DNA from: an uncultured delta proteobacterium
Lineage (GTDB): Bacteria > Myxococcota > Myxococcia > Myxococcales > Myxococcaceae
DNA length: 64,000 nucleotides
Assembly: GCA_963771175.1 (NCBI GenBank)
Contig: CAVYSY010000033.1
Location: forward strand, 384,001 to 448,000
Reading direction: 5' to 3'
Part shown: piece after piece, positions 1-64,000 of the stretch
Layout of the letters: every line of letters begins with the position of its first letter
How positions within the stretch are numbered: the first letter of the stretch is position 1
Made by a program: the position numbers and the translations under genes
Notes under the pieces: model-generated
Databases searched by the model: none
What the model saw: only the letters and a program-made list of their open reading frames with translations
Told to the model about the DNA's origin: nothing

Positions 1-1379
1 GTGATGAAGAGGATGGGCAGCTCCCGCCACTCGGGCATGGAGCGCACGATGCGGCACAGGTCGAACCCGCTGGGGCCTGGCATCTCCACATCCAGCAGCA
101 GCAGGTCCGGCCGGTGCTCGGCCAGCGCCTCCACCAGGCGATAGGGGTCTCCTATCCCCACCACCTCCACCAGGGCGCTGGTCAGGGCGGCGCTGAGGAC
201 ACGCACCGCTTCGGGGTCATCATCCAGCACCAGCACGCGTGAGCGTTCCGGGCGTCGGGCGGCCACCATCCGCTCCACCGCCTCCGTCAGGTCACGCGCG
301 GAGAAGGGCCGGGGCAGGTAGAGGGACGCACCGGCATGGGCCGCCGCCACCCGGTAGGCCACGTCTCCCTCCGTTCCGAAGAAGGCCAGCGGCAGGGACT
401 GCAACCCGTCCTCACCGCGCAATCGCGCCGCCGTGGTGAAGCCTCCCTCCCGGCCTCCCAGGTTGACGTGCAGCAGCGCTCCATCCAGCTCCCGCCGCCG
501 CGCGGCCGCCACCACCTCGTCCGCGCTGCGAGCCGTCACCACCCGCACCAGCAGGTCCTTCCCCATCCGCTCCACTTCGGCCAGCCACGCCTCATCCTCG
601 TCCGCCACCAACACCGTGCCCTGGGATTGCACCGGGCCCGCGCTCTCCACCAGCGTGGACACCGCGCCCTGGGCCACCTCGGCCAGTTCTCGCAACGCCC
701 TGCGCACGGAGCCCGGGTCCACCGGGGCCTTGTCGTCCCGGGCCTGTTTCAGCAATGCCTCCAGGCGCCCCGCCGCCGCGCTCACGGCGCCGAAGCCACA
801 GGAGCCCGCCGTCCCATGCAGCTTGTGGGCATGCAGGTACGCCTCCCGCAGGGACTCGCGCTCGCCTTGCAGCACCCGATCCACCACCGCCGTCAGCAGC
901 CGGATCTTCTCTCCCAGCTGGGCGCCATACTCGGAGCTCAGCGCCGCCATGGCGGTGATCACCTCGTCACTGGCGCCCTCCAACAGCGACGCGGAGCGCG
1001 AGTCCGCTGGCTCGGCCAGCACCTGCTCCACCCAGAAGAACAGCTCCTGGGGGGTGTAGGGCTTGTGCACCACCCGCGCCACCCTGAGCTGCCGGTTGAG
1101 GTGGTCGTGGCTCGTGAGATCCTTCCAGAAGGCGGAGGCGAAGACGATGGGGAGGGTCGGCTCCGTCTGGCGCAGTTCCTGGATGAACTCCACCCCGCTC
1201 ATCCCCGGGAGCATTCCATCCACGATGGTGGCGTCCACCCGGACGCGTGCCAGCACCTCGCGCGCCTCCGCGGCGGTTCGGGCCGACTCCACACGGTAGC
1301 CCCGATCACGCAGGTAGGTGGAGATGAGCGACTGCAGGTCTGCATCGTCATCGAGGAAGAGAAGCGTTCCGCGACTCAT
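1..1379 (-). CDS. Multidomain response regulator (REC-Hpt-pseudoREC-REC), runs off the window's left edge; output domain not visible
   Basis: Manual translation from ATG 1379 (GAGGTG RBS): MSRGTLLFLDDD...IVDGMLPG (REC), HKLHGTAGSCGF (Hpt), GALLHVNL (REC with Asp->His), RVLVLDDD...LLLDVEMPG (REC). Absent from the ORF track because it has no stop codon in the window. Confidence 0.9.
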   Translation of the reverse strand, partial: MSRGTLLFLDDDADLQSLISTYLRDRGYRVESARTAAEAREVLARVRVDATIVDGMLPGMSGVEFIQELRQTEPTLPIVFASAFWKDLTSHDHLNRQLRVARVVHKPYTPQELFFWVEQVLAEPADSRSASLLEGASDEVITAMAALSSEYGAQLGEKIRLLTAVVDRVLQGERESLREAYLHAHKLHGTAGSCGFGAVSAAAGRLEALLKQARDDKAPVDPGSVRRALRELAEVAQGAVSTLVESAGPVQSQGTVLVADEDEAWLAEVERMGKDLLVRVVTARSADEVVAAARRRELDGALLHVNLGGREGGFTTAARLRGEDGLQSLPLAFFGTEGDVAYRVAAAHAGASLYLPRPFSARDLTEAVERMVAARRPERSRVLVLDDDPEAVRVLSAALTSALVEVVGIGDPYRLVEALAEHRPDLLLLDVEMPGPSGFDLCRIVRSMPEWRELPILFI

Positions 1380-1486
1380 ACGGACACCTCGGGCGGGGCG
1401 GGTGGAATCATGGGAGGGCTCGCAGGGAGGCGGGCGGGTATGGCGTGCCAGTCTAGCGAGGCCGAATCGGGGACGGGCGTGCATGT

Positions 1487-1770
1487 TCAGTGAAGCACCT
1501 CACTTCACGCGGAGTGGTGCTCCAACTGCACCGGCTCGGCCCACTCCTCCGCGAAGCGCCCCTGCGCTGCGGCCATGTCCTGGCGCCTCCGCTCGCCCCA
1601 GCGCTTCGAGCAGGTGGGACAAGCAAGCGGTGCGCTGGGTGCGCAGGCGCTACGGGCAAGCCCACTCGCCCGCGGCCCCCAGCAGCGTCTTGGCGTGGAG
1701 GTCCTCCGCGAAGAGGCCGGAGAGGAATTCATGGACCTGCTGCTCGTTGATAAATGAGGGGATGCCTGAG
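1487..1770 (-). mobile_element. Internally deleted IS4-like element remnant (MITE-like)
   Basis: Minus strand reads INEQQVHEFLSGLFAEDLHAK joined directly to TLLGAAGE; I recognise these as N- and C-terminal segments of myxobacterial IS4-family transposases. End sequence aaatgaggggatgcctgag at 1752-1770, with a degenerate inverted counterpart near 1487-1506. Confidence 0.55.
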
Positions 1771-1871
1771 GGGATAGACGTTACCGCGCCAACGCGAGGG
1801 GTGACGGCGGCGAGCACGCTGGTACACCTGGTCGCGCTGTGCCAGCAGTTGAGCCTCGCGGCCGGACGCGC

Positions 1872-2567
1872 CTACCCGCCGGAAGCGAGCTTCTTTCGCC
1901 GAGCAAGCTCCGCTTCGGTCGGCTTGTCCAACGCGAACGACCCGGTCTTCACCTCTCCGGCGCGTTCGTACGTCGCGATGACGACACCAGTCGGTGAGAC
2001 AGCGGACTTCGTGAGCTTCAATGCACCGGGCGCGATGCCGGGCCCGAACAGCCGTTTCCCCCGGCCGAGCAGCACCGGGTAGATGAGGAGACGCAGCTCA
2101 TCGACGAGCTGATCCGCGAGCAACGTCTGGAGCAGCTCGCTGCTGCCCTGAACGAGCAACACCGGACCCTCCTGCTTCTTGAGCGCGCGCACCGCGTCCG
2201 CGACGTCCTCGCCGAGCCACTGCGTGTTCTTCCAGGTGAGCGTCTCGGGGGAGTGGGTGGCCACGTACTTGGTCGCGCGGTTGAACGTCTCCGCGACCTG
2301 AGCGTTCAGCGTGTCGAAGGTGCTCTTCGAAGGATCGGTCTGGATGTAGGGCCAATACGCCGCGAAGATGTCGTAGGTGCGCCGGCCGAGAAGAAGGTCG
2401 AAGGGCTGCGAAAAGCCTTCGCCGAGCGACGCACCAATGGTGTCATCCGAATACGGCATCGTCCAGCCGCCGAACTGGAAGCCACCGGTCGGATCCTCCT
2501 CCGGACCACCCGGCGCCTGCATCACGCCATCGAGACTGACGAATACTCCGGCCACGACTCTTCGCAT
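1872..2567 (-). CDS. Dihydrofolate reductase family / RibD C-terminal domain protein
   Basis: MRRVVAGVFVSLDGVMQAPGG, LLLGRRTY, VQGSSEL, LVDELRLLIYPVLLGRGKRLF; aaggag RBS. Confidence 0.92.
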   Translation of the reverse strand: MRRVVAGVFVSLDGVMQAPGGPEEDPTGGFQFGGWTMPYSDDTIGASLGEGFSQPFDLLLGRRTYDIFAAYWPYIQTDPSKSTFDTLNAQVAETFNRATKYVATHSPETLTWKNTQWLGEDVADAVRALKKQEGPVLLVQGSSELLQTLLADQLVDELRLLIYPVLLGRGKRLFGPGIAPGALKLTKSAVSPTGVVIATYERAGEVKTGSFALDKPTEAELARRKKLASGG

Positions 2568-2600
2568 GGAGCTGCTCCTTCGAAAGGGGTTCAGACCTAC

Positions 2601-2627
2601 GACGAACGGTCCCGGCGGGGATCGACA
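2601..2627 (-). promoter_or_regulatory. Putative ECF sigma promoter (TGTCGA-N17-CGTC, ECF42-type) upstream of the DHFR-family gene
   Basis: Minus strand tgtcga tccccgccgggaccgtt cgtc, preceded by an A-tract, about 35 nt upstream of the ATG. Confidence 0.5.
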
Positions 2628-2951
2628 TGGCCGCGAAGATTTTTTCCCGGTCCGCGGCAGTGCAGGGCCGACACGAGCCGGCTCCACAGCTCGCCGCCGG
2701 TACGGCCATCATCGGCGGAGAGTGAGCGTGTCCATGCACGGTAGCCAGGCCCAGCCCGGGCCTCGTCGTTGTCGAACCTTCATGAATGTTCCCCCTTGAG
2801 GAGCCAGAGGCTCCCGCCGCGAAGCTCTACACGGCCCTGCCCGCCTTCAAGCGACCTGCACCGGGGGGAGAGGCGAGCGGCAATGGGGCATAGGAAAGCC
2901 CAGCACTCATCACGTACACTGCTCATCCCTGGACCTCCTTCGAAACAGCCG

Positions 2952-3398
2952 TCACGGGCCCGCGGGCGCAGCGGGTCCGTAGAGCTCGAGCTCCGAGACA
3001 GAGTACGAGTTGTCTTCCCACTCCAGCACCCCCATGTGGCACACGGCTGACCTGGCCGCACTGGCTTGAGGAGAGCGGCAGGGAGTTGTGGGTCGTGGCT
3101 GCGCCAAACTCAACACCACGCCTGCTGGGGTAGCCCCTGCGCCGGGGCTCGCCTGGCAGGCCGCGTGGGCAGTCCCAGGTGCTCCACAATGGCGCGCCCC
3201 CCGCTGGGTGCTGTCTCGTACGCCAGCACTCGCCGCCTGCCTCCACACCTCACGCAGGCTCACGCCTCCCTCCCCTGGCACGAAGACTCCGTCCGGTACC
3301 AGCGCATGGGTGACCCGCCAAGCTCTTACTCGACTTCCCTGAAGGGGGTTGGCACACGCCCCCACCCACTCGGGAGAGGTCCCCGGGCAGGCGAGCAC
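2952..3398 (-). CDS. Possible small or degenerate ORF directly downstream of the vWA gene (discoidin-like C-terminus?)
   Basis: Starts 4 nt after the vWA gene stop and ends ...NSYSVSELELYGP; the middle does not read like a protein and may be frameshifted. Confidence 0.25.
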   Translation of the reverse strand: MLACPGTSPEWVGACANPLQGSRVRAWRVTHALVPDGVFVPGEGGVSLREVWRQAASAGVRDSTQRGARHCGAPGTAHAACQASPGAGATPAGVVLSLAQPRPTTPCRSPQASAARSAVCHMGVLEWEDNSYSVSELELYGPAAPAGP

Positions 3399-3402
3399 TC
3401 GC

Positions 3403-5481
3403 TCAACTCCACTTCATGTAGAGGTTGCCCACCCGGTACACCATGTTGGGCGTGTACCCGAGCGCCAGTTCCTCGGCCGGTACGGGCTCCCACTTCCCGG
3501 TGCGCTGCACCTTTCGCTCGAGCCCTCCCGCGGTGACGAAGCGCGTGGAGCCACCGGGCCCCGCTTCGAGCACGAGCACGGCCGCACGCGGAGAGCGCAC
3601 GAAGTCGCCTCCCGCGTTCAGGCACATCCGGGCGTTGCGGTAGAAACCACGGGTGCCACCGGGAGTCTCGCGCAGAGTGAGGGCCGAGGCGCGCTTGAGC
3701 CCCATCTCCGAGCCCGCCACGTAGACGCTGGCGGCCGGGTCGAAGTCGCTCGGCCGGACGAAGCCCATGACGACCCAGCCGAAGAAGAGCATGCCCCCCG
3801 CCAGGGCGAGCCAGGGCCACCAGCAGCGCAGCCAGCCCGTCTCCGACACCCTCACGAGTGCCGGGACCGTCACGGCGGCGGCGGCGTAGTGCGGGTGGCC
3901 GGCGGCGAAGAGCACCCCGATTCCCGGCGGGGCGAGCTGTCCGCAGCACCCCTCGGCGACGAAGCAGATTTCATACTTGAGCGGCTGTCCCTTGCGGCCA
4001 TTGCCCAGGTCCGCCTCGGAGCCCGCGACGGGCGCGCAGGAGAGCAGGCCTCCCTCCACAATCCCCTGCGCGGTGCAGGAGATGGGGACACGGTCCGCGT
4101 TGGTGGAGCGAGACAGGTCCACCACCGAGCACCGGCGCGTCTCGCTTCGCTCTCCCCGCCACTCGCCGAAGTCGAGCGAGGCCGGATTGGGCACCAGGGC
4201 GAGGTCGAGGAAGCCCTCCACCTGCACGGCCCGGCGCGCGCTCTGCTCCATCCACGCGTTGCGGAAGGTCACCGACACCGGCGTGGACGCGCCGTCCCGC
4301 GAGGGCTCCGAGGGCGTCCAGTCCGCCACGAAGCGCCCTCCCCCGGTGTGGCGCAGGGGCACCTCCTGGCCGTCGATGGTGGCCACTGCCGCGAAGCCGT
4401 CCGCCTGGAAGAAGGTCTCGTCGTCGAAGGTCTTCCCGCGGAAGAGCAGCCGTGCGTCGAGCTGCACCGGCTCGCCTACTCGCGCGGTGGGAGGCACGGC
4501 TAGCGAGGCCTCGAGGTCGTACCGAAGGATGAGGCCGTAATCGATGTCGCCCGACCCCTTCGGCAGCGACAGCGTCCAGCGACTGCGCGCGTCCGGCGAG
4601 TTGGGCGCACGAAAGACCTGGTAGTTGCGGTGCGGGGGCCGGCACAGCTTGGGCGCGTTGGCGTAACGGAGATTCGGCGGGCAGCCGTTGTCACCCGAGG
4701 CCTGGGACGGGACGTTGCCCTGGGGCCCCTCCAGCTTCGCGGTATAGGCGGGCCCGGGCGAGGCGGACGCCGTGGCCACCAGCACCTCCACCACGTACTT
4801 GCCCACCTCGAAAGTCTTCGACTGGCCGGGGGACAGCGAGCCCGTCTCCGGCCGTGAGCCGAGGACGCGGGCATAGCCCCGGGTGAAGGCGCCAATCACC
4901 TCGCGCGGCGTCTGGACGAAGACGAGGTCCTGCGGGTTGCGCGCCAGCGGACGGAGGAACTGCTCGCCCGTCTGGCGGACCTCGTCGCTGCCGAAGAGGC
5001 CGATGACCAGCGTCTCGAAGTCGGCCGACTCGGAGAGGCCAAGGGACCGGGGACCCTCGGAGGGGTCCCTCAGGTCCTCGGGGATGCCGTCGGTGAAGAA
5101 GAGGAACAGCCGGTTCTGGAGCGCCGAGCTTCGCAGCCGGTTGCCCGCCTCTTCCAGCGGGCGGCGGAAGAAGGTGCCGTTCGCGTAGGGCAGCGCGCGA
5201 ATGTCGTCCGCGCTCTGGGCCGGGCGAGGCGGGGCGTCCTTGCCATCACCAAAGGCCAGCACGCTGACCCGGTCGGCCGAGCCACGTGCCAGTCCCTCGA
5301 CGACGAGCGTGCCGAGCACCGCGGCGCGCTCGGGGTCATTGGGAGGCACCCGGCGCCCCGTCGTCTGGTCCCGGGCCTCCACGCCCATGGAGCACGAGTT
5401 GTCGAGGATGAGGACGATCTCGTTGCCACCGCCGGCCGCGCCGGTGAGGAGCAGGGGCAGGACGAGCTGCGCGAACGTCAT
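3403..5481 (-). CDS. Single-pass membrane protein: signal peptide, vWA (MIDAS) domain, beta-rich Cys-containing ectodomain, TM, ~120-aa cytoplasmic domain
   Basis: IVLILDNSCSMG (DxSxS), LFFTDG, TM WWPWLALAGGMLFFGWVVMGF; 692-aa ORF. Confidence 0.88.
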   Translation of the reverse strand: MTFAQLVLPLLLTGAAGGGNEIVLILDNSCSMGVEARDQTTGRRVPPNDPERAAVLGTLVVEGLARGSADRVSVLAFGDGKDAPPRPAQSADDIRALPYANGTFFRRPLEEAGNRLRSSALQNRLFLFFTDGIPEDLRDPSEGPRSLGLSESADFETLVIGLFGSDEVRQTGEQFLRPLARNPQDLVFVQTPREVIGAFTRGYARVLGSRPETGSLSPGQSKTFEVGKYVVEVLVATASASPGPAYTAKLEGPQGNVPSQASGDNGCPPNLRYANAPKLCRPPHRNYQVFRAPNSPDARSRWTLSLPKGSGDIDYGLILRYDLEASLAVPPTARVGEPVQLDARLLFRGKTFDDETFFQADGFAAVATIDGQEVPLRHTGGGRFVADWTPSEPSRDGASTPVSVTFRNAWMEQSARRAVQVEGFLDLALVPNPASLDFGEWRGERSETRRCSVVDLSRSTNADRVPISCTAQGIVEGGLLSCAPVAGSEADLGNGRKGQPLKYEICFVAEGCCGQLAPPGIGVLFAAGHPHYAAAAVTVPALVRVSETGWLRCWWPWLALAGGMLFFGWVVMGFVRPSDFDPAASVYVAGSEMGLKRASALTLRETPGGTRGFYRNARMCLNAGGDFVRSPRAAVLVLEAGPGGSTRFVTAGGLERKVQRTGKWEPVPAEELALGYTPNMVYRVGNLYMKWS

Positions 5482-7664
5482 CTAGAGCTCCACCTTGAAG
5501 TACGTGCCCCCGGCCCGGTACAGCACCGAGGGGGAAGGAACGTGTCCCTGGGCCAGGTCCGTCACCGGCTCCCACTTGAGGGTGCGGCGATCCTGCTGCT
5601 CCAGGGGGCCACTGCCCTGTCAGCACCACACCGGCACCGCGGGTGGCGCGAAGCACGATGGGCGCGTTCCGGATGCGGCCATTCACCTCGCCATCGCCGT
5701 GCAGGCCCAGCCGGGCATCCCGGAAGAAGCCGGGACTGCTGCCGGGGCAGTCTTGGAGGAGGATGGCGGCGGCCTGTCGCATGCCGCGATCGCTCCCGGC
5801 CACGCGGATGGACGTGCCGGGCGGGAAGCGCGAGGGCTGGGTGAAGCCGGCGAGCAGCACACCGAAGCCGAGCAGCGCCAGCGAGGGCCACACCCACGCG
5901 CCATGGCAGCCGAGGAAGCCCTGGCCCTCGACCTTCCAGCGCAGACGCACCGTCTTCTCCTGGGCCTTGAACTCGGGGGTGAGCGGCACCACGCGCAGCA
6001 CGGCCGAGTCCGGCGACACGTCCCCGGCGCACCGAGGCACCTCCAGGCAGATGTCGAGTCGGCGCTCCCTCGGGTCCAACGCATCGATGCCGAGCGAGGG
6101 CAACAAGCCGCGCACGTCCGCCTGTCCCAGCGCATTGAGGAAGCTGAGCACCGGGCGAGCCTGGCAGCCGTCGAGCCCCTCGGCGCGCAACTCCCAGCGG
6201 TGCTCCTCGGCGCCCTGGGAGCGGCTGAAGTCGAGCTTCTGGCAGGCCTCCGTCACGGCGGTGCCCGCGGCGATGGTGCCGAAGTCCAGCGTCTCCGGCA
6301 GCTCCAGCCTGAGCTGGGGGCGCACCCGCACTTCGTGCGCGGGCATCGAGAATGGGCCCTCGCGGCGTCTGGAACACGACCGACCAGCTCGCGGCCTGGG
6401 GCTCGGCGTAGGTGACGCTGAACTCGTACCGGTCATCCGGTCGGGGCGGCCCGCTGTAGCGCACCTCGCCGGTGTCCACCATGCGGGCCTCCACCTTGGG
6501 GTCCGCGAGGAGCGCGTCCACCTGCTGGCGACCCGTACCCGGTGCCGGGCGGAGGAGCCGAACCGTGCCCCGGCAGGGAAGCCCGGCGTAGCAGGTGCGC
6601 GGCAGCTCCGAGGTGTCGAAGCCGAGCCCGAGGTCGCTCACCGTGGCCGTGACTTCCTCCGTGGGGCACACCACGCGATCGCCCGCGCGGCCGCCCGCGC
6701 TGATGCGTACCTCGCGCGGCTTGGGGGAGGCGGGTGGCGTCCATGCGGCCGAGAGCGAGCCATCGGCGGGAATCGTCCCCGGCTTCTCCCCTTCCACCTG
6801 GACAGTGAACGCCAGCGAGAGTCCCGCGGGTGGCGAAGTCACGGGCACCTGCCCCGCCGCATCGAAGAGTCTCGCGCTCAGCAGGGTGGACTGTCCGGCC
6901 ACGAGCGCCTCATGCACGGTGGGCTGCACCACGCGCGCCCGGTAGCTGCACACCTCCACCTTCAGACTCTGGGCCTCGGAGGCCGCCGCACGGAGCTGCT
7001 CGTTCTGGGCGAGTGGCGGCGCCATGGGGACGAACTCGATACGCAAGGAGCTGGAGGGCGGAAGGGAGAACCCGGCCGACACGGTGCCGTCGGGTTGCAC
7101 GGTGCCTCGATGCTCGGAGGTCTGGCCATTCGCGTCGGTGACGCGGAAGGTGCCGCCGGTGATGCGGCGCAGCGCCCCGTGCTCATCGCGAACCGCTCCC
7201 ACCACCGTCACCTCATCCCCGGCGGTGTACGGCCCCGGGGAGATGCGCTCCACCCGAGCGTCGAGTTGCACGGGCGGAGGCGGCGGAGGGGGCGTGACGG
7301 GCTTGCCGTCGATGACGTGCGCCACCAGGTTGTCCGCGCCGTGCTTCTCCCCGTAGAGCCGCGCGCACTCGTACGGCTCCGCGCGCCGGTAGGTCCCCGA
7401 AGAGCGCGAGAGGAACTTCGGAATGCAGGTGGAGTCCTCCTCGTCGTAGCAGACGAAGCACTCCTGACCGTTGGTGACCCAGCAGTGGTAGTGCCACTTG
7501 GAGTGCATCGCGCGTACGGCCGGCATGTCGCACGCGGCCACCACGTTCGGCGGAGTCCCCTCATACCCTCCAACGCAGTAGGTGTCCCCTTCCTGCGCCC
7601 GAGCAGACGTGGCCAGCAGGAACGACACAACGGCGAGCAGCGCTGGGAGCGCGCGGGCCATCAT
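5482..7664 (-). CDS. Large single-pass membrane protein (signal peptide, Cys-rich N-domain, Ig-like region, TM, cytoplasmic domain); two frameshifts (~6345, ~5615)
   Basis: Pieced from three frames: MMARALPALLAVVSFLLATSARA...; ...MPAHEVRVRPQLRLELPETLDFG...; ...GPLEQQDRRTLKWEPV...GGTYFKVEL*. The start overlaps the PP2C stop (ATGA), and the TAG abuts the next gene's ATG. Confidence 0.78.
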
Positions 7665-8773
7665 TTCCCTCCGTCGGGAGACGGCTGTCCACCTACGGTG
7701 GGCGGTACCGGAGCCTGCTCGGGAGAGGAGGAAGCGCCACCACTCGTGGCCCTCAGCCCCAAGGCGAGGCCCACGCCCAGTGCCAGCACACCCGTCGCGA
7801 GCAGCCACCACAGGGGAACCCGGCGCCCGGATTTCCCCGTGGGTGCGACGGTCTCGGACACGGGCGGCGAAGCGGACTCGACCGTGCGCTGCTCGGGCCT
7901 CGGCGCGGCCTGTGTTGGTGCCACGGAAACAGGCGTCGGGGGCACCACCACCGAGGCCAGGGGCATCCCGTCCGGCAGCGTCTCCCGACGTCGCTCCTGG
8001 GGCTCCTGCACCACGCGCGGCACCTCCGGCTGACCCGCCACGAGGAGGATGACCGTGATGTTGTCGGCGCCTCCGCGCTCGTTGGCGATCTGGATGAGCC
8101 GCGTCACCGCGTCCTGATAGTCGCGGCCCTCGATGAGCGGGTACAGCTCGTGGTCCTCGATGAAGTCGTACAGCCCGTCGCTGCACAGCAGCACCACGTC
8201 ACCGGACTTCAGCTCCAGCGGCTCCGTCCAGACCTCGGGCTTGAAACTCTTCTGGACTCCCGGGCTTCCCCCCAGCGCCTGCACGAGTACGTGCGCGTCC
8301 GGGTGTTGCCTCGCCTCCTCGGGCGTGAGGATGCCGTGGCTGACCATCTGCGCGACCCTCGTGTGGTCTCGCGTGCGGTCGATCAGCGCGCCGGCTCGGA
8401 ACTGGTAGAGGCGGCTGTCACCCACCCAGCCGACGTAGCAGCGCCCCTCCAGCACCCAGCCGATGACGCCCGTCGTCCCCATGCCCTCCACGCCTCGAGT
8501 GAGCGAGGTCTCGACCACGGCCTGGTTGGCCTCGACGAACGCCTGATAGAGGGCGCGGGGCGGGTTCTCGGGCGAGCTGGCGGAGATGACCTCGACGATG
8601 CGATCGCTGGCCACCTGGCTGGCCACCTCACCGGCCTCGTGGCCACCCATGCCGTCACAGACGACGAGCAGCCGCGAGCCATCCGGCGGGGCGGCGACGC
8701 GGAAGGAGTCCTCGTTCTGGGCGCGCTGGCGCCCCACGTCGGAGCTCCCGTGGATGTAGAGCGGGAGGCTCAT
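7661..8773 (-). CDS. PP2C/PPM-family Ser/Thr phosphatase (Stp1/PrpC-like) with C-terminal TM
   Basis: SDVGRQRAQNED, VCDGMGGH, GMGTT, VGDSR, LLCSDGL, GGADNIT; TM LWWLLATGVLALGVGLALGL. Confidence 0.95.
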   Translation of the reverse strand: MSLPLYIHGSSDVGRQRAQNEDSFRVAAPPDGSRLLVVCDGMGGHEAGEVASQVASDRIVEVISASSPENPPRALYQAFVEANQAVVETSLTRGVEGMGTTGVIGWVLEGRCYVGWVGDSRLYQFRAGALIDRTRDHTRVAQMVSHGILTPEEARQHPDAHVLVQALGGSPGVQKSFKPEVWTEPLELKSGDVVLLCSDGLYDFIEDHELYPLIEGRDYQDAVTRLIQIANERGGADNITVILLVAGQPEVPRVVQEPQERRRETLPDGMPLASVVVPPTPVSVAPTQAAPRPEQRTVESASPPVSETVAPTGKSGRRVPLWWLLATGVLALGVGLALGLRATSGGASSSPEQAPVPPTVGGQPSPDGGK

Positions 8774-10836
8774 TCGTCATCTCCCCTCGCGGGTGCGTAG
8801 AGGGTCCTGGCCTTCGCCCGAGGCGCCTCGGCGGCTGGCTGCGGTGCGTCGGGAGCAACCGGAGGCGCGGCGACGATGGGCGCACCGGCCGGAGGCGGCT
8901 CGGCGGAGGGCTGGAGCCCGGGCTGCTCCAGTGTGAGTTCCAGGTGCTGCGACAGGCGGATGGTCTGACCGGACTTCACCTGGACGCGCTCGCCCGGGTT
9001 CAGGCGGCGTCCGTCCACGAAGGTGCCGTTGGTGGAGTTCTCGTCCTTGACGAAGACGTTGCCCGCCTTGAAGAGCTGCACGGTCGCGTGGTGTCCGCTG
9101 AGCTGGGGCAAGTCCACGGCGAGGTCCATCTCTCCCGACCGTGCGCCAATGGTGAACGAGGACTTGTGGACCCGGTAGAACGGCTCGAGGCCAGGAGGCC
9201 CCCGGGTCACCATCAGCCGGGTCTCCGGCAGCGTGGCGAAGGGGTCCTTCCACACCACGGGAGCAGCCGGAGGAGGCTCGGGCTGTGCGGGGGGCGGCTC
9301 GGGCGCGGGGGGAGCCGCGGGCTTCGCCTCCTGAACGGGAGCCGGAGCAGGTGTCGAGCGGCTCCGGGACAACAGCACGATGAGCACGACCAACAGGAGC
9401 AGCCCCAGGCCCAGGAGCAACAGCACGAGCAGCCACCAAGGCCACACGCGAGGAGCCTGCACGGAGACGGGTCCCCCCATTCCACCACCGGGCTGCATCG
9501 CCGGCCCGGGAACGCCCGTCCCCGCTCCGGGTTGTGTCGAGGCACCTGCGCTCCCCGCCGGAGGGCCTGGCCGCGAGCCCATCCCAGGACCCGGTCGCGT
9601 CGTGGAGCCGGAGGAGCCCGGCATGGTGCCGGGAGCAGTGGTGGACCCGGAGGTGCTCGGGGAGGTGCCGTGCCCGGTGGGAGATCCGGAGGTACTCGGG
9701 GAGGTGCCGTGCGCGGTGGCTGACCCGGAGGAGCCCGGTGTGGAACCAGAGGGTCGCGACGATCCGGAAGTCGTGCCCTTCGCGCTCCCTGGCTGTGTCG
9801 GGGAGGGCCCGGTGGCGACCGAGGAGGGACAGGCGATGGTCGCCCGGCCCTCGGCGCTCTGCCGGAAGGAGACGGGATCGCTCCAGGCGGTGCGAGCGCG
9901 ACCCGAGAGGGACTCCACGAAGAGCCGGTCCGAGGTCTGCCCGCGCTTCACACCGCAGAAGGCCACGTCCAACCAGTAGATGTGCTCCAGCGAGCGCACC
10001 AGCCCCCCGAGCGCCTGCCGGGCATCCACGTCCTCCACCTGGATGTAGCGGCCACCGGTGCCCGCGGCGAGCTGGGACATCTCGTCGAGTCGCTGGGCGA
10101 TGCCCTTGCCCCTGGTTCCATCACTGAAGACCACCACGTGGAGGCGCACACCCAGCTCGCGTGCATCACCAACGAGCTTCTTCAGGCTGAGCGCGCTCGA
10201 CTCCTCGCCGGCATCGGTGAAGACGATGACCTCGCGCGAGCCACCCTTGGAGAGCGGCTGCTTGCGAGCGGCCTCGCGCATCGCGTCCTGGATGTAGAAC
10301 TTGAGCCGGGTGACGAGCTGGTGCGTTCCGAGCCGCTGGACCTTGTCCAGGCACGCCTCGAGACCGGCGGCGGAGGTCTCCTGACAGTGGGTGGCCTTGC
10401 TCTTCCCGAAGGTCATGACCGCCACGGTGTGGTTCCGTGGACGGGGACCGAGTGCTCCCGCGTAGGCCTTCGCGAGCTCGAAGGCCTGTGGCCAGTGCGA
10501 GGAGAAGGACCCGGACTGGTCGAAGGCGAGGATCGTGTAGCTCCCCTCCCCGGTGTCGGCCAGCCGCTGGAGCGCGGTGACCTGCGCGCCGGCCTGGCCC
10601 ACGGCGACGCGGAAGCGCTCCGGAGAGGCACCGGCCGCCCGCAGCTCCTTCTGGAGGGTGGGGTCGGTGACCTCGAACTGGAGCCGCATCTGCCCGGCGG
10701 ACGCGGGCGGCGTCGCGAGCACGGTGAGACCATTGTCGGCGGCGCTCGCGGGAGCCCCCACGAGGAGCACGGCGAGCAGGCTCGCCATCATGATGGCTGT
10801 GCGATGGATGTGCATCCCCCCTCCAGAGGAGCTCAC
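8770..10836 (-). CDS. vWA domain + Ser/Thr/Gly/Pro stalk + TM + cytoplasmic FHA domain protein
   Basis: Signal peptide; LAFDQSGS (DxSxS) and VFTD; TM WWLLVLLLLGLGLLLLVVLIVLL; FHA motifs IGAR, SGHH, STNGT. Confidence 0.9.
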   Translation of the reverse strand: MSSSGGGMHIHRTAIMMASLLAVLLVGAPASAADNGLTVLATPPASAGQMRLQFEVTDPTLQKELRAAGASPERFRVAVGQAGAQVTALQRLADTGEGSYTILAFDQSGSFSSHWPQAFELAKAYAGALGPRPRNHTVAVMTFGKSKATHCQETSAAGLEACLDKVQRLGTHQLVTRLKFYIQDAMREAARKQPLSKGGSREVIVFTDAGEESSALSLKKLVGDARELGVRLHVVVFSDGTRGKGIAQRLDEMSQLAAGTGGRYIQVEDVDARQALGGLVRSLEHIYWLDVAFCGVKRGQTSDRLFVESLSGRARTAWSDPVSFRQSAEGRATIACPSSVATGPSPTQPGSAKGTTSGSSRPSGSTPGSSGSATAHGTSPSTSGSPTGHGTSPSTSGSTTAPGTMPGSSGSTTRPGPGMGSRPGPPAGSAGASTQPGAGTGVPGPAMQPGGGMGGPVSVQAPRVWPWWLLVLLLLGLGLLLLVVLIVLLSRSRSTPAPAPVQEAKPAAPPAPEPPPAQPEPPPAAPVVWKDPFATLPETRLMVTRGPPGLEPFYRVHKSSFTIGARSGEMDLAVDLPQLSGHHATVQLFKAGNVFVKDENSTNGTFVDGRRLNPGERVQVKSGQTIRLSQHLELTLEQPGLQPSAEPPPAGAPIVAAPPVAPDAPQPAAEAPRAKARTLYAPARGDDE
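9605..9778 (-). repeat. ~4.5 imperfect 39-bp tandem repeats encoding 13-aa units (HGTSPSTSGSPTG-like)
   Basis: Units begin at 9605, 9644, 9683, 9722 and 9761 (ga[gct]ccgga...). Confidence 0.85.
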
Positions 10837-11585
10837 GGGGAACGTCGGGACAGCAGTGACTCGGGCACGATGACGAGCACCAGGGTCATCCCTCCCAGTG
10901 AGAGCACCGCGTGGTTCTGGAGAACGACCTGCTCACCGTGGACGACGGCCCCGTTGACGATGGAGCCGTTGCTGGAGACGTCCATGTACGAGGCGTCCTC
11001 GGCGCGGATGAACAGGAAGGCGTGCTGGCCGCTCACGCGTCCGTCATCGACCACCACGTCGCACTCGGCGTTGCGACCGAGCACGTTGCGCCCGGCGCGC
11101 AGTGGGTGGACGCGCCCGGGGTCGTTGGGGCCGCGGTACTCGAAGAGGGCGCCACGGATGAGGCCCGCGGCCGTCCCCTCGTTGGCGGTCTCCACGATCG
11201 TCCGGGCCTTGGGGCGCGGAGCGGCGGGCGCCGGGGCCGCGGCTGGCGCCGGTGGCATGGCGGCGGGCGCGGGCGCGGCGGCCGGACGGGAGGGCGGAAG
11301 AGATGCGGCGGCGAAGGGGTCGCGAGGATCGAAGGTGGGCCGGGGCGGAGGATTGGCGAAGAAGTCCGCGCTGCGGCGAGGGATGGGCGGAGGAGGCGCC
11401 GCCGCCGGATCCGGCTCGAAGATGGTGTGCCGCTTCTGGTGCGGGTTGGCCGGCTGGGGCGGCGGAGGCGGCGCGGGAGCGCTCTCGGCGACCGTGCCGT
11501 GCTTGGGAGGCGTCAGGTCCAAGCCGCACATGTCGCAATAGGCGGCGCCGACGGCGTTCTCGTTCTGGCAGGAAGGACAGCGCAT
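10833..11585 (-). CDS. Zinc-ribbon + Pro-rich linker + FHA domain protein
   Basis: MRCPSC...YCDMC; FHA motifs LGRN, SGQH, SSNG; its stop overlaps the next gene's start. Confidence 0.9.
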   Translation of the reverse strand: MRCPSCQNENAVGAAYCDMCGLDLTPPKHGTVAESAPAPPPPPQPANPHQKRHTIFEPDPAAAPPPPIPRRSADFFANPPPRPTFDPRDPFAAASLPPSRPAAAPAPAAMPPAPAAAPAPAAPRPKARTIVETANEGTAAGLIRGALFEYRGPNDPGRVHPLRAGRNVLGRNAECDVVVDDGRVSGQHAFLFIRAEDASYMDVSSNGSIVNGAVVHGEQVVLQNHAVLSLGGMTLVLVIVPESLLSRRSP

Positions 11586-12207
11586 GGGGGGCGTGTATCC
11601 GACTCTAGGGCACGCTCTGGAGGAAACTCCAGCCGGACGGGGCTCCCGGAGCCGTACGCACGAGCCCCTCGGGGATTGCAGACCTCCCCTCGACGCGTCC
11701 CGAGGCCGAAGTGCCCGCTCCCGTGGCTCCCGTTCCACAACCGCCGCCTCCATCACCCCCGCCGCCCCCCGAGACCCGCTCCCTGGCATGCGTTCCGCGC
11801 CCGGCACCTTCGTCGCCAGCCATTCCAGAGCATGGCGGACATGCCAGCGAGGAGCAGTGTCCCGCCCAGGGTCAGCGCCAGGAGTGCCCCGAGCTTGCCC
11901 ATCGCCGGAACACCCCCGAAGGACGCCCTTCGAGGGCTCGGTCCTTCGGTCTCAGCCCCGATCGGGCTTCGACCGCCTGGTCTCGCGTAGACGGTCGCCC
12001 GGCGATACTTGTCCCGGGTCAACAACTCATCCCTGGGCGGCCATCGGCACGGGCAGTGTCTAGCTTCAGTGGCGTACCGGCTCGAGTCAGTGACGTAACG
12101 GCTCGTCATCGAGGACACGAGCGTCAGCGCGGTTCTCGAACGATGCCCGGCTGACAAACATAGCGGGGTGCAGGCTGTCGGGCGCCGGCTTGAATGGAGG
12201 CATGAAT

Positions 12208-13271
12208 ATGCTCACCGTCGTCTATGACACAAAACCCTACGACCGGGAGCAACTGCTCGCGGCTGCTCCTCGGGACACACTCCAGTGGCAGTTCTGGGAC
12301 TTCCGGCTCAGCACCGAGACCGCGCGGACTGCGAGCGGGGCGCAGGCCGTCTGCGTCTTCGTGAACGACGTGGTGGACCGGCCGTGCCTGCAAGACGCTC
12401 GGCGGGCTGGGCGTGAAGCTGCTGGCCCTCCGTTGCACGGGGTACAACAACGTCGATCTCCGCGCTGCGCGAGAGGCGGGCATCACCGTCACGCGCGTGC
12501 CCGTCTACTCCCCCTACGCCGTGGCTGAGCACGCCGTGGCCCTGCTGCTGACGCTCAATCGAAAGATCCACCGCGCATTCAACCGCGTGCGCGAACAGAA
12601 CTTCTCGCTGAACGGCCTGGTCGGCACCGACTTGCACGGCAAGACCGCCGGGATCTTCGGCACCGGCAAGATCGGCCGCATCACCGCCCAGATCCTGCGC
12701 GGCTTCGGCATGCGCATCCTGGCCTTTGACGCGTTCCCGGCCTCCGAGTGGGCGCGGCAGATCGGCGTGGAGTACGTCGACGCCCAGCACCCTCGCGCGC
12801 GAGAGCGACGTCATCTCGCTTCACGTGCCGCTGACGCCCGAGACCAGGCACATCATCCGCGGCGAGACCCTGGAGCTGATGAAGCCGGGGGCAATCCTGA
12901 TCAACGTGAGCCGTGGTCGCCTGATCGACACCACCGCGCTGATCGCCGCGTTGAAGGCCGACAAGCTGGGCGGCGTGGCGCTGGACGTCTACGAGGAGGA
13001 GGAAGGCGTCTTCTTCGAGGACCTGTCCGGCCAGGTGCTCCAGGACGATGAGCTGGCGCGGCTGCTGACGTTCCCCAAGGTCCTGGTCACCGCCCACCAG
13101 GCGTTCCTGACCCGGGAGGCGCTGGGTGACATCGCCCGGACGACCGTGGCGAACCTGGAGGCGCTGGCCGCGGGTCGGCCCTTCGTCGACGGTTCCGTGC
13201 TGACCGCGGTCGACGATCCGTGCGACCGCGGTCCCGCTGTCCTGCGAAGCGAAGTCGGGAAGCTCGCCTGA
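12208..13271 (+). CDS. ldhA: D-lactate dehydrogenase (2-hydroxyacid dehydrogenase), frameshifted at ~12400 and ~12790
   Basis: [56 protein letters not shown] spread across three frames. Confidence 0.88.
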
Positions 13272-13286
13272 TTCATCGGAGGCCCC

Positions 13287-14750
13287 ATGTCACTGCCTGA
13301 CCACAAGACCAAGATCGTCGCGACCATCGGGCCGGCTTCCGACTCGCCCGAGATGCTCGAGCGGCTGATCGCCGCCGGGTTGAACGTCGCGCGGCTGAAC
13401 TTCTCGCACGGCGACTTCACGGCGCACGCCGGGACGATCGCCCGCCTCCGGGCGGCCGAGAAGGCCGTGGGGCGGCCGGTCACCATCATGGCCGACCTGC
13501 CCGGACCCAAGATGCGGCTCGGCACGATCGACCCGGAGCCGATCAACCTCGTGGCCAACGACCGCTTCACCCTGACCACCGAGCCGATCACCGGCAACGC
13601 GAAGCGCGTCTCGATGAGCTTCGCGGCGCTGCCGAAGGTGGTCAGACCCGGCGACCGCCTGTTCCTGAACGACGGGCTGGTCCAGCTCGTCGTCGAGCGC
13701 GTCGCCGGCAACGACGTGGAGTGCGTGGTCGCGGTCGGCGGCGAGCTGCGCTCCCGCAAGGGGCTGAACCTCCCGGGGATCGACCTGGGGATCAGCGCCT
13801 TCACCGACCGGGACCGCGCCTGCCTGAGCTTCGCCCTGGAGCACGGCGTCGACGCTGTCAGCCAGTCCTTCGTGGAGACGGCGGCGGACATCGAGGCGGT
13901 GCGCGAGGCGGCCGCCGCGCGCGGGAAGCAGCCCTTCATCATCGCCAAGATCGAGCGTGCCGGCGCCCTCGAGCACTTCGACGAGATCCTGGCCGCCGCC
14001 GACGGAATCATGGTGGCCCGCGGGGACCTGGGCGTCGAGGTGCCGATCGAGGAGATCGCCCTGATCCAGAAGGAGCTGATCGCCCGGGCGAACCTCGCGG
14101 GCAAGCCGGTCATCACCGCCACGCAGATGCTCGAGTCCATGGTGTCCAGCCGCCTCCCGACGCGCGCCGAGGCCACCGACGTGGCCAACGCCATCCTCGA
14201 CGGCACCGACTGCGTCATGCTCTCCGCCGAGTCGGCGATGGGCCGCTATCCCGGTGGAGGCCGTCGCGATGCTGGCGAGCATCGCGGCCGCGACCGAGGC
14301 GAAGCGCCCGGCCAGGCGGCTTGCCGACCAGCGGGCGGACGGCTCCGGCTGGCAAGCCGACGACGGCGGCGGAGGCCATTGCGTCGGTCGTGGAGCACGC
14401 GCTGGAGACCGTCCCGTGCGCGGCGGTGGTGGTGCCGACGCAGGAGCGGGACCACCGCCCGGATGATCTCCCGGTTCAAGCCGGCGGTGTGGGTGGTCGC
14501 GGTGAGCAGCGACCCGGCGGTCTGCCGTGGCCTGGCATTCTCGTATGGGGTGCTGGCCGTCCTGCAGCCGGACGAGCCGGCGGACTGGCGAAGGTTTTCG
14601 GTGGACTGGGTCCGCCAGGAGCAGGTCGCCGGACCGCTGGTCATGCTGGTCTCGGGTCCCTCGAAGAGCGACCCGCAGGCGAACTACCGCCTCGAGTTCA
14701 TCAGTACCGGCGAGCGAGCCCTCGCTCCCGAAGTGGAAGCTCCGCATTGA
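13287..14750 (+). CDS. pyk: Pyruvate kinase, with compensating frameshifts ~14250-14450
   Basis: [57 protein letters not shown]. Confidence 0.95.
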
Positions 14751-14874
14751 CAGGGTTCGACCCTCGCGAGCTCGTCCCACTCGTCAACGCAGTGGGCAGT
14801 CCTTAGCTTCATTGCGAACTCTTCGGGGGACACCAGTCATGGCACAACCAGTCGCCAAGCAACGAGAAGAGACG

Positions 14875-15922
14875 ATGCGGGGTGCGATCCTGCCGGGCAA
14901 TCGGACGGTGGAGTTCAGGGAAATCCCCATCCCCCAGCCGCAGCACGGGCAGGTGCTGGTCAAGATAAAGGCCTCGAGCCATCTGCGGCAGCGACATCCG
15001 CGCCATCTATCGGGCTCACATCGGCGAAGGGGCCGAGCGTTACATCCCCGGCATGATCGCCGGACACGAGCCGAGCGGGGAGGTCGCGGCGGTCGGACCG
15101 GGTTGCCAGGCGCTGCGGATCGGCGATCGCGTGTCCGTCTACCACATCAGCGGCTGTGGGGTCTGCGACGACTGCCGCCACGGCTACCAGATCAGTTGCA
15201 CCAACCCGGCGCGGGCCGCGTATGGCTGGCAAAGGCACGGCGGCCATGCGCCGTGGATGCTGGCGGACGAGCGCGACTGCATCCCGCTGCCCGCGAGCCT
15301 GTCCTACGTTGACGGCGCCCTGTGCGCTTGCGGTCGTCGGTACCGCCTGGGAAGCCCTGACGCGGATCGGCGTCACCGGCAGCGATGCGCCTGCTGGTGA
15401 CGGGTCTGGGGCCGGTCGGAATGGGCGTGGCGATGCTGGGCAAGGCGCTGGGAGCAAACAAGGTCATCGGCACGGAAGTGTCGGCGGTGCGGCGAAAGCT
15501 GGCCATGGACCTCGGCCTGGTCGACGAGGCCCTGGAAGCGGACGACAAGGCGCTGGCCCGGATCAAGGACCTCACGCGCGGCCGGGGATGCGAGGCCAGC
15601 GTCGATTGCTCGGGGTCGGCAGCGGGGCGATTGCTGGCCCTGCACGGCACGCGACAGTGGGGGCGATGCGCGTTCGTCGGTGAAGGCGGCAAGGTCGAGT
15701 TCGACGTCTCGCCAGTGCTGATTCATCCGCAGATCACGCTGTACGGGTCCTGGGTGACTTCGCTCAAGCATATGAGCGATCTCTTCGATCGCCTCGACCG
15801 CTGGGGGGTGCACCCGGAGAAGATCGTCACGCACCCGCTTGCCGCTGAGCGAGGCGGCGCGCGGCTACCAGCTGGCCGACCAGGGCGAGGCCGGCAAGGT
15901 GTGCTTCGTCTTCGACATCTGA
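14875..15922 (+). CDS. Zn-dependent medium-chain alcohol/sugar-alcohol dehydrogenase, several frameshifts
   Basis: ICGSD, GHEPSG, structural Zn motif CGVCDDC...C, GLGPVG; ends ...GKVCFVFDI*. Confidence 0.85.
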
Positions 15923-15943
15923 CCTCGAGAGGAGTCACGCCGC

Positions 15944-16921
15944 ATGATGCTGCTCGCCGGAGATGTGGGCGGAACGAAGACCGCGCTCGCCCTGGTGCAA
16001 GGCGGAACCATCGTCGAGCGGCAGGTCTATCCGAGCGCCGCCTTCACGAGCCTCGAAGCGCTGGTGGGCGAGTTCCTGGGCCAACGGGGCAAGGAGATCT
16101 CGCGGGCGTGCTTTGGCATCGCCGGCCCGGTGATCGAGGACAGCTGCCGGACCACCAACCTGCGCTGGGTCGTCGAGGCGAGGAGCCTCGAGCACGCCCT
16201 CGGGGTGCCGCGCGTCACCCTGGTCAACGACTTCCATGCCATGGCCATTGGGATCACCGTGCTGCCCGCGTCCGACTTCGCCGTCCTGAACGACTCGCCG
16301 TCGGATCCCAAGGGTCCGTGGGCGTTGATCGGCGCTGGGACCGGGCTCGGAGAGGCGGTGGTGGTCCGCATCGGGGACGGCTACGAGGTGGTCGCCTCCG
16401 AGGGCGGCCACGCGGACTTCGCGCCGCGCAACGAGCTGGAGATCGACCTGTTGAGGTTCCTGCTGAAGAGGCACAAGCGCGTCTCCTACGAGCGGATCGT
16501 CTCCGGGCGCGGGCTGGTGGCGCTCTACGAGTTCGTGCGTGGCCGCTCGCCCGAGCTGGAGTCCGCCGTGGTGAGCGAGGAGATTGCCGACTCGTCCGGC
16601 GACGCCGCTCCGATCATCTCGCGCCACGGGCTCGCCGGCGACGACCCGCTCTGCGCTCAGGCGCTGTCGCTGTTCGTCTCCATCTACGGCGCGGAAGCGG
16701 GGAATCTCGCGCTCAAGGTCGTGGCGCGCGGCGGGGTCTTCATCGGGGGAGGAATCGCCCCGAAGATCCTGCCCAAGCTGCTCGACGGGACCTTCCGCGC
16801 CTCCTTCGTCGCCAAGGGCCGGCTCAGCCCCCTGCTCGAGGCGACGCCGGTGAAGGTCGTGCTCAACAGCGACGCCGGACTGCTCGGCGCCGCGGCGCTG
16901 GCAGCCCGCCTCTCCCTCTAG
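15944..16921 (+). CDS. glk: Glucokinase
   Basis: AGDVGGTKT, GIAGPV, LVNDF, GAGTGLG, SEGGH, SYERIVSG, GGGIAPKI. Confidence 0.95.
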   Translation: MMLLAGDVGGTKTALALVQGGTIVERQVYPSAAFTSLEALVGEFLGQRGKEISRACFGIAGPVIEDSCRTTNLRWVVEARSLEHALGVPRVTLVNDFHAMAIGITVLPASDFAVLNDSPSDPKGPWALIGAGTGLGEAVVVRIGDGYEVVASEGGHADFAPRNELEIDLLRFLLKRHKRVSYERIVSGRGLVALYEFVRGRSPELESAVVSEEIADSSGDAAPIISRHGLAGDDPLCAQALSLFVSIYGAEAGNLALKVVARGGVFIGGGIAPKILPKLLDGTFRASFVAKGRLSPLLEATPVKVVLNSDAGLLGAAALAARLSL

Positions 16922-16957
16922 CCTGCCAGTAAGCGCCTTTCCTTGGCCGAGGTGAGG

Positions 16958-17005
16958 ACAATGGCCAACATGAACGATGGCTGACATGAACAATGGCTGA
17001 CATGA
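16958..17005 (+). repeat. Three tandem 16-bp direct repeats upstream of pfk
   Basis: acaatggccaacatga / acgatggctgacatga / acaatggctgacatga. Confidence 0.9.
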
Positions 17006-17020
17006 AGGGGAGGCGCGGAC

Positions 17021-18120
17021 ATGCTCGACCCCAAGAAGATCAAGCGAATCGCCATCAACACCGGCGGCGGCGACGCGCCGGGCCTCAACGCCGTCATCCG
17101 CGCGGCCACCCTGGCGGCCATCGAGCGCGGCTGGGAGGTCTACGGCATCCGCCACGGCTACCGCGGCCTCATCGACACCAAGCGAGCTCGTCCCGCTGAC
17201 CCGCGAGTCCGTGCGCGGCATCACGCACCTGGGCGGCACCATCCTGGGCACCGCCAACAAGGGCAACCCCTTCGAGTACCCGATCCAGACGCCGGAGGGC
17301 GTCCAGCTCACCGACATCTCCGACCAGGTGGTCGAGAACTTCCGCGCCAAGCAGCTCGACGCCCTCATCTGCATCGGCGGCGACGGCTCGCTGCGCCTCG
17401 CGCAGAAGTTCATCGCAGAAGGGCATCCCCATCGTCGGCGTGCCGAAGACCATCGACAACGACCTCTCGGGCACGGTGGCGACGTTCGGCTTCGACACCG
17501 CGGTGAGCACCGCGACCGACGCCATCGACAAGCTGCACTCCACCGCCGAGGCGCACGAGCGGGTGATGGTCGTCGAGGTGATGGGCCGCTACGCGGGCTG
17601 GATCGCGCTCGAGCGCGGGCGTCGCCGGGACCGCGGACGTCATCCTCATCCCGGAGATCCCCTTCGACCTCGAGAAGGTCTGCGAGAAGGTCATGCAGCG
17701 CGAGCGCGCCGGCCGCCACTTCTCCATCGTGGTGGTCGCCGAGGGCGCCAAGCCCAAGGGCGGCGAGATGATGATCCGCGGCCCAAGGAGGCCGGCCGCG
17801 AGGTCCTGCTCGGCGGCATCGGCCAGTACGTCGCCGACGAGATCGCGCGCAGGACCGGCAAGGAGACGCGCAACCTGGTGCTCGGGCACCTGCAGCGCGG
17901 CGGCGGCCCCACGACCTTCGATCGCCTGCTCGGCCTGCGCTTCGGCGCCGCGGCGGTGCGCACCCTCGCGGAGGGGAAGGTCAACGTGATGGTCGCGCTC
18001 GACCCTCCGACGGTGAAGACCATCCCGCTCACCGCGGCCATCGAGCGGATGAAGTCCGTGCCGCTCGACAGCGACACCGTGCTCACCGCGCGCGCGTTGG
18101 GAATCTGTCTGGGCGACTGA
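17021..18120 (+). CDS. pfkA: 6-phosphofructokinase, about four frameshifts
   Basis: [43 protein letters not shown]. Confidence 0.92.
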
Positions 18121-18346
18121 ACCCCAGGGAGGGCGTCCCACCAAGCGCGGAATCGTAGAGGCCGTTGCGCTCCTACTATTGGTTACGCGGGGTGTGGCGG
18201 GTGGTGGACACAACCTCGGGCCAAAGGGTGCCGGAGCTTGCACGTACGATCAGCCACGCGCATTGCTCCCTGCGGGGGAGACGCGGACCAACCCGGGCGT
18301 GCTCGCTGACACGCCCACCCTTCTCCGACCACAGGGGGATTCCGGT

Positions 18347-19936
18347 ATGCGCGGTCATGACGGTGCCAGGCAGGCGAAGTCCAGGGAGGGTTCCTCCCTC
18401 TTCCGCGCGGCGCCAGTGCTCTCTGTATTGGCGCTCGGCGGGTGTCCGCGGTGGGTCCCGATTTCAAGAGGCCCGAAGCCACCGTCACCGAGAGCTGGAG
18501 CGCCCAAGGCGATCCGCGGATCGCCACTCAGGCGGCCATCGACAGTCAGTGGTGGAAGGCGTTCAACGATCCGGCACTCGATCGCCTGGTCGAGCTCGCC
18601 TACCAGCAGAACCTGCCGTTGCAGGTCGCCGGCCTGAGAATCGTGGAGGCGCGCGCCCAGTTGGGGGTCGCCACCGGCAGGCAGTATCCCGCAGGTGCAG
18701 GCGGTCTTCGGCAGCGTGACGCGCGGTGGGGCTCAGCAAGAACGCCGCCAACGCTGGCCGGCTTCGACAGCCACTTCGTCGATTATCAGGTGGGGTTCGA
18801 TGCGGTCTGGGAGCTGGATTTCTGGGGCAAGTACCGGCGGGGCGTGGAGGCGGAAGCCGCCAACCTGCTCGCGTCGGTCGCCGACTACTACTCCGCCCTC
18901 GTCTCGCTCACCGCGGAGGTCGCGCGAACCTATGCCGTGATCCGGACCTTCGAGGTGCTCATCGAGCAAGCCCGGGAGAACGACAGAGATTCAGGAGGAG
19001 GGGCTGCAGATCGCCGAGTCTCGTTTCCGCAACGGCGCCACCTCGGAGCTCGACGTGGCCCAGGCCACGACTCTCCTGGAGAGCACCCGGGCGTCCATCC
19101 CCCAGCTGCAAGTCGGGCTGCAGCAGGCTCGCAACGCCTTGAGCACGCTGCTCGGGCAACCGCCGGGCATGCTCGACGAGCTGCTCGCGGGACCCAAGGA
19201 GATTCCGCAGGCGCCGGCAACGTGTCGCCGTCGGCGTGCCCGCGGAGATGCTGCGGCGGCGTCCCGACATCCGCGCGCCGAGCTCTCCGCCGCCGCGCAG
19301 TGCGCCCGCATCGGCGTCGCCAAGGCGGAGCTCTATCCGACGTTCTCACTGTTCGGCACGATCGGGCTTCAGGCCACCAGCGGCGCGCGGCGCTGCCTTC
19401 AGTCTGGAGCGACAGCTTCTTCTATCCGTGGGCCCTCGGATTCGCTGGCCCTTCTTCAACTACGGCCGCATCAAGAACAGCGTGCGCGTCGAGGACGCGC
19501 GCTTTCAGCAGTTGCTCGTCGGCTACCGCAACACCGTGCTCAAGGCGGCCCAGGAGGTGGAGGACGCGCTGGCCGGCTTCCTCAACGCCCAGGAGGCCGT
19601 GGTCTTCGAGGAACGCTCCGTGAAAGCCGCCCAGAGGTCGGTGGAGATCGCCCTCGTGCAATACCGGGAAGGCGCCGTGGACTACCAGCGCGTGCTCGAC
19701 GCGCAGCGCTCGCTCTTGCAGCAGCAGAACAGCCTGGCGCAGACGCGCTCATCGGTCGCCACCAACTTGATCGCCCTCTACAAGGCGCTGGGCGGAGGGT
19801 GGGAGTCGCGCCAGGGCCAGCCCGTCGTGCCGGAACCCACGCAAGACGAGATGAAGAAGCGGACCAACTGGGGCGACATGCTCTCGGAGCCAAGCGCGGC
19901 AGAAACCAAGAAGTCCCCGAGCCCGCGAAGCACTAG
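18347..19936 (+). CDS. NodT/TolC-family outer-membrane efflux lipoprotein, frameshifted
   Basis: Lipobox LALGGC, then VGPDFKRP, WELDFWG, LRRRPDIR, LYKALGGGW. Confidence 0.88.
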
Positions 19937-19946
19937 GGAGTCTACC

Positions 19947-20972
19947 ATGTCCAAGATGATCTCGAAGAAGGCTCTCAAGTGGCTCCTGGTGGTGCTCGGC
20001 GTCGCGGTGGTCGCGCTCATCGGCTTCCGGTACTGGAAGGCGAGGCAGACCGCGCTGCCCGAGGGGATCGCCTCGGGCAACGGCCGGCTCGAGGCGAAGC
20101 TCGTCGACGTGGCCGCCAAGGAACCGCTGCGGGTCAAGGAAGTCCTCGTCGACGAAGGCGCTCTCGTCAAGCCGGGTCAGGTGCTGGTGCGGCTGGACAC
20201 CGTCACCCTCGAGGCGGAGCTGGCCGAGGCCAACGAGGGCATCGCGGCCGCCGAGGAACGCCTGGCGTTCTCCAAGGCCTCCATCGTCAAGCAGAAGAGC
20301 GAGATCGAGCTCGCCGAGATCGAGCTCGAACGCTCCCGGAGACTGGTCAAGGAAGGCGCCGGCTCGCAGCGGGAATTCGACGTCCGCAAGACGCAGCTGG
20401 AGACGACCAAGGCCACCCTCGCGGAAGCGGAAGCGATGCTGCAGACCGCCAAGCAGCAGGTCGAGGTCGCGCGGGCAAACGCGGCGACGATCCAGACGCG
20501 CATCGACGACGCGACGCTCAAGTCCCCCGTTCATCGGAAGAGTCCTCTATCGCCTGGCCGAAGCTCGGCGAGGTCCTCGCTGCCGGCGGAAAGGCGCTGA
20601 CGCTGGTGAACCTGGAGGACGTCTACATGGAGATCTTCCTCCCTTCGGAACAGGCCGCCAGCGTGAAGATCGGCGCCGAAGGGCGGATCACGCTCGACTA
20701 CGCTCCCGACCGCGCCGTCCCCGGATACGTCAGCTTCGTGTCCCCGGAGGCGCAGTTCACGCCCAAGCAGGTCGAGACGCGCAGCGAGCGGGAGAAGCTG
20801 ATGTTCCGCGTCAAGATCCAGGTGCCCAAGGAGCTGGCCAGCCAATACGTCGAGCGCATCAAGACGGGCGTTCGAGGCGTCGGCTACGTCAAGATCGACC
20901 CCTCCGCCAGTCTGGCCGGACTGGCTGCAGAACCTCGTCGCAGCCCGGCTCGTGAGCTCGAAGCCCAGTTGA
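19947..20972 (+). CDS. HlyD-family membrane fusion protein (YhiI-like), frameshifted
   Basis: N-terminal TM, ASGNGRLEA, VSPEAQFTPKQVETRSEREKLMFRVK. Confidence 0.88.
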
Positions 20973-20992
20973 GTGACCTTGGAGACTCATCC

Positions 20993-23784
20993 ATGGTCTC
21001 ATCCGCGTCTTCCGCCGGACAAGGCGGCAAGCCGGTCGTTTCCATCAAAGACGTGACCCACCGCTATGGCAAGGTCGTGGCGCTCGACGGCATCTCCCTC
21101 GACATCCCCAGCGGCATCATGGTCGGCATCGTGGGCCCCGACGGCGTCGGCAAGTCGACGCTCATGGCGCTGATCGCCGGCTCCAAGAAGATGCAGCAGG
21201 GGACGGTGACCGTCCTCGACGGGGACATCGCGCGACGTCCGGCATCGGCGCGCCGTGGGCCCGCGGATCGCGTACATGCCTCAGGGCCTGGGCAAGAATC
21301 TCTATCTGGAGCTCAGCGTCCGCGACAACGTCGACTTCATGGCGCGACTGTTCGGGCTGTCGGCCGCGGAGCGTGAGAGCCGCGATCAAGGAGCTGCTCG
21401 ACGCCACCGGGCTCGGCCCGTTTCCCGATCGCCCGGCCGGCAAGCTCTCGGGCGGAATGAAGCAGAAGGTGGGGCTCTGCGGCGCGCTGGTCCACGAGCC
21501 GGACCTGCTCATTCTCGACGAGCCCACCACCGGCGTCGATCCGCTCTCCCGGCGGCAGTTCTGGACGCTCATCGACGAGATTCGCGCGGGACGCCCCGGC
21601 ATGAGCGTCGTCATTTCCACCGCCTACATGGACGAGGCGCAGAAGTGGGACTGGATCGTGGCCATGGACGCCGGGCGCGTGCTGGCGACGGGAACGCCGG
21701 CCGAGCTGATGGAGCGGACGGGCACGAAGGATCTGGAGCAATGCTTCATCGCCCTGCTGCCGGAAGAGAAGCGCACGGGGCACACCGAGCTGGTGATCCC
21801 GCCCCGGGCTTCCAGGCACGTCGGAGATCGCCATCGAAGCCCACGGCCTGACGCGCCGCTTCGGCAGCTTCACCGCCGTCGACCACGTCACGCTGTCGAT
21901 CGAGCGCGGCGAGATCTTCGGCTTCCTCGGCTCCAACGGCTGCGGCAAGTCCACGACCATGAAGATGCTGACCGGGCTCCTGCCGCCCACCGAGGGGACC
22001 GCGACGCTCTTCGGCAGCTCGGTCGAAGCCGGCAGCATGGAGGTGCGCAAGAACCTCGGATACATGACGCAGGCGTTCTCGCTCTACGGCGAGCTGAGCG
22101 TCCGCCAGAACCTGGCCCTGCACGCGCGCCTGTATCACCTCCCGCCCGAGAAGGCGGAAGCCGCGCATCGAGGAGCTGGTCGAGAGATTCGGGCTGGGCG
22201 CGCACCTCGATGCGTTGGCCGAGGATCTGCCGATGGGCTTGCGCCAGCGGCTTTCGCTGGCCGTCGCCGTTCTGCACGAGCCGCAGATCCTGATCCTGGA
22301 CGAGCCGACGTCGGGCGTCGATCCGGTCGCCCGGGACAGCTTCTGGGAGCTGTTGATCGATCTCTCGCGCAAGCAGGGCGTCACGATCTTCGTGACGACG
22401 CACTTCATGAACGAAGGGATGCGCTGCGACCGCATCTCCCTCATGAACGCGGGAAAGGTGCTGGCCTGTGACGCGCCACAGAAGCTGATCGAAGCGCGCG
22501 GCGCCGCCAGCCTGGAGGACGCCTTCATCGCCTACATGGAAGACGCGATCGCCGACGCCGCGTCACGTCGCGGAGCTGCCCGCCCCACAAGCAGCGGCGG
22601 AGAAGGCGGGTCCCGCGCCATCGCCGCCGCCGCCGCAGCAGTCCGGCCTCCGGCTGCGCCTCGGCCGGATGCTCGCCTACACCCACAACGAGACGATGCA
22701 GATCCTCCGCGATCCGATTCGATTGACCTTCGCTTTCGTCGGGTCGGCGCTGCTGATGCTGGTCTTCGGCTTTGGGATCACCACCGACGTCGAGCACATT
22801 CGCTATGCGTCGCTCGATCTCGATCAGTCGCCCGAGAGCCGGATGTATCTCGAGCAATTCGCGGGCGCAGGCCGGTACTTCTCCGCGACTCCGCCGGCCC
22901 GCTCGGCCGACGAAGCCTTCAAGCGCCTGCAATCGGACGACGTCTCGGTGGTCCTCGAGATCCCGCCCAGCTTCGGCAGAGACTTCCGCCGCGGCTCCGG
23001 CCCGGAGGTCCTGGCGCAGGTGGACGGCGCCATGACGTTCCGCGGCGATACCGTCGAGCAGTACGTCCAGGGAGTGCACAACACCATGCTGCGCGATCCC
23101 GCGAGCGGACTGCAGACGGCCACTCCCCAGAAAGGACAGGCCGACATCGAAGAGCGGTACATGTACAACCCGACCTTCGAGAGCATCTACTCGATCGTGC
23201 CGAGCGTCCCGGCGCTGCTGCTGCTCCTGATACCGGCGATTCTCATGACGGTCAGCATCGTGCGCGAGAAGGAGCTGGGCTCGATGATCAACTTCTATGT
23301 CACGCCGACCGGGAGGCTCGAGTACCTGCTGGGGAAGCAGCTCCCCTACATCGCGATCGGCATGATCAACTTCTTCATCCTGACCGCTCCTGGCGCTGAT
23401 CGTGTTTCGGCGTCCCGATCAAGGGCAGCTTCTTGATGTTGACGCTCTGCACGCTGCTGTACGTCACGGCGACGACGGGCATCGGGATGGTCACCTCGAC
23501 CTTCACCAGCAGCCAGGTCGCGGCCGTCTTCGTCACGGCGATTCTCACCATCGTGCCGACGATCCAGTTCTCCGGGCTGCTCCAGCCGGTCTCGACGCTC
23601 CAGGGAAGCGCCGGGTTCATCGGTTCGATCTGGCCGGCCTCCTACTACATGCACTCCAGCGTGGGCGCCTACACCAAGGGGCTCGGCGCCCGCCTCATGA
23701 TGCCGGACATCGTCTTTCTGGCCTGTTGCATCCCGATCCTCTGGGCCGTCAGCGTCGCTGGGCTTGAGAAAGCAGGAGAAGTAG
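20993..23784 (+). CDS. rbbA: RbbA/YhiH-type fused ABC ATPase-ATPase-permease, frameshifted
   Basis: [54 protein letters not shown]. Confidence 0.88.
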
Positions 23785-23786
23785 CC

Positions 23787-24913
23787 GTGAAGACGCTGCT
23801 GAACATCTTCTGGCTTGGGCTCAAGGAGATTCGCAGCCTGATGAGCGACCTGGTGATGGTCGTGTTCGTCGATCTATGCGTTCACCTTCGCGATCTACGT
23901 CCAGGCGACGGGGACCTCGAGCGAGGTCAACAACGCATCGATCGCCTTCGTGGACGAGGACGGGTCGGCCTTGTCCAAGGAGCTGTTCAACGCTTTCTAT
24001 CCGCCGCGTTTCAAGCTGCCGGAGACGATCTCCGCCGCCGAGGTCCAGGGGCTGATGGACAGAGGCCAGTTCATGTTCGTCGTCGTGATTCCGCCCCGCT
24101 TCGAGCACGACCTTCGCGCGGGTCGCAATCCGGCCATCCAGGTGAACATCGACGCGACCGCCATGCAGCAGGCCGGCATCGGCGCCGGCTACATCAAGAA
24201 CATCATCAACGACCGCGTCGCGTCCTTTCTCAAGCGCACGGAAGTGACGCCGCACGAAGCCCATCAACCTGGTCGTTCGCAAGCTGTTCAACCCGAACGG
24301 AGTCTCCTCCTGGTTCAAGAGCGTGGTGGCCATCATCAATCAGATCACGCTGCTGACGGTCGTCCTGACGGGCGCCGCGGTGATCCGCGAACGCGAGCAC
24401 GGAACGCTCGAGCACCTGCTCGTGATGCCGCTGAGCGCGTTCGAGATCGCGATGGCGAAGGTGTGGGCCAACAGCCTCGTGATTCTCGTCGCGACCGGGG
24501 CTTCACTCCTCCTGGTCGTGCGGATGGCGCTGAAGGTGCCGTTCGCCGGTTCGGTCGTCCTGTGGTTCATCGGCGTCGTGCTCTATCTGTTCTTCGCGAC
24601 GGCGCTCGGAATCTTCCTGGGGACGATTTCACGGTCGATGGCGCAGTTCGCGCTCTTGATCATTCTGGTGATCCTCGTGCTGATGCTTCTTTCGGGCGGG
24701 AGCACACCCGTCGAGAGCCAGCCGAAATGGCTGCAGTACCTCACGTACCTCCTGCCCGCGCGGCATTTCGTCAGCTTCTCGCAGGTGATCATCTATCGCG
24801 GCGGCGGCCTGAGCGCGGTCTGGAGCCAGTTCCTGATGGTGAGTGCGATCGGTCTTGGGTTCTTCGTGTACAGCCTGGCGCTCTTCCGGAAATCGATCGC
24901 GGTGACCAAGTAG
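23787..24913 (+). CDS. ABC-2 permease (YhhJ-like), frameshifted
   Basis: LGLKEIRSL, IDATAMQQAG, IREREHGTLEHLLVMP, LSGGSTP. Confidence 0.88.
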
Positions 24914-24961
24914 GTTCCGGTCCGTCTAGTCGACTCCCAAGAGGGCAAAGAGACACGAGGC

Positions 24962-27900
24962 TCATCGCCCCCGCGCCACCTTCCGGGCCGGCTCCTCCGC
25001 GGTGAACAGCGCCTTGAGCACCCGGCCCGTGGCCGTCTTCAGCCGCGACACCTCCCGTGGCGTCCCCTCGGCGACGATGAGCCCACCGGCCTCGCCGCCC
25101 TCGGGCCCCAGTTCCACCACGTGGTCCGCCGAGGCGATGACGCTCGGGTGGTGCTCGATGACCACCAGCGTGTCCCCCCGGTCCACCAGTCGGCGCAGGA
25201 AGGCGATCAGCTTCGACACGTCCCCGAGGTGAAGGCCCGTGGTGGGCTCGTCGAGCACGTACAGCGTGGGCTCGTGGCGCGAGGAGGCAGTGAGCTCCGC
25301 GGCCAGCTTCAGCCGCTGCGCCTCTCCGCCCGACAGCGTGTTGGACCCCTGCCCGAGCTGCAGATACCCCACGCCCAGGTCGGACAGGCAGGACAGCGGC
25401 GCGGCCACCTTGGGCAGTGCGTGGAAGACCTCCTTCGCCTCGTCCGCGGACAGGCGCAGCGCGTCGCCGATGGTCAGCCCGTGGTAGCGCACCTCCAGCG
25501 TGGACGCGTCGAAGCGCGCCCCGCCGCAGGCCTCGCAGGGGGTGATGACATCCGGGAGGAAGGACATCTCGTGCGAGATGGCCCCCTGCCCTTCGCACTC
25601 CGTGCACCGGCCTCCGGACGCGGTGTTGAACGAGAACCGCGCCGGAGCGAAGCCACGCAGCTTGGCCTCGGGCATGGCGGCGAAGGCCCGACGCAGCTCG
25701 TCCCAGAGGCCCAGGAAGGTGGCCGGCACCGAGCGCGGCGTGCGCCCGATGGGCGACTGATCCACGGCCAGCACGCGGCGGATGGCCTCCACGCCCGAGA
25801 GCGACTTGAAGGGCCCCGGCCGCGTCGTCACCAGCCCGAGCGCCTCGCGCAGGGCCGGATACAGCACCTGGCGCACCAGGGTGCTCTTCCCCGAGCCCGA
25901 CACCCCCGACACCACCGTGAGCCGACCCACCGGGATTCGCAGGTCCGCGCCCTTCAGGTTGTTGGCGCGAGCCCCCTTCAGCTCGATCCACTTCTCGGGC
26001 ACACCCCGGTCCACAGCGGCCTGCACCGCGGGCTCCCGGAGCGCACGGGCCGTGGGAGCATCCTCGACCTGCAGCACCTTCTCGGGCGGACCCTCGGCGA
26101 GGATGCGCCCGCCACCACGACCACCGGTGGGCCCCAGTTCGATGAGGTGGTCCGCCGCGCGGATGGTGTCCGTGTCGTGCTCCACCACGAGCACGGTGGA
26201 GCCGGTGTCCACCAGCGCGCGCAGGTTGGACAGCAGCCGGTGGGTGTCGCGCGGGTGCAAGCCGATGGTGGGCTCGTCCAGCACGTACATCGCCCCGGTG
26301 AGGCCCGCGCCGAGCTGCGCGGACAACCGCAGCCGCTGCATCTCGCCACCCGAGAGCGTGGCCGCGTTCCGGTCCAGCGACAGGTAGCCCAGCCCCACGC
26401 GGTCGAGGAACTCCATGCGCCGCAGCAGTTCCTGGCGGGACGGTTCGCCGAGCAGTGCCCGGTCCCCGCGGAACTTCCACCCGCGCACCTGCTCCAGCGC
26501 GGCGGTGACGGACTGCTGCACCACCTCGTGGTAGCGCGAGCCCTCCAACTTCACGGCGCGCGGCACCGGCTCCAGGCGCGAGCCCTCGCAGGTGCCGCAC
26601 GGCTCCGAGCGACCCTCGGCCAGCGCCTCGGCGCCACCCTCCACGCCGGTGCCCTCGCAGTCCACGCAGCGGCCCTGCTTCGTGTTGAAGGAGAACCACC
26701 GCGGGTCCATCTCCGGCACGGAGAAGCCGCAGACGGGACAGGTCCGCTCGCTGGACAGGAGCGTCTCCTTGTTACCGCTGGTGCGCACCTTCACGGCGCC
26801 CTTGCCCCAGGTGAGGGCCTTGTCGAACACCTCGCGCGGCAGCTTCGCCAGCTTGCCCTCGTACATGACGAGGTCGATGTCGTGCTCGCGCGACTTCACG
26901 AGCTGGGGCGGCTGATCGGTGGAGACCGGCTTGCCGTCGACGATGGCGGCCTCGATGCCCGCCCGGGCGGCGGCGGCGAAGACGTCCAGGTAGGTGCCCT
27001 TGCGCGCGCGCACGGCGGGGGCGAGCACGGTGCCCTCCCCCTTCGTCCCGGTGAGCTGCGCGTAGAGGGCCTCGGCCGTGGTGGCGGCGATGGGCTCTCC
27101 GTCACGCGGGCAGTGGGGCTGGCCCAGCTTGGCGAAGAGGAGGCGCAGGTAGTGGGACACCTCGGTGACGGTGGCCACGGTGCTGGTGGCGCCCGCGCGC
27201 GAGGTGCGCTGCTCCAGCGCCACCGAGGGCGGGATGCTGCTGATGCGCTCCACGTCCGGGCGCGGCATGGTGGGGAGGAACTGGCGCGCGTATGGCGTCA
27301 GCGTCTCCAGGAAGCGCCGCTGGCCCTCGGCGAACACCACGTCGAAGACGAGCGAGCTCTTGCCCGAGCCGCTCGGCCCCGTCACCACCGTCATCTTCCC
27401 CAACGGAATCTGGCAGGACACCTCCTGCAGGTTGTGCTCGCGCGCGTGCTCCACCTCGATGGAGTGAGACACCTGCGCGGCGCCCTTCCCGCGCCGCCCC
27501 GGCACCACCACCTCGCCCAGCTCCCCGCGCAGCGCCTTCGCCGTGAGGCCCTCGCCCCGTGCGACGAGCTGCTCCGGAGTCCCCTCGGCCACGAGGCGCC
27601 CGCCATTGCGGCCACCGCCGGGCCCCAGGTCGATGATCCAGTCCGCGCCCCGCATCACCACGAGGTCATGGTCCACCACGATGATGCTCGCGCCCCGGTC
27701 CACCAGCTCGTGCAGCGCGGCGAGCACCTGGCGCACGTCGGCGTCATGCAGGCCGGCGCTCGGCTCGTCGATGAGGAAGAGCGAGCCCTTGGCCTCGCTG
27801 GCCAGGGCGCGCGCCAGCTTGAGGCGCTGGGCCTCGCCGCCGGAGAGGGTGGACAGGGGCTGGCCGAGGGGCAGGTACCCCAGGCCCAGCCGGGCCACGG

Positions 27901-30265
27901 GTCCCAGCGCACGCATCAGCGCCTTGTCGTCGGAGAAGCGCTCCAGCACCTCGTCCACGGTGAGCTCCAGCACGTCCGCCACGGAGAGGCTCCGGTGCCG
28001 GACGGCCAGCACCTCCTCCTTGAAGCGGCGGCCCCGGCACACGGGGCACAGCAGGGAGACGTCCGCGAGGAACTGCATCTCCACCGTCTCGTAGCCCTCG
28101 CCCGAGCAGGCCTCGCAGCGGCCCTTGTCCACGTTGAAGGAGAAGTGCGCCGAGGTGAGGCCGCGCACCTCGGCCTCGGGCTCGGAGGCGAAGCGATCGC
28201 GAATCCGGTCCCACGCCTTGGTGTACGTGGCCGCGTTGCCTCGCGAGGTACGCCCCAGCGGCGACTGGTCCACGAAGGTGACGCGCTCCACGGCCTCCAG
28301 ACCGTCGACTCCGTCCGCCTCGCCAGGTGCCTCCGCGTCCTTCTCACCGAGGGCGCGCGCGAGGTGGCGGTACACCACCTCGTCCATCAGCGTGCTCTTG
28401 CCCGAGCCACTCGGCCCGGTGATGGCGCACAGCACGCCCAGCGGCACGCGCACGTTGACGCCCTGGAGGTTGTGGGCACGGGCGTTGTGCACCACCAGCT
28501 CGCCGGTGCGCGCGCGCGGCTCGCGCTTCACGTCCTCGGTGCCCGACAACAGCCGGCCGGTGGGCAGGTCCGCGCGCTTCGCCAGCGCCTCGGGCGTGCC
28601 ATCGAAGCACATCTTCCCACCGTGCTTGCCGGCCCCGGGACCCAGCTCCAGCACGCGGTGGGCGGAGCGGATGACGAGCGGATCATGCTCGATGACCAGG
28701 GCGATGTTGCCCCGGGTGGCCAGCTCGGCCATGGCGCCGGTGAGGGGTCCCACGTCGGACGGGTGCAGGCCCACGGTGGGCTCGTCCAGGACGAAGAGCG
28801 CGCCCGTCAGCGAGGTACCCAGCGCCGCGGTGAGGGACACGCGCTGCGCCTCGCCTCCGGAGAGCGTGCGCGCGGGCCGGTCCAGCGTGAGGTAGCCCAG
28901 GCCCACCCGCTCCAGGTAGCCCAGGCGGCTGGCCAGCTCGCGGCGCACCAGCTCACCCTGACCGGTGTGGGTGCGCAGGGCCTCCAGGCGCGCACGAGCA
29001 TCGGACAGCTCCAGCCCGTGCCAGCCGGCCAGATCCACCCCGCCCACGCGCCAGGCCCGAGCGGACTCGTTGAGGCGCGCACCCTGGCAGCTCTCGCACA
29101 GCGAATAGGCGCGATAGCGCGAGAGCAGCACGCGCACATGCATCTTGTACGTGCGGCTCTCCATCCAGCGGAACCACGCGCGCACACCCGGGTAGGCGCG
29201 GCCACCGTCGTAGTCCCCCTCTCCCTCCAGCACCCTCTCCCGCTGCGCCGGGGTGAGCTGCCCCCAGGGCTTGTCCAGGGGAATGCCGTGCTCGCGCGCG
29301 TAGCGGAAGAGCATCTTCCGCTCCCACTCGGACGTCTTGCCCGACCACGGGCGGATGGCGCCCTTCTCCAGGCTCAGCGTCGGGTTCGGCACCACCTTGC
29401 CCCAGTCGATGCCGATGGTGCGGCCGAAGCCCCGACACGTGGGGCAGGCCCCGGTGGGCGACTGGTAGCTGAAGAGGCCAGGCCGGGCCTGCTCGAACTC
29501 GCGCGCGCACTTGGGGCACACCAGTCCACGGCGGATGCGCCGGACGCCCGCGGGGGTGAAGGCCACCGCCTCGCCGTTGCCCATCGTCCACGCCGACTCC
29601 AGCGCCGCCGTCACCCGGCTGAGCTGCGCCTGGGCCAGCTTCAACCGATCCACCACCACGTGCGCTACGCCGGCCGAGTCGGTGGCCTCGCTCGGCCGCA
29701 GCGACTCCAGCTCCCGCACCTCGCCCTGCACCACCAGCCGGTGGAAGCCGTCCTTCAGCAAGCGGGCGCGCACGTCGAGGAACTCAGCGGTGTCCGCGAT
29801 GCGCAGGGGAAAGGCCAGCACGGCCAGGGCGTCGGGCTCGGCGGCGATCGTCGCCGAGGCCGCCACGCGCGCATCGGTGCGCACCGCCTCCACGCCACAG
29901 GAGGGGCACACCGGCATGGCCTCCCGGGTGAAGAGGGCGGACAGGTAGGCCTCCACGTCGGCCAGGGTGGCGACGGTGGAACGCGAGCTCTTCACCGGCG
30001 CGCGGCGATCCACGGCCACGCCCGCTGCCACGGGCTCCAGGGAATCCATCGGAGGCCGCTCCAGTCGCTCGAGGAACTGGCGGGCGTACGGGCTGAAGCT
30101 CTCGACGAAGCGGCGCTGGCCCTCGGCGTAGAGGGTATCCAGGGCGAGGCTGGACTTGCCGGAGCCAGACACCCCGGTGAGGCACACCATTTCACCTTCG
30201 GTGAGCTCCACCGACAGGGACTGGAGATTGTGGGTCCGAGCGCCAACGAGGTGCGTCTTATGCAT
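24962..30265 (-). CDS. uvrA: Excinuclease ABC subunit A, double-length (two UvrA units, four NBDs)
   Basis: Four Walker A motifs ([36 protein letters not shown]), LSGGE signatures, Zn fingers; start [14 protein letters not shown]. Confidence 0.95.
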
Positions 30266-30424
30266 GGGAGGTGGGTGTTTAACGGCGGAAGTCGGGCCCG
30301 CCAACGGAATCCGAGACGTTGGAGCGAGGCCCCCCACCCCGCCTGCGCCATCGGCATTCGCAGGAGCGCCTGACAGCGCTACCATGAAGCCCCCCCTGAT
30401 TTCCCCCCCGTCGAGGCCGTCCGA

Positions 30425-31609
30425 ATGAGCAGCCGCGTGAACCTGTTCGCACCCGAAGTGCGGGCCAACCCCTACGCCTTCTATGCCGAGCTGCGCCGCA
30501 ACAACCCGGTGTGTCAGGTGGATCCTGGCGGGATGTGGGCCGTCGCGCGCGCCGATGACGTGATGACCGCCTTCAAGAACCCGAAGATCTTCTCATCCGA
30601 GGGTCTCCGGCAGACCTACCGCCCGGAGTGGATTCCCAACTACCCGATCGCGGACTCGATGCTCGTCATGGATCCGCCGGACCACACCCGGCTGCGGGCA
30701 CTCATCTCCCGCGCCTTCGGGCCGAGCGTGCAGACCCGGCTGGAGCCTGACATCCGGGAGAACGTGAAGCGGGTCGTCGCCGCGCTGCCCGCGGGCCGCT
30801 CGGTGGACTTCGTCGAGCACTTCGCCTTCCGCGTCCCCATCGCCGTCGTCGGTGAGCTGGTGGGCATCACCAACCATCCGAAGATCAAGGACTGGATGGA
30901 GGTCATCACCCAGTTCACCAGCGTCGGCTCGGACCTGGATCGGCAGGCGCAGATGCGCGCCACGGTGAATGAGATCCGGCAGCACTTCGAGGAGGTGCTG
31001 GAGGCGCGCCGACGCGAGCCACGCGAGGACCTCGTGAGCGATCTGCTCCGGGCGCGAGTGGACGGCCAGGAGCTGACGCACACCGAGCTGATGGGCTTCC
31101 TCATGCTGCTGCTGCTCGGAGGACTGGAGACGACCGTCCACCTGCTGAGCTACTGCGCCATGCGGTTCCAGGAACAGCCGGAGCTGATGACCCGGCTGCA
31201 CGCGGATCCCACCCTCATTCCCCGGTTCATCGAGGAGGCCCTGCGCCACGGCTCGCCCATCCAGGGGCTGGTGCGGCTGGTCATGGAGGACACGGAGCTC
31301 AGCGGCGTGCGCATTCCCAAGGGAGGGAAGGTGCTGCTGCTGCTGGCCTCGGCCAACCGTGACGAGGCCTGGTTCCCCGACCCCGAGCGCTTCGACATGG
31401 AGCGCCCCGGGCCGCAGAACCTGCCATTCGGTCATGGCATCCACTTCTGCCTGGGCGCGCAGCTCGCGCGCCTGGAGGCTCGGTTGGCCCTGGAAGCGCT
31501 GCTCGCCCGGTTCTCGCGACTGACGCCCGGCGACGGACCGGTGCGCTTCAATGTCTCGGTCATCATGAGAGGCGCGCTGGCCCTGCCCCTCGTGCCCCAC
31601 GAGGTCTGA
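30425..31609 (+). CDS. Cytochrome P450
   Basis: DPPDHTRLR, GGLETT, EEALR, FGHGIHFCLG heme motif. Confidence 0.96.
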   Translation: MSSRVNLFAPEVRANPYAFYAELRRNNPVCQVDPGGMWAVARADDVMTAFKNPKIFSSEGLRQTYRPEWIPNYPIADSMLVMDPPDHTRLRALISRAFGPSVQTRLEPDIRENVKRVVAALPAGRSVDFVEHFAFRVPIAVVGELVGITNHPKIKDWMEVITQFTSVGSDLDRQAQMRATVNEIRQHFEEVLEARRREPREDLVSDLLRARVDGQELTHTELMGFLMLLLLGGLETTVHLLSYCAMRFQEQPELMTRLHADPTLIPRFIEEALRHGSPIQGLVRLVMEDTELSGVRIPKGGKVLLLLASANRDEAWFPDPERFDMERPGPQNLPFGHGIHFCLGAQLARLEARLALEALLARFSRLTPGDGPVRFNVSVIMRGALALPLVPHEV

Positions 31610-31717
31610 GGCCCCTCAGATTGGCCGGTCGCCCTGCCTTCATCGGGCCGCGCTGGCGACGCCGCCTGCCCGGCCCTCTTGGCGTGTCCATGCTCTAAGG
31701 AAGCGCAGGAGGCTCCC

Positions 31718-32725
31718 ATGATGACCGCCGACACCGAACTCTCCACCGCTGAACTCTCCACCGCTCGAGCGGTCGCCGCCCGAGCAGCTCCCTCTCTTGC
31801 CATCCTGGAATTACCGGGCCGCCAGGGCGTCGGCTTCGTGGTCTCCCCGCAGGGCTACCTCGTCACCAACCTGCACGTGGTGGCCGGCGCCGAGGAGGTC
31901 CACGTCCAGCTTGCCGACGAGCAGCTCCTACAGGTGGATGAGGTCGTCGCCCTGGACGAGAAGCGGGACCTGGCCGTGCTGCGGCTGCCCGCGTACGACC
32001 TGCAGGCGCTGGAGCTCGCCCCCGAGGCCCACCCCGGCGAGGGCGACATGGTCTTCATCCTCCTGCCGGCCGGCGGGGGCATGCTGGGGCTGCTGGAGAC
32101 CCGGGTCCAGGCCGTGCAGGTGCTCGACGAGTCCCTCACCTTCCTCGAGCTGGAGGCCGCGCTGCCCGAGGACGCCTCGGGAGGTCCGGTGCTGGATGCC
32201 TCGGGCGCGCTGGTGGGCGTGGCCACCTGCGCCTTCGCGGACGGCCGGCCCGTCACCATCGTCATCCCCTCGCGCTACGTGCAGCCGCTGCTCGAACAGC
32301 CCGGGACGAAGCCGCTCTCCGCGCTCGCCCTCGCCAGGCCCTCGGCCTCCCGCCAGCGGCAGGTGCCCACGCATCCGCTCTCGCTGCTGGAGGGATGCGC
32401 CACGGACGCCGTCGAGGAGGTCGCCCTGGCCATCATGCAGGCCATCCAGGTGGGAGCGCCCACCTACAACCGGGGAGACCCCGCGGGCTGCTACCGCCTC
32501 TACGCGCGCGCGGCCGAGCGGCTCATCCAGGAGCACTCGGACTGCCCCGGTGCACAATCCGCCCTGCGCGAGGGACTCCAGCGGTGCGCGACACTCACCG
32601 ACGCGGATGAGCGGGCCTGGGCCCTGCGCGACACCTTCGACGGTCTGCTCCACGTCATTGATCGCTGGCTGCAGGCCCAGGCGGCCTTCGCGCGCATGGC
32701 GGCCCCCAAGTCATACATGCAGTGA
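31718..32725 (+). CDS. Trypsin-like (S1) serine protease with a C-terminal helical domain
   Basis: GVGF, VTNLHVV, DLAVL, DASGGPV; aggagg RBS. Confidence 0.82.
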   Translation: MMTADTELSTAELSTARAVAARAAPSLAILELPGRQGVGFVVSPQGYLVTNLHVVAGAEEVHVQLADEQLLQVDEVVALDEKRDLAVLRLPAYDLQALELAPEAHPGEGDMVFILLPAGGGMLGLLETRVQAVQVLDESLTFLELEAALPEDASGGPVLDASGALVGVATCAFADGRPVTIVIPSRYVQPLLEQPGTKPLSALALARPSASRQRQVPTHPLSLLEGCATDAVEEVALAIMQAIQVGAPTYNRGDPAGCYRLYARAAERLIQEHSDCPGAQSALREGLQRCATLTDADERAWALRDTFDGLLHVIDRWLQAQAAFARMAAPKSYMQ

Positions 32726-32916
32726 AGTGTCCCGGACCCCGCGCCCTCCCAGAAGCTGGCTCTTCAAGGAATTCGTTCATTCCAGGACATCCCGGGCAAC
32801 CAGGGAGGCAAAATCCACGGGTGGCCACCCCGCGCCCCGTCGGAGGGGACGTCTGCCCATAGTAAGACGTCTGTTGCGCGAGGCGCGCGGCCGACCCGGA
32901 TCCTCACGAGGAAGAC

Positions 32917-34860
32917 ATGCGGGCACTGCTCGTTCCATCCGGGACCTTCGATCTCTCGCCCGTGGAAACCCTGCTCCGGCAGCTCGGAGTCAGCCCGACG
33001 CACGCCGGTGACGACGAGGCGGCCATCGCGGCCTTCCGTCAGTCTCCCTTTCCGCTGGTGCTGCTGGGGATGGACGACGCGGGAGACCGGATCGTCCTCG
33101 TGCGTGCGCTGCGGACCTGTCCGCGCGGGGCACGGACCGCCATCCTGCTGGTGGCGCGGCCCGAGCAGCAGGCGAAGCTCCACCCGCTGCTGGATGCCGG
33201 GGTGGACGACTTCCTGCTGCTGCCGCTGGACGAGGCCTCGGTCGCGCTCCGATTGCGGCTCGCCCTTCGCCGCGCGGCCGAGCGACCGGAGCCACTGCCG
33301 GAGGACTTCGAGCTGGACGGGCTGTGCGCGGTGCTGCTGCGGGAGAGCCCGGTGCCTACCTGCATCATCACGCGCGAGGGCAATGCCTTCGTCGACCTCA
33401 ACGACGCCTGCCTGCGGGTGTTCGGCTACACGCGAGAGGAGATGCTCTGGCGCACCGCGAAGGAGCTGAACCTCTGGGAGTCGCCCCTCGAGAGCAATCG
33501 GCTGGCGGCGCTCTTCCGGGAGCAGGGCGCGCTGAGGGGAGTAGAGTCGCGCGTGCGCACGAAGAGCGGGGAGGTGCGCCACGTGCTCGTCTTCGCGGGC
33601 ATCGCCGAGTACGCGGGCACGCCGCACGTCGTCTGCATGTTCCCGGACATGACCGAGCGCAAGCAGATGCAGTCGCGGCTGCTGTTGTCGGACCGGATGG
33701 CCTCGGTGGGAACGCTGGCCGCCGGCGTGGCGCATGAAATCAACAACCCACTGGCCTACGTCACGGCCAACCTCGGCTACGTGCACGAGGAGATGGGGCG
33801 CCTGCTGGAGCGCTGGCCCAAGGAGGGGCCCCCCTGCCCCAGCCTGACCACCCTGGTGAAGTCGGCGTGCGTCGCGCTCGGCGAGGCGCTGCACGGCGCG
33901 GACCGGGTGCAGACCATCGTGGGAGACCTCAAGACGTTCTCCCGGGAGACGCGCGAGACACAGGAGGAGCCCATCCGGGCGGTGGACGTTCGGAAGGTGA
34001 TGGACAGCACCCTGAGCCTCGCGGCCGGGGAGATCCGCCACCGAGCACAGCTCGTGAAGGACTATGGGGAGGTGCCCCCGGTACACGGCAACGACTCGCG
34101 CCTGGGGCAGGTCTTCCTCAACCTGCTCGTCAACGCCGCCCAGGCCATTCCCGCCGACGGCGACGCGGACCAGCATGAGATCCGCGTCACCACGCGCCTG
34201 CTGCCCTCCGGGCAGGTGGCGGTGGAGGTATCGGACACCGGGGCGGGCATCGCGCCCGAGCTGATGGGCCGCATCTTCGATCCCTTCTTCACCACCAAGC
34301 CGCCGGGGGTGGGAACAGGGCTGGGCCTGTCCATCTGCCACAACCTCATCGCCACGATGGGCGGGGAGATCCACGTCCACAGCGACCTGGGTCGGGGCAC
34401 CACCTTCCAGGTGTTGCTGCAGGTGGCCACCACGCCGTTGGAGCAGCCCGCGCCGGTGGAGCCGCGACCCGAGCCCCCTCCCAGTCCCCGAGGCCGGGTG
34501 CTGGTCATCGACGACGAGCCCATGCTGTGCTCGGCGGTGGAGCGCATCCTCCGGCCCCACCATGACGTGGTGCTCACCACGCTGGCGGCCGAGGCCCTCC
34601 CGCGCCTGGAGGCGGGAGAGCGTTTCGATCTCATCCTGTGCGACCTGATGATGCCGCGGATGAACGGCATGGACTTCCACGCGGCGCTGCAGCGGCTGCG
34701 CCCGGAGCTGACCGGCCGCGTCATCTTCCTCACCGGCGGCGCCTTCACGCCGCAGGCGAAGTCCTTCCTGGCTCAAGTGCCCAACCGCCGGGTGGACAAG
34801 CCGTTCAACGCGCGCGCCCTGCTGGCGGTGACGCGCGAGGTGCTCGCCACCGTCGGTTGA
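32917..34860 (+). CDS. Hybrid sensor histidine kinase (pseudo-REC, PAS, HisKA, HATPase, REC)
   Basis: [31 protein letters not shown]-terminal VLVIDDE...LCDLMMP. Confidence 0.95.
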
Positions 34861-34863
34861 GGC

Positions 34864-36174
34864 TCAGCGGAAGAAGGCGCGCAGCGTGGAGATCATCGCC
34901 GCCACGTCCGCCGCGGCGGCCATCTCGCGGATGGAGTGCATGGACAGCATGGGGCTGCCCACGTCCACGGTGCGGATGCCCAGTTCCCCGGCGGTAATGG
35001 GGCCGATGGTGCTGCCACAGCCCAGGTCCGTCCGGGTGACGAAGACCTGCGGCGTCACTCCGGCCTCGCGGCAGTGGAGCGCGAACCAGGCCCAGCTCTC
35101 GCCGTCGGTGGCGTAGGACTGGTTGACGTTGGACTTGATGACCGGGCCGGCGCCCATCAGCGGCTGGTGCTTGGGCTCGTGCATGGAGGCGTAGTTGGGG
35201 TGCACCGCGTGCGCCATGTCCGCCGACACCAGGAACGAGTGGCGGATGGCCCGGTGGAAGGAGTCCCGCCGCCCGTCCGAGTGCGCCAGGGTGATGCGCT
35301 CCAGCAGATCCTTCAGGAAGGGCGAGGCGGCGCCCTGCGCGCTGCGGCTGCCGCACTCCTCATGGTCGTACAGCACGACCCCGCGGGTGGCCTCGCCGGG
35401 CCCGCTCAGGGCCAGCAGCGCGGACAGCGCCGAGTGGCTGCTGGCGAGGTTGTCCAGGCGTGCCGCGTGGAGGAACTCGCCAAAGGCGCCGGAGCGGCTG
35501 GAGGGCTGCGTGTCGTAGAGGCAGAGATCGAAGCCGAGGATGTCGCCCGTCTCCACGAGGGCGCCGCCCCGGGCCAGCTCCTCGACGAGCATCGCCTTGA
35601 GGTCCACCGCACCCGAGCGCTCCAGGGCGAGCACCGGCACCAGATGGTCCTGGGCGTTGAGCTTGAGGCCCTCGGAGTTGACGGTGCGGTTGAGGTGGAT
35701 GGCGAGGTTGGGGATGCGCAGCAGCGGGCGGCGGAAGTCCACCAGATGGTGCGTCAGGCGGCCGTCCTTCGCGACGACCACGCGGCCGGCGAGCGACAGG
35801 TCGCGGTCCAACCAGGTGCTGAAGAGGACACCGCCGTACACCTCCACGCCGAGCTGGTGGTAGCTGGAGCGCAGCACATGGGGGTTGGGCTTGATGCGCA
35901 GGTTGGGCGAGTCCGTGTGGGCGCCCACCAGCTTGAAGCCAGCGCGGTCCACCGGGGCGGTGCCGAGGTGGAAGGCGGCGATGCTGGTGTCCCCGCGGGT
36001 GACGTACACCTTGTCCCCGGGCTTCAAATCCCAGGACTCGCGCTCGTCGAGGGCGCGATAGCCCTGGGCGGACAGGCGGCGGATCGTCTCGCGCACCACG
36101 TGGTACGGGGTGGGCGAGGCATCGATATAGGCCAGCAGGTCGTTGGCGGCGGCGTCGGTATCGGAGGGAATCAT
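34864..36174 (-). CDS. M18-family (aspartyl) aminopeptidase
   Basis: AHTDSP, RLDN, DHEECGS, DMAH, CGSTIGP, SMHSIRE. Confidence 0.94.
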   Translation of the reverse strand: MIPSDTDAAANDLLAYIDASPTPYHVVRETIRRLSAQGYRALDERESWDLKPGDKVYVTRGDTSIAAFHLGTAPVDRAGFKLVGAHTDSPNLRIKPNPHVLRSSYHQLGVEVYGGVLFSTWLDRDLSLAGRVVVAKDGRLTHHLVDFRRPLLRIPNLAIHLNRTVNSEGLKLNAQDHLVPVLALERSGAVDLKAMLVEELARGGALVETGDILGFDLCLYDTQPSSRSGAFGEFLHAARLDNLASSHSALSALLALSGPGEATRGVVLYDHEECGSRSAQGAASPFLKDLLERITLAHSDGRRDSFHRAIRHSFLVSADMAHAVHPNYASMHEPKHQPLMGAGPVIKSNVNQSYATDGESWAWFALHCREAGVTPQVFVTRTDLGCGSTIGPITAGELGIRTVDVGSPMLSMHSIREMAAAADVAAMISTLRAFFR

Positions 36175-36240
36175 CCCCTCCAGGCTAGCGCCACCGCCGC
36201 GCCACGCCACGGGAAACGTGGCGACTCCGCCAGGAAGAGA

Positions 36241-37647
36241 TCAGCGCTGGGGCTCGGCTGCCTGGGCGTCACCCGCGGGCTCCACCCCCTGGTATACCGC
36301 CGGCAGCGAGGCCGACACGGCGCCCACGTAGAAGATGCCGTGGTAGCCCTGCTTGTTGCGGCCGTCGAACAGGTGGACGAAGTAGCGCGCCCCGTTGTCC
36401 TGGCCCTTGGCGGGCTTCACGCCACAGTCCAGCTTCTGCTCCCCGCTCACGGCGCAGATCCACGCCGTGCCGCTGTCGTAGGCGATGTCCAGCGAGTACA
36501 CGTTCGGGAACACGTCCGCGACGCGCCTGCCCATGGGGCGGTAGTCAGGATTCCAGGGCAGCCCCTTCACCTGCCGGGGGTGGAGATTGCCGCTCACCAC
36601 CAGCACCGCCCGATTCCGGGACTTGCCGACCACCTCCAGCACCGAGCTCGCCATGGCCTCCTCACGCGCGTCACCCTCGAGCGGCGGGCGATCGAAGGCG
36701 AAGACCTCCACGTCCAGCCCCTGGCTGCGCAGCTTGCGCAGGGACTCGAGGAGGTAGGCCACGGCATCGCTGTTGCGGCCGTCCGGGTACGGGCTGCGCC
36801 AGAAGGGGCTCTCCATCAGCTTCGCCCAGTCCTGCGCCTTGCCCTTGCTGGCCATGAATTCCTGGAGCCGCTCCTGGTTCACATCGGGAATCTCCAGGCC
36901 CACCGTCACCGGGATGCCCTGCACGGCCGCCTGGCACACGCTCTGGGCGATGAAGTGCGGCACCTGCTGCGTGCCGTGCAGCTCCCCCAGCATCACCACG
37001 TTGCCGGGACGCGCCACCTTGCCCAGCCCCAGGATGGGCACGCCGCACTCGATGTCATCGTTCCGCGTCACCACCACCTCGGGGGTGTCGCTGGACTTCT
37101 GTGCGCTCCGCGCGAGCACCGGGGCGATCTGTCGGAACAGCTTCCACTCCATCACCGTGTCGCGAGCGGCCTGCCGGGACTCGACCCTGACATTGGCGTC
37201 GCCCCCCCCCATCTGCATCATCGATGTCTCGAGGGACGCCAGACTGCCGAGGCCCGTGGGGCTGTCCTCGGTGCGCGCGTCACCGCTCCAGACGAGCTCG
37301 CTGCCCGGCGCCTTCAACGCCTTGTTGGCGCTGCGGGTCTCGCGGGTGATGACCAGCTTGCAGCGGTGGGGCCCCTCGGGCTTGGCGATGACCAGGTAGC
37401 GATGCCAGTAGGCGGCAATCCTCGAGCCGGCGAACTCCTCGCGCCACTCGGTCTCCAGCGCGGCCGTTCCCGGGGTCTCGCGGAAGACGAAGCCCTTCGT
37501 CGAGAAGTACGTGCGGACCTGCGGCCAGACCTCGTCGATCGGCTGCTCGTAGATGGCCTCCTCGTCCGGGGCGAAGTCCACGAAGCGCGAGGAACACCCC
37601 GACAGCACGGCCAGCAACGACAGGCAAACGAAGGCCATCCTTCTCAT
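36241..37647 (-). CDS. Lipoprotein with C-terminal EreA/ChaN/Tiki-like domain (paralogue 1)
   Basis: Lipobox LSGC; LGELHGT, VGLE, REEAMA, VSGNLH. Confidence 0.75.
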   Translation of the reverse strand: MRRMAFVCLSLLAVLSGCSSRFVDFAPDEEAIYEQPIDEVWPQVRTYFSTKGFVFRETPGTAALETEWREEFAGSRIAAYWHRYLVIAKPEGPHRCKLVITRETRSANKALKAPGSELVWSGDARTEDSPTGLGSLASLETSMMQMGGGDANVRVESRQAARDTVMEWKLFRQIAPVLARSAQKSSDTPEVVVTRNDDIECGVPILGLGKVARPGNVVMLGELHGTQQVPHFIAQSVCQAAVQGIPVTVGLEIPDVNQERLQEFMASKGKAQDWAKLMESPFWRSPYPDGRNSDAVAYLLESLRKLRSQGLDVEVFAFDRPPLEGDAREEAMASSVLEVVGKSRNRAVLVVSGNLHPRQVKGLPWNPDYRPMGRRVADVFPNVYSLDIAYDSGTAWICAVSGEQKLDCGVKPAKGQDNGARYFVHLFDGRNKQGYHGIFYVGAVSASLPAVYQGVEPAGDAQAAEPQR

Positions 37648-37705
37648 TCAACGTCCTCCAGGTTCTCTCTAGGAATGGCCGCGGCGAGAACCGCGACCGC
37701 CGGGT

Positions 37706-39193
37706 TCACATCGGGTCGGGACGGGTGGTGCGCTGCTCGTCGGAGCCGGACTTCGAGCCGCCGGGACGCACCGCGGGCGGAGAGGCAGACACCGGGCCCA
37801 CGTAGAAGACACCGTGGTAGCCGGACTCGGTCGGCTGCTCGAAGAAGGACACGAAGTACCGGTCCCCGTTGTCCTTGCCCTTCGTGGGCCGCTCGCCACA
37901 CTCGAGCGTCTGCTCCACGGAGCAGATCCACGCCGTGCCGCTGTCGAAGGCCACGTCCAGCGACAGCAGGGAGGGCAGCTTCTGGGCGAGCATGTAACCC
38001 ATGGGGCGGTAACCCAGGTCCCACGGCACTCCCGGGTTGGTGCGCGGGTGGATGTTGCCGGTGACGACGAGGAAGAAGCGTCGAGGGCCCTGCTCCACCT
38101 GGGAGAGGATCGTCCGGGCCATGGCCCCCTCGCGGCTCTCGCCCTGCAGCTCCGGGTGGTCGAAGACGAAGACGTTCACGTCCAACCCCTGGGCACGCAG
38201 CCAGCGGAGCTGCTCCAGCAACTGGGCCACCGCCTCGCTGCTGCGTCCGTCCGGGTAGGGGCTGCGCCAGAAGGGGCTCTCCATCAGCAGCGCATGGTCT
38301 TCCTCGGTGCCCGCGCTGGCGATGAAGCGCCGCACACGCTCCTGGTTCTCCACCGGCATCTCCAGGCCCACCGTCACCGGCGTGCCGCGCGTGGCCACCT
38401 GGCAGGCACCCAGTGCCACGAAGCGGGGCACCTCCCGCGTGCCGTGCAGCTCGCCCAGCAGCAGCACCGTGCCCGGCTGGCTCTTCCCGGCGAGCCCGAT
38501 GATGGGCATGCCGCACTCGATGGACGCGCCGCCCGGCTCCTGCTTCGTCGCCGCCAGCGCCGGCCCCTCCACGCCCTTCTTGCGCACATCCAGCACCGGC
38601 ACGACGCCCTGCCTCAGCGACCACTCCATCGCCGAGTCCCGAGCGCCCTGCACGGACTCCCCCATCGTGCCGAGCGCGTCCATGGGGACGAGGAAGCTGC
38701 TCACGGACTCGTCGGGGACGAAGCGCAGCTTCTCCTCGCTGGAGGGCACGCGCACGTCGTACTCCTCCATGCGGATGCCCCCACCCGGCAGGCCGTCATT
38801 GGGGGAGCCCGGGAAGCGGCTCCCCGACCAGTCCGGTTGCTTCGCATCGTTGACGGGAGCCCCATCGGGGCTGCGGCTGGAGCGGATGACCCACACCTTG
38901 CTGCGCGCCGGGGCCTCCCGCTTGCCGATGACGGTGTAGCGGTGCCAGTAGCCGGCGACCTTCGAACCGGCGAACTCCTCGCGCCACTCCGTCTGCAACA
39001 CGAAGTGGGGCGCGTCCTCCCGGTATTTGTACCCGCCGTCCCGGAACCAGGCCTCCACCACGGGCCAGACCTCTTCCAGGGGGTGCTCGTAGACAGCCTC
39101 CTCCTGCTTCTCCAGCCGGAGGATGCCCTGTCGCGAGGCGCACCCCACCAGCCCCCCCAGCAGGAGAACCGGGATGAAGATGGCCGCTCGCAT
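37706..39193 (-). CDS. Lipoprotein with C-terminal EreA/ChaN/Tiki-like domain (paralogue 2)
   Basis: Lipobox LVGC; LGELHGT, VGLE, REGAMA, VTGNIH; aligns with its neighbour over the whole length. Confidence 0.75.
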   Translation of the reverse strand: MRAAIFIPVLLLGGLVGCASRQGILRLEKQEEAVYEHPLEEVWPVVEAWFRDGGYKYREDAPHFVLQTEWREEFAGSKVAGYWHRYTVIGKREAPARSKVWVIRSSRSPDGAPVNDAKQPDWSGSRFPGSPNDGLPGGGIRMEEYDVRVPSSEEKLRFVPDESVSSFLVPMDALGTMGESVQGARDSAMEWSLRQGVVPVLDVRKKGVEGPALAATKQEPGGASIECGMPIIGLAGKSQPGTVLLLGELHGTREVPRFVALGACQVATRGTPVTVGLEMPVENQERVRRFIASAGTEEDHALLMESPFWRSPYPDGRSSEAVAQLLEQLRWLRAQGLDVNVFVFDHPELQGESREGAMARTILSQVEQGPRRFFLVVTGNIHPRTNPGVPWDLGYRPMGYMLAQKLPSLLSLDVAFDSGTAWICSVEQTLECGERPTKGKDNGDRYFVSFFEQPTESGYHGVFYVGPVSASPPAVRPGGSKSGSDEQRTTRPDPM

Positions 39194-39289
39194 CCAAAAC
39201 CTCCCTGGGCGTGACGCCCGCAAACGTCTTAACGACTCCGACGCGCGGACATACTGCCTGGAAATGAGCGGATTTTCGCGGGGGCTATC

Positions 39290-41350
39290 CTACCCGCCCC
39301 CACCCTGCCCCAACTCCTCCAGCAACCGGCGGGCGTCGTAGACCTTCCGGAGCCCCTCCAGGATGCCCTGGCTGTGGACGGAGACGCTGCGGTTGGCGGA
39401 CTCGTCGAAGCCGTACTCGCCCCCCAGGGACTGGATGTTGCCGTCGAAGACGATGCCGACAATCTCCGCGTCCTTGTTGAAGATGGGAGACCCCGAGTTG
39501 CCGCCGATGATGTCGTTGGAGCTCACGAAGTTGAACGACGTCTGGAGCTCCAGGCGGGGCTTCGCCTTCAACCAGCTCGGCGGCAGGCGGAAGGGGTCCT
39601 CGCCGGTGGCGCGCTCGTAGAGGCCGGAGATGAGGGTGAAGGGCTCCACCGTCCTGCCCTCCTCCGAGTAACCCTTCACCTGACCGAAGGACAGACGGAG
39701 CGTGAAGGTGGCATCCGGGTAGATGCTGGTGCCGTAGGCCTCGAAGCGGGCGCGGGCGATGAGCTCGCCGTTCTTGTCGACGACGGACTCCACCTCCTCC
39801 TCGTAGCGCTTGCGGATGGCGCGCGCCTCGTCCTCGAAGGAGCGGATGAACTCCAGCATCGGGTCCTTCGAGCCGCGGATGGCGGCCGGACCGCCCTGGT
39901 AGAGCTGGCGGCGGACCTTTGGGCTGGCCAGCTTCGTACCGGCCACCAGCTTGCGCGCGATCGCCCGCGGGGACTGCTTGCCCAGCACCTTCTTCACCAC
40001 CGGATCATCCGGCCCGAGCTGCTCGCGCAACTTCGTCAGGTAGAAGGTGAGCAGCGCCTGCTCCAGTTGGGGGTAGACGGGCGCCGGGCTGAAGAGCTGC
40101 TGCTCCAGCTCCGGCTTGCGCGCCTCGGCGTACTCCTCCAACCGCAGCTCGTTGGGCTTGGGCAGCTCCTCCGCCGAGCGGACGAGCAGGCGCGCATAAC
40201 CAAAGAGGTCCGAGCCCGCCCCGGAGCTCTGCTCCAGCAGCCGCAGCCGGATGCGCATGTCCCGCAGCGTGTCCGTGGACTTCGCGATGTTGTCCCACGC
40301 CTGACCGAAGCGCTTCTGGCGCGCGGGGTCCGCCTTCACCCAATCGCGCAGCTTCTGCTCCTCGGCCACCTTCTTGGCGAAGAAGTCCCGGTCCACCAGC
40401 GCCTCGCGCCGGCCCACCAGCGCCTTGTAGGAGTTCTCCACGCCGAACTTGAGGTTGTTGGAGATGCGGGTGAGCTCGGGGCCACGCTGCTGGAACTCGT
40501 CGAGCAGCCCGCGGAGCTGCGCCAGTTGGAAGAGGCGCTCGGGCAGCGCATAGTCGCGCTGGTAGAGGAGCTGGGCCTGCGTCAGCAGGCGCGAGGTGCC
40601 GCCCGGGTGCCCGGAGACGAAGGTGAGCTCACCCGCCTGCGCGCCCCTGGCCGACCAGCGGAAATAGTCGTCCACCTTCGCCGGCTTGCCTTCCTGGTAC
40701 ACGCGCACGAAGGCCACGTCGTAGTCGTAGCGGGGGAACTCGAAGTTGTCCGGGTCGCCTCCGAAGAAGGCGATGGCCTCCTCGGGAGCGAACACCAGCC
40801 GCACGTCCTGGAAGCGCTGGTACTTGTACAGGTTGTACATGCCGCCCTGGTACAGCGACACCACGTCACAGCGGGTGTCGGGCGCGGTGGCGCAGCCCTT
40901 CTCCAACCGGGCGATCTCCGCCCGCTGCGCATCCCGGAAGGCCGCGCCCTCCTTGCCCTGCGTGGCCTTCGTCACCTGCTCGGTGACGTCGGAGATCTCC
41001 ACCAGCCTGTTGACCTCCATCGCCGGGCACTGCCGCTCCTGCTGCGCGGTGGCCGCGATGAAGCCCTTCACGATGTAATCGTTCTGCGGAGTGGAGAGTT
41101 GCTGCGCGCACTCGCGCACGCAGTGGTGGTTGGTCATCACCAGCCCAGTGGGGGACACGAAGCTGGCCGAGCAGCCGCCGGCGATCCGGGCCGAGGAGAG
41201 CCGGACCTTCCGCAGCCATTCCGAGTCAGGTGCGAAGCCGTACCGGGCCTTCACCAGGTCAGAGGGAAAGTTGTTGAAGGTCCACATCCCCTCATCGGCA
41301 CGGGCGAGCCCGGCGGCGAGCAGGACGAGGACGGGGAGCAACCGTGTCAT
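39290..41350 (-). CDS. S46-family dipeptidyl peptidase (DPP7/DPP11-like)
   Basis: Signal peptide + ADEGMW, TNHHC, FGGDPDNF, DATFTLRLSFG, IGGNSGSP. Confidence 0.94.
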   Translation of the reverse strand: MTRLLPVLVLLAAGLARADEGMWTFNNFPSDLVKARYGFAPDSEWLRKVRLSSARIAGGCSASFVSPTGLVMTNHHCVRECAQQLSTPQNDYIVKGFIAATAQQERQCPAMEVNRLVEISDVTEQVTKATQGKEGAAFRDAQRAEIARLEKGCATAPDTRCDVVSLYQGGMYNLYKYQRFQDVRLVFAPEEAIAFFGGDPDNFEFPRYDYDVAFVRVYQEGKPAKVDDYFRWSARGAQAGELTFVSGHPGGTSRLLTQAQLLYQRDYALPERLFQLAQLRGLLDEFQQRGPELTRISNNLKFGVENSYKALVGRREALVDRDFFAKKVAEEQKLRDWVKADPARQKRFGQAWDNIAKSTDTLRDMRIRLRLLEQSSGAGSDLFGYARLLVRSAEELPKPNELRLEEYAEARKPELEQQLFSPAPVYPQLEQALLTFYLTKLREQLGPDDPVVKKVLGKQSPRAIARKLVAGTKLASPKVRRQLYQGGPAAIRGSKDPMLEFIRSFEDEARAIRKRYEEEVESVVDKNGELIARARFEAYGTSIYPDATFTLRLSFGQVKGYSEEGRTVEPFTLISGLYERATGEDPFRLPPSWLKAKPRLELQTSFNFVSSNDIIGGNSGSPIFNKDAEIVGIVFDGNIQSLGGEYGFDESANRSVSVHSQGILEGLRKVYDARRLLEELGQGGGG

Positions 41351-41544
41351 GCGGGATCTCCTTTGCGTACACCTCGCGCTGGATTGGTCCCCACCGGAGG
41401 AGTCGGGTCAAAGCCTTGTGAGGACGAGTCGTCCGCATCCGTCCGCCCGGACACGCTCGCACCGGGAAGGGTGCCATCCACTGGACGGAGCCCGACCCAC
41501 GCGAGCCCGTGCCGGGCATGCCGCAGGCCGTCACCTGGGGACAA

Positions 41545-41860
41545 CTATGACTCCCCCGTGAGTTCCTCGAAGGAAGGAATGGGGGGAGCGGGAATCAAGA
41601 ACCACATCTCCCTGCGCTGACGAACAACGACATATGGGCTGCCCGCGACCTCCACACGGGTGCCAAAACGCGGATCCGGCTCCGCGTGTAACCAGTTGAG
41701 GGCCTCCGTCATGTTGGCAAAGGAGTGCGCGACGCGTCCCAAGCGTTCCGCCGCCTTTTCGATATCCAGGAGATAGTCCTGGAAGTCGCGCAGCTTGCCA
41801 TGCATGTGATGGGAGCCAGAATCAGCAAGCCCCCGGCCACGGAAACGACGATAGAGGCCA
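41545..41860 (-). pseudogene. Deleted remnant of a gene pair homologous to 50477-51406
   Basis: SIVVSVAGGLLILAPI joined to MHGKLRDFQDY...HSFANMTEALNWL...VEVAG. Confidence 0.55.
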
Positions 41861-42079
41861 ATTGAGCGCAGTCGCGTTGGGGCCGACGGGATGCGAGCAC
41901 GACGCCGCTTTCGAGCCAGGTGCTGGTTCTCACGTCATAAGACGTCGGCCAATCGAAATCTGTATTGCGCAGCTGATGTGGCACAGCCCACGAGGAAAAC
42001 CCAAGCGCAAAGCGCGACGGCCCCATGGGCGCCCAACTCATGCTTGGAAATGTCCACGTGTACTCCCCGGGTCGTCGAG

Positions 42080-42673
42080 TCAAAAGTCGAACGTAATGAG
42101 GTAGTCCGACTCGAACACCTCTCCATCGAAGGTGGGGAGCTTGTAGCGAAAGGAGGAGACGGCCGAGAGGACCCGCTCCCGCCGGCTCGCGTCCATCACG
42201 GGCACCACCACCTGGCAGTTACGCGGCACCCCGGGCTCCACCAACCGGCAGTGGAGCTTGATGACGTCCTGCTTCTCGAAAGGCACGGGCTTCGTGGCGC
42301 CGGTGCGAGGGGGACGGGAGACGAGGCGCTCGGGCTTCTTCAGCCGCAGGGCCAGTGTCTCGCAGGCCTCCCTGACGTGTCCGTTGCACGCTTTCGAGAG
42401 CAGCGACACGGCCCGGATGGAATCCTTCTGGACGCCCTCGCCGGATGCGAAGGCCAGGCCCCGCTCGTAGCACTGGCGTGCCGTCGCGACGGTACACACC
42501 TCGGTCTCGGGAGGAGGAACACGCTCCGTCTCGCCCGAGCCAAATGAGCCCAGGGCCGCGGGCCGTATCTTGTCGACGAGCGGGCGCTGGGGATTCTCCC
42601 TCCGAAGCAGCGCGCACCCGCCCAGCGCGAGCATCCAGGCACATCCCAGCCCCGCCACGACCCACCGCCTCAT
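42080..42673 (-). CDS. Lipoprotein with a Sel1-like repeat and a TonB-C-terminal-like domain
   Basis: Lipobox LGGC; CYERGLAFASGEGVQKDSIRAVSLLSKACNG (Sel1); C-terminal YKLPTFDGEVFESDYLITFDF. Confidence 0.72.
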   Translation of the reverse strand: MRRWVVAGLGCAWMLALGGCALLRRENPQRPLVDKIRPAALGSFGSGETERVPPPETEVCTVATARQCYERGLAFASGEGVQKDSIRAVSLLSKACNGHVREACETLALRLKKPERLVSRPPRTGATKPVPFEKQDVIKLHCRLVEPGVPRNCQVVVPVMDASRRERVLSAVSSFRYKLPTFDGEVFESDYLITFDF

Positions 42674-42852
42674 GAGGAGTCCAGACATGGCCGGGATGCT
42701 ACCAGCCCGAGTTGGATTCAACGCGAGGGGTCGGCGATGATGGGCGCTCCCGCCTCAGCCAAGAGCCTCCGTTGTCCGCCCTCCCCGCTCCCGCCCAGAC
42801 GACCCCCACGCCCGACCCGATCGGGCTCCACCCCGTCCCCGCCCCCTCCGAG

Positions 42853-43833
42853 ATGCCCGAGGCCCTGAGCGGGGCCCGACGGGCCCTGGTGCTCTTCGTC
42901 GTTCAAGGCGTGCCGTTGCTCGGCTTCGGCGCCGGGGTGTGGCTCTTTCTGCGCGAGGGCCTGCGCGCGTTGGATGCCGGCCTGCTGGTGGGGATGTACC
43001 TGCTCACCATGACGGGCGTGGAGGTGGGCCTGCACCGCTACTTCGCGCACCGTACCTTCGAGACGACGCGCCCCCTGCGCGCCCTCCTCCTCATCCTCGG
43101 CTCGATGGCGGGACAGGGCTCCGCCCTTCTGTGGAGCGCCATCCACCGCGTGCACCACGCCCACACCGACCAGCCAGGAGACCCGCACTCGCCGGTGCTC
43201 GGCCGCAACGGCGCGTGGGACAAGTTCCGCGGGTGGTTCTGGGCCCAGTTCCTCTGGTACCTCGACGTGCCGGCCATCCCGCGCTTCGGCCGCCTCCTGG
43301 ACCGACACCTCGATTCACCAGCGGACCTCCTGTCCTCGAAGGAGGAGGAGCAGGCGCACCGCTTCGCGCGCACCCTCCCCGATCTCCTGCGGGATGAGCC
43401 GCTCGTGCGCCTCAACCAGCGCTATGGCACCTGGGTGCTGCTCGGCTTCGCGCTGCCGACCCTGGTGGGCGGCCTCGCCACGCTGTCGTGGGAGGGCGCG
43501 CTGCGCGGGCTCGTGTGGGGCGGCTTCGTCCGCTACTACCTCGTCCAGCAGATCACCTTCGCCATCAACTCGGTGGGGCACACCATCGGCGTGCGCTCCC
43601 TGAGCAGCCGGGATTACAGCCGCAACAACGTGGTGATGGCGGTGCTGACGCTCGGCGCTGGCTGGCACAACAACCACCATGCCTTCCCCGGCTCGGCTCG
43701 CATCGACTTCCGCTGGTGGCAGGTGGACCCGGCCGGCCTCCTCATCCGACTGCTGGCGCGGCTCGGGCTCGCCTGGGATGTCCGCCAACCCTCTCCCGAG
43801 GCCCTCTCGGCGCGAGTCTCGTCCCCCATGTGA
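42853..43833 (+). CDS. Acyl-CoA (delta-9-type) fatty acid desaturase; start uncertain, may extend to ~42772
   Basis: His boxes HRYFAH, HRVHH, WHNNHH. Confidence 0.93.
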   Translation: MPEALSGARRALVLFVVQGVPLLGFGAGVWLFLREGLRALDAGLLVGMYLLTMTGVEVGLHRYFAHRTFETTRPLRALLLILGSMAGQGSALLWSAIHRVHHAHTDQPGDPHSPVLGRNGAWDKFRGWFWAQFLWYLDVPAIPRFGRLLDRHLDSPADLLSSKEEEQAHRFARTLPDLLRDEPLVRLNQRYGTWVLLGFALPTLVGGLATLSWEGALRGLVWGGFVRYYLVQQITFAINSVGHTIGVRSLSSRDYSRNNVVMAVLTLGAGWHNNHHAFPGSARIDFRWWQVDPAGLLIRLLARLGLAWDVRQPSPEALSARVSSPM

Positions 43834-44149
43834 CACGGCCTTCCGTGAGCAGGACTCCAACGCTCACAGCTCGCGTCCGCCTGCTCGCTCTGCGCCCTGG
43901 CTCGGGCACCTACGTTGAGCACAAAACAATTTTCACGGATGCTCGGGGCCCATCTGGCAACGGCTGAAGCGCGTTGTCATTGAGCAGGAGTTCACGAGTC
44001 CCACGAAAGCCTGACCTCTCCGCGCGCCGGGGCGATGAGCCCTGATTGGCGCAACGACGGCTGGGTCATGGCATGGCCCGCAGCCTCCAGGACGTGCTCT
44101 AGCCCGCTGGACGTCCTTCACGGGACGTCCCCGCGATAGGATGTCCCGC

Positions 44150-44698
44150 ATGCGAAACCCGGGTCGGCCCCTGGAAACCCTGAGGAATGCCTGGACGCGG
44201 GCGCGCTCCCGTTGGTGGGTGCGCCATGCCCTGGACCTGGCCCTGGTGGCGCTCGTCTTCGTGGCGGTGACGGCCTGGCAGACGCGTCACCTCCCGAAGG
44301 GAGCGCCCGCTCCGGACTTCACCTTGCGCACCCTCTCCGGGGAGCAGGTGCGGCTGTCCGAGCTGCGGGGCAAGCCCGTGGTGCTCGCCTTCTGGGCCCC
44401 CTGGTGCGGGGTGTGCAAGGTCGAGTCCTCCACCCTCTCGGCGCTCCGGCGCACGGTGGGCGGGTCGGCGCACGTGCTCTCCGTGGCGGTGGCCTATGAG
44501 GACGAGGCGGACGTGCGCCGCTTCGCCCAGGAGCACGAGGTGGATTACCCCGTGCTCCTGGGGGGCTCGGGAACCATGGAAGCCTTCAACGTCGAGCAGT
44601 TCCCCACCACGTTCTTCATCTCCCCGGAGGGCCGCATCGAGCGGGCCTCCGTCGGCTACACCACCCGCCTCGGGCTGCTCTGGCGCATGTGGCTGTAG
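44150..44698 (+). CDS. TlpA/redoxin-family membrane-anchored thioredoxin
   Basis: TM, APDFTL, FWAPWCGVC, FPTT. Confidence 0.9.
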   Translation: MRNPGRPLETLRNAWTRARSRWWVRHALDLALVALVFVAVTAWQTRHLPKGAPAPDFTLRTLSGEQVRLSELRGKPVVLAFWAPWCGVCKVESSTLSALRRTVGGSAHVLSVAVAYEDEADVRRFAQEHEVDYPVLLGGSGTMEAFNVEQFPTTFFISPEGRIERASVGYTTRLGLLWRMWL

Positions 44699-44719
44699 AG
44701 GAACACGACGCGACGGGCC

Positions 44720-45013
44720 TCAGAGCAGACGGTCCGCGACGTACCAGAGCAGGGCGGCCCCGAGGCTGAAGGGGACGACGAGGTTGCCCGTCTCCGCCGC
44801 CGCGGACGCCACCACCGCATCACCCGAGGGAATCAGCAGGGCGGCGAGCGCCACCCCCCAGGTGACAGCGAGGGAGAGCGCACGCAACCCGGGCCGCTCT
44901 CGCGGAGGGAGGCGCCGCTGGAGCCGCGCCTGGAAGTCGTCGTCGGAGAGCTCGGACGGGAGCCGCCGCTGGAGCAGCGTGTCGAGCCAGACCTCATCAT
45001 CGCGGCCGTTCAT
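44720..45013 (-). CDS. Small two-TM protein, probable anti-sigma factor
   Basis: Start overlaps the ECF stop; two hydrophobic segments. Confidence 0.7.
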   Translation of the reverse strand: MNGRDDEVWLDTLLQRRLPSELSDDDFQARLQRRLPPRERPGLRALSLAVTWGVALAALLIPSGDAVVASAAAETGNLVVPFSLGAALLWYVADRLL

Positions 45014-45558
45014 GGGACCTCCTCGAGCTGTCGGCGCAGCTTCTCCTTCGCGCGCGCGACGTGGGTCTTGAGCGTCCCCAGGGGGCAGTCGAGGATGACC
45101 GCCGCCTCCTCGTGGGTCAGCTCGTTGGCGTAGGTGAGGACGAGCGCGGCCCGCTCGCGTGGCTTCAGGGCGGCCAGGGCCCGCTCCAGGTCGTACCGCT
45201 CCAAGAGCGCGTCCGGCAGGTCCACCTCGGAGACACCGACCTCCAGCGCGGGCGGCTCCGGCGGGGCGAGGCGGCTGCCCCGATCGTGGCTGAAGAAGGC
45301 GTTGCAGGCGATCCGGTAGAGCCAGGAGGAGAACTTCGCTCCGCCCCGATAGCCGCGCAATCCCCGGTAGGCACGGAGGAAGGTCTCCTGCGCCAGGTCA
45401 TCCGCCTGCGCCACATCTCCCCCGGTCAGCCGGCGCAGCAGGCCGCGCACGGCGGACTGGTGCCGTGCCACCAGCTCGCCGAACGCGCGCCGGTCGTCCC
45501 GCACGAGCACCCGGGTGATGAGCTCGGCGTCCGAGGGAGCTTCAGGAGGGGAGGACAT
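45010..45558 (-). CDS. ECF RNA polymerase sigma factor
   Basis: ADDLAQETFL, FSSWLYRIA, HEEAAVILDCPLGTLKTHVARA. Confidence 0.95.
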   Translation of the reverse strand: MSSPPEAPSDAELITRVLVRDDRRAFGELVARHQSAVRGLLRRLTGGDVAQADDLAQETFLRAYRGLRGYRGGAKFSSWLYRIACNAFFSHDRGSRLAPPEPPALEVGVSEVDLPDALLERYDLERALAALKPRERAALVLTYANELTHEEAAVILDCPLGTLKTHVARAKEKLRRQLEEVP

Positions 45559-45570
45559 GGGACGGAAGGG

Positions 45571-46278
45571 TTACGGCTGGGGCTCCGAGGCGAGCGCGGA
45601 CGACCACGAGCCCTTCCCTCCCTGCAGGCGCCAGACGAGCAGGTGCCCCACGCCGATGAGGAGGAGCGTCACCCCCGCCCCCCAGGTCCCAGGTGCGTCG
45701 GGAAGCACCGCCAGGAAGATCGCCAGCCCCAGCCCCGCCGTGGACAGGATGATGCCCCGCCGCAGGTCGGACGGCTTGCGCGGCGCCGGCGCGAGCAGCC
45801 CGGTGGGGATCTCCGCCCCCTTCTCCACCATCAGGCGCACCGTCTCGTGGATCTGACGCTGCCTGCGGTAGCTCGCGAACAACCAGGCCAGGAAGCCCGT
45901 CAGCAGACTACTGAAGAGAGCCACCGAGATGACGATGGGAGAGGGATCGAACCGGACATCGTCGGCCCTCAGCCGCTCGCGCTCCTGGAGCAGCGTGAAG
46001 AGCTGGTCGGGGTTGAGCCGCCCTTCCGGATCGAGCAGCCGAGCCTCGGACTCCAACTGCTGGATGTCCGCCTCCAGCTCACGCTGCTGGGCCGCGAGGG
46101 CCTCCCGGTGCGCCTCCAGCCTCTGGCGCTGTGCGTCGAGCGACCGGGGCAGCGGCACCTCGGGGGGTGTAGGCGGGGGGGATGGGGCAACGGGGGCCTC
46201 GGAGGGAGGCGGGGACTCGGCACGAGCCCCCATGGCGAGGGTGCCCAGGAGGCACGCGGCAACGAACTGGACCTTCAT
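45571..46278 (-). CDS. Membrane protein with coiled coil (DUF6249-like)
   Basis: Signal peptide, coiled coil, three TMs, HETVRLMVEKG and DLRRGII. Confidence 0.75.
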   Translation of the reverse strand: MKVQFVAACLLGTLAMGARAESPPPSEAPVAPSPPPTPPEVPLPRSLDAQRQRLEAHREALAAQQRELEADIQQLESEARLLDPEGRLNPDQLFTLLQERERLRADDVRFDPSPIVISVALFSSLLTGFLAWLFASYRRQRQIHETVRLMVEKGAEIPTGLLAPAPRKPSDLRRGIILSTAGLGLAIFLAVLPDAPGTWGAGVTLLLIGVGHLLVWRLQGGKGSWSSALASEPQP

Positions 46279-46388
46279 GAAGGACTCCTTCCAGCGGTTT
46301 TCGCGCGTTGAGACTCCCGGACCCGGCATTCTGGATTCACCCCCGATTTTTTTCTCCAAAGGCCGGGTCCACGCCGCGTGAGCCGGGG

Positions 46389-47759
46389 TCAGTCCTCCTG
46401 TCGCCTGACCTCCCCGCGTCGTCCCTGGAGGATCTCGAGGAACGAGCGGGTCCGCAGCTCGTCCAGCGTGAGGCCGGCGGCGCGAGCCTCTTCCTCGGTG
46501 AGGGCCCCGCAGGCGATGCCGCGCAGGAAGAAGTTGAGCAGCCCCTGGCCGGTGGCGGCGTCATCGAAGACATCACCCAGGCGTGTGGCCTGGGCGGCCT
46601 TGTCCATGAAGGCCCGCAACCGGCGCGAGGCCGCGTCCAGCCCCTCCAGGAAGAAGGAGTACACCGCGGCGTAGCGCACCGGAATCTGCGCCGGGTGCAG
46701 GTCCCACCCCTGGTAGAAGCCGTTCGTCAGCGCCTGGCGCACGTTGTCCGCGTGGAGGCGCCACGCGCGGTGGACGGCGGCGCGGTTCTCCTCCCGCTGA
46801 GCTGGAGTGAGGGCACCTCCCTTGGGAGCCTTGTGCGGCCCCACGGGCATGGCGGTGGTGGCGCCGTCGGAGAGGTGGACGTCCGTGCCCGCCAGGGACA
46901 CCTGCATCACCTGCCGGGCGAAGTCGCACGAGGGATGGAGCAGGTGCTGGCAGGACGCGGTGATGTCGCACGAGGCGGTGTAGTCGTACGCGCCGAAGTG
47001 CGCTCCGGTGCAGCGGCCGTTGGCAGCGGCCACCAGTTGGGGCAGGGCCAACGTCCCCTTCAGGTCGAAGAGGGACTGCGGCGTCTCCACCATCAGCTCC
47101 ACCTTCACCTCGCCCCGCTTCAGACCCAGGCCGGTCTCCAACTGGCCCAGCACGGAGTCGAGCGCGGCCACCTGCTCGCGCAGCGTCACCTTGGGCAGGG
47201 TGACCACGAAGTGGGGCGGCAGGCGCCCGCCCGTCTTCTCCACCAACGCGGAGAGAAAGAGGTCCAGGGTGCGGACGGCTCGGGAGAAGAGCTCCTCGCT
47301 GAAGGACTTGGTGCGGATGCCGACGAAGGGGGGAAGCGAGCCGCGCTCCAGGCCCCGAGCCATCTCCTCCGCCGCGGCCACCGCGTGCCCGTCCTCCTCC
47401 GCGTCCGGCCGGTGGCCGTAGCCGTCCTCGAAGTCGATGCGGTAGTCCTCCACCGCCTCGCGCCGCAGCTTGGCCCCCACGCGAGCGTGGACGCTCTCCG
47501 CCAGGGTGCCCTCCTCCGACAAGCCCAGCGCTCGGGCCAGGGTGCGCGCATCCGGCGCGTATTCCTCCAGGGAGCGAAGCGCTACCTCGGCCAGCTTCGA
47601 AGCCGTGTCGGCCTTGAAGAGGTGCGCCCCTCCATAGACGACATGGACGGGCTGCCGGCGGGAGGACGCCCCCGGGTAGAGACGGTTGAGGGCGGCATTC
47701 GCCTCCCGCAGGGAGGCTCGAGTGTCCGAGAGGCTCTGGGCGGTCAGGGTCGTCTTCAT
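46389..47759 (-). CDS. HpcH/HpaI aldolase/citrate lyase superfamily protein (DUF6986-like)
   Basis: RQPVHVVYGGA, RIDFEDGYG, HFGAYDY, SDGAT, YQGWDLHPAQ. Confidence 0.82.
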   Translation of the reverse strand: MKTTLTAQSLSDTRASLREANAALNRLYPGASSRRQPVHVVYGGAHLFKADTASKLAEVALRSLEEYAPDARTLARALGLSEEGTLAESVHARVGAKLRREAVEDYRIDFEDGYGHRPDAEEDGHAVAAAEEMARGLERGSLPPFVGIRTKSFSEELFSRAVRTLDLFLSALVEKTGGRLPPHFVVTLPKVTLREQVAALDSVLGQLETGLGLKRGEVKVELMVETPQSLFDLKGTLALPQLVAAANGRCTGAHFGAYDYTASCDITASCQHLLHPSCDFARQVMQVSLAGTDVHLSDGATTAMPVGPHKAPKGGALTPAQREENRAAVHRAWRLHADNVRQALTNGFYQGWDLHPAQIPVRYAAVYSFFLEGLDAASRRLRAFMDKAAQATRLGDVFDDAATGQGLLNFFLRGIACGALTEEEARAAGLTLDELRTRSFLEILQGRRGEVRRQED

Positions 47760-47873
47760 GGGGCTTCGGGAGACTCGCACCGGCCCGCGCCGCATTCCAA
47801 CGCAACTTGTTCGGGAGAGCCCCGATAATCCATGCTGCTCCCGACCCCCCCGGGTCAATTCGAGAGACACTCC

Positions 47874-48578
47874 ATGGACCCGATTGGCCGTCGCCCCGTT
47901 GCCGTCAAGCTGCCCCCCCAGCCCTCCCGGGCCCAGGCCACTCCGGCCGCGGTCACGACGAACACCGCCCAGGCGGTGGGTCACACGCTCAAGAGCGGCT
48001 TCGAGACACCGGGAGTGAAGGCCGCCCAGGCCCCCCAGGCCGCTCAAGGCACCTGGCGGGGCTCGGCGGACTCGGAGGTGGGCAAGGCGATCAACGTCAT
48101 GCTGGAGCGCCTCAAGCAGTGTGACGTCAAGATCAAGGGTGACACGCCGGAGAGCCTCTTCCGCCGGGCCATCCTGGACAACAAGCACGTCACCAACGAG
48201 CAGCTCCTGGCCATGACCCAGGTGAAGCTGGAGCAGCTCGACTCCGGCCCGGAGACGCGGCAGCAGGTGCTGAAGAAGATCCCCAACGCCCGGGAGCTGC
48301 CGGTCCACAAGTTCACCGTGGCCCTGATGTCGGCGGCGACGGGCATCGACGCCCAGAAGCTGTCCGAGGCCTGCCCGGACCTGGGGATGACCGGCGCGCC
48401 GGGCACCCCGCTGCTCTACGCGGCGAAGACCGAGCGCATGCAGCGCTCCACGGCCCTGCACGACTTCACCGACTACCTACGGGGTGCCGGCATCAAGGGG
48501 CTCAACAAGGCGGTCTGGGGCGTGGAAAACCGGATTCTCTCGGCGGCCGTCAGTGCGTTGGGCGGCGGCCGCTACTAG
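47874..48578 (+). CDS. Hypothetical protein
   Basis: 234-aa ORF with typical high-GC3 codons, directly upstream of cysE. Confidence 0.75.
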   Translation: MDPIGRRPVAVKLPPQPSRAQATPAAVTTNTAQAVGHTLKSGFETPGVKAAQAPQAAQGTWRGSADSEVGKAINVMLERLKQCDVKIKGDTPESLFRRAILDNKHVTNEQLLAMTQVKLEQLDSGPETRQQVLKKIPNARELPVHKFTVALMSAATGIDAQKLSEACPDLGMTGAPGTPLLYAAKTERMQRSTALHDFTDYLRGAGIKGLNKAVWGVENRILSAAVSALGGGRY

Positions 48579-48598
48579 CGGTTAACTTCAAGCCGCCC

Positions 48599-49444
48599 AT
48601 GGACGAACCCAACGGTCGGCTCATACAGACCCTCATCGAGGCCCGCCAGCACCACTGCTTCCCGCCGGACGTACGCGCCGCGGCGCCGGAGCTCATCCAG
48701 AAGGTGCTGGCCCTCCTCTTCCCCCATTTCTCCGAGCGGATGGACTGTAGCGCCGTCGGTGTCCGCTCCGAGGTGGCGGTGGTGGAGGCGGTGCTGACCC
48801 GAGCGCTGGTGACGCTCGGGTCGCGCTACCCCGGCCTGTCGCCGGAGCTGCCCCGCCGCTTCATGGATCAGCTCCCGGATCTCTACGACTGGCTGCGCCA
48901 GGACGCCGACGCCATCTTCGAGGCGGATCCGGCGGCGCGCAGCGTGGACGAGGTCATCCTCACCTACCCGGGCTTCTACGCCATCGCCATCTACCGGATG
49001 GCCCATGCCCTGCACGAGCTGGGCTTCCCCTTGCTTCCCCGGCTCCTCACCGAGCTGGCGCACCAGCGCACGGGCGTCGATATCCACCCCGGGGCGACCA
49101 TCGGGCGGCGCTTCGTCATCGACCACGGTACGGGCGTGGTGATTGGCGAGACCACCGTCATTGGCAACGGGGTGAAAATCTACCAGGGCGTCACCCTGGG
49201 CGCCCTGCAGGTGCAGAAGGATCTCGCGGACAAGAAACGCCACCCGACCATCGAGGACGACGTGGTGGTGTACGCCAACGCCACCATCCTCGGGGGCACC
49301 ACGGTCGTGGGCCGCGGCAGCATCATCGCGGGCAACGCCTTCATCACCCACAACATCCCACCCGAGTCCATGGTCACCCGCCGCAGCGAGGTCCGTCCGC
49401 GACATGGGGGTGAGGAATTCGACGAACTCGAGTATCACATCTGA
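48599..49444 (+). CDS. cysE: Serine O-acetyltransferase
   Basis: [40 protein letters not shown]. Confidence 0.95.
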
Positions 49445-49499
49445 TATAACAGATATCCATCTGTCCTGGCAGACAGTTCCCCTACGAGGCCCGATACCC

Positions 49500-50420
49500 A
49501 TGAAGGTGAACAACATCCTGGAGACGATCGGCAACACGCCGCACGTCCGTATCAACCGGCTCTTCCCCTCGCGCGTCGAGGTGTACATGAAGCTCGAGCG
49601 GGCCAACCCGGGCGGGAGCATCAAGGACCGCATCGGGCTGGCGATGATCGAGGATGCCGAGAAGCGGGGCGTGCTGAAGAAGGACAGCGTCATCATCGAG
49701 CCCACGTCGGGCAACACGGGCATCGGCCTGGCGATGGCGTCGGCGGTGAAGGGCTACAAGCTCATCCTGGTGATGCCCGAGTCGATGAGCATCGAGCGGC
49801 GCCGGCTGATGGCGGCGTACGGGGCGACCTTCGAGCTGACGCCGCGAGCGCAGGGCATGAAGGGCGCGATTGCCCGGGCGCAGGAGCTGGTGGCGCAGAA
49901 CCCGAACGCGTGGATGCCGCAGCAGTTCGAGAACGAGTCGAACATCGAGATCCACAAGCGCACGACGGCGCAGGAGATCCTCAAGGACTTCCCCGAGGGT
50001 CTGGACTACCTCATCACGGGCGTGGGCACGGGTGGCCACATCACGGCGTGCGCCGAGGTGCTGAAGCAGCACTGGCCGAAGCTGAAGGTGCTCGCGGTGG
50101 AGCCGGCGAAGTCGCCAGTCATCAGCGGCGGGCAGCCGGGGCCGCATCCGATCCAGGGCATCGGCGCGGGCTTCATCCCGAAGAACCTGCACAAGGACGC
50201 GCTGGACGGCACCATCCAGGTGACCGAGGAGGAGGCCTTCGACTTCACCCGTCGCTCGGCGCGTGAGGAGGGCATCTTCGTGGGCATCTCCTCGGGAGCG
50301 GCGCTGGCGGCGGTGGCCAAGAAGCTGCCGGAAGTCGCCGACAACAGCCGGGTGCTCTGCTTCTGCTACGACACGGGCGAGCGCTACCTGTCCATCGAGT
50401 CGCTCTTCCCGGCGCAGTAA
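49500..50420 (+). CDS. cysK: Cysteine synthase A
   Basis: [36 protein letters not shown]. Confidence 0.96.
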
Positions 50421-50444
50421 TCCCCTCACCCCAGGCGTCAACGA

Positions 50445-50482
50445 CCGTAAGCCCTTGGGGGGACTCCCTCCAGGGCTTACGG
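50445..50482. terminator. Long hairpin between convergent genes, probable bidirectional terminator
   Basis: ccgtaagccc-ttgggggg-actc-cctcca-gggcttacgg inverted repeat. Confidence 0.65.
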
Positions 50483-50871
50483 CTCGGAATCGTCCTTCCA
50501 TTCATCCGTCTCCAATTCTTCTGGAAGCGGTCTATCGATCAATGTCAGCCTCCCTGGCAATTGAACGACCAGGAAACCCTTGCCAGCGATTTTGATGTGC
50601 TCGGTATGCTGGGCCTGTCCGCTGGCAAGCCACTTGTCCGCCTCCTCACGCGTCGCGAACTCATGAGAAACCTCGACCGTGAATGACGGGTTGGAAAGCC
50701 TTTTGTAATACCTGGCGAAGTCGTCCTCCTTCTTGCTGTCGCGGATATAGAGCAACGCAGCTCGAGCAAGTTTGAAGGCCTCCCTCTCTTTCGAGCCCTC
50801 CGCATGATTCTCGATAAAGGGCTCAGAACGAGCAGCATGTCTTCCAAGTCGAACTCTGGAGTATATGTCAT
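50477..50871 (-). CDS. Cytoplasmic hypothetical protein (putative immunity), frameshift at ~50825
   Basis: MTYTPEFDLEDMLLVL.../PFIENHAEGSKEREAFKLARAALLYIRD...HEFATREEADKWL. Confidence 0.65.
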
Positions 50872-50895
50872 ATCAATACCGAACCCGCTCCCTGC

Positions 50896-51406
50896 CTACA
50901 GAGGAGCCAAAACCAGTGCACCACCCAGTATGGCAATGACGTAAGGAGCGGCAACTACGCCCCCCACAATGACGACGGCTCCAAGCGCCACCTCGGTTTT
51001 GTGCTCCCTGAGCCAGTCGAGTGCAGCGTCCATGGTTGGGAAATGAAGCTCCTTCTTCTGGGACTCCTGCCGCTCCAGCTCCTCCTGTTCCTTGACGCAT
51101 CGCATGAACACTTTGAGACATTTCTCGCTGCAGTACTTGTAATGATCTCCCAGAGTGCTTCTCGATACTCGGAAGTTCGGGCTTCCGCCTCCAGCACTGT
51201 TTGAAACACTGTTTTTGTATTTCGTTGCAGTAGGCCTCGGCGCCCGCGCCACCCGTTCCGCTCTCGACGTTGGAGCCAACTCCGCTCGCGTCCTCGGAAA
51301 TGATGTAGACTTTTCGCTCTGGCTGCTGCGTGTGGGCGCAGCCGACACTGGCCGTTGTCACAGCCATTATCAGAGCCACCCATCTCGTCAACGCGACTGG
51401 GCTCAT
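50896..51406 (-). CDS. Cys-rich lipoprotein with hydrophobic C-terminal hairpin (putative toxin), frameshift at ~51150
   Basis: Lipobox SVGC; C...CFKQC and CSEKC...C; C-terminus VALGAVVIVGGVVAAPYVIAILGGALVLAPL. Confidence 0.65.
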
Positions 51407-51474
51407 TGCTCTTATCCCCCTCGTGGTGCGCGGCCTCGCGGATTGCTCCGACTCCCAATCCCTCCCCCCCTGCC

Positions 51475-52620
51475 TCACTTCCCCGAGAACCCTCGCACCA
51501 TCTCGACGAGCCGGTCAATCTCCTCGGGCTGGTTGTAGAAGTGGGGCGAAATACGAATACGCCCACGGCGGAGCGAGAAGCTGACGTTGCGCTCGGAGAG
51601 ATACGAGGCGAGAGCCTTCACCTCGCCACTGGGCGGCAGGAAGGTGAGGATGCCGGCGCGGTGCTCGGGAGTGGGCCCGGTCTCGCACCCGATGGCACGC
51701 AGTTCCCGGTCCGCATGGGAGAGCAGCTCGCGGATGCGCGCCGCGACGTTCTCCATGCCCACCTCCAGCAGCAGCCCGAGGGCGGCGCCAAGGGCGTAGG
51801 TGCCGGCGTAGTTATGACTGCCCTCCTCGAACTTCGTGGCGTCCGGGCGCAGTTCGAAGTGGGAGCGGTTGAAGTTCCAGGCATCCGTGGTGGAGCGCCA
51901 GCCCACGAGCACGGGCCGCACACGCGGCAGCACGTTCCGGTCCACATAGAGGAAGCCGATACCGGAAACGCCCATCATCCACTTGTGGCTGTCGGCGCTG
52001 AGGAAGTGGACGCGGCTCTTCTTCACGTCCACGGGAATGCAGCCCACGCTCTGGATGCCATCCACGCAGAAGAGGACACCCGAGCGCTCACAGAGCGCGC
52101 CAATCGCATCCAGGTCCGTACGGTAGCCGGAGGCGAACTGGACGGAGCTGAGGGCGACGAGCCGGGTGCGCGGGGTGAGCGCGGCGGCGACGGCCTCCGG
52201 GGTGACACCACCATCGCGAGGCTCAATCTCCCGAACCACGACCCCCCGGTCACGCAGGTGCAACCAGGGGTAGACATTGGAGGGGTACTCGATGGACGAG
52301 GCGACCGCGACCTCGTCCCCGGGCTTCCAGTCGAGCCCCTCGGCCACGAGCCCGAGGCCGTGGCTGGTGTTGCGCACCAGGGCGATCTCCTCCGGGGCCG
52401 CGCCAATCATCTGGGCGGCGAGCCGGCGGGTGTTCTCGGTGCGCGCCTCCCAGCCACGCTCGTAACGGACGCCGTGCTGCACGAGGTCATCCATCCACTC
52501 GCGCACGGCGGTGGCGACGCGCAGACTCGTGGGCGCGACCCCGGCGTGGTTGAAGTAGAGCTGCTCCTTCACGACGGGGAATTCGGCGCGGTACTTGTCG
52601 AGGTCGAGGGGCGAGGTCAT
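51475..52620 (-). CDS. Class V PLP aminotransferase / cysteine desulfurase-like protein
   Basis: YFNHAGVAP, NTSHG, VDGIQSVG, DSHKW, RISPHFYN. Confidence 0.92.
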   Translation of the reverse strand: MTSPLDLDKYRAEFPVVKEQLYFNHAGVAPTSLRVATAVREWMDDLVQHGVRYERGWEARTENTRRLAAQMIGAAPEEIALVRNTSHGLGLVAEGLDWKPGDEVAVASSIEYPSNVYPWLHLRDRGVVVREIEPRDGGVTPEAVAAALTPRTRLVALSSVQFASGYRTDLDAIGALCERSGVLFCVDGIQSVGCIPVDVKKSRVHFLSADSHKWMMGVSGIGFLYVDRNVLPRVRPVLVGWRSTTDAWNFNRSHFELRPDATKFEEGSHNYAGTYALGAALGLLLEVGMENVAARIRELLSHADRELRAIGCETGPTPEHRAGILTFLPPSGEVKALASYLSERNVSFSLRRGRIRISPHFYNQPEEIDRLVEMVRGFSGK

Positions 52621-52719
52621 GGACGCGCGCATTATGCAAGAGCGCGCGTCCACCACCACGGCCTCAGAGGAGCGCCTCGCCGGCCCAGGTCCTCCCGAGG
52701 GAGGAGCCGTCGGACAACG

Positions 52720-54811
<2,092 letters not shown>

Positions 54812-54947
54812 AGGGTCCTCCGTGCGAGTCAACCGCTCACCCCCCGCGAACGGCCGGGGAGCGAGGAGGCTGGGACGGTGCCCGTTTCAACCGTGGCTGT
54901 CCACCGTTCATGCCCGAGCGCCCCACCAGCCATACCCGCGGTCAAAA

Positions 54948-54982
54948 CCCCCCTCATCGAGGGGATGGGAACGGGGTGAGGG
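54948..54982 (-). repeat. Degenerate REP-like palindrome downstream of the SET gene
   Basis: Minus strand ccctcaccccgttcccatcccctcgatgagggg resembles CCCTCACCCC-type REPs. Confidence 0.4.
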
Positions 54983-55019
54983 CCACTCGCTCCACGGGTT
55001 CAATCCGTGAAGCGGTGCG

Positions 55020-55700
55020 TCAGCCGCGAGCCGCGCGCTTGCCGCCCCGGGTCTTCGAGCCCCGCCCGGACTTCGCCGGAGACTTGCTGGACTTCGCCGG
55101 AGACTTGCCGAACTTCGCCGGGGACTTGCGCTCGCGAGCCGCCGACTCCTTGGGCTTCGACTTGCGCTTGGTCCGAGCCGGCTTCGCCTTCTTCTCCTCT
55201 TCCTGCTTCAGGGGAACGAGGATGGTGCCACGGCATTTGGCGGTGCCACAGCGGCAGACGTAGAGCGCCTCCTCCTCCGGACCCATGCCCTCGGTGCGGT
55301 CGTAGGAGTAGTCGTAGTTGAGCTCCTCGCCCACGGCGATGTCGCGCAGGGAGTAGATGTAGATGCGGTCCCCCTCCATGAAGGCCTGGCAGTTGGGGTC
55401 GCACGCGTGGTTGATGAAGCGCGCGTCGTTGCCCTCATGAGCCGCGTCGATGACCGTGTCCTCGTCCACGTTGAAGAGGAAGGTGTGGTGACGCGACATG
55501 GAGGTGTCGTCGTAGCGTTCGTCCGCCGTGGCCTGGGAGATGCGCTCGCCGACGTACTCGATGATGCGCGCACCCTTGCGGATGGCACGCGTGGCGAAGG
55601 CGCCGAGCCCCTGGATGGACGAGGGCCGCAGCTCGAAGGGCTGGGGCGTGAGGGTGGGCATCTTGCGGGAGGAGGGCTTCTTGGTGGTGGGAGCTGGCAT
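55020..55700 (-). CDS. SET-domain lysine methyltransferase with post-SET and a basic tail
   Basis: GLGAFA, RFINHACDPN, EELNYDY, CRCGTAKC. Confidence 0.93.
   Translation of the reverse strand: MPAPTTKKPSSRKMPTLTPQPFELRPSSIQGLGAFATRAIRKGARIIEYVGERISQATADERYDDTSMSRHHTFLFNVDEDTVIDAAHEGNDARFINHACDPNCQAFMEGDRIYIYSLRDIAVGEELNYDYSYDRTEGMGPEEEALYVCRCGTAKCRGTILVPLKQEEEKKAKPARTKRKSKPKESAARERKSPAKFGKSPAKSSKSPAKSGRGSKTRGGKRAARG
55068..55130 (-). repeat. 3 x 21-bp repeat encoding KSPAK units
   Basis: ggacttcgccggagacttgct / ggacttcgccggagacttgcc / gaacttcgccggggacttgcg. Confidence 0.9.
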
Positions 55701-55780
55701 CGGAAGTAGAGACGCGCCGGGAAAGGCGCGGTAGGTTGCCGCCGTCGGACCTCTCCCTGGATGAAGAAAGGTGCTCGGCG

Positions 55781-56152
55781 ATGCGGCTGTGGCTCATTCT
55801 CGGCGCGGCAAGCGCGTTTCTGTCTGTTGCGGCGGGAGCATTTGGCGCGCACGCCCTGCGGGCAAGGCTCGCCCCGGACCTCCTGACCATCTTCGAAACG
55901 GGCGCGCGCTACCACATGTATCACTCGTTGGGGCTGATCGCGATTGGACTGCTATCGCAGTTCCGCCCCAGCCCCCTGTTGAACGGAGCGGGCTGGGCGA
56001 TGAGCGCGGGCATCCTCCTCTTCTCGGGCAGCCTGTACGTGCTGGCGCTCTCCGGCGTGCGCGCGCTGGGCGCCATCACCCCGTTCGGGGGGCTCGGCTT
56101 CCTCGCCGGCTGGCTGCTGTTCGCCATCGCCGCCTGGCGGCAGACGGGTTGA
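55781..56152 (+). CDS. DUF423 (YgdD/TMEM256) membrane protein
   Basis: GAFGAH, YHMYH, LFSGSLY, ITPFGG. Confidence 0.93.
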   Translation: MRLWLILGAASAFLSVAAGAFGAHALRARLAPDLLTIFETGARYHMYHSLGLIAIGLLSQFRPSPLLNGAGWAMSAGILLFSGSLYVLALSGVRALGAITPFGGLGFLAGWLLFAIAAWRQTG

Positions 56153-56282
56153 GCCGGAGGAGAGCACGAATCAGGTTTGCATCCAGGGGAGCGCCCCGTA
56201 AGGTAGGGTGACCCGACAGGGAGGGAGCATCGACCGCGACAGGTCGGAGCACCCGCCCTGCTCTTTCGCCTACGTGCCCCTC

Positions 56283-56651
56283 ATGGACGAGACGTTGCAA
56301 CCCAGGCTTGGCGTGGAGCTCCGCAGGGCCCGGGTGCGCCTGGATCTCACCCAGGAGCAGGTGGCCAGGGCGGTGGGTTTCGTCCCGGTGGTCTATGGGC
56401 GCATCGAGCGCGGAGACATGCTGCCCAGCGTCCCCAAGCTGAGGGACTTGTGCACCACCCTGGGCCTCTCGGCCGATGTGCTCCTCTCGTTGCGCTCCCC
56501 GGAGGGCACGCCCCAGGAACAGCCTCCGACGTCCGCGCCAGACCAGTCCCCGGAGTTCCGGCGACTCACCATGCTCGTGCGCGAGCTGCCACCCGACAGG
56601 CTCGACCTGTTCCGCATCGTGCTCGAGTCGCTCATCTCCAAAGAGGAGTGA
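56283..56651 (+). CDS. XRE-family HTH transcriptional regulator
   Basis: LTQEQVA...VYGRIERGDMLPSV...LGLSADVLL. Confidence 0.88.
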   Translation: MDETLQPRLGVELRRARVRLDLTQEQVARAVGFVPVVYGRIERGDMLPSVPKLRDLCTTLGLSADVLLSLRSPEGTPQEQPPTSAPDQSPEFRRLTMLVRELPPDRLDLFRIVLESLISKEE

Positions 56652-56755
56652 GGCGGGGAACGCACGGAGGGATGTTGGGTGGATGCACTTCCCCGTGCAT
56701 GCGCGAGGCGCCCGTGGGTGGGTCATGTTAGTCTACACCACCTTGGAGGTGGTGC

Positions 56756-58791
56756 ATGAGGGAGGCCGAGGAGAGGGGCCAGGACACCGGGGCGAGAAAG
56801 CCGTCGCGGCGCCGACTGCCGCGGGAGGCAGCCAGAACACCGGTGGAGGAGCAACTGCCGCCCCTGGGCACGGAGGTGGGGGGATTCCGGCTGGAGGCGA
56901 AGCTGGGAGAGGGAGGCTTCGGCACCGTGTACCTGGCCTGGCGCGGCGGCAGGCCGTACGCCGTCAAGTTCCTCTACCTGCCGGCGGTCGAGCCCTGGGC
57001 ATGGCGCGAGCTGGAGGTGATGCTGCAACTGCGACGAGCGGGGTGGGTGGTGGTGGAGGGCCATGGCCGCTGGCCGGACAGGGCCCCGCGCTTCCTCTTC
57101 CTGGTCATGCCGTACGTGCGCGGTACGCCCCTGTTCGACTGGGCCCGGGAGAAGAATCCCAACGCGCGGCAGGTGGTCGAGGTGGCGGTGCCGCTGGCCG
57201 GCAGCTCGGGGCGGTGCACCGGGCGGGCGTGGTGCACCGGGACGTGAAGGGCGCCAACGTGCTGGTGCGAGAGAAGGATGGGCAGCCCGTGCTGGTGGAC
57301 TTCGGCGTGGGCACCTACCCGGGGGCGCCGGAAGTCACCCTCCCCTTCATGCCTCCGGGCACCGCGCTCTACCGCAGCCCCGAGGTGATTCGCTTCCGGC
57401 GGCGGACGCTGGGGGACGAGCGCTACCCGTCCACGCCCGGGGACGACTTGTGGGCCCTGGGTGTCCTGCTCTACTGGCTGCTCACGGGCGACTACCCCTT
57501 CCAGGGCCGTGACGCGGGCGACCTGGCCGAAGCCATCCTCCGCTCCGCCCCCGTTCCGCCGCACGAGCGCAACCCACGCGTGCCCCGGGCGCTGAGCGAG
57601 GTGTGCCTGCGCATGCTGGAGAAGGCCCGCGAGGCACGCTACCCGGACGCCGAGGCCGTGGCCGTGGCCCTGGAGGCGGCACTGGCGGGGGCGGACGCGA
57701 GCTGGGAGGTGCCACTGGGCGAGGCGTGGGGCCCGGACAACGCCACCACCCCGGTGGAGGTGAGCCTGGGCATCCACGAGGGGCTGGCGCGCATGCACCG
57801 GGTGGAGGAATACGAGCGGCAACACCTCCGGCGCGGCATGCCCGCCCCCAGGGTGGAGGCCACCACCCTGCTGCCGCCTACCGTGGGCGCGCCATCCACG
57901 GGAGAAGGCACGGACGAGGAGGAGGAGCCCCCTGCCCCCGAGCCGCGGACACGGGCCTTCCCCTGGCGAGCATTCGGAGGGGCCGTGCTGGCGCTGCTGC
58001 TGGCCTGCATGGCCGGGCTCGCCGTCTGGCATTTCCGAGTCGGCACGGAGCCAACGCCGCCCGTGACGACTTTTCCGGTGACCCCCGCATCCACCACGCC
58101 GGAGGTCAGAAAAGTGGCGCCCGCGAGCAAGCCGCTGGAAGGTAGTGCGGACGCAGCGCCCTCGCGGGCTCCCACCCCTGCGCCCGTCGCCAGCGCGACG
58201 CTCCCCAAGGAAGACACGCGCGTGAAGACTTCACGGAAGGCTCCCACCCCGGAGAAGAAGCAGCAGAAGATGAAGGACACGTGCTCCATGGCCATGAAGG
58301 CCGGTGCGCTCGCCACCGGCACCGTCCTCTCGGCCTGTGCTGGCCCCACTCACGTCCCCCTCGCGCGCCCCATGCCTCCGCCCACCGAGTGCCCGCGCGG
58401 TGCCGTGGAGACCATGAAGGAGCTGGGCTTGCGAATTGGAGCGAGGCAGGACGCCGAGCTCCTCGGTGGGTATCTTTCCGAAGAGCTCCGTTACCAGCCC
58501 GTGCGTGAGGGCCCGGGCTCCGTGATGCTCCTCGATGAGACCGATACGAAGTTGCCAGATGGCACCCTTATCGTCGGAGAGTTCTTCTTTGGGAGGGACC
58601 GCGTCTACGGTCGCTTCACCCAGGCCCAAACACCCGGCGGTGTGACGTACCCAGTCTGCATGGAGCTCATCGGCAGGACGGACGTCGCCGGCATCGGCGT
58701 CAGCATCGACGAGCTGATACCAGGCGACGGTCCGGGCACCGCCAAGCTCTTTTTCTCCCAGGGCGCGAGAGCCGTGGAGCGTTTCGAGTAG
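56756..58791 (+). CDS. Membrane Ser/Thr protein kinase, frameshift at ~57200
   Basis: LGEGGFGTV, AVK, HRDVKGAN, DFG, GTALYRSPE, DLWALG, TM. Confidence 0.9.
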
Positions 58792-58886
58792 GACCGAGCG
58801 GCGGAAGGCCGAATCAGGGCAGACGACGTGGGAGTCAACGTCAGAGGTCCCTGCTAATGTAGGTCACTCCGGAGGTCACCCTGCCC

Positions 58887-59816
58887 ATGCCCGCCCTGTC
58901 CGCCACTCCCCTGTTATTCGCGATCCTCACCGGTACGCCCGGCCCCGCCCAGCCCGCCTCCGAAGTCTGGGAGGCGGTGGGCGCGCACCATGTGGGAGTG
59001 AGGGCGGACACCGCCGGGCAGGAGCAGGAGGTGGTCATCAGCCCCCTTCTCTCCACCACCTTCTTCTTCAACTCGCCCCTGCTGCGAGGCGGGGTCGTGG
59101 TGCAACAGCGCGAGCTCTTCCAACTGGTGACGGTGGACGAGACCAACAGCGTGGTCACCCTCCTGCCCTCCAGCAGGTTGCCACTGGGAAGCAAGTTGCT
59201 GCTGACGGTGCGCTTCGCGGATGGTGCGGTGCCCGAGAGCACCTCCTTCCGGTTGGTGGCACACCCCACCCGGGCAGAGCCCCAGGTCAATGTGTACCGC
59301 CAGCCCCGCTCCGGCGAGTCCTACCAATTGGAAGCGCGGCAGGAACGTGAGCGGGCCGAGCGATGCGGGGCGGAGTTGGCACGGACCCAAGCGGAGCAGC
59401 AGCACCCCGGGGGCCTCGTGGGCCTGCTCGTGGAGAGGCTGATGACTAACGGGGAGGGCATCAAAGGGCAGGATATTTCCACGACCTCCATCCAGCGTCC
59501 TGACGAAGCCCTTCGGGCGAGGTCCGTCTTCAGCTACCGCGCCCAGGGTCGGGTGGCGATGGATCTGTCGGTGAACAACCTGAGCACCCAGTCCTGGAGG
59601 GTGGACGGGGACGGGGTGCGACTGGTGAGCAGGGAGGGCGTGCGGCTGCGGGTGCTGCAGGTGTGGCCGCTGGAGTCCATCCCCTTGAGCGGGCAGGGCC
59701 GAGTGAGGGTGGAGGCAGAGGCCACCGAGGAGCAGGCCCGGGGCACCTACGTGCTCAAGCTGGGGGAAGCGAACGGCTCACGCACCATCACCCTGCGCGG
59801 TGTGACGTTCCCCTGA
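58887..59816 (+). CDS. DUF2381-family protein (myxobacterial paralogous family)
   Basis: VISP..TTFFFNS, VRFADGAVP, AEPQVNVYR, ends GVTFP; follows a Ser/Thr kinase as is typical. Confidence 0.85.
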   Translation: MPALSATPLLFAILTGTPGPAQPASEVWEAVGAHHVGVRADTAGQEQEVVISPLLSTTFFFNSPLLRGGVVVQQRELFQLVTVDETNSVVTLLPSSRLPLGSKLLLTVRFADGAVPESTSFRLVAHPTRAEPQVNVYRQPRSGESYQLEARQERERAERCGAELARTQAEQQHPGGLVGLLVERLMTNGEGIKGQDISTTSIQRPDEALRARSVFSYRAQGRVAMDLSVNNLSTQSWRVDGDGVRLVSREGVRLRVLQVWPLESIPLSGQGRVRVEAEATEEQARGTYVLKLGEANGSRTITLRGVTFP

Positions 59817-59851
59817 AGCGAGGCCCGAACTTGTCGAAGCTCCCCGGGCCC

Positions 59852-60160
59852 CTATTCCACGGAAGCAGGAAGGCGGTAGAGCTCGTAGATGTCGCCGTGG
59901 TGCCGCAGGCCCATGGCCTCGCGCTGGACGATGAGGTACCAGCGCTGCTTCTCCGCCTCCGCGCGCAGTACCCGGTGCCGCTCCATGAACCGGGTCCGCG
60001 TCGAGCCACTCAGTCCGTGCAGGGCCCGCTCGGTCTGCTCCAGCTCCGCCAGCAGCGACTCCAGCCGCTGGGCCACCCGCCGCATCGCGGAGGCCTTCTC
60101 CGACTGAATCTCCACCTCGATGGAGAGCACACTGTCCGGGGACTTGGGGCGCGAGGACAT
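59852..60160 (-). CDS. Small helical hypothetical protein (DUF6665-like)
   Basis: EIQSEKASA...WYLIVQREAMGL. Confidence 0.7.
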   Translation of the reverse strand: MSSRPKSPDSVLSIEVEIQSEKASAMRRVAQRLESLLAELEQTERALHGLSGSTRTRFMERHRVLRAEAEKQRWYLIVQREAMGLRHHGDIYELYRLPASVE

Positions 60161-60209
60161 GGAAATGACCTAATCCCCACCTCCTGGGACGGCAACCGGC
60201 GCGGGCGCG

Positions 60210-60656
60210 TCAGTGCGGCGCCGGCGGTGTCGGCTCTTCTTCCGGCAGGGATACCTCCTGCGCCACCTTCTGGCGCACGAGGCGCCGGGTGGCGGTCTCC
60301 TCCTCCTCCGTCCGCTGGCGCCGCCGCACCAGCCCCTGCGACTCGTCCACGAACCAGAAGAGGACCCGGTAGAAGGCCGCGATGACGGTGAGGAGGATGG
60401 ACGACAGGAACCAGCTCAGCACGCTCCCCAGCCAGCCGCCCACCACCACCCGAATGGGATAGATGCCCGTGAGCGGCACCAGCACGAAGGCCACGTAGTG
60501 CGAGACACAGTAGGGACAGGACACCAGGTAACCCAACCAGGTCTCCTTGCCGCCGAGCTTCTCGCGCAAGGGCTCGAAGATGCGCTCCTTGGTAAGGGTC
60601 TGGGACAGGCCCATCACCACCGCGGCCACCGCGAAGAGCTGGAAGAGGTCCGTCAT
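60210..60656 (-). CDS. DUF1360-like membrane protein
   Basis: ERIFEPLR, LVSCPYCVSHY, TMs. Confidence 0.75.
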   Translation of the reverse strand: MTDLFQLFAVAAVVMGLSQTLTKERIFEPLREKLGGKETWLGYLVSCPYCVSHYVAFVLVPLTGIYPIRVVVGGWLGSVLSWFLSSILLTVIAAFYRVLFWFVDESQGLVRRRQRTEEEETATRRLVRQKVAQEVSLPEEEPTPPAPH

Positions 60657-60713
60657 CTCACCCAAGGTGGTGACGGACCCCACGGGGAAGGAGGCAGCCC
60701 GGGCGGCAGGCGC

Positions 60714-62636
60714 TCAGCGGGTGCGCCGCTCGGGCCGCTCGCGCGCCTCGGTCTGCTTGCGGCGCGAGGCCTCGGCGGCGGTCTCCGGAGGCACCAGCGC
60801 CCGCGGGCCCCGGCCGATGAGGTCCTCCCGGCCGGCCTGCACCAGCGCCTCGCGCGCCAGCGGCCAGTGCTCGGGGTTCCAGTAGAGCAGCAGCGCCTTC
60901 TGCAGCCGCTTCTCGCGCAGCCCCTTGGCCGTGTAGACGGGCTCCATCTTCATCGGGTCATAGCCCGAGTAGTACATGGCCGTGGCCATCGCCATGGGCG
61001 TGGGGATGAAGTCCTGCACCTGGCGCGGGCGCTTGCCGTTCTGCTTCAGCCACAGCGCCAGCTCCACCATGTCCTCCAGCGTCGAGCCCGGGTGGCCGCT
61101 GATGAAGTAGGGAATGTCGTACTGCTCCTTGCCCGCCTCCTCGCTCGCGCAGGCGAACATGTTCTGGAAGCGCTCGAAGCTCTCGATTCCGGGCTTCTTC
61201 ATCTTCTCCAGCACCCGGGGCGACACGTGCTCGGGCGCCACCGAGAGCTGGCCGCCCACGTGGTGCGCGGCGAGCTCCTTCACGTACTCGGGCGAGCGCT
61301 CGGCCAGGTCGTAGCGCACCCCGCTGGCGATGAAGACGTGCTTCACGCCCGGCTCCTCGCGCACCTCGCGCATCAGGTCGATGAGCGGCCCGTGGTCCGT
61401 CTGCAGGTTCTCGCAGACGCCCGGGTGCACGCACGAGAGCTTGCGGCACTTGCGCTCGATGTCCGGGCTCTTGCACTTGAGCTTGTACATGTTGGCCGTG
61501 GGGCCACCGAGGTCGGTGATCGTGCCGCGGAAGTCCCCCATGCGCCGCAGCGCCCGCACCTCGCGCAGCACGCTCTCCGCGCTGCGGCTCTGGATGACGC
61601 GCCCCTCGTGCTCGGTGATGGAGCAGAAGGTGCAGCCGCCGAAGCAGCCGCGCATCAGCACGATGGAGTGCTTCACCGTCTCGTAGGCGGGGATGCGCTC
61701 CCTGTACATGGGGTGCGGGACGCGGTTGAAGGGCAGGTCGTAGAGCTCGTCCATCGCCACCGGTCGCTCCGGGCCTCCCCGTCCTCCAGCGGCAGCGCCG
61801 GCGGGTTCAAGTAGATGGCGCGGTTGCCGTGGCGCTGCGCGAGCGGCCGCGCGTTGCCCGGGTTGGTCTCCAGCTGGAAGTCGCGCGACATGAGCGCGAA
61901 GGCCCGCTTGTCCGCGATGACCTCCTCGTACGAGGGCAGCACCACCGTCTTGCGATCCGCGGCCCGCTTCGCCGGATCCGCCTCGTGCGCCTTCATCTCC
62001 GCGTCGTTGATGAGGTACGCGGTGCCGCGCACGTCGCGGATGTCTTCAACCTTCTCGCCCCGACGCAGGCGGTCGGCCACCTCCCAGACGGGGCGCTCGC
62101 CCATGCCGAAGACGAGCAGGTCCGCCTTGGCGTCGAGGAGGATGGAGCGGCGCACCTTGTCGCTCCAGTAGTCGTAGTGGGCGATGCGGCGCAGCGAGGC
62201 CTCGATGCCGCCGAGGACGATGGGCACGTCCGGGTACGCCTCGCGGCAGCGCTGGGCGTAGACGATGGTGGCCCGGTCCGGCCGGCAGTCGGTGGCGCCC
62301 GCCCGGGCTGTACTGGTCCTCGGAGCGGTTCTTCTTCTGCGCGGTCAGCCGGTTGAGCATCGAGTCGAGGTTGCCGGCGGCCACGCCGAAGAAGAGCCGC
62401 GGCTTGCCGAGCGCCTTGAAGGGCTCGGCCGAGTGCCAGTCCGGCTGGGGGATGATGCCCACCTTGAACCCGCGCCCTTCGAGGAAGCGGGCGATGAGGA
62501 CCGGGCCGAACGCGGGATGGTCCACGTACGCGTCCCCGGTGACGATGATGATGTCGAGCTGGTCCCAGCCCCGCGCCTGCATGTCGGCTCGGGTGACGGG
62601 AAGGAAGGGATGCGCGTAGCGAATCTGTGTGGCCAT
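60714..62636 (-). CDS. ygiQ: YgiQ/UPF0313 radical SAM protein, frameshifts at ~62300 and ~61770
   Basis: [47 protein letters not shown]. Confidence 0.92.
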
Positions 62637-62655
62637 GGGGGTACCCAACCCTCCC

Positions 62656-63885
62656 CTAACCGCTGATACGGGCAAGACGCAAATGCCCGCTGCCCGAAAA
62701 AGCGTCCGCCCCGCCTCCAGCCAGCTTGGAGAGCTTCAGCCTCCGGCTTGCATCTGCTCGTGGAGAGGCCTCGCGACGCCGCAACACGGAGAGTGCAAGC
62801 CCCCCGAGTGTGCTCACGCCCATGCCCGCGCAGACCGAGAGCGCCGGCAGGACGAGCAGAAGATACTGGGCCCACTTGGTGGGCCAGAGCACCAGGAACA
62901 CCAGCCCCACGCCGGCCCACATGGCCCACACGGGACGCTGGCGCCACGTGGCCCGCGCTCCGAGGGCGGCCAGAGGCAGCAGCACCCACGTCGTGGCCCC
63001 GGTGGCGAAGACGCCCTCGTGCCACTGCGTGGGAGTCGCATGCGTCAGGTGGTAGAGCGGCTGATACCAGGGCAGTGCCGAGCGCACCACGTGCTCGCCG
63101 TGCGAGTAGCGCCAGTGGAACGTGAGGGACTCCCACAACAGCCCCACCGGGTCCGGCCAGAGGGCCGGGTGCGCGAGCAGGAACATCCCCGCCGCCGGGA
63201 GCACGAGCGCGGCCCAGACCCGGCCCCAGGCGCGCCCGTACCACACCAGGAACGGCAGGAAGGCCAGCCCGGCCACCATGGCGTAGGGGTACTTGCCCGC
63301 GGCCGCGAGACCCAGCAGCCCTCCAGAGAGCGCCAGCCACCCGAGCTGGAATGGAGCCCCCTGCCCCGAGGCGGTCCGGCGGGAGCGCTCGAACGCCAGC
63401 ACGGCGAGAATCGCGAAGAGGCCCGGAACTCCCTCCAGGTAGGCCTGGGAGGTGTACTTCGCGTGGTACGAGTCCAGGGCGAGCAGCAGCGCCCCCACTG
63501 GATTCGCCAGTCCCGTGAGCCCCACCTGGAGGATGCCCGTCACCGCGGACAACCAGCGGGTCAGCCGAAAGGCCGGCGCGGCGGGCTCGGGGATGGGGCG
63601 GCCCACGCGCACCGTCTTCCACTCGGGCTCGGGGGTGCCGGTCGCCAGCAATTCCGCGGCGAACAGGAGCTTCACCATCGGTGGGTGCTCGAAGTTCTCC
63701 CGGTAGGACGCCACCTCGCTCCACCGGCCTCCGGCCACCCTCTCCGCGTAGCGGTACGCTACCGGGAGGTAGACGAGCTCGTCGAAGTCCGGCGGGAGCC
63801 GCTCCACCGCCCGAGCGCGCTGCCAGACGGCCGCGAGGAGAGCGAGGAGCAGGGTCGCGAGGGCCAGGAGGCGTTTCGACGACAT
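62656..63885 (-). CDS. Polytopic membrane protein, GT-C (ArnT/PMT-like) glycosyltransferase
   Basis: DFDE after TM1, [12 protein letters not shown], many TMs; 3' end uncertain. Confidence 0.72.
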
Positions 63886-63952
63886 GGCCGCCACAGATAG
63901 CACAGTTCCCCCCGGACCCCCTCTGGAGTGATAGAGGCCCGGGCACCTCCCC

Positions 63953-64000
63953 ATGACGCACCCGCCCAAGACGATCGTCTTCGACCTCGACGGCACGCTG
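63953..64000 (+). CDS. HAD-family hydrolase, 5' fragment
   Basis: MTHPPKTIVFDLDGTL (HAD motif I). Confidence 0.8.
   Translation, partial: MTHPPKTIVFDLDGTL

Follow-up and report, generated by a model that had tools for sequence, protein, structure and literature searches.

Five co-oriented minus-strand genes (G1-G5; 3403..11585 of the window, i.e. the whole stretch of 64,000 nucleotides that was analysed) probably form the envelope-spanning receptor and pThr control arm of a conserved Myxococcota cluster of 10-12 genes, centred on the tubulin-like GTPase FtsZl1. Clusters of the vWA/FtsZl1 type were predicted in 2010, and the present one is their Myxococcota variant, to which a layer of FHA, PP2C and kinase proteins is added. 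Its receptors share a predicted layout: the MIDAS vWA domains of G2 and G5, which sit behind export signals, and the Cys/His-rich domain of G4 are each connected by a single transmembrane (TM) helix to a domain in the cytoplasm, which is an FHA domain in G2 and a domain of FHA fold in G4 and G5. The remaining two genes are predicted from their sequences to code for a soluble Zn-ribbon-FHA reader (G1) and a membrane-anchored PP2C (G3). The proposal of the initial annotation, that extracytoplasmic MIDAS vWA domains on single TM helices are linked to cytoplasmic pThr-reading domains, is retained as a prediction.

Architecture of the five-gene array

The junctions between the five genes overlap or abut exactly as first reported: G1 and G2 overlap in a GTGA (10833/10836), G2 and G3 as well as G3 and G4 in an ATGA (8770/8773 and 7661/7664, respectively), and the TAG stop of G4 (5482) abuts the ATG start of G5 (5481). 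Given these junctions, translational coupling of G1-G5 is plausible. A scan of 2600-12800 returned 0 promoter and 0 terminator sites, a result that is uninformative at 70% GC. An apparent G1-G2 fusion ORF in locus L024 was an out-of-frame read-through instead of a fusion.

G1 (10833..11585) combines a putative Zn-ribbon (residues 3-25), a Pro-rich linker and a canonical FHA domain (residues 155-238, about 10872-11123) in a cytoplasmic protein, and is present in 19 of the 20 loci covering its position. The FHA half of this assignment is firm (Pfam E 1.7e-11), with the GR...SxxH...NG signature kept in the G1-type rows of the FHA alignment (A3); the Zn-ribbon half (Zn_Ribbon_1, E 5.7e-4) falls under the curated cut-off. 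G2 (8770..10836) bears out the vWA-stalk-TM-FHA architecture assigned to it: a signal peptide is followed by a vWA domain with a DQSGS MIDAS (residues 101-272, about 10021-10536; Pfam VWA 4.8e-10), a Ser/Thr/Gly/Pro-rich stalk, a hydrophobic TM segment (residues 466-488, about 9373-9441), a Pro-rich linker and an FHA domain (residues 562-628, about 8953-9153; Pfam FHA 1.3e-14), and the DxSxS motif is retained in distant orthologues. G3 (7661..8773) is likewise upheld as a membrane-anchored phosphatase, with a PP2C domain (residues 8-244, about 8042-8752; Pfam PP2C_2 1.4e-14) and a C-terminal TM anchor (residues 319-341, about 7751-7819). Its translation displays the motifs NED, DGMGG, GDSR, DG and DN, and the enzyme looks catalytically complete. 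The PP2C gene is absent from 3 of 21 loci, and among 35 representative relatives of G4 and G5 there are 3 with a PP2C domain fused N-terminally.

G5 (3403..5481) comprises an N-terminal hydrophobic leader, a vWA domain with a DNSCS MIDAS (residues 20-208, about 4858-5424), an Ig-like beta-sandwich stalk with conserved cysteines (residues 209-546), a TM segment (residues 550-574, about 3760-3834) and a cytoplasmic tail (residues 582-692, 3406-3738). Pfam gave no match to it at E<=0.01, and its recognition as a single-pass vWA protein is borne out by a structure model (pLDDT 87.7), whose Foldseek matches are vWA+Ig adhesins and receptors, namely PitA, SpaC and RrgA at the top, the vWA protein 4fx5, integrin beta3 and ANTXR2, with the ArnAB complex 8s05 also among them. 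All 23 aligned homologues keep the MIDAS residues D27, S29, S31, T103 and D131 unchanged. Export of this vWA domain is a prediction drawn from hydrophobic leaders, from conserved cysteines and from the topology of fusions.

G4 (5482-7664) codes for a signal peptide, a Cys/His-rich N-terminal domain, an Ig-like stalk, a TM segment and an FHA-like tail; the Cys-rich and Ig-like domains first proposed for it are present, and the single open frame is not. It spans 2183 nt, no multiple of three, and three-frame translation places its pieces at 7664 to about 6353, about 6352 to 5619 and 5617 to 5482. These breaks were overlooked in the initial annotation, as was the tail on what it called paired receptors. 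The first (6347..6353) is a single extra base, placed at 6347 by comparison with two relatives, and the contigs of public runs X1, X2, X3 and X5 omit one base at 6352 or 6353. The second is again a single extra base relative to two relatives, at 5618, and is omitted in the contigs of X1, X2 and X3, with X5 having no coverage there. The 3-4 runs compared at G4, with contigs 95-99% alike, come from related strains and not from the source strain (X1 differs at 51 letters in 2301 bases) and cannot prove the extra bases erroneous. At least eight further mid-domain frame breaks occur in the window, which points to assembly error. A programmed frameshift was rejected, as the frame of the relatives is plainly open and unrelated window genes are broken likewise. 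Among 17 same-genus genomes G4 is uninterrupted in 16 and absent from one, and the two intact orthologues examined in full have 727-728 aa. Across 22 sequences C32, H56, W59, H60, H62, C71, C74, D76, E77, D79, C82 and C102 are invariant; the gene is absent from 4 of 21 loci.

The C-terminal parts of G4 and G5 are 31-37% identical, and their common tail is modelled as an FHA-like fold. In the G5 tail model (pLDDT 93.8), the best Foldseek match is the FHA domain of ArnA (E 9.9e-3), and all but one of the matches listed are FHA domains. A VIA-align comparison with 48,161 chains placed the Ki67 FHA domain at the top (Z 7.0, rmsd 2.7 over 84 residues), with 32 chains at Z>=5 and FHA or FHA-like domains in all 50 matches listed; these scores are middling throughout (Z<8, Foldseek E>=0.0099). 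Neither G5 nor any piece of G4 matched Pfam FHA at E<=0.01, the tail profile (A2) aligned to the FHA domains of the cluster itself (A3) with an hhalign probability of 0.13%, and its one match among solved structures was at chance level. A protein-atlas look-up, which can serve as a lead only, ranked an FHA cluster second, with no score above 0.79, and a word-indexed search with residues 545-692 retrieved 39 proteins, all G5 orthologues save one other protein. Invariant tail residues are limited to R76, G86 and G146, and Ser, His and Asn residues of the phosphate-binding kind are not recognisable in the tail sequences; because just the invariant Arg and Gly could match canonical FHA residues, it is doubtful that the tails bind pThr. 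A complex prediction pairing residues 425-692 of G5 with residues 455-728 of G4, their C-terminal halves, scored 0.00 against a mark of 0.32, which gives no verdict.

The FtsZl1-centred cluster

The order of the five genes is conserved well past the genus Archangium. The array is not self-contained; it makes up the upstream half of a conserved cluster, whose downstream half encodes FtsZl1, two large membrane proteins and often kinases. Of the 22 G5-bearing loci mapped by tblastn, 20 have FtsZl1 downstream of G5 and on its strand, and in 11 of these the distance is within 100 bp (L019, L020, L022, L023-L028, G232 and G133). The FtsZl1 proteins of the cluster match Pfam Tubulin_2 with E-values of 1e-50 to 1e-58 and have an intact AGGTGSG signature. 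In the source genome FtsZl1 (G000:C33:369781-373002, minus strand) is found 14.4 kb downstream of G5, outside the window. Z2 and Z3 come after it on the same strand, and a pair of Pkinase genes ends the cluster; operon-level readings need a view wider than 64 kb. Co-transcription of G5 and FtsZl1 is excluded in this genome because the 14.4 kb between them holds unrelated genes, including one for a Shedu SduA-like nuclease (Pfam SduA_C 3.6e-22, PADLOC SduA 5.2e-49). The interval is variable among Archangium genomes, measuring 1-6 kb in the others.

Of the 12 loci in which the flanks are visible, 9 have Hanks-type kinases next to the cluster, often one or two and with a domain resembling those of Stk1/PknB; none was found in the fetched stretch of L018, L019 and L028. 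The initial statement that there is no kinase holds for the five genes and the window and fails for the extended cluster, with its two kinase genes in the same genome, and the supply of a kinase in trans is accordingly given up.

Among 301 sampled genomes of the phylum, Tubulin_2 occurs in 14, including all seven that encode the G5 family (1 of 29 in one genus). A four-gene core of a vWA-Ig-TM-tail protein, FtsZl1, Z2 and Z3, lacking the FHA and PP2C genes, is found in G261 (L041) and G283 (L043), which belong to another Myxococcota lineage. Z2 is a large membrane protein and Z3 a large 5-TM protein with an MrfA-type Zn-binding end; a search of solved structures with Z3 gave YprA at E 0.088. 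Z2 may possibly be a degenerate FtsZl1 paralogue: its kinship to tubulin has an hhalign probability of 34.6% (E 4.1e-4, 87 columns), which is only suggestive, and it gave no significant BLASTP match to FtsZl1. A sequence search of solved structures with FtsZl1 returned 0 matches. The Vitiosangium orthologues of FtsZl1, Z2 and Z3 contain no P-loop motif G....GK[ST], and no GTPase family turned up in Pfam and NCBIfam scans of the cluster, which a very diverged GTPase could escape. No toxic effector domain is recognisable in the cluster.

Relationship to previously described systems

Neighbourhoods of FtsZl1 (Pfam Tubulin_2, PF13809), vWA and kinase genes were described computationally in 2010 (Makarova & Koonin; PMC2875224), and the claim of an undescribed system is accordingly withdrawn. 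Both those operons and the Myxococcota cluster link Tubulin_2 to membrane or exported MIDAS vWA proteins, Ser/Thr kinases and lineage-specific membrane proteins. G2 and G5 are the exported or TM vWA proteins with intact MIDAS, Ser/Thr kinases, a frequent component of those operons, are present, and an FtsZl1 gene is nearby, in the source genome as part of the neighbourhood and not of the operon. Unlike in those operons, no P-loop GTPase, a diverged form of which is there frequent and not obligatory, and no OmpA-like gene were found in the cluster. FHA, PP2C and phosphatase do not occur in the main text of PMC2875224, Myxococcus, Stigmatella, Sorangium and Haliangium are absent from the rows of its supplement 5, just 2 of which list FHA, and the accessible text makes no mention of an FHA-fold tail on a vWA receptor. 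As described in the accessible part of a later study (Kaur, Burroughs, Iyer and Aravind, 2020; PMC7159879), GAP1-N2 GTPase-centric systems include tubulin together with an extracellular-vWA membrane protein, the tubulin theme being confined to Firmicutes and Actinobacteria, and a kinase/PP2C/vWA theme is separate. In the Myxococcota, by contrast, kinase, PP2C, FHA and tubulin are united in one cluster; GAP1 and the zinc-ribbon GTPase were not seen in Pfam, NCBIfam and motif searches, a weak test made without a dedicated GAP1 model.

ArnA (Zn-ribbon-FHA) and ArnB (vWA) of Sulfolobus acidocaldarius form a pair under kinase and phosphatase control; both are soluble proteins of the cytoplasm that regulate archaellum expression. 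The pairing of Zn-ribbon-FHA with vWA is common to both systems, and it is the ArnA FHA domain that best matches the G5 tail, whereas the Myxococcota vWA domains are predicted to lie outside the membrane and their partner is tubulin-like. A purely functional analogy, which implies no common descent, is also offered by integrin and ANTXR, in which an extracellular MIDAS vWA head, Ig-like stalks and one TM segment lead to a tail in the cytoplasm that contacts the cytoskeleton; the tail here is of FHA fold, and the cytoskeletal partner is suggested by gene order. The TerY-P triad consists of adjacent genes for a TerY-type vWA protein, a PP2C and a kinase in a ter context. It shares vWA, PP2C and kinase with the Myxococcota cluster, as does the vWA/STPK/FHA/PP2C operon DRA0331-0334 of Deinococcus (preprint 10.64898/2026.01.23.701218), which has FHA in common too. 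The vWA proteins of these two systems are described as cytoplasmic and stand-alone, as opposed to the predicted export of those in the Myxococcota cluster, and the available account of DRA0331-0334 reports no tubulin-like gene. As initially stated, no membership in ter or type VI secretion loci is evident: no ter genes were found in the window, no T6SS families were found among its 38 ORFs or in the extended cluster, and the TagH model (TIGR03354), which has a cut-off of 120.25 bits, gave a score of 27.3.

Mechanism and alternative interpretations

We propose that the vWA heads would bind a ligand in the envelope and that the FHA-fold tails may dock the receptors onto an FtsZl1 assembly. Linkers or partners of FtsZl1 would receive pThr marks from the cluster kinases; G1 and G2 would read the marks through their canonical FHA domains and the PP2C would erase them, so that a cue from the envelope would switch the assembly or anchoring, at the inner membrane, of a tubulin-like polymer. 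For the cellular purpose, the candidates are membrane remodelling, envelope surveillance and conflict. A more specific version, which we advance tentatively as a speculative possibility, is a machine coupling receptors to a cytoskeleton, in which MIDAS heads on Ig stalks carry degenerate FHA-fold tails that might nucleate or anchor an FtsZl1 filament under the kinase/PP2C/FHA switch. The exported heads would be integrin-like, vWA domains here and FG-GAP propellers in relatives (FG-GAP repeats occur in 1 of 35 representative relatives of the tail module); Z2 might be a membrane-inserted degenerate paralogue of FtsZl1, co-anchored with the filament at the inner membrane, and what the heads bind in the envelope might switch the anchoring.

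A narrower reading, in which the five genes make a self-contained transmembrane pThr complex for ligand or force sensing in the envelope, with the kinase elsewhere and no dedicated output machine, draws on their plausible translational coupling, on the variable 1-14 kb gap to FtsZl1 in Archangium and on the loci with no kinase in the fetched stretch. It appears quite improbable against the same-strand FtsZl1 in nearly all G5 loci (abutting G5 in half), the presence of Tubulin_2 in every G5-positive genome, the kinases of most clusters, that of the source genome included, and the core-only cassettes, where a G5-like protein precedes FtsZl1 even when FHA and PP2C genes are missing. The question of biological role is a different one: the whole cluster could be a biological-conflict system directed against phages or competitors, with vWA domains detecting an invader or damage and the polymer acting as a threshold or effector scaffold, a role compatible with the receptor/pThr/FtsZl1 mechanism. 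The patchy distribution across the phylum, the variable spot that holds the SduA-like gene in the source genome and the accessible description of tubulin + extracellular-vWA and kinase+PP2C+vWA themes as conflict systems (PMC7159879) speak for this role. We nevertheless consider it unlikely, since PADLOC matched none of G1, G2, G4, G5, FtsZl1, Z2, Z3 and X603 and gave just a weak generic PP2C match and generic kinase matches, and since GAP1, the P-loop motif (in the Vitiosangium orthologues) and a toxic effector domain were not recognised.

Two further readings start from individual domains. Resemblance of the TM+FHA part of G2 to FhaB/FipA (its best NCBIfam match, E 1.3e-11), of G3 to Stp1/IreP and of the kinase to Stk1/PknB could indicate a module for control of envelope growth or division like the actinobacterial FhaA/FhaB/PstP/PknA/PknB set, with FtsZl1 as an auxiliary division or morphogenesis protein in the myxobacterial life cycle. 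This is very improbable: all these FhaB and Stp1/IreP scores are under curated cut-offs (FhaB 44.8 bits for G2, a weak match, and 32 bits for G1 vs 125; Stp1/IreP 220.6 for G3, a near approach to 230), neither rodA/pbpA neighbours nor other RodA, PBP or PASTA genes were seen beside the cluster, and a family in 7 of 301 genomes cannot serve a core growth function. The phospho-dependent FipA-FtsZ interaction was discarded as support, its source paper being marked RETRACTED. The pilus tip adhesins heading the matches of G5, and the matches of the tail to the FHA-like domains of YscD, PscD, MxiG and EssC, would suit a surface adhesion or secretion apparatus with G5 and G2 as stalked adhesin-like heads and their tails in the role of the T3SS SctD or T7SS EssC domains. 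However, neither the window nor the extended cluster showed genes for a secretion ATPase, secretin, sortase or pilin, the SctD model scored 21.7 bits against a cut-off of 86, and the topology is opposite to that of SctD, with the N-terminal head outside the cell, making such an apparatus the least credible of these interpretations.

On the preferred reading of G1-G5 as receptor and control arm of an FtsZl1 cluster, the tubulin-like core is joined in the Myxococcota by a full set of canonical pThr tools, namely kinases, PP2C and both a soluble and a membrane FHA reader, and the vWA receptors of this variant are seen at the level of structure models to end in an FHA-fold tail. FtsZl1/Tubulin_2 is a widespread branch of the tubulin superfamily whose functions are so far predicted, and no experimental work on any FtsZl1 system was found in the searchable literature; culturable Archangium strains offer handles on how assembly of a bacterial tubulin-like polymer is controlled and on vWA sensing in the envelope. 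Orthologues of these genes are today annotated as 'hypothetical' or 'vWA domain-containing protein', and can now be assigned to a definable cluster.

The FtsZl1-centred cluster

The five minus-strand genes between positions 3403 and 11585 of the window, which encode a Zn-ribbon-FHA protein (G1), a vWA-TM-FHA protein (G2), a PP2C phosphatase (G3), a Cys/His-rich receptor (G4) and a vWA receptor (G5), are half of a larger conserved cluster. A one-genome-per-species scan yielded 15 loci with G5 relatives, and these, together with stretches from seven genomes including the present one (G000), gave 22 loci that were mapped by tblastn. The five-gene order recurs across them, which bears out the initial annotation in the gene-neighbourhood check that it had proposed: counting only loci that cover the respective position, G1 was found in 19 of 20, G2 in 20 of 21, G3 in 18 of 21 (absent from L019, L020 and L021) and G4 in 17 of 21 (absent from L014, L025 and L021, with a second vWA paralogue in its place in L028).

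The same annotation had treated the five genes as an autonomous system whose kinase is missing, and neither point holds. A tubulin-like protein of 1060-1110 aa, FtsZl1, continues on the same strand after G5 in 20 of the 22 loci, starting at most 100 bp from G5 in 11 of them; the two loci where it was not seen are short contigs, and one of these genomes has a Tubulin_2 gene on another contig. The first 355 residues of FtsZl1 match Pfam Tubulin_2 (PF13809) at 1e-50 to 1e-58; the protein keeps the AGGTGSG tubulin signature intact and bears a charged, helix-prone extension of ~670 aa. Behind it are encoded two large membrane proteins: Z2 (~790 aa), whose TM segment(s) lie in mid-protein, and Z3 (~925 aa), which has five TM segments near its N-terminus and ends in an MrfA-type Zn-binding domain. 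The present genome has FtsZl1 outside the window (C33:369781-373002, minus strand), 14.4 kb past G5, and Z2, Z3 and two kinase genes come after it. Of the 12 loci with visible flanks, 9 have Hanks-type kinase genes next to the cluster, in varying positions: behind Z3 in G000, G006, G232 and G133, on each side of the cluster in L023, and upstream of G1 in L024-L027. A second PP2C gene (L025:20604-21344, minus strand) was observed on the opposite strand directly behind Z3 in a MAG locus without G4.

Of 301 genomes sampled evenly across the phylum, 7 have the G5 family, representing three lineages only, and 14 have Tubulin_2; all seven G5-positive genomes fall within those 14. G261 and G283, which have Tubulin_2 but lack the G5 family proper, instead carry a four-gene cassette of a 687-aa vWA protein with a G4/G5-like C-terminal part (Pfam VWA 1.1e-12), FtsZl1, a Z2-like protein and a Z3-like protein with an MZB domain. 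Since no FHA or PP2C genes occur in the 8 kb upstream of this cassette, the core of the system is a receptor with its C-terminal cytoplasmic tail, FtsZl1, Z2 and Z3, and G1-G3 together with the kinases form a regulatory layer added to it. A third kind, in G145, has a longer FtsZl1 alongside a receiver-DnaJ protein and a PEGA kinase. The differing Myxococcota FtsZl1 type noted at L040:11374-19359 has this make-up: a 1332-aa protein with a weak C-terminal GYF_2 match is followed by receiver-DnaJ and PEGA kinase genes, and tblastn detected no G4/G5-type gene there.

G1-G5 are best read as one arm, serving reception and regulation, of an envelope complex centred on FtsZl1. Gene order, fusions and folds lead us to propose that three partners would contact one another in it: the tubulin-like protein, the receptor tails and the canonical FHA readers. 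Z2 itself might be a degenerate tubulin: BLASTP of Z2 against FtsZl1 gave nothing significant, and when a profile of nine Z2 N-terminal regions was compared with one of nine FtsZl1 N-domains, Z2 154-245 aligned with FtsZl1 266-361 at E 4.1e-4 and a probability of just 34.6%, which is suggestive of such an origin.

Within the cluster, the gap from G5 to FtsZl1 is a site of variation. Here it spans about 14 kb specific to this genome (G000:C33:373003-387402, i.e. window 1-3402 with L032:9003-20000) and encodes a polysaccharide deacetylase, a HisKA fragment, a glyoxalase, a Shedu SduA-like nuclease (L032:17013-17978; Pfam SduA_C 3.6e-22, PADLOC SduA 5.2e-49), a methyltransferase, a GGDEF protein, a receiver/Hpt protein and a RibD_C protein. 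The same spot measures 1-6 kb in other Archangium genomes, sometimes with X603, a protein of 593-603 aa that only some Archangium genomes encode at this place (L032:9115-10923 and L013:990-2768, both minus strand). It has nine predicted TM segments and a trypsin-like N-terminal region whose catalytic motif is, by eye, apparently altered, and it has no match in Pfam, NCBIfam or PADLOC. On the other flank, an 1807-aa protein with duplicated UvrA-like ABC modules (UvrA_inter, UvrA_DNA-bind; window 24965-30385, minus strand) has its gene immediately before G1, in the same orientation, in no fewer than seven other loci from Archangium or Vitiosangium; here ~13 kb of glycolytic and efflux genes, many of them frame-broken, separate the two, and in distant lineages the gene has no link to the cluster.

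Relationship to described systems

FtsZl1 and its operons were defined by Makarova & Koonin 2010 (PMC2875224), who listed among the operon members vWA proteins with intact MIDAS, kinases, a diverged GTPase, OmpA-like proteins and lineage-specific membrane proteins, and who proposed membrane remodelling as the function. FHA, PP2C and phosphatase have zero occurrences in the main text of that paper, and its supplement 5 has FHA in two rows and no rows for Myxococcus, Stigmatella, Sorangium or Haliangium. In Kaur et al. 2020 (PMC7159879), systems combining tubulin and extracellular vWA domains around GAP1-N2 GTPases are described as "restricted to firmicutes and actinobacteria"; the paper also mentions a membrane FNIII-vWA protein of actinobacteria whose beta-rich domain is uncharacterised, treats a kinase, PP2C and vWA theme separately, and interprets the systems as conflict systems. 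Tubulin_2 proteins are portrayed as a sparse, divergent group of unclear history in Santana-Molina et al. 2023 (PMC9871819).

Models of other candidate systems scored below their curated cut-offs: 27.3 bits against 120.25 for TagH of the T6SS, 44.8 against 125 for FhaB/FipA, 21.7 against 86 for SctD and 23.9 against 650 for GltG. PADLOC gave no match for the core proteins, and in the openly accessible full-text literature we found no published description of, or experiment on, the Myxococcota FHA/PP2C/vWA/FtsZl1 arrangement. To judge by sequence, this FtsZl1-centred Myxococcota cluster is a new form of a kind predicted by computation.

Gene models and the interrupted G4

The window covers G000:C33:384001-448000, and the names borne by near-identical proteins assign it to Archangium. 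The five co-oriented genes and their junctions are exactly as first annotated: G1/G2 overlap by GTGA, G2/G3 and G3/G4 by ATGA, and the TAG stop of G4 abuts the ATG start of G5. The first annotation is likewise right about the architecture, with vWA domains predicted to be exported, TM segments, FHA and PP2C, and about the phospho-threonine logic. In Pfam, G1 (250 aa) has an FHA match (1.7e-11) and a zinc-ribbon match under the cut-off, G2 (688 aa) matches VWA (4.8e-10) and FHA (1.3e-14), and G3 (370 aa) matches PP2C_2 (1.4e-14), scoring 220.6 bits against the NCBIfam Stp1/IreP model, slightly short of its 230-bit cut-off. G5 (692 aa) and the G4 pieces have no match in Pfam or NCBIfam.

What the initial annotation, largely right overall, overlooked is that G4 is not one open gene: its 2183 nt (5482-7664) run through three reading frames in succession. 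Aligned with two relatives, both of which have an open gene of 727-728 aa, the window is longer by a single base at two places, near 6347 and at 5618. Among 30 relatives searched, all 17 same-genus genomes have G5; an uninterrupted G4-type gene is directly upstream in 16, and G4 is absent from the 17th. Contigs from public sequencing runs of related strains leave out one base at 6352 or 6353 in all four (X1, X2, X3 and X5) and base 5618 in X1, X2 and X3, with X5 lacking cover there; these runs are 95-99% alike to the window, none being the source strain, and hence fall short of proof.

A general assembly problem would explain the breaks, for at least eight other places in the window have one Pfam domain carrying on in a different frame (2-Hacid_dh_C, ADH_N / ADH_zinc_N, ABC_tran, ABC2_membrane_3 twice, Radical_SAM_N in three pieces, and Pkinase). 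Such mid-domain splits, also affecting OEP, lie within 12365-24910, 56443-58788 and 60717-62735, and there are no frame-split genes at 24.9-47.7 kb. The split genes and the completeness rating of 81.66% suggest that the assembly (9.8 Mb in 58 contigs; the G+C of the window is 70%) is rich in single-base indel errors, and we read both G4 breaks as probable errors of this sort. The intact orthologue from G016 accordingly served as query in searches. Beside the broken kinase gene lies a gene for a DUF2381 protein (58887-59813, plus strand; 3.9e-40). DUF2381 is a paralogous family typical of Myxococcus.

The receptors and their FHA-fold tail

G5 has 89 homologous 90%-identity clusters, with identity down to 32%, and G4 has 62; those G5 homologues that bear a name belong to Archangium or to Myxococcota MAGs and are labelled 'hypothetical' or 'vWA domain-containing'. 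When 23 homologues of G5 were aligned, a hydrophobic N-terminal leader was present in all 23, and the MIDAS residues D27, S29, S31, T103 and D131 and five cysteines were invariant. The AlphaFold model of G5 (pLDDT 87.7) comprises a vWA domain, a beta-sandwich stalk, a long TM helix (550-574) and a small beta-rich C-terminal domain; Foldseek matches of the ectodomain are the vWA+Ig pilus adhesins PitA, SpaC and RrgA, one bacterial vWA protein, integrin beta3 and ANTXR2. In G4, a clear signal peptide precedes a Cys/His-rich N-domain, in which C32, H56, W59, H60, H62, C71, C74, D76, E77, D79, C82 and C102 are invariant across 22 sequences. The two receptors have ~270 C-terminal residues in common, at 31-37% identity.

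Structure prediction for the C-terminal 153 residues of G5, together with 19 diverse module relatives, gave a model of pLDDT 93.8. Its top Foldseek match is the ArnA FHA domain (E 9.9e-3) and, among the matches listed, all but one are either FHA domains or FHA-like domains from T3SS proteins. An independent structural alignment against structure representatives returned 110 chains at Z>=2, 32 at Z>=5 and none at Z>=8; the best 50 of the 110 are all FHA or FHA-like, led by the Ki67 FHA domain (Z 7.0, rmsd 2.7 over 84 residues). The tail is accordingly predicted to adopt the FHA fold, at middling scores with complete agreement of both searches. By sequence it falls outside the canonical FHA domains: Pfam gives no match, and its profile aligns with the cluster's own FHA domains at a probability of 0.13%. 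Its invariant residues are R76, G86 and G146 only, within a conserved PGGxRGFYRxA loop, and since it also lacks a canonical FHA profile match, phospho-threonine binding by the G4 and G5 tails is doubtful. The FHA domain of G1 retains GR, SxxH and NG, and that of G2 retains SxxH and NG, the Arg beside the Gly being usually absent. The G2 stalk is a variable spacer, as Cys-rich EGF-like repeats in two distant MAGs (L024:5721-6965 and L027:4477-6528) replace the Ser/Thr/Gly/Pro-rich low-complexity stalk of Archangium.

The tail module is widespread: against 50%-identity representatives, G5 gave 266 matches, the majority aligned at residues ~430-690 only. Among 35 representatives of the module, three have a PP2C domain fused at the N-terminus of the receptor, one has FG-GAP repeats, three have filamin-type Ig repeats (one of them with a VWA domain too, such domains occurring in two of the 35 in all), one has a CarboxypepD_reg domain, three have other weak matches or none given, and 23 are without any match. 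The PP2C fusions fit the predicted topology, with the phosphatase inside, the head outside and the tail inside.

Follow-up and report, generated by a model that had tools for sequence, protein, structure and literature searches.

Two adjacent genes from an uncultured delta proteobacterium encode receptor-like proteins, here called A and B, which share a C-terminal module and carry different heads. This raises the question whether both proteins form an obligate alpha/beta-style pair comparable to an integrin, as suggested in a preliminary description of the locus, or whether they belong to a larger assembly. The analyzed stretch of 64,000 nucleotides (GCA_963771175.1, CAVYSY010000033.1:384001-448000) is called the window throughout, and its relevant features are collected in Table 1. 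The explanation favored here, with a probability of roughly 0.6, is that A and B are paralogous receptors belonging to a tubulin-like cassette, to which they would dock in a phospho-tuned manner, without forming an obligate heterodimer.

Table 1. Features of the receptor locus (positions counted from the first nucleotide of the window)
Feature	Position	Strand	Remarks
Gene A	3403..5481	minus	692 aa, single ORF; frame 5481..3406, stop 3403-3405
vWA head of A with MIDAS signature	4897..5418	minus	~residues 22-195
Stalk of A, two A-type-specific beta-sandwich (Ig-like) domains	4216..4860	minus	~residues 208-422
Shared juxtamembrane Ig-like domain of A	3841..4200	minus	~residues 428-547, aligns to B
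TM helix of A	3754..3822	minus	~residues 554-576; hydropathy segment 556-576; position kept in alignments
Cytoplasmic tail of A, predicted FHA fold	3406..3753	minus	residues 577-692, basic loop PGG(R/T)RGFYRNAR
Gene B	5482..7664	minus	directly upstream of A; ~725 aa when intact
Shared module of B (juxtamembrane domain, TM, predicted FHA-fold tail)	5485..6349	minus	interrupted near 5618
PP2C Ser/Thr phosphatase	7661..8773	minus	370 aa; C-terminal TM helix 319-343
Third receptor-like protein (vWA-TM-FHA)	8770..10836	minus	688 aa: signal peptide, vWA, TM (~466-493), canonical cytoplasmic FHA
Zinc-ribbon and canonical FHA protein (ZnR-FHA)	10833..11807	minus	324 aa, cytoplasmic

The proposed paralogy, extending from the membrane-proximal domain through to the C-terminal end, was borne out by BLASTP, and the part common to both proteins comprises the C-terminal ~265 aa. 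Here, residues 433-643 of A align to the middle frame of B (6349..5609) with 71/224 identical positions (32%, E 8e-25) and residues 659-690 to its third frame (5598..5485) with 16/34 (47%, E 1e-6); every motif pair listed in the preliminary description is present in these alignments. The module of B is also recognized by the local HMMs Cmod (8.5e-130) and Cyt (4e-22). The N-termini had been described as different, and BLASTP of the N-terminal 442 aa of B against A yielded no similarity (best E 0.39). In a tree of the C-terminal module, A is placed in clade I and B in clade II. The module lies at the C-terminus in all of the 150 members listed from 321 representative clusters, and a Pfam scan of 76 representatives assigned their heads to vWA (weak or clear, nine), FG-GAP, Filamin and CarboxypepD_reg (one each) or, mostly, to no family. 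In three relatives (P0128, P0174 and P0225), an N-terminal PP2C is fused to the shared module.

Protein A consists of a weak N-terminal signal-like segment, the vWA head, three Ig-like domains, a TM helix and the FHA-fold tail. Its homologues form 89 clusters of ~690 aa, mostly from Myxococcota. The MIDAS-type vWA domain previously noticed in the head is well founded on motif level, since the metal-site motif DxSxS...T...D is present (D27-N-S-C-S31) and conservation of the columns L, D, S, S, M, followed by T and by D-G, reaches 90% or more among the A-type rows in both a 60- and a 65-row alignment. On profile level, the head matches Pfam VWA_2 with 14.5 bits (E 0.055), which is sub-threshold at a cut-off of 27 bits. 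The A-type relatives among the 76 representatives likewise show sub-threshold VWA_2/VWA matches of 20–23 bits, and only the clade-II member P0116 lies above the VWA cut-off (38.3 bits) among the relatives scanned. For several A homologues a precomputed PF13519 assignment exists. The stalk was modeled by AF2 (m93b8072213ca) with a pLDDT of 95.5 as an all-beta structure of three predicted beta-sandwich domains including the juxtamembrane one. Fold searches using Foldseek and VIA returned generic Ig/filamin/FN3-like matches with Z up to 11.6, and no integrin leg or tail domain is present among the best 50 rows of these searches.

The juxtamembrane domain (model residues 234-353) is predicted to be a beta-sandwich as well, with Z 10.1 for its best single-domain match. 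Across 187 modules, conservation of C451, C506 and C512 is 98% or higher in each of the two clades, and a fourth conserved cysteine, C553 (100%), lies past this domain, immediately before the TM helix.

For the cytoplasmic domain an FHA/SMAD fold had been guessed, and the structural data agree with this guess. The 117-aa domain was modeled by AF2 with a pLDDT of 95.9, the best 50 listed rows of the VIA search are without exception FHA/SMAD folds (50/50; Z 7.4 to 4.2) and FHA domains make up nearly all top rows of Foldseek (best E 0.011, TM about 0.48). Since all Z values lie below 8, a range that a common arrangement by itself may produce, the argument for the FHA fold is based on how uniform the hit lists are. 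On sequence level, Pfam FHA gave no match in A or in the pieces of B at E 0.1, and a 24-row alignment of the tail compared by hhalign with six canonical FHA domains from the same cassettes reached a probability of 0.1%. Canonical FHA domains bind phosphothreonine via a Gly-Arg, Ser-x-x-His and Asn motif; its S, H and N do not vary among the canonical FHA domains encoded in the cassette. The tail columns that are at least 85% conserved in the 187 modules are G573, P577, F580, L595, R597, L603, G608, G612, Y614, R615, A617, G625, A640, Y682 and G685, with no Ser, His or Asn among them; conserved in the tail are instead the loop PGGRRGFYRxA and, at the C-terminus, YRxG. As modeled, the cytoplasmic tail is an FHA-type beta-sandwich devoid of the FHA sequence signature, which may hold a non-canonical phosphate site built from R597 and R615.

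Protein B consists of a signal peptide, a Cys-rich head, a Pro-rich linker, a beta-rich region and the shared module; in its head neither FG-GAP nor any other credible Pfam match was detected. The frameshifts suspected in this gene were confirmed in the window: one surplus base near 6352/6353 and another near 5618 distribute the gene over three frames (7664..~6353, ~6351..~5619 and ~5617..5485; stop at 5482-5484). Three tblastn segments in these frames are 67.6%, 78.6% and 93.2% identical to the intact B of Archangium minus, and B runs as an unbroken frame of ~725 aa in 10 Archangium loci, ending 3 bases before the start of A. Both extra bases are missing in 11/11 related loci aligned. In contigs of four public sequencing runs from three studies, which are ~98% identical to the window and are its nearest natural sequences, the first base is missing in 4/4 runs and the second in the three runs bridging the site, run X4 having no contig there.

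The frame breaks in B are probably assembly errors, since at least seven other genes of the window, located at 12–25 kb, are split likewise (ADH_N/ADH_zinc_N, OEP, two ABC_tran and two ABC2_membrane_3 genes, along with truncated 2-Hacid_dh and PFK), which points to assembly indel errors in a genome of just 81.66% completeness in 58 contigs. That B is a genuine, recently inactivated pseudogene in this strain, leaving A alone as the functional receptor, appears unlikely against this background and against the nearest natural sequences. A real recent decay is nevertheless conceivable because A, PP2C, vWA-FHA, ZnR-FHA and a UvrA-like gene, ~11 kb of flanking sequence in total, are free of frameshifts while B accumulated two independent +1 insertions within 2.2 kb, neither of them inside a long homopolymer. 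Furthermore, Vitiosangium does without any B.

Both receptor genes are part of a conserved cassette in the order ZnR-FHA, vWA-TM-FHA, PP2C, B, A, Tubulin_2 (FtsZl1) and a bitopic membrane protein of 790 aa (P790). BLASTP (E 1.2) and hhalign (probability 12.6%) gave no confirmation that P790 might be a dead tubulin paralogue. In the window's genome, intact Tubulin_2 and P790 genes lie on the same strand as A, 14.4 kb further downstream. The same gene order is found in three genera, represented by Archangium (L004), G214 (L048) and G108 (L047), the last one belonging to another family. Tubulin_2 adjoins in L047, L048 and L135, and in L004 and L001 roughly one gene lies in between; in the Archangium genomes A and Tubulin_2 flank a site of variable insertion, whose length ranges from about 0 to 14 kb. 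The phosphatase matches Pfam PP2C_2 (1.4e-14) and PP2C (5.4e-12) as well as NCBIfam Stp1_PP2C_phos (1.9e-65, slightly below cut-off), the third receptor-like protein matches Pfam FHA (1.3e-14) and VWA (4.8e-10), and ZnR-FHA matches Pfam FHA (2.6e-11), Yop-YscD_cpl (1.8e-11) and zinc-ribbon families. Within the cassette genes of the window, L004, L047 and L048, Pfam detected no Pkinase, no new-type GTPase and no OmpA-family protein.

How regularly A and B occur together was evaluated in 401 Myxococcota genomes. The module is present in 15 of them, although copies may have been missed because six candidates per genome were scored, and 15/15 also carry one Tubulin_2 gene. Tubulin_2 lies above cut-off in 22 of the 401 genomes, and the module is found in 0 of the 379 others. 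When five Tubulin_2-positive genomes were re-examined with a profile of the tail, three lacked it, so the coupling of tail and Tubulin_2 is not universal.

The notion of an adjacent pair stands in part. A B-A pair is present in 14/14 other Myxococcota genomes with a match, 13 of them on one contig at a distance of ~2 kb and one spread over two small contigs, yet these genomes are not independent since they represent only three genera, 12 of the 14 belonging to a single one. Single members occur as well. The whole genome of Vitiosangium contains one copy, which is A-type and lies inside the cassette, and G244 and G266 each harbor one 687-aa tail-bearing ORF without B, 155 and 205 bp from Tubulin_2, respectively. 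In the metagenome-assembled genome G401, five to six copies are dispersed over six contigs, none of them adjacent; a 697-aa copy directly precedes Tubulin_2-P790, and four more, which have large heads, are located elsewhere on their own. The distant genome G108 contains two copies in different clades, so the A/B split is older than the divergence of these families. In the favored reading, A is the constant receptor, and B belongs to an accessory clade whose heads are swappable.

This distribution leaves the proposed obligate alpha/beta-style pair unsupported. An obligate integrin-like heterodimer, in which A would contribute the vWA head as integrin beta does and would associate with B via the juxtamembrane, TM and tail modules, is doubtful, even though the adjacent pairs, the retention of both old copies in G108 and the distance of 3 bases between the B stop and the A start would fit. 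The same applies to eleven A/B cluster pairs, which agree in the length of their longest contig and reach down to 53% A identity, an indirect indication. One clade-II relative carries an FG-GAP propeller, the head type of integrin alpha (E 1.7e-30); this head is found solely in the distant member P0117/L050, which stands solo beside unrelated genes in G401, and three genomes possess A without B. A facultative or lineage-specific A-B complex may still exist, since the pairs are adjacent in 14/14 genomes and the A/B split is old.

A rather improbable alternative is a cassette for biological conflict or defense, in which the receptors would sense an envelope attack by a phage, a predator or a kin toxin and trigger the assembly of a tubulin-like effector. 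It follows the proposal made for tubulin and vWA-containing GAP1-N2 systems, where neighborhoods of tubulin, membrane vWA and kinase/PP2C are regarded, in the parts of that paper considered here, as systems of biological conflict for which multicellular prokaryotes are enriched (Kaur et al., 2020, PMC7159879). The patchy occurrence of the family (15/401), the variable insertion site and the fast evolution of B, whose head is 67.6% identical between the window and A. minus compared to 90% for A, would be in line with this idea. However, Pfam detected neither a GAP1-type GTPase nor SLATT nor any further effector domain in the cassettes of the window, L004, L047 and L048, and in the loci read no phage or mobile-element genes were seen beside the cassette. 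Furthermore, a PADLOC search at E 0.001 yielded nothing for A, B, vWA-FHA and the FHA proteins, and a single weak match to PDC-M21C (E 1.6e-5) for PP2C.

The explanation of A and B as paralogous receptors on a tubulin-like cassette builds on the observed paralogy, domain folds, operon conservation, co-occurrence with Tubulin_2 and copy-number variation. Both would be single-pass type I envelope proteins presenting different extracytoplasmic heads on an Ig-like stalk, and would constitute the membrane-spanning arm of a seven-gene FtsZl1/vWA cassette. The heads would bind envelope or external ligands, and the common tail might dock the receptors to the cytoplasmic tubulin-like machinery, this partner being a guess. 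Thr phosphorylation could tune the coupling, with a kinase encoded elsewhere writing, the two canonical FHA domains reading and PP2C erasing the mark.

With respect to known proteins, the tail shares its predicted fold with the FHA family (Pfam PF00498), represented by the FHA domain of ArnA from Sulfolobus acidocaldarius (5a8i; Z 7.0, rmsd 3.6, 93 residues) and that of Ki67 (2aff; Z 7.4, rmsd 2.6 over 84). It differs from this family by the lack of profile similarity and of conserved Ser, His and Asn and by its own loop and YRxG motif. ArnA is a zinc-finger-FHA protein acting together with the vWA protein ArnB under Ser/Thr phosphorylation, and the A/B tail likewise occurs in a cassette with PP2C and canonical FHA proteins.

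On operon level, the cassette resembles the FtsZl1 (PF13809)/vWA operons, in which an FtsZl1 gene of ~1,000–1,200 aa is immediately preceded by the gene of a vWA protein that is membrane-bound or secreted and has an intact MIDAS, and is followed by that of a large uncharacterized and often membrane-bound protein (Makarova and Koonin, 2010, PMC2875224). These operons are predicted, and a kinase, a new-type GTPase and OmpA-family proteins are their frequent, not obligatory accessories; according to the supplement, the same trio is present in the myxobacterium Plesiocystis pacifica (PMC2875224). In contrast, the cassette described here comprises three receptor-like proteins where those operons have a single one; two of the three are FHA-tail paralogues. 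It also adds two canonical FHA domains and PP2C, with no kinase, new-type GTPase or OmpA protein. In the sections of that paper considered here, no cytoplasmic tail is described, and within its supplements "FHA" is given for two planctomycete neighbors only and "phosphatase" for none of the FtsZl1 neighbors (PMC2875224). The TerY-P type triads, such as DRA0331-0334 of D. radiodurans, also co-encode vWA, FHA and PP2C as far as the considered part of the source describes (bioRxiv 10.64898/2026.01.23.701218). By analogy, this combination suggests Thr-phosphorylation control of a vWA-containing complex, but the present cassette has no kinase gene, places its vWA domains extracytoplasmically on bitopic proteins and includes a tubulin-like GTPase.

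The comparison with integrins has two sides. The stalk and tail of A and B have no demonstrated homology to those of integrins, the head of B is not a propeller, the family ranges from 1 to 6 copies per genome and the tail is a predicted folded FHA-like domain instead of a short one. Common to both are the type I topology, one chain headed by a vWA-type domain with MIDAS, an Ig-like stalk, one TM helix, a small cytoplasmic domain, a linkage to a cytoskeletal gene and, in one family member, the FG-GAP propeller. A long shot by analogy would be that A and B are a bacterial counterpart of adhesion receptors, along with relatives bearing an FG-GAP propeller or another head in other genomes. The MIDAS vWA chain would pair with a variable-head chain via the juxtamembrane and TM module common to both, and the FHA-fold tails would physically couple the binding of an outside ligand to the assembly of a tubulin-like filament in the cell. 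If so, Thr phosphorylation, with PP2C and the two canonical FHA readers, would set this coupling, and outside-in and inside-out signaling to a prokaryotic cytoskeleton would operate in a social, surface-gliding bacterium.

The genes of the window, which has a G+C content of about 70%, have their closest relatives in Archangium (Myxococcota), and gene A, which encodes a receptor-like protein, shares 85-90% identity with named records of Archangium and Vitiosangium. Upstream of A lies gene B, whose stop codon is located 3 bases before the ATG of A. Using BLASTP, residues 433-643 of A matched the middle frame of B with 32% identity (E 8e-25) and residues 659-690 matched the last frame with 47% identity (E 1e-6), and the N-terminal halves of both proteins proved to be unrelated. 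This bears out the preliminary description, in which a common C-terminal half with different heads had been proposed. Furthermore, an alignment of eight A-type and seven B-type modules, comprising the juxtamembrane domain, the transmembrane (TM) helix and the tail, contained 55 invariant columns, A-type and B-type sequences being 34% identical to each other. For the Cys-rich head of B (residues 20-125) no usable match was found in the protein collection searched.

The cytoplasmic tail had been guessed to adopt an FHA/SMAD fold, and this is supported by structural modeling. Here, the last 119 residues of A were modeled on 147 sequences with a pLDDT of 95.9. A Foldseek search of this model against the PDB gave weak E-values (best E 0.011), the top matches being almost all FHA domains, and within an exhaustive structural comparison against 48,161 chains the best 50 matches were all of FHA or SMAD-MH2 type. 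The best matches were the FHA domains of Ki67 (Z 7.4, rmsd 2.6 over 84 residues) and ArnA (Z 7.0, rmsd 3.6 over 93 residues), where a Z below 8 is not strong for any single match. The assignment to the FHA fold is credible because the list of matches is uniform and the full domain is covered. By sequence, the tail does not qualify as an FHA domain: it has no Pfam match, an hhalign comparison with the cassettes' own canonical FHA domains gave a probability of 0.1%, and its alignment columns contain no conserved Ser, His or Asn. Conservation is found instead in the basic loop PGG(R)RGFYRxA and in a YRxG at the C-terminus. Among 1.84 billion proteins, the family accounts for 321 clusters (50% identity), and neither Pfam nor NCBIfam has a model for it; the common tail is an unannotated domain family.

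On the outer side of the membrane, residues 195-550 of A were modeled on 65 sequences (pLDDT 95.5) as three beta-sandwich domains, the third being the juxtamembrane domain common to A and B. Fold searches with this stalk yielded only generic matches, of Ig, filamin and FN3-like type. In each of the two clades of the module, conservation is at least 98% for three cysteines of the juxtamembrane domain (C451, C506 and C512) and for C553, which immediately precedes the TM helix. C553 (window 3820-3825) is present in 100% of 187 modules, with an equivalent position in B. The total of conserved cysteines is odd in most members of both clades; this parity, a possible hint of an intermolecular disulfide, was dropped as an argument, since the pairings are not assignable.

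Genes A and B are part of a larger cassette. The vWA-FHA protein is itself bitopic, which brings the receptor-like proteins of the cassette to three: this one ends in a canonical FHA domain, A and B in degenerate FHA-fold tails. The gene order zinc-ribbon-FHA, vWA-TM-FHA, PP2C, B, A, Tubulin_2 and P790, a membrane protein of about 790 aa with one TM helix, is identical in Archangium minus, in a genome of another genus (G214) and in one of another family (G108). The Tubulin_2 protein has about 1,080 aa and matches its family with E-values of about 1e-51 to 1e-54. P790 has no Pfam match. Examined as a possible dead tubulin paralog, it gave a best E of 1.2 with BLASTP and a probability of 12.6% over 52 columns with hhalign, the latter using shallow alignments. 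A, B, Tubulin_2 and P790 are not represented by any NCBIfam family, and A, B and the FHA proteins not by any PADLOC family.

Features of the locus (window positions unless a contig or locus is named)
Feature	Position	Strand	Remarks
Triple-receiver/Hpt protein	3-1484		in A-Tubulin_2 gap
RibD_C-like gene	1872-2687		in A-Tubulin_2 gap
A-Tubulin_2 gap	1-3402 and G000:C33:373018-384000 (same contig)
Gene A	5481..3406	minus	uninterrupted ORF, 692 aa
Gene B	start 7664	minus	directly upstream of A; followable only with two frame changes
P0278 (public product)	5562-8186	minus	699 aa
PP2C phosphatase	upstream of B	minus	C-terminal TM helix
vWA-FHA protein	8770-10836	minus	688 aa; signal peptide, vWA, TM ~466-493, canonical FHA
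Zinc-ribbon-FHA protein	upstream of B	minus	third of three genes
ADH_N	14969-15397	plus	split between frames, Pfam
ADH_zinc_N	15361-16929	plus	split between frames, Pfam
OEP repeats	18361-19620 and 19143-20597	plus	split between frames, Pfam
Two ABC_tran domains	12-25 kb	plus	split between frames, Pfam
Two ABC2_membrane_3 domains	12-25 kb	plus	split between frames, Pfam
2-Hacid_dh (2-hydroxyacid dehydrogenase)	12-25 kb	plus	truncated, Pfam
PFK	12-25 kb	plus	truncated, Pfam
UvrA-like double ABC ATPase	24965-29719	minus	1585 aa; UvrA_DNA-bind, UvrA_inter
P0117, FG-GAP-headed member	L050:1535-4138 (G401)		FG-GAP_3 E 1.7e-30, integrin-alpha-type propeller

In the source genome, intact Tubulin_2 and P790 genes lie on the same strand as A, 14.4 kb downstream of it. 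Across genomes of the genus Archangium this distance ranges from about 0 to 14.4 kb, and this gap may act as a hot spot for insertions within the cassette. Of 401 Myxococcota genomes sampled, with six candidates scored in each, 15 were found to contain the module, 12 of these belonging to one genus; all 15 also contain one Tubulin_2 gene. Tubulin_2 exceeded the cut-off in 22 of the 401 genomes, and the module was found in none of the other 379. A UvrA-like gene, which in Archangium minus lies immediately upstream of the cassette, is separated from it in the window by an insertion of about 13 kb with metabolic and transporter genes. Its 1585-aa product had been considered as a missing kinase, which was rejected, as it is an ABC ATPase; with PADLOC it matches mad3 (2.5e-136) and mad8 (1.7e-51) strongly.

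The two frame changes within B are probably indels of the assembly. In ten Archangium loci B is a single frame of about 725 aa, and an alignment with 11 related loci revealed that the window carries a single additional base at either break point. Four public runs, which stem from three studies, provided contigs with about 98% identity to the window; these lack both extra bases wherever they bridge the sites: the base at 6352/6353 is missing in all four runs and the base at 5618 in the three bridging it. None of these runs is the source, the best covering 0.56 of the sampled words; RNA runs covered at most 0.10. The contigs of one run (X4) stop at 5614 and resume at 5619, which is precisely where the second extra base lies; none of them bridges it. 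A real decay limited to B would be favored by its intact neighbors, namely the adjoining cassette genes and the UvrA-like gene. However, at least seven other genes between 12365 and 25002 on the plus strand are divided between frames as well. This was seen using a Pfam scan of stop-to-stop frames, since a GC3 phase plot alone does not distinguish gene borders from frameshifts. Together with the state of the source genome (81.66% complete in 58 contigs), these split genes led us to read the breaks in B as probable assembly indels; the assembly probably contains many such errors, and B is treated as ancestrally intact. The public product P0278 appears to be the first frame of B continued into a wrong frame, and the public gene call is thus probably wrong in the C-terminal third of B.

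The preliminary description had suggested a possible heterodimer of A and B comparable to integrins; whether such a pair is obligate can be judged from the distribution of the module. In favor of pairing, all 14 other matching genomes carry exactly two copies, which are adjacent where contigs allow, and 11 A/B cluster pairs have a longest contig of identical size. Furthermore, the root of a FastTree phylogeny of 167 modules, from which 20 near-identical A orthologs had been dropped beforehand, separates an A-type clade of uniform proteins of about 690 aa with vWA heads from a second clade containing B and everything else (local support 95 each), and the two copies of G108 fall on opposite sides of this split. 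Against obligate pairing, Vitiosangium harbors the cassette with A and without B, a single module in a genome of 14.1 Mb, and G244 and G266 each possess a single tail-bearing ORF of 687 aa, located 155 and 205 bp from Tubulin_2. In G401, five to six module genes are spread over six contigs, one of them directly upstream of Tubulin_2-P790 and four being solo genes with large heads, among them an FG-GAP propeller. An obligate integrin-like heterodimer is therefore not supported. In lineages that keep both genes, A and B may pair.

The heads of the module are diverse among family members. Three representatives of 980-1085 aa (P0128, P0174 and P0225) carry an N-terminal PP2C ahead of the common C-terminal module and thus link the phosphatase with the B-type receptor. 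They seem to have arisen by fusion of the neighboring PP2C and B-type genes, an arrangement that would put both PP2C and tail into the cytoplasm. For the FG-GAP-headed protein, 75 of 76 related loci matched the head only; its solo gene adjoins a two-component system and a TSP3/RHS/thioredoxin-like protein. Taken together, the data are best fitted by a constant A-type receptor and an accessory clade with swappable heads, one output tail serving all of them. The natural copy-number variants (A alone, the B-A pair, or many solo copies whose heads differ) represent ready comparisons for single versus paired action.

The main value of the locus lies in a definable new tail family, which could serve to find all receptors feeding this machinery, and in a wiring diagram which can be tested: up to three bitopic receptors with FHA or FHA-fold cytoplasmic ends, a membrane-anchored PP2C and a tubulin-like GTPase. 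No functional study of an FtsZl1/Tubulin_2-vWA cassette was found among the open-access papers and preprints searched. Tubulin and vWA neighborhoods of Firmicutes and Actinobacteria were read as conflict systems by Kaur et al. (2020; PMC7159879), and FtsZl1-vWA operons were cataloged, with a proposed role in membrane remodeling, by Makarova and Koonin (2010; PMC2875224). The supplementary table of the latter lists a trio of vWA, FtsZl1 and a third protein, including one myxobacterium, Plesiocystis; it makes no mention of a cytoplasmic tail domain, a PP2C or paired receptors. The locus is a variation on a known, uncharacterized FtsZl1/Tubulin_2-vWA cassette.
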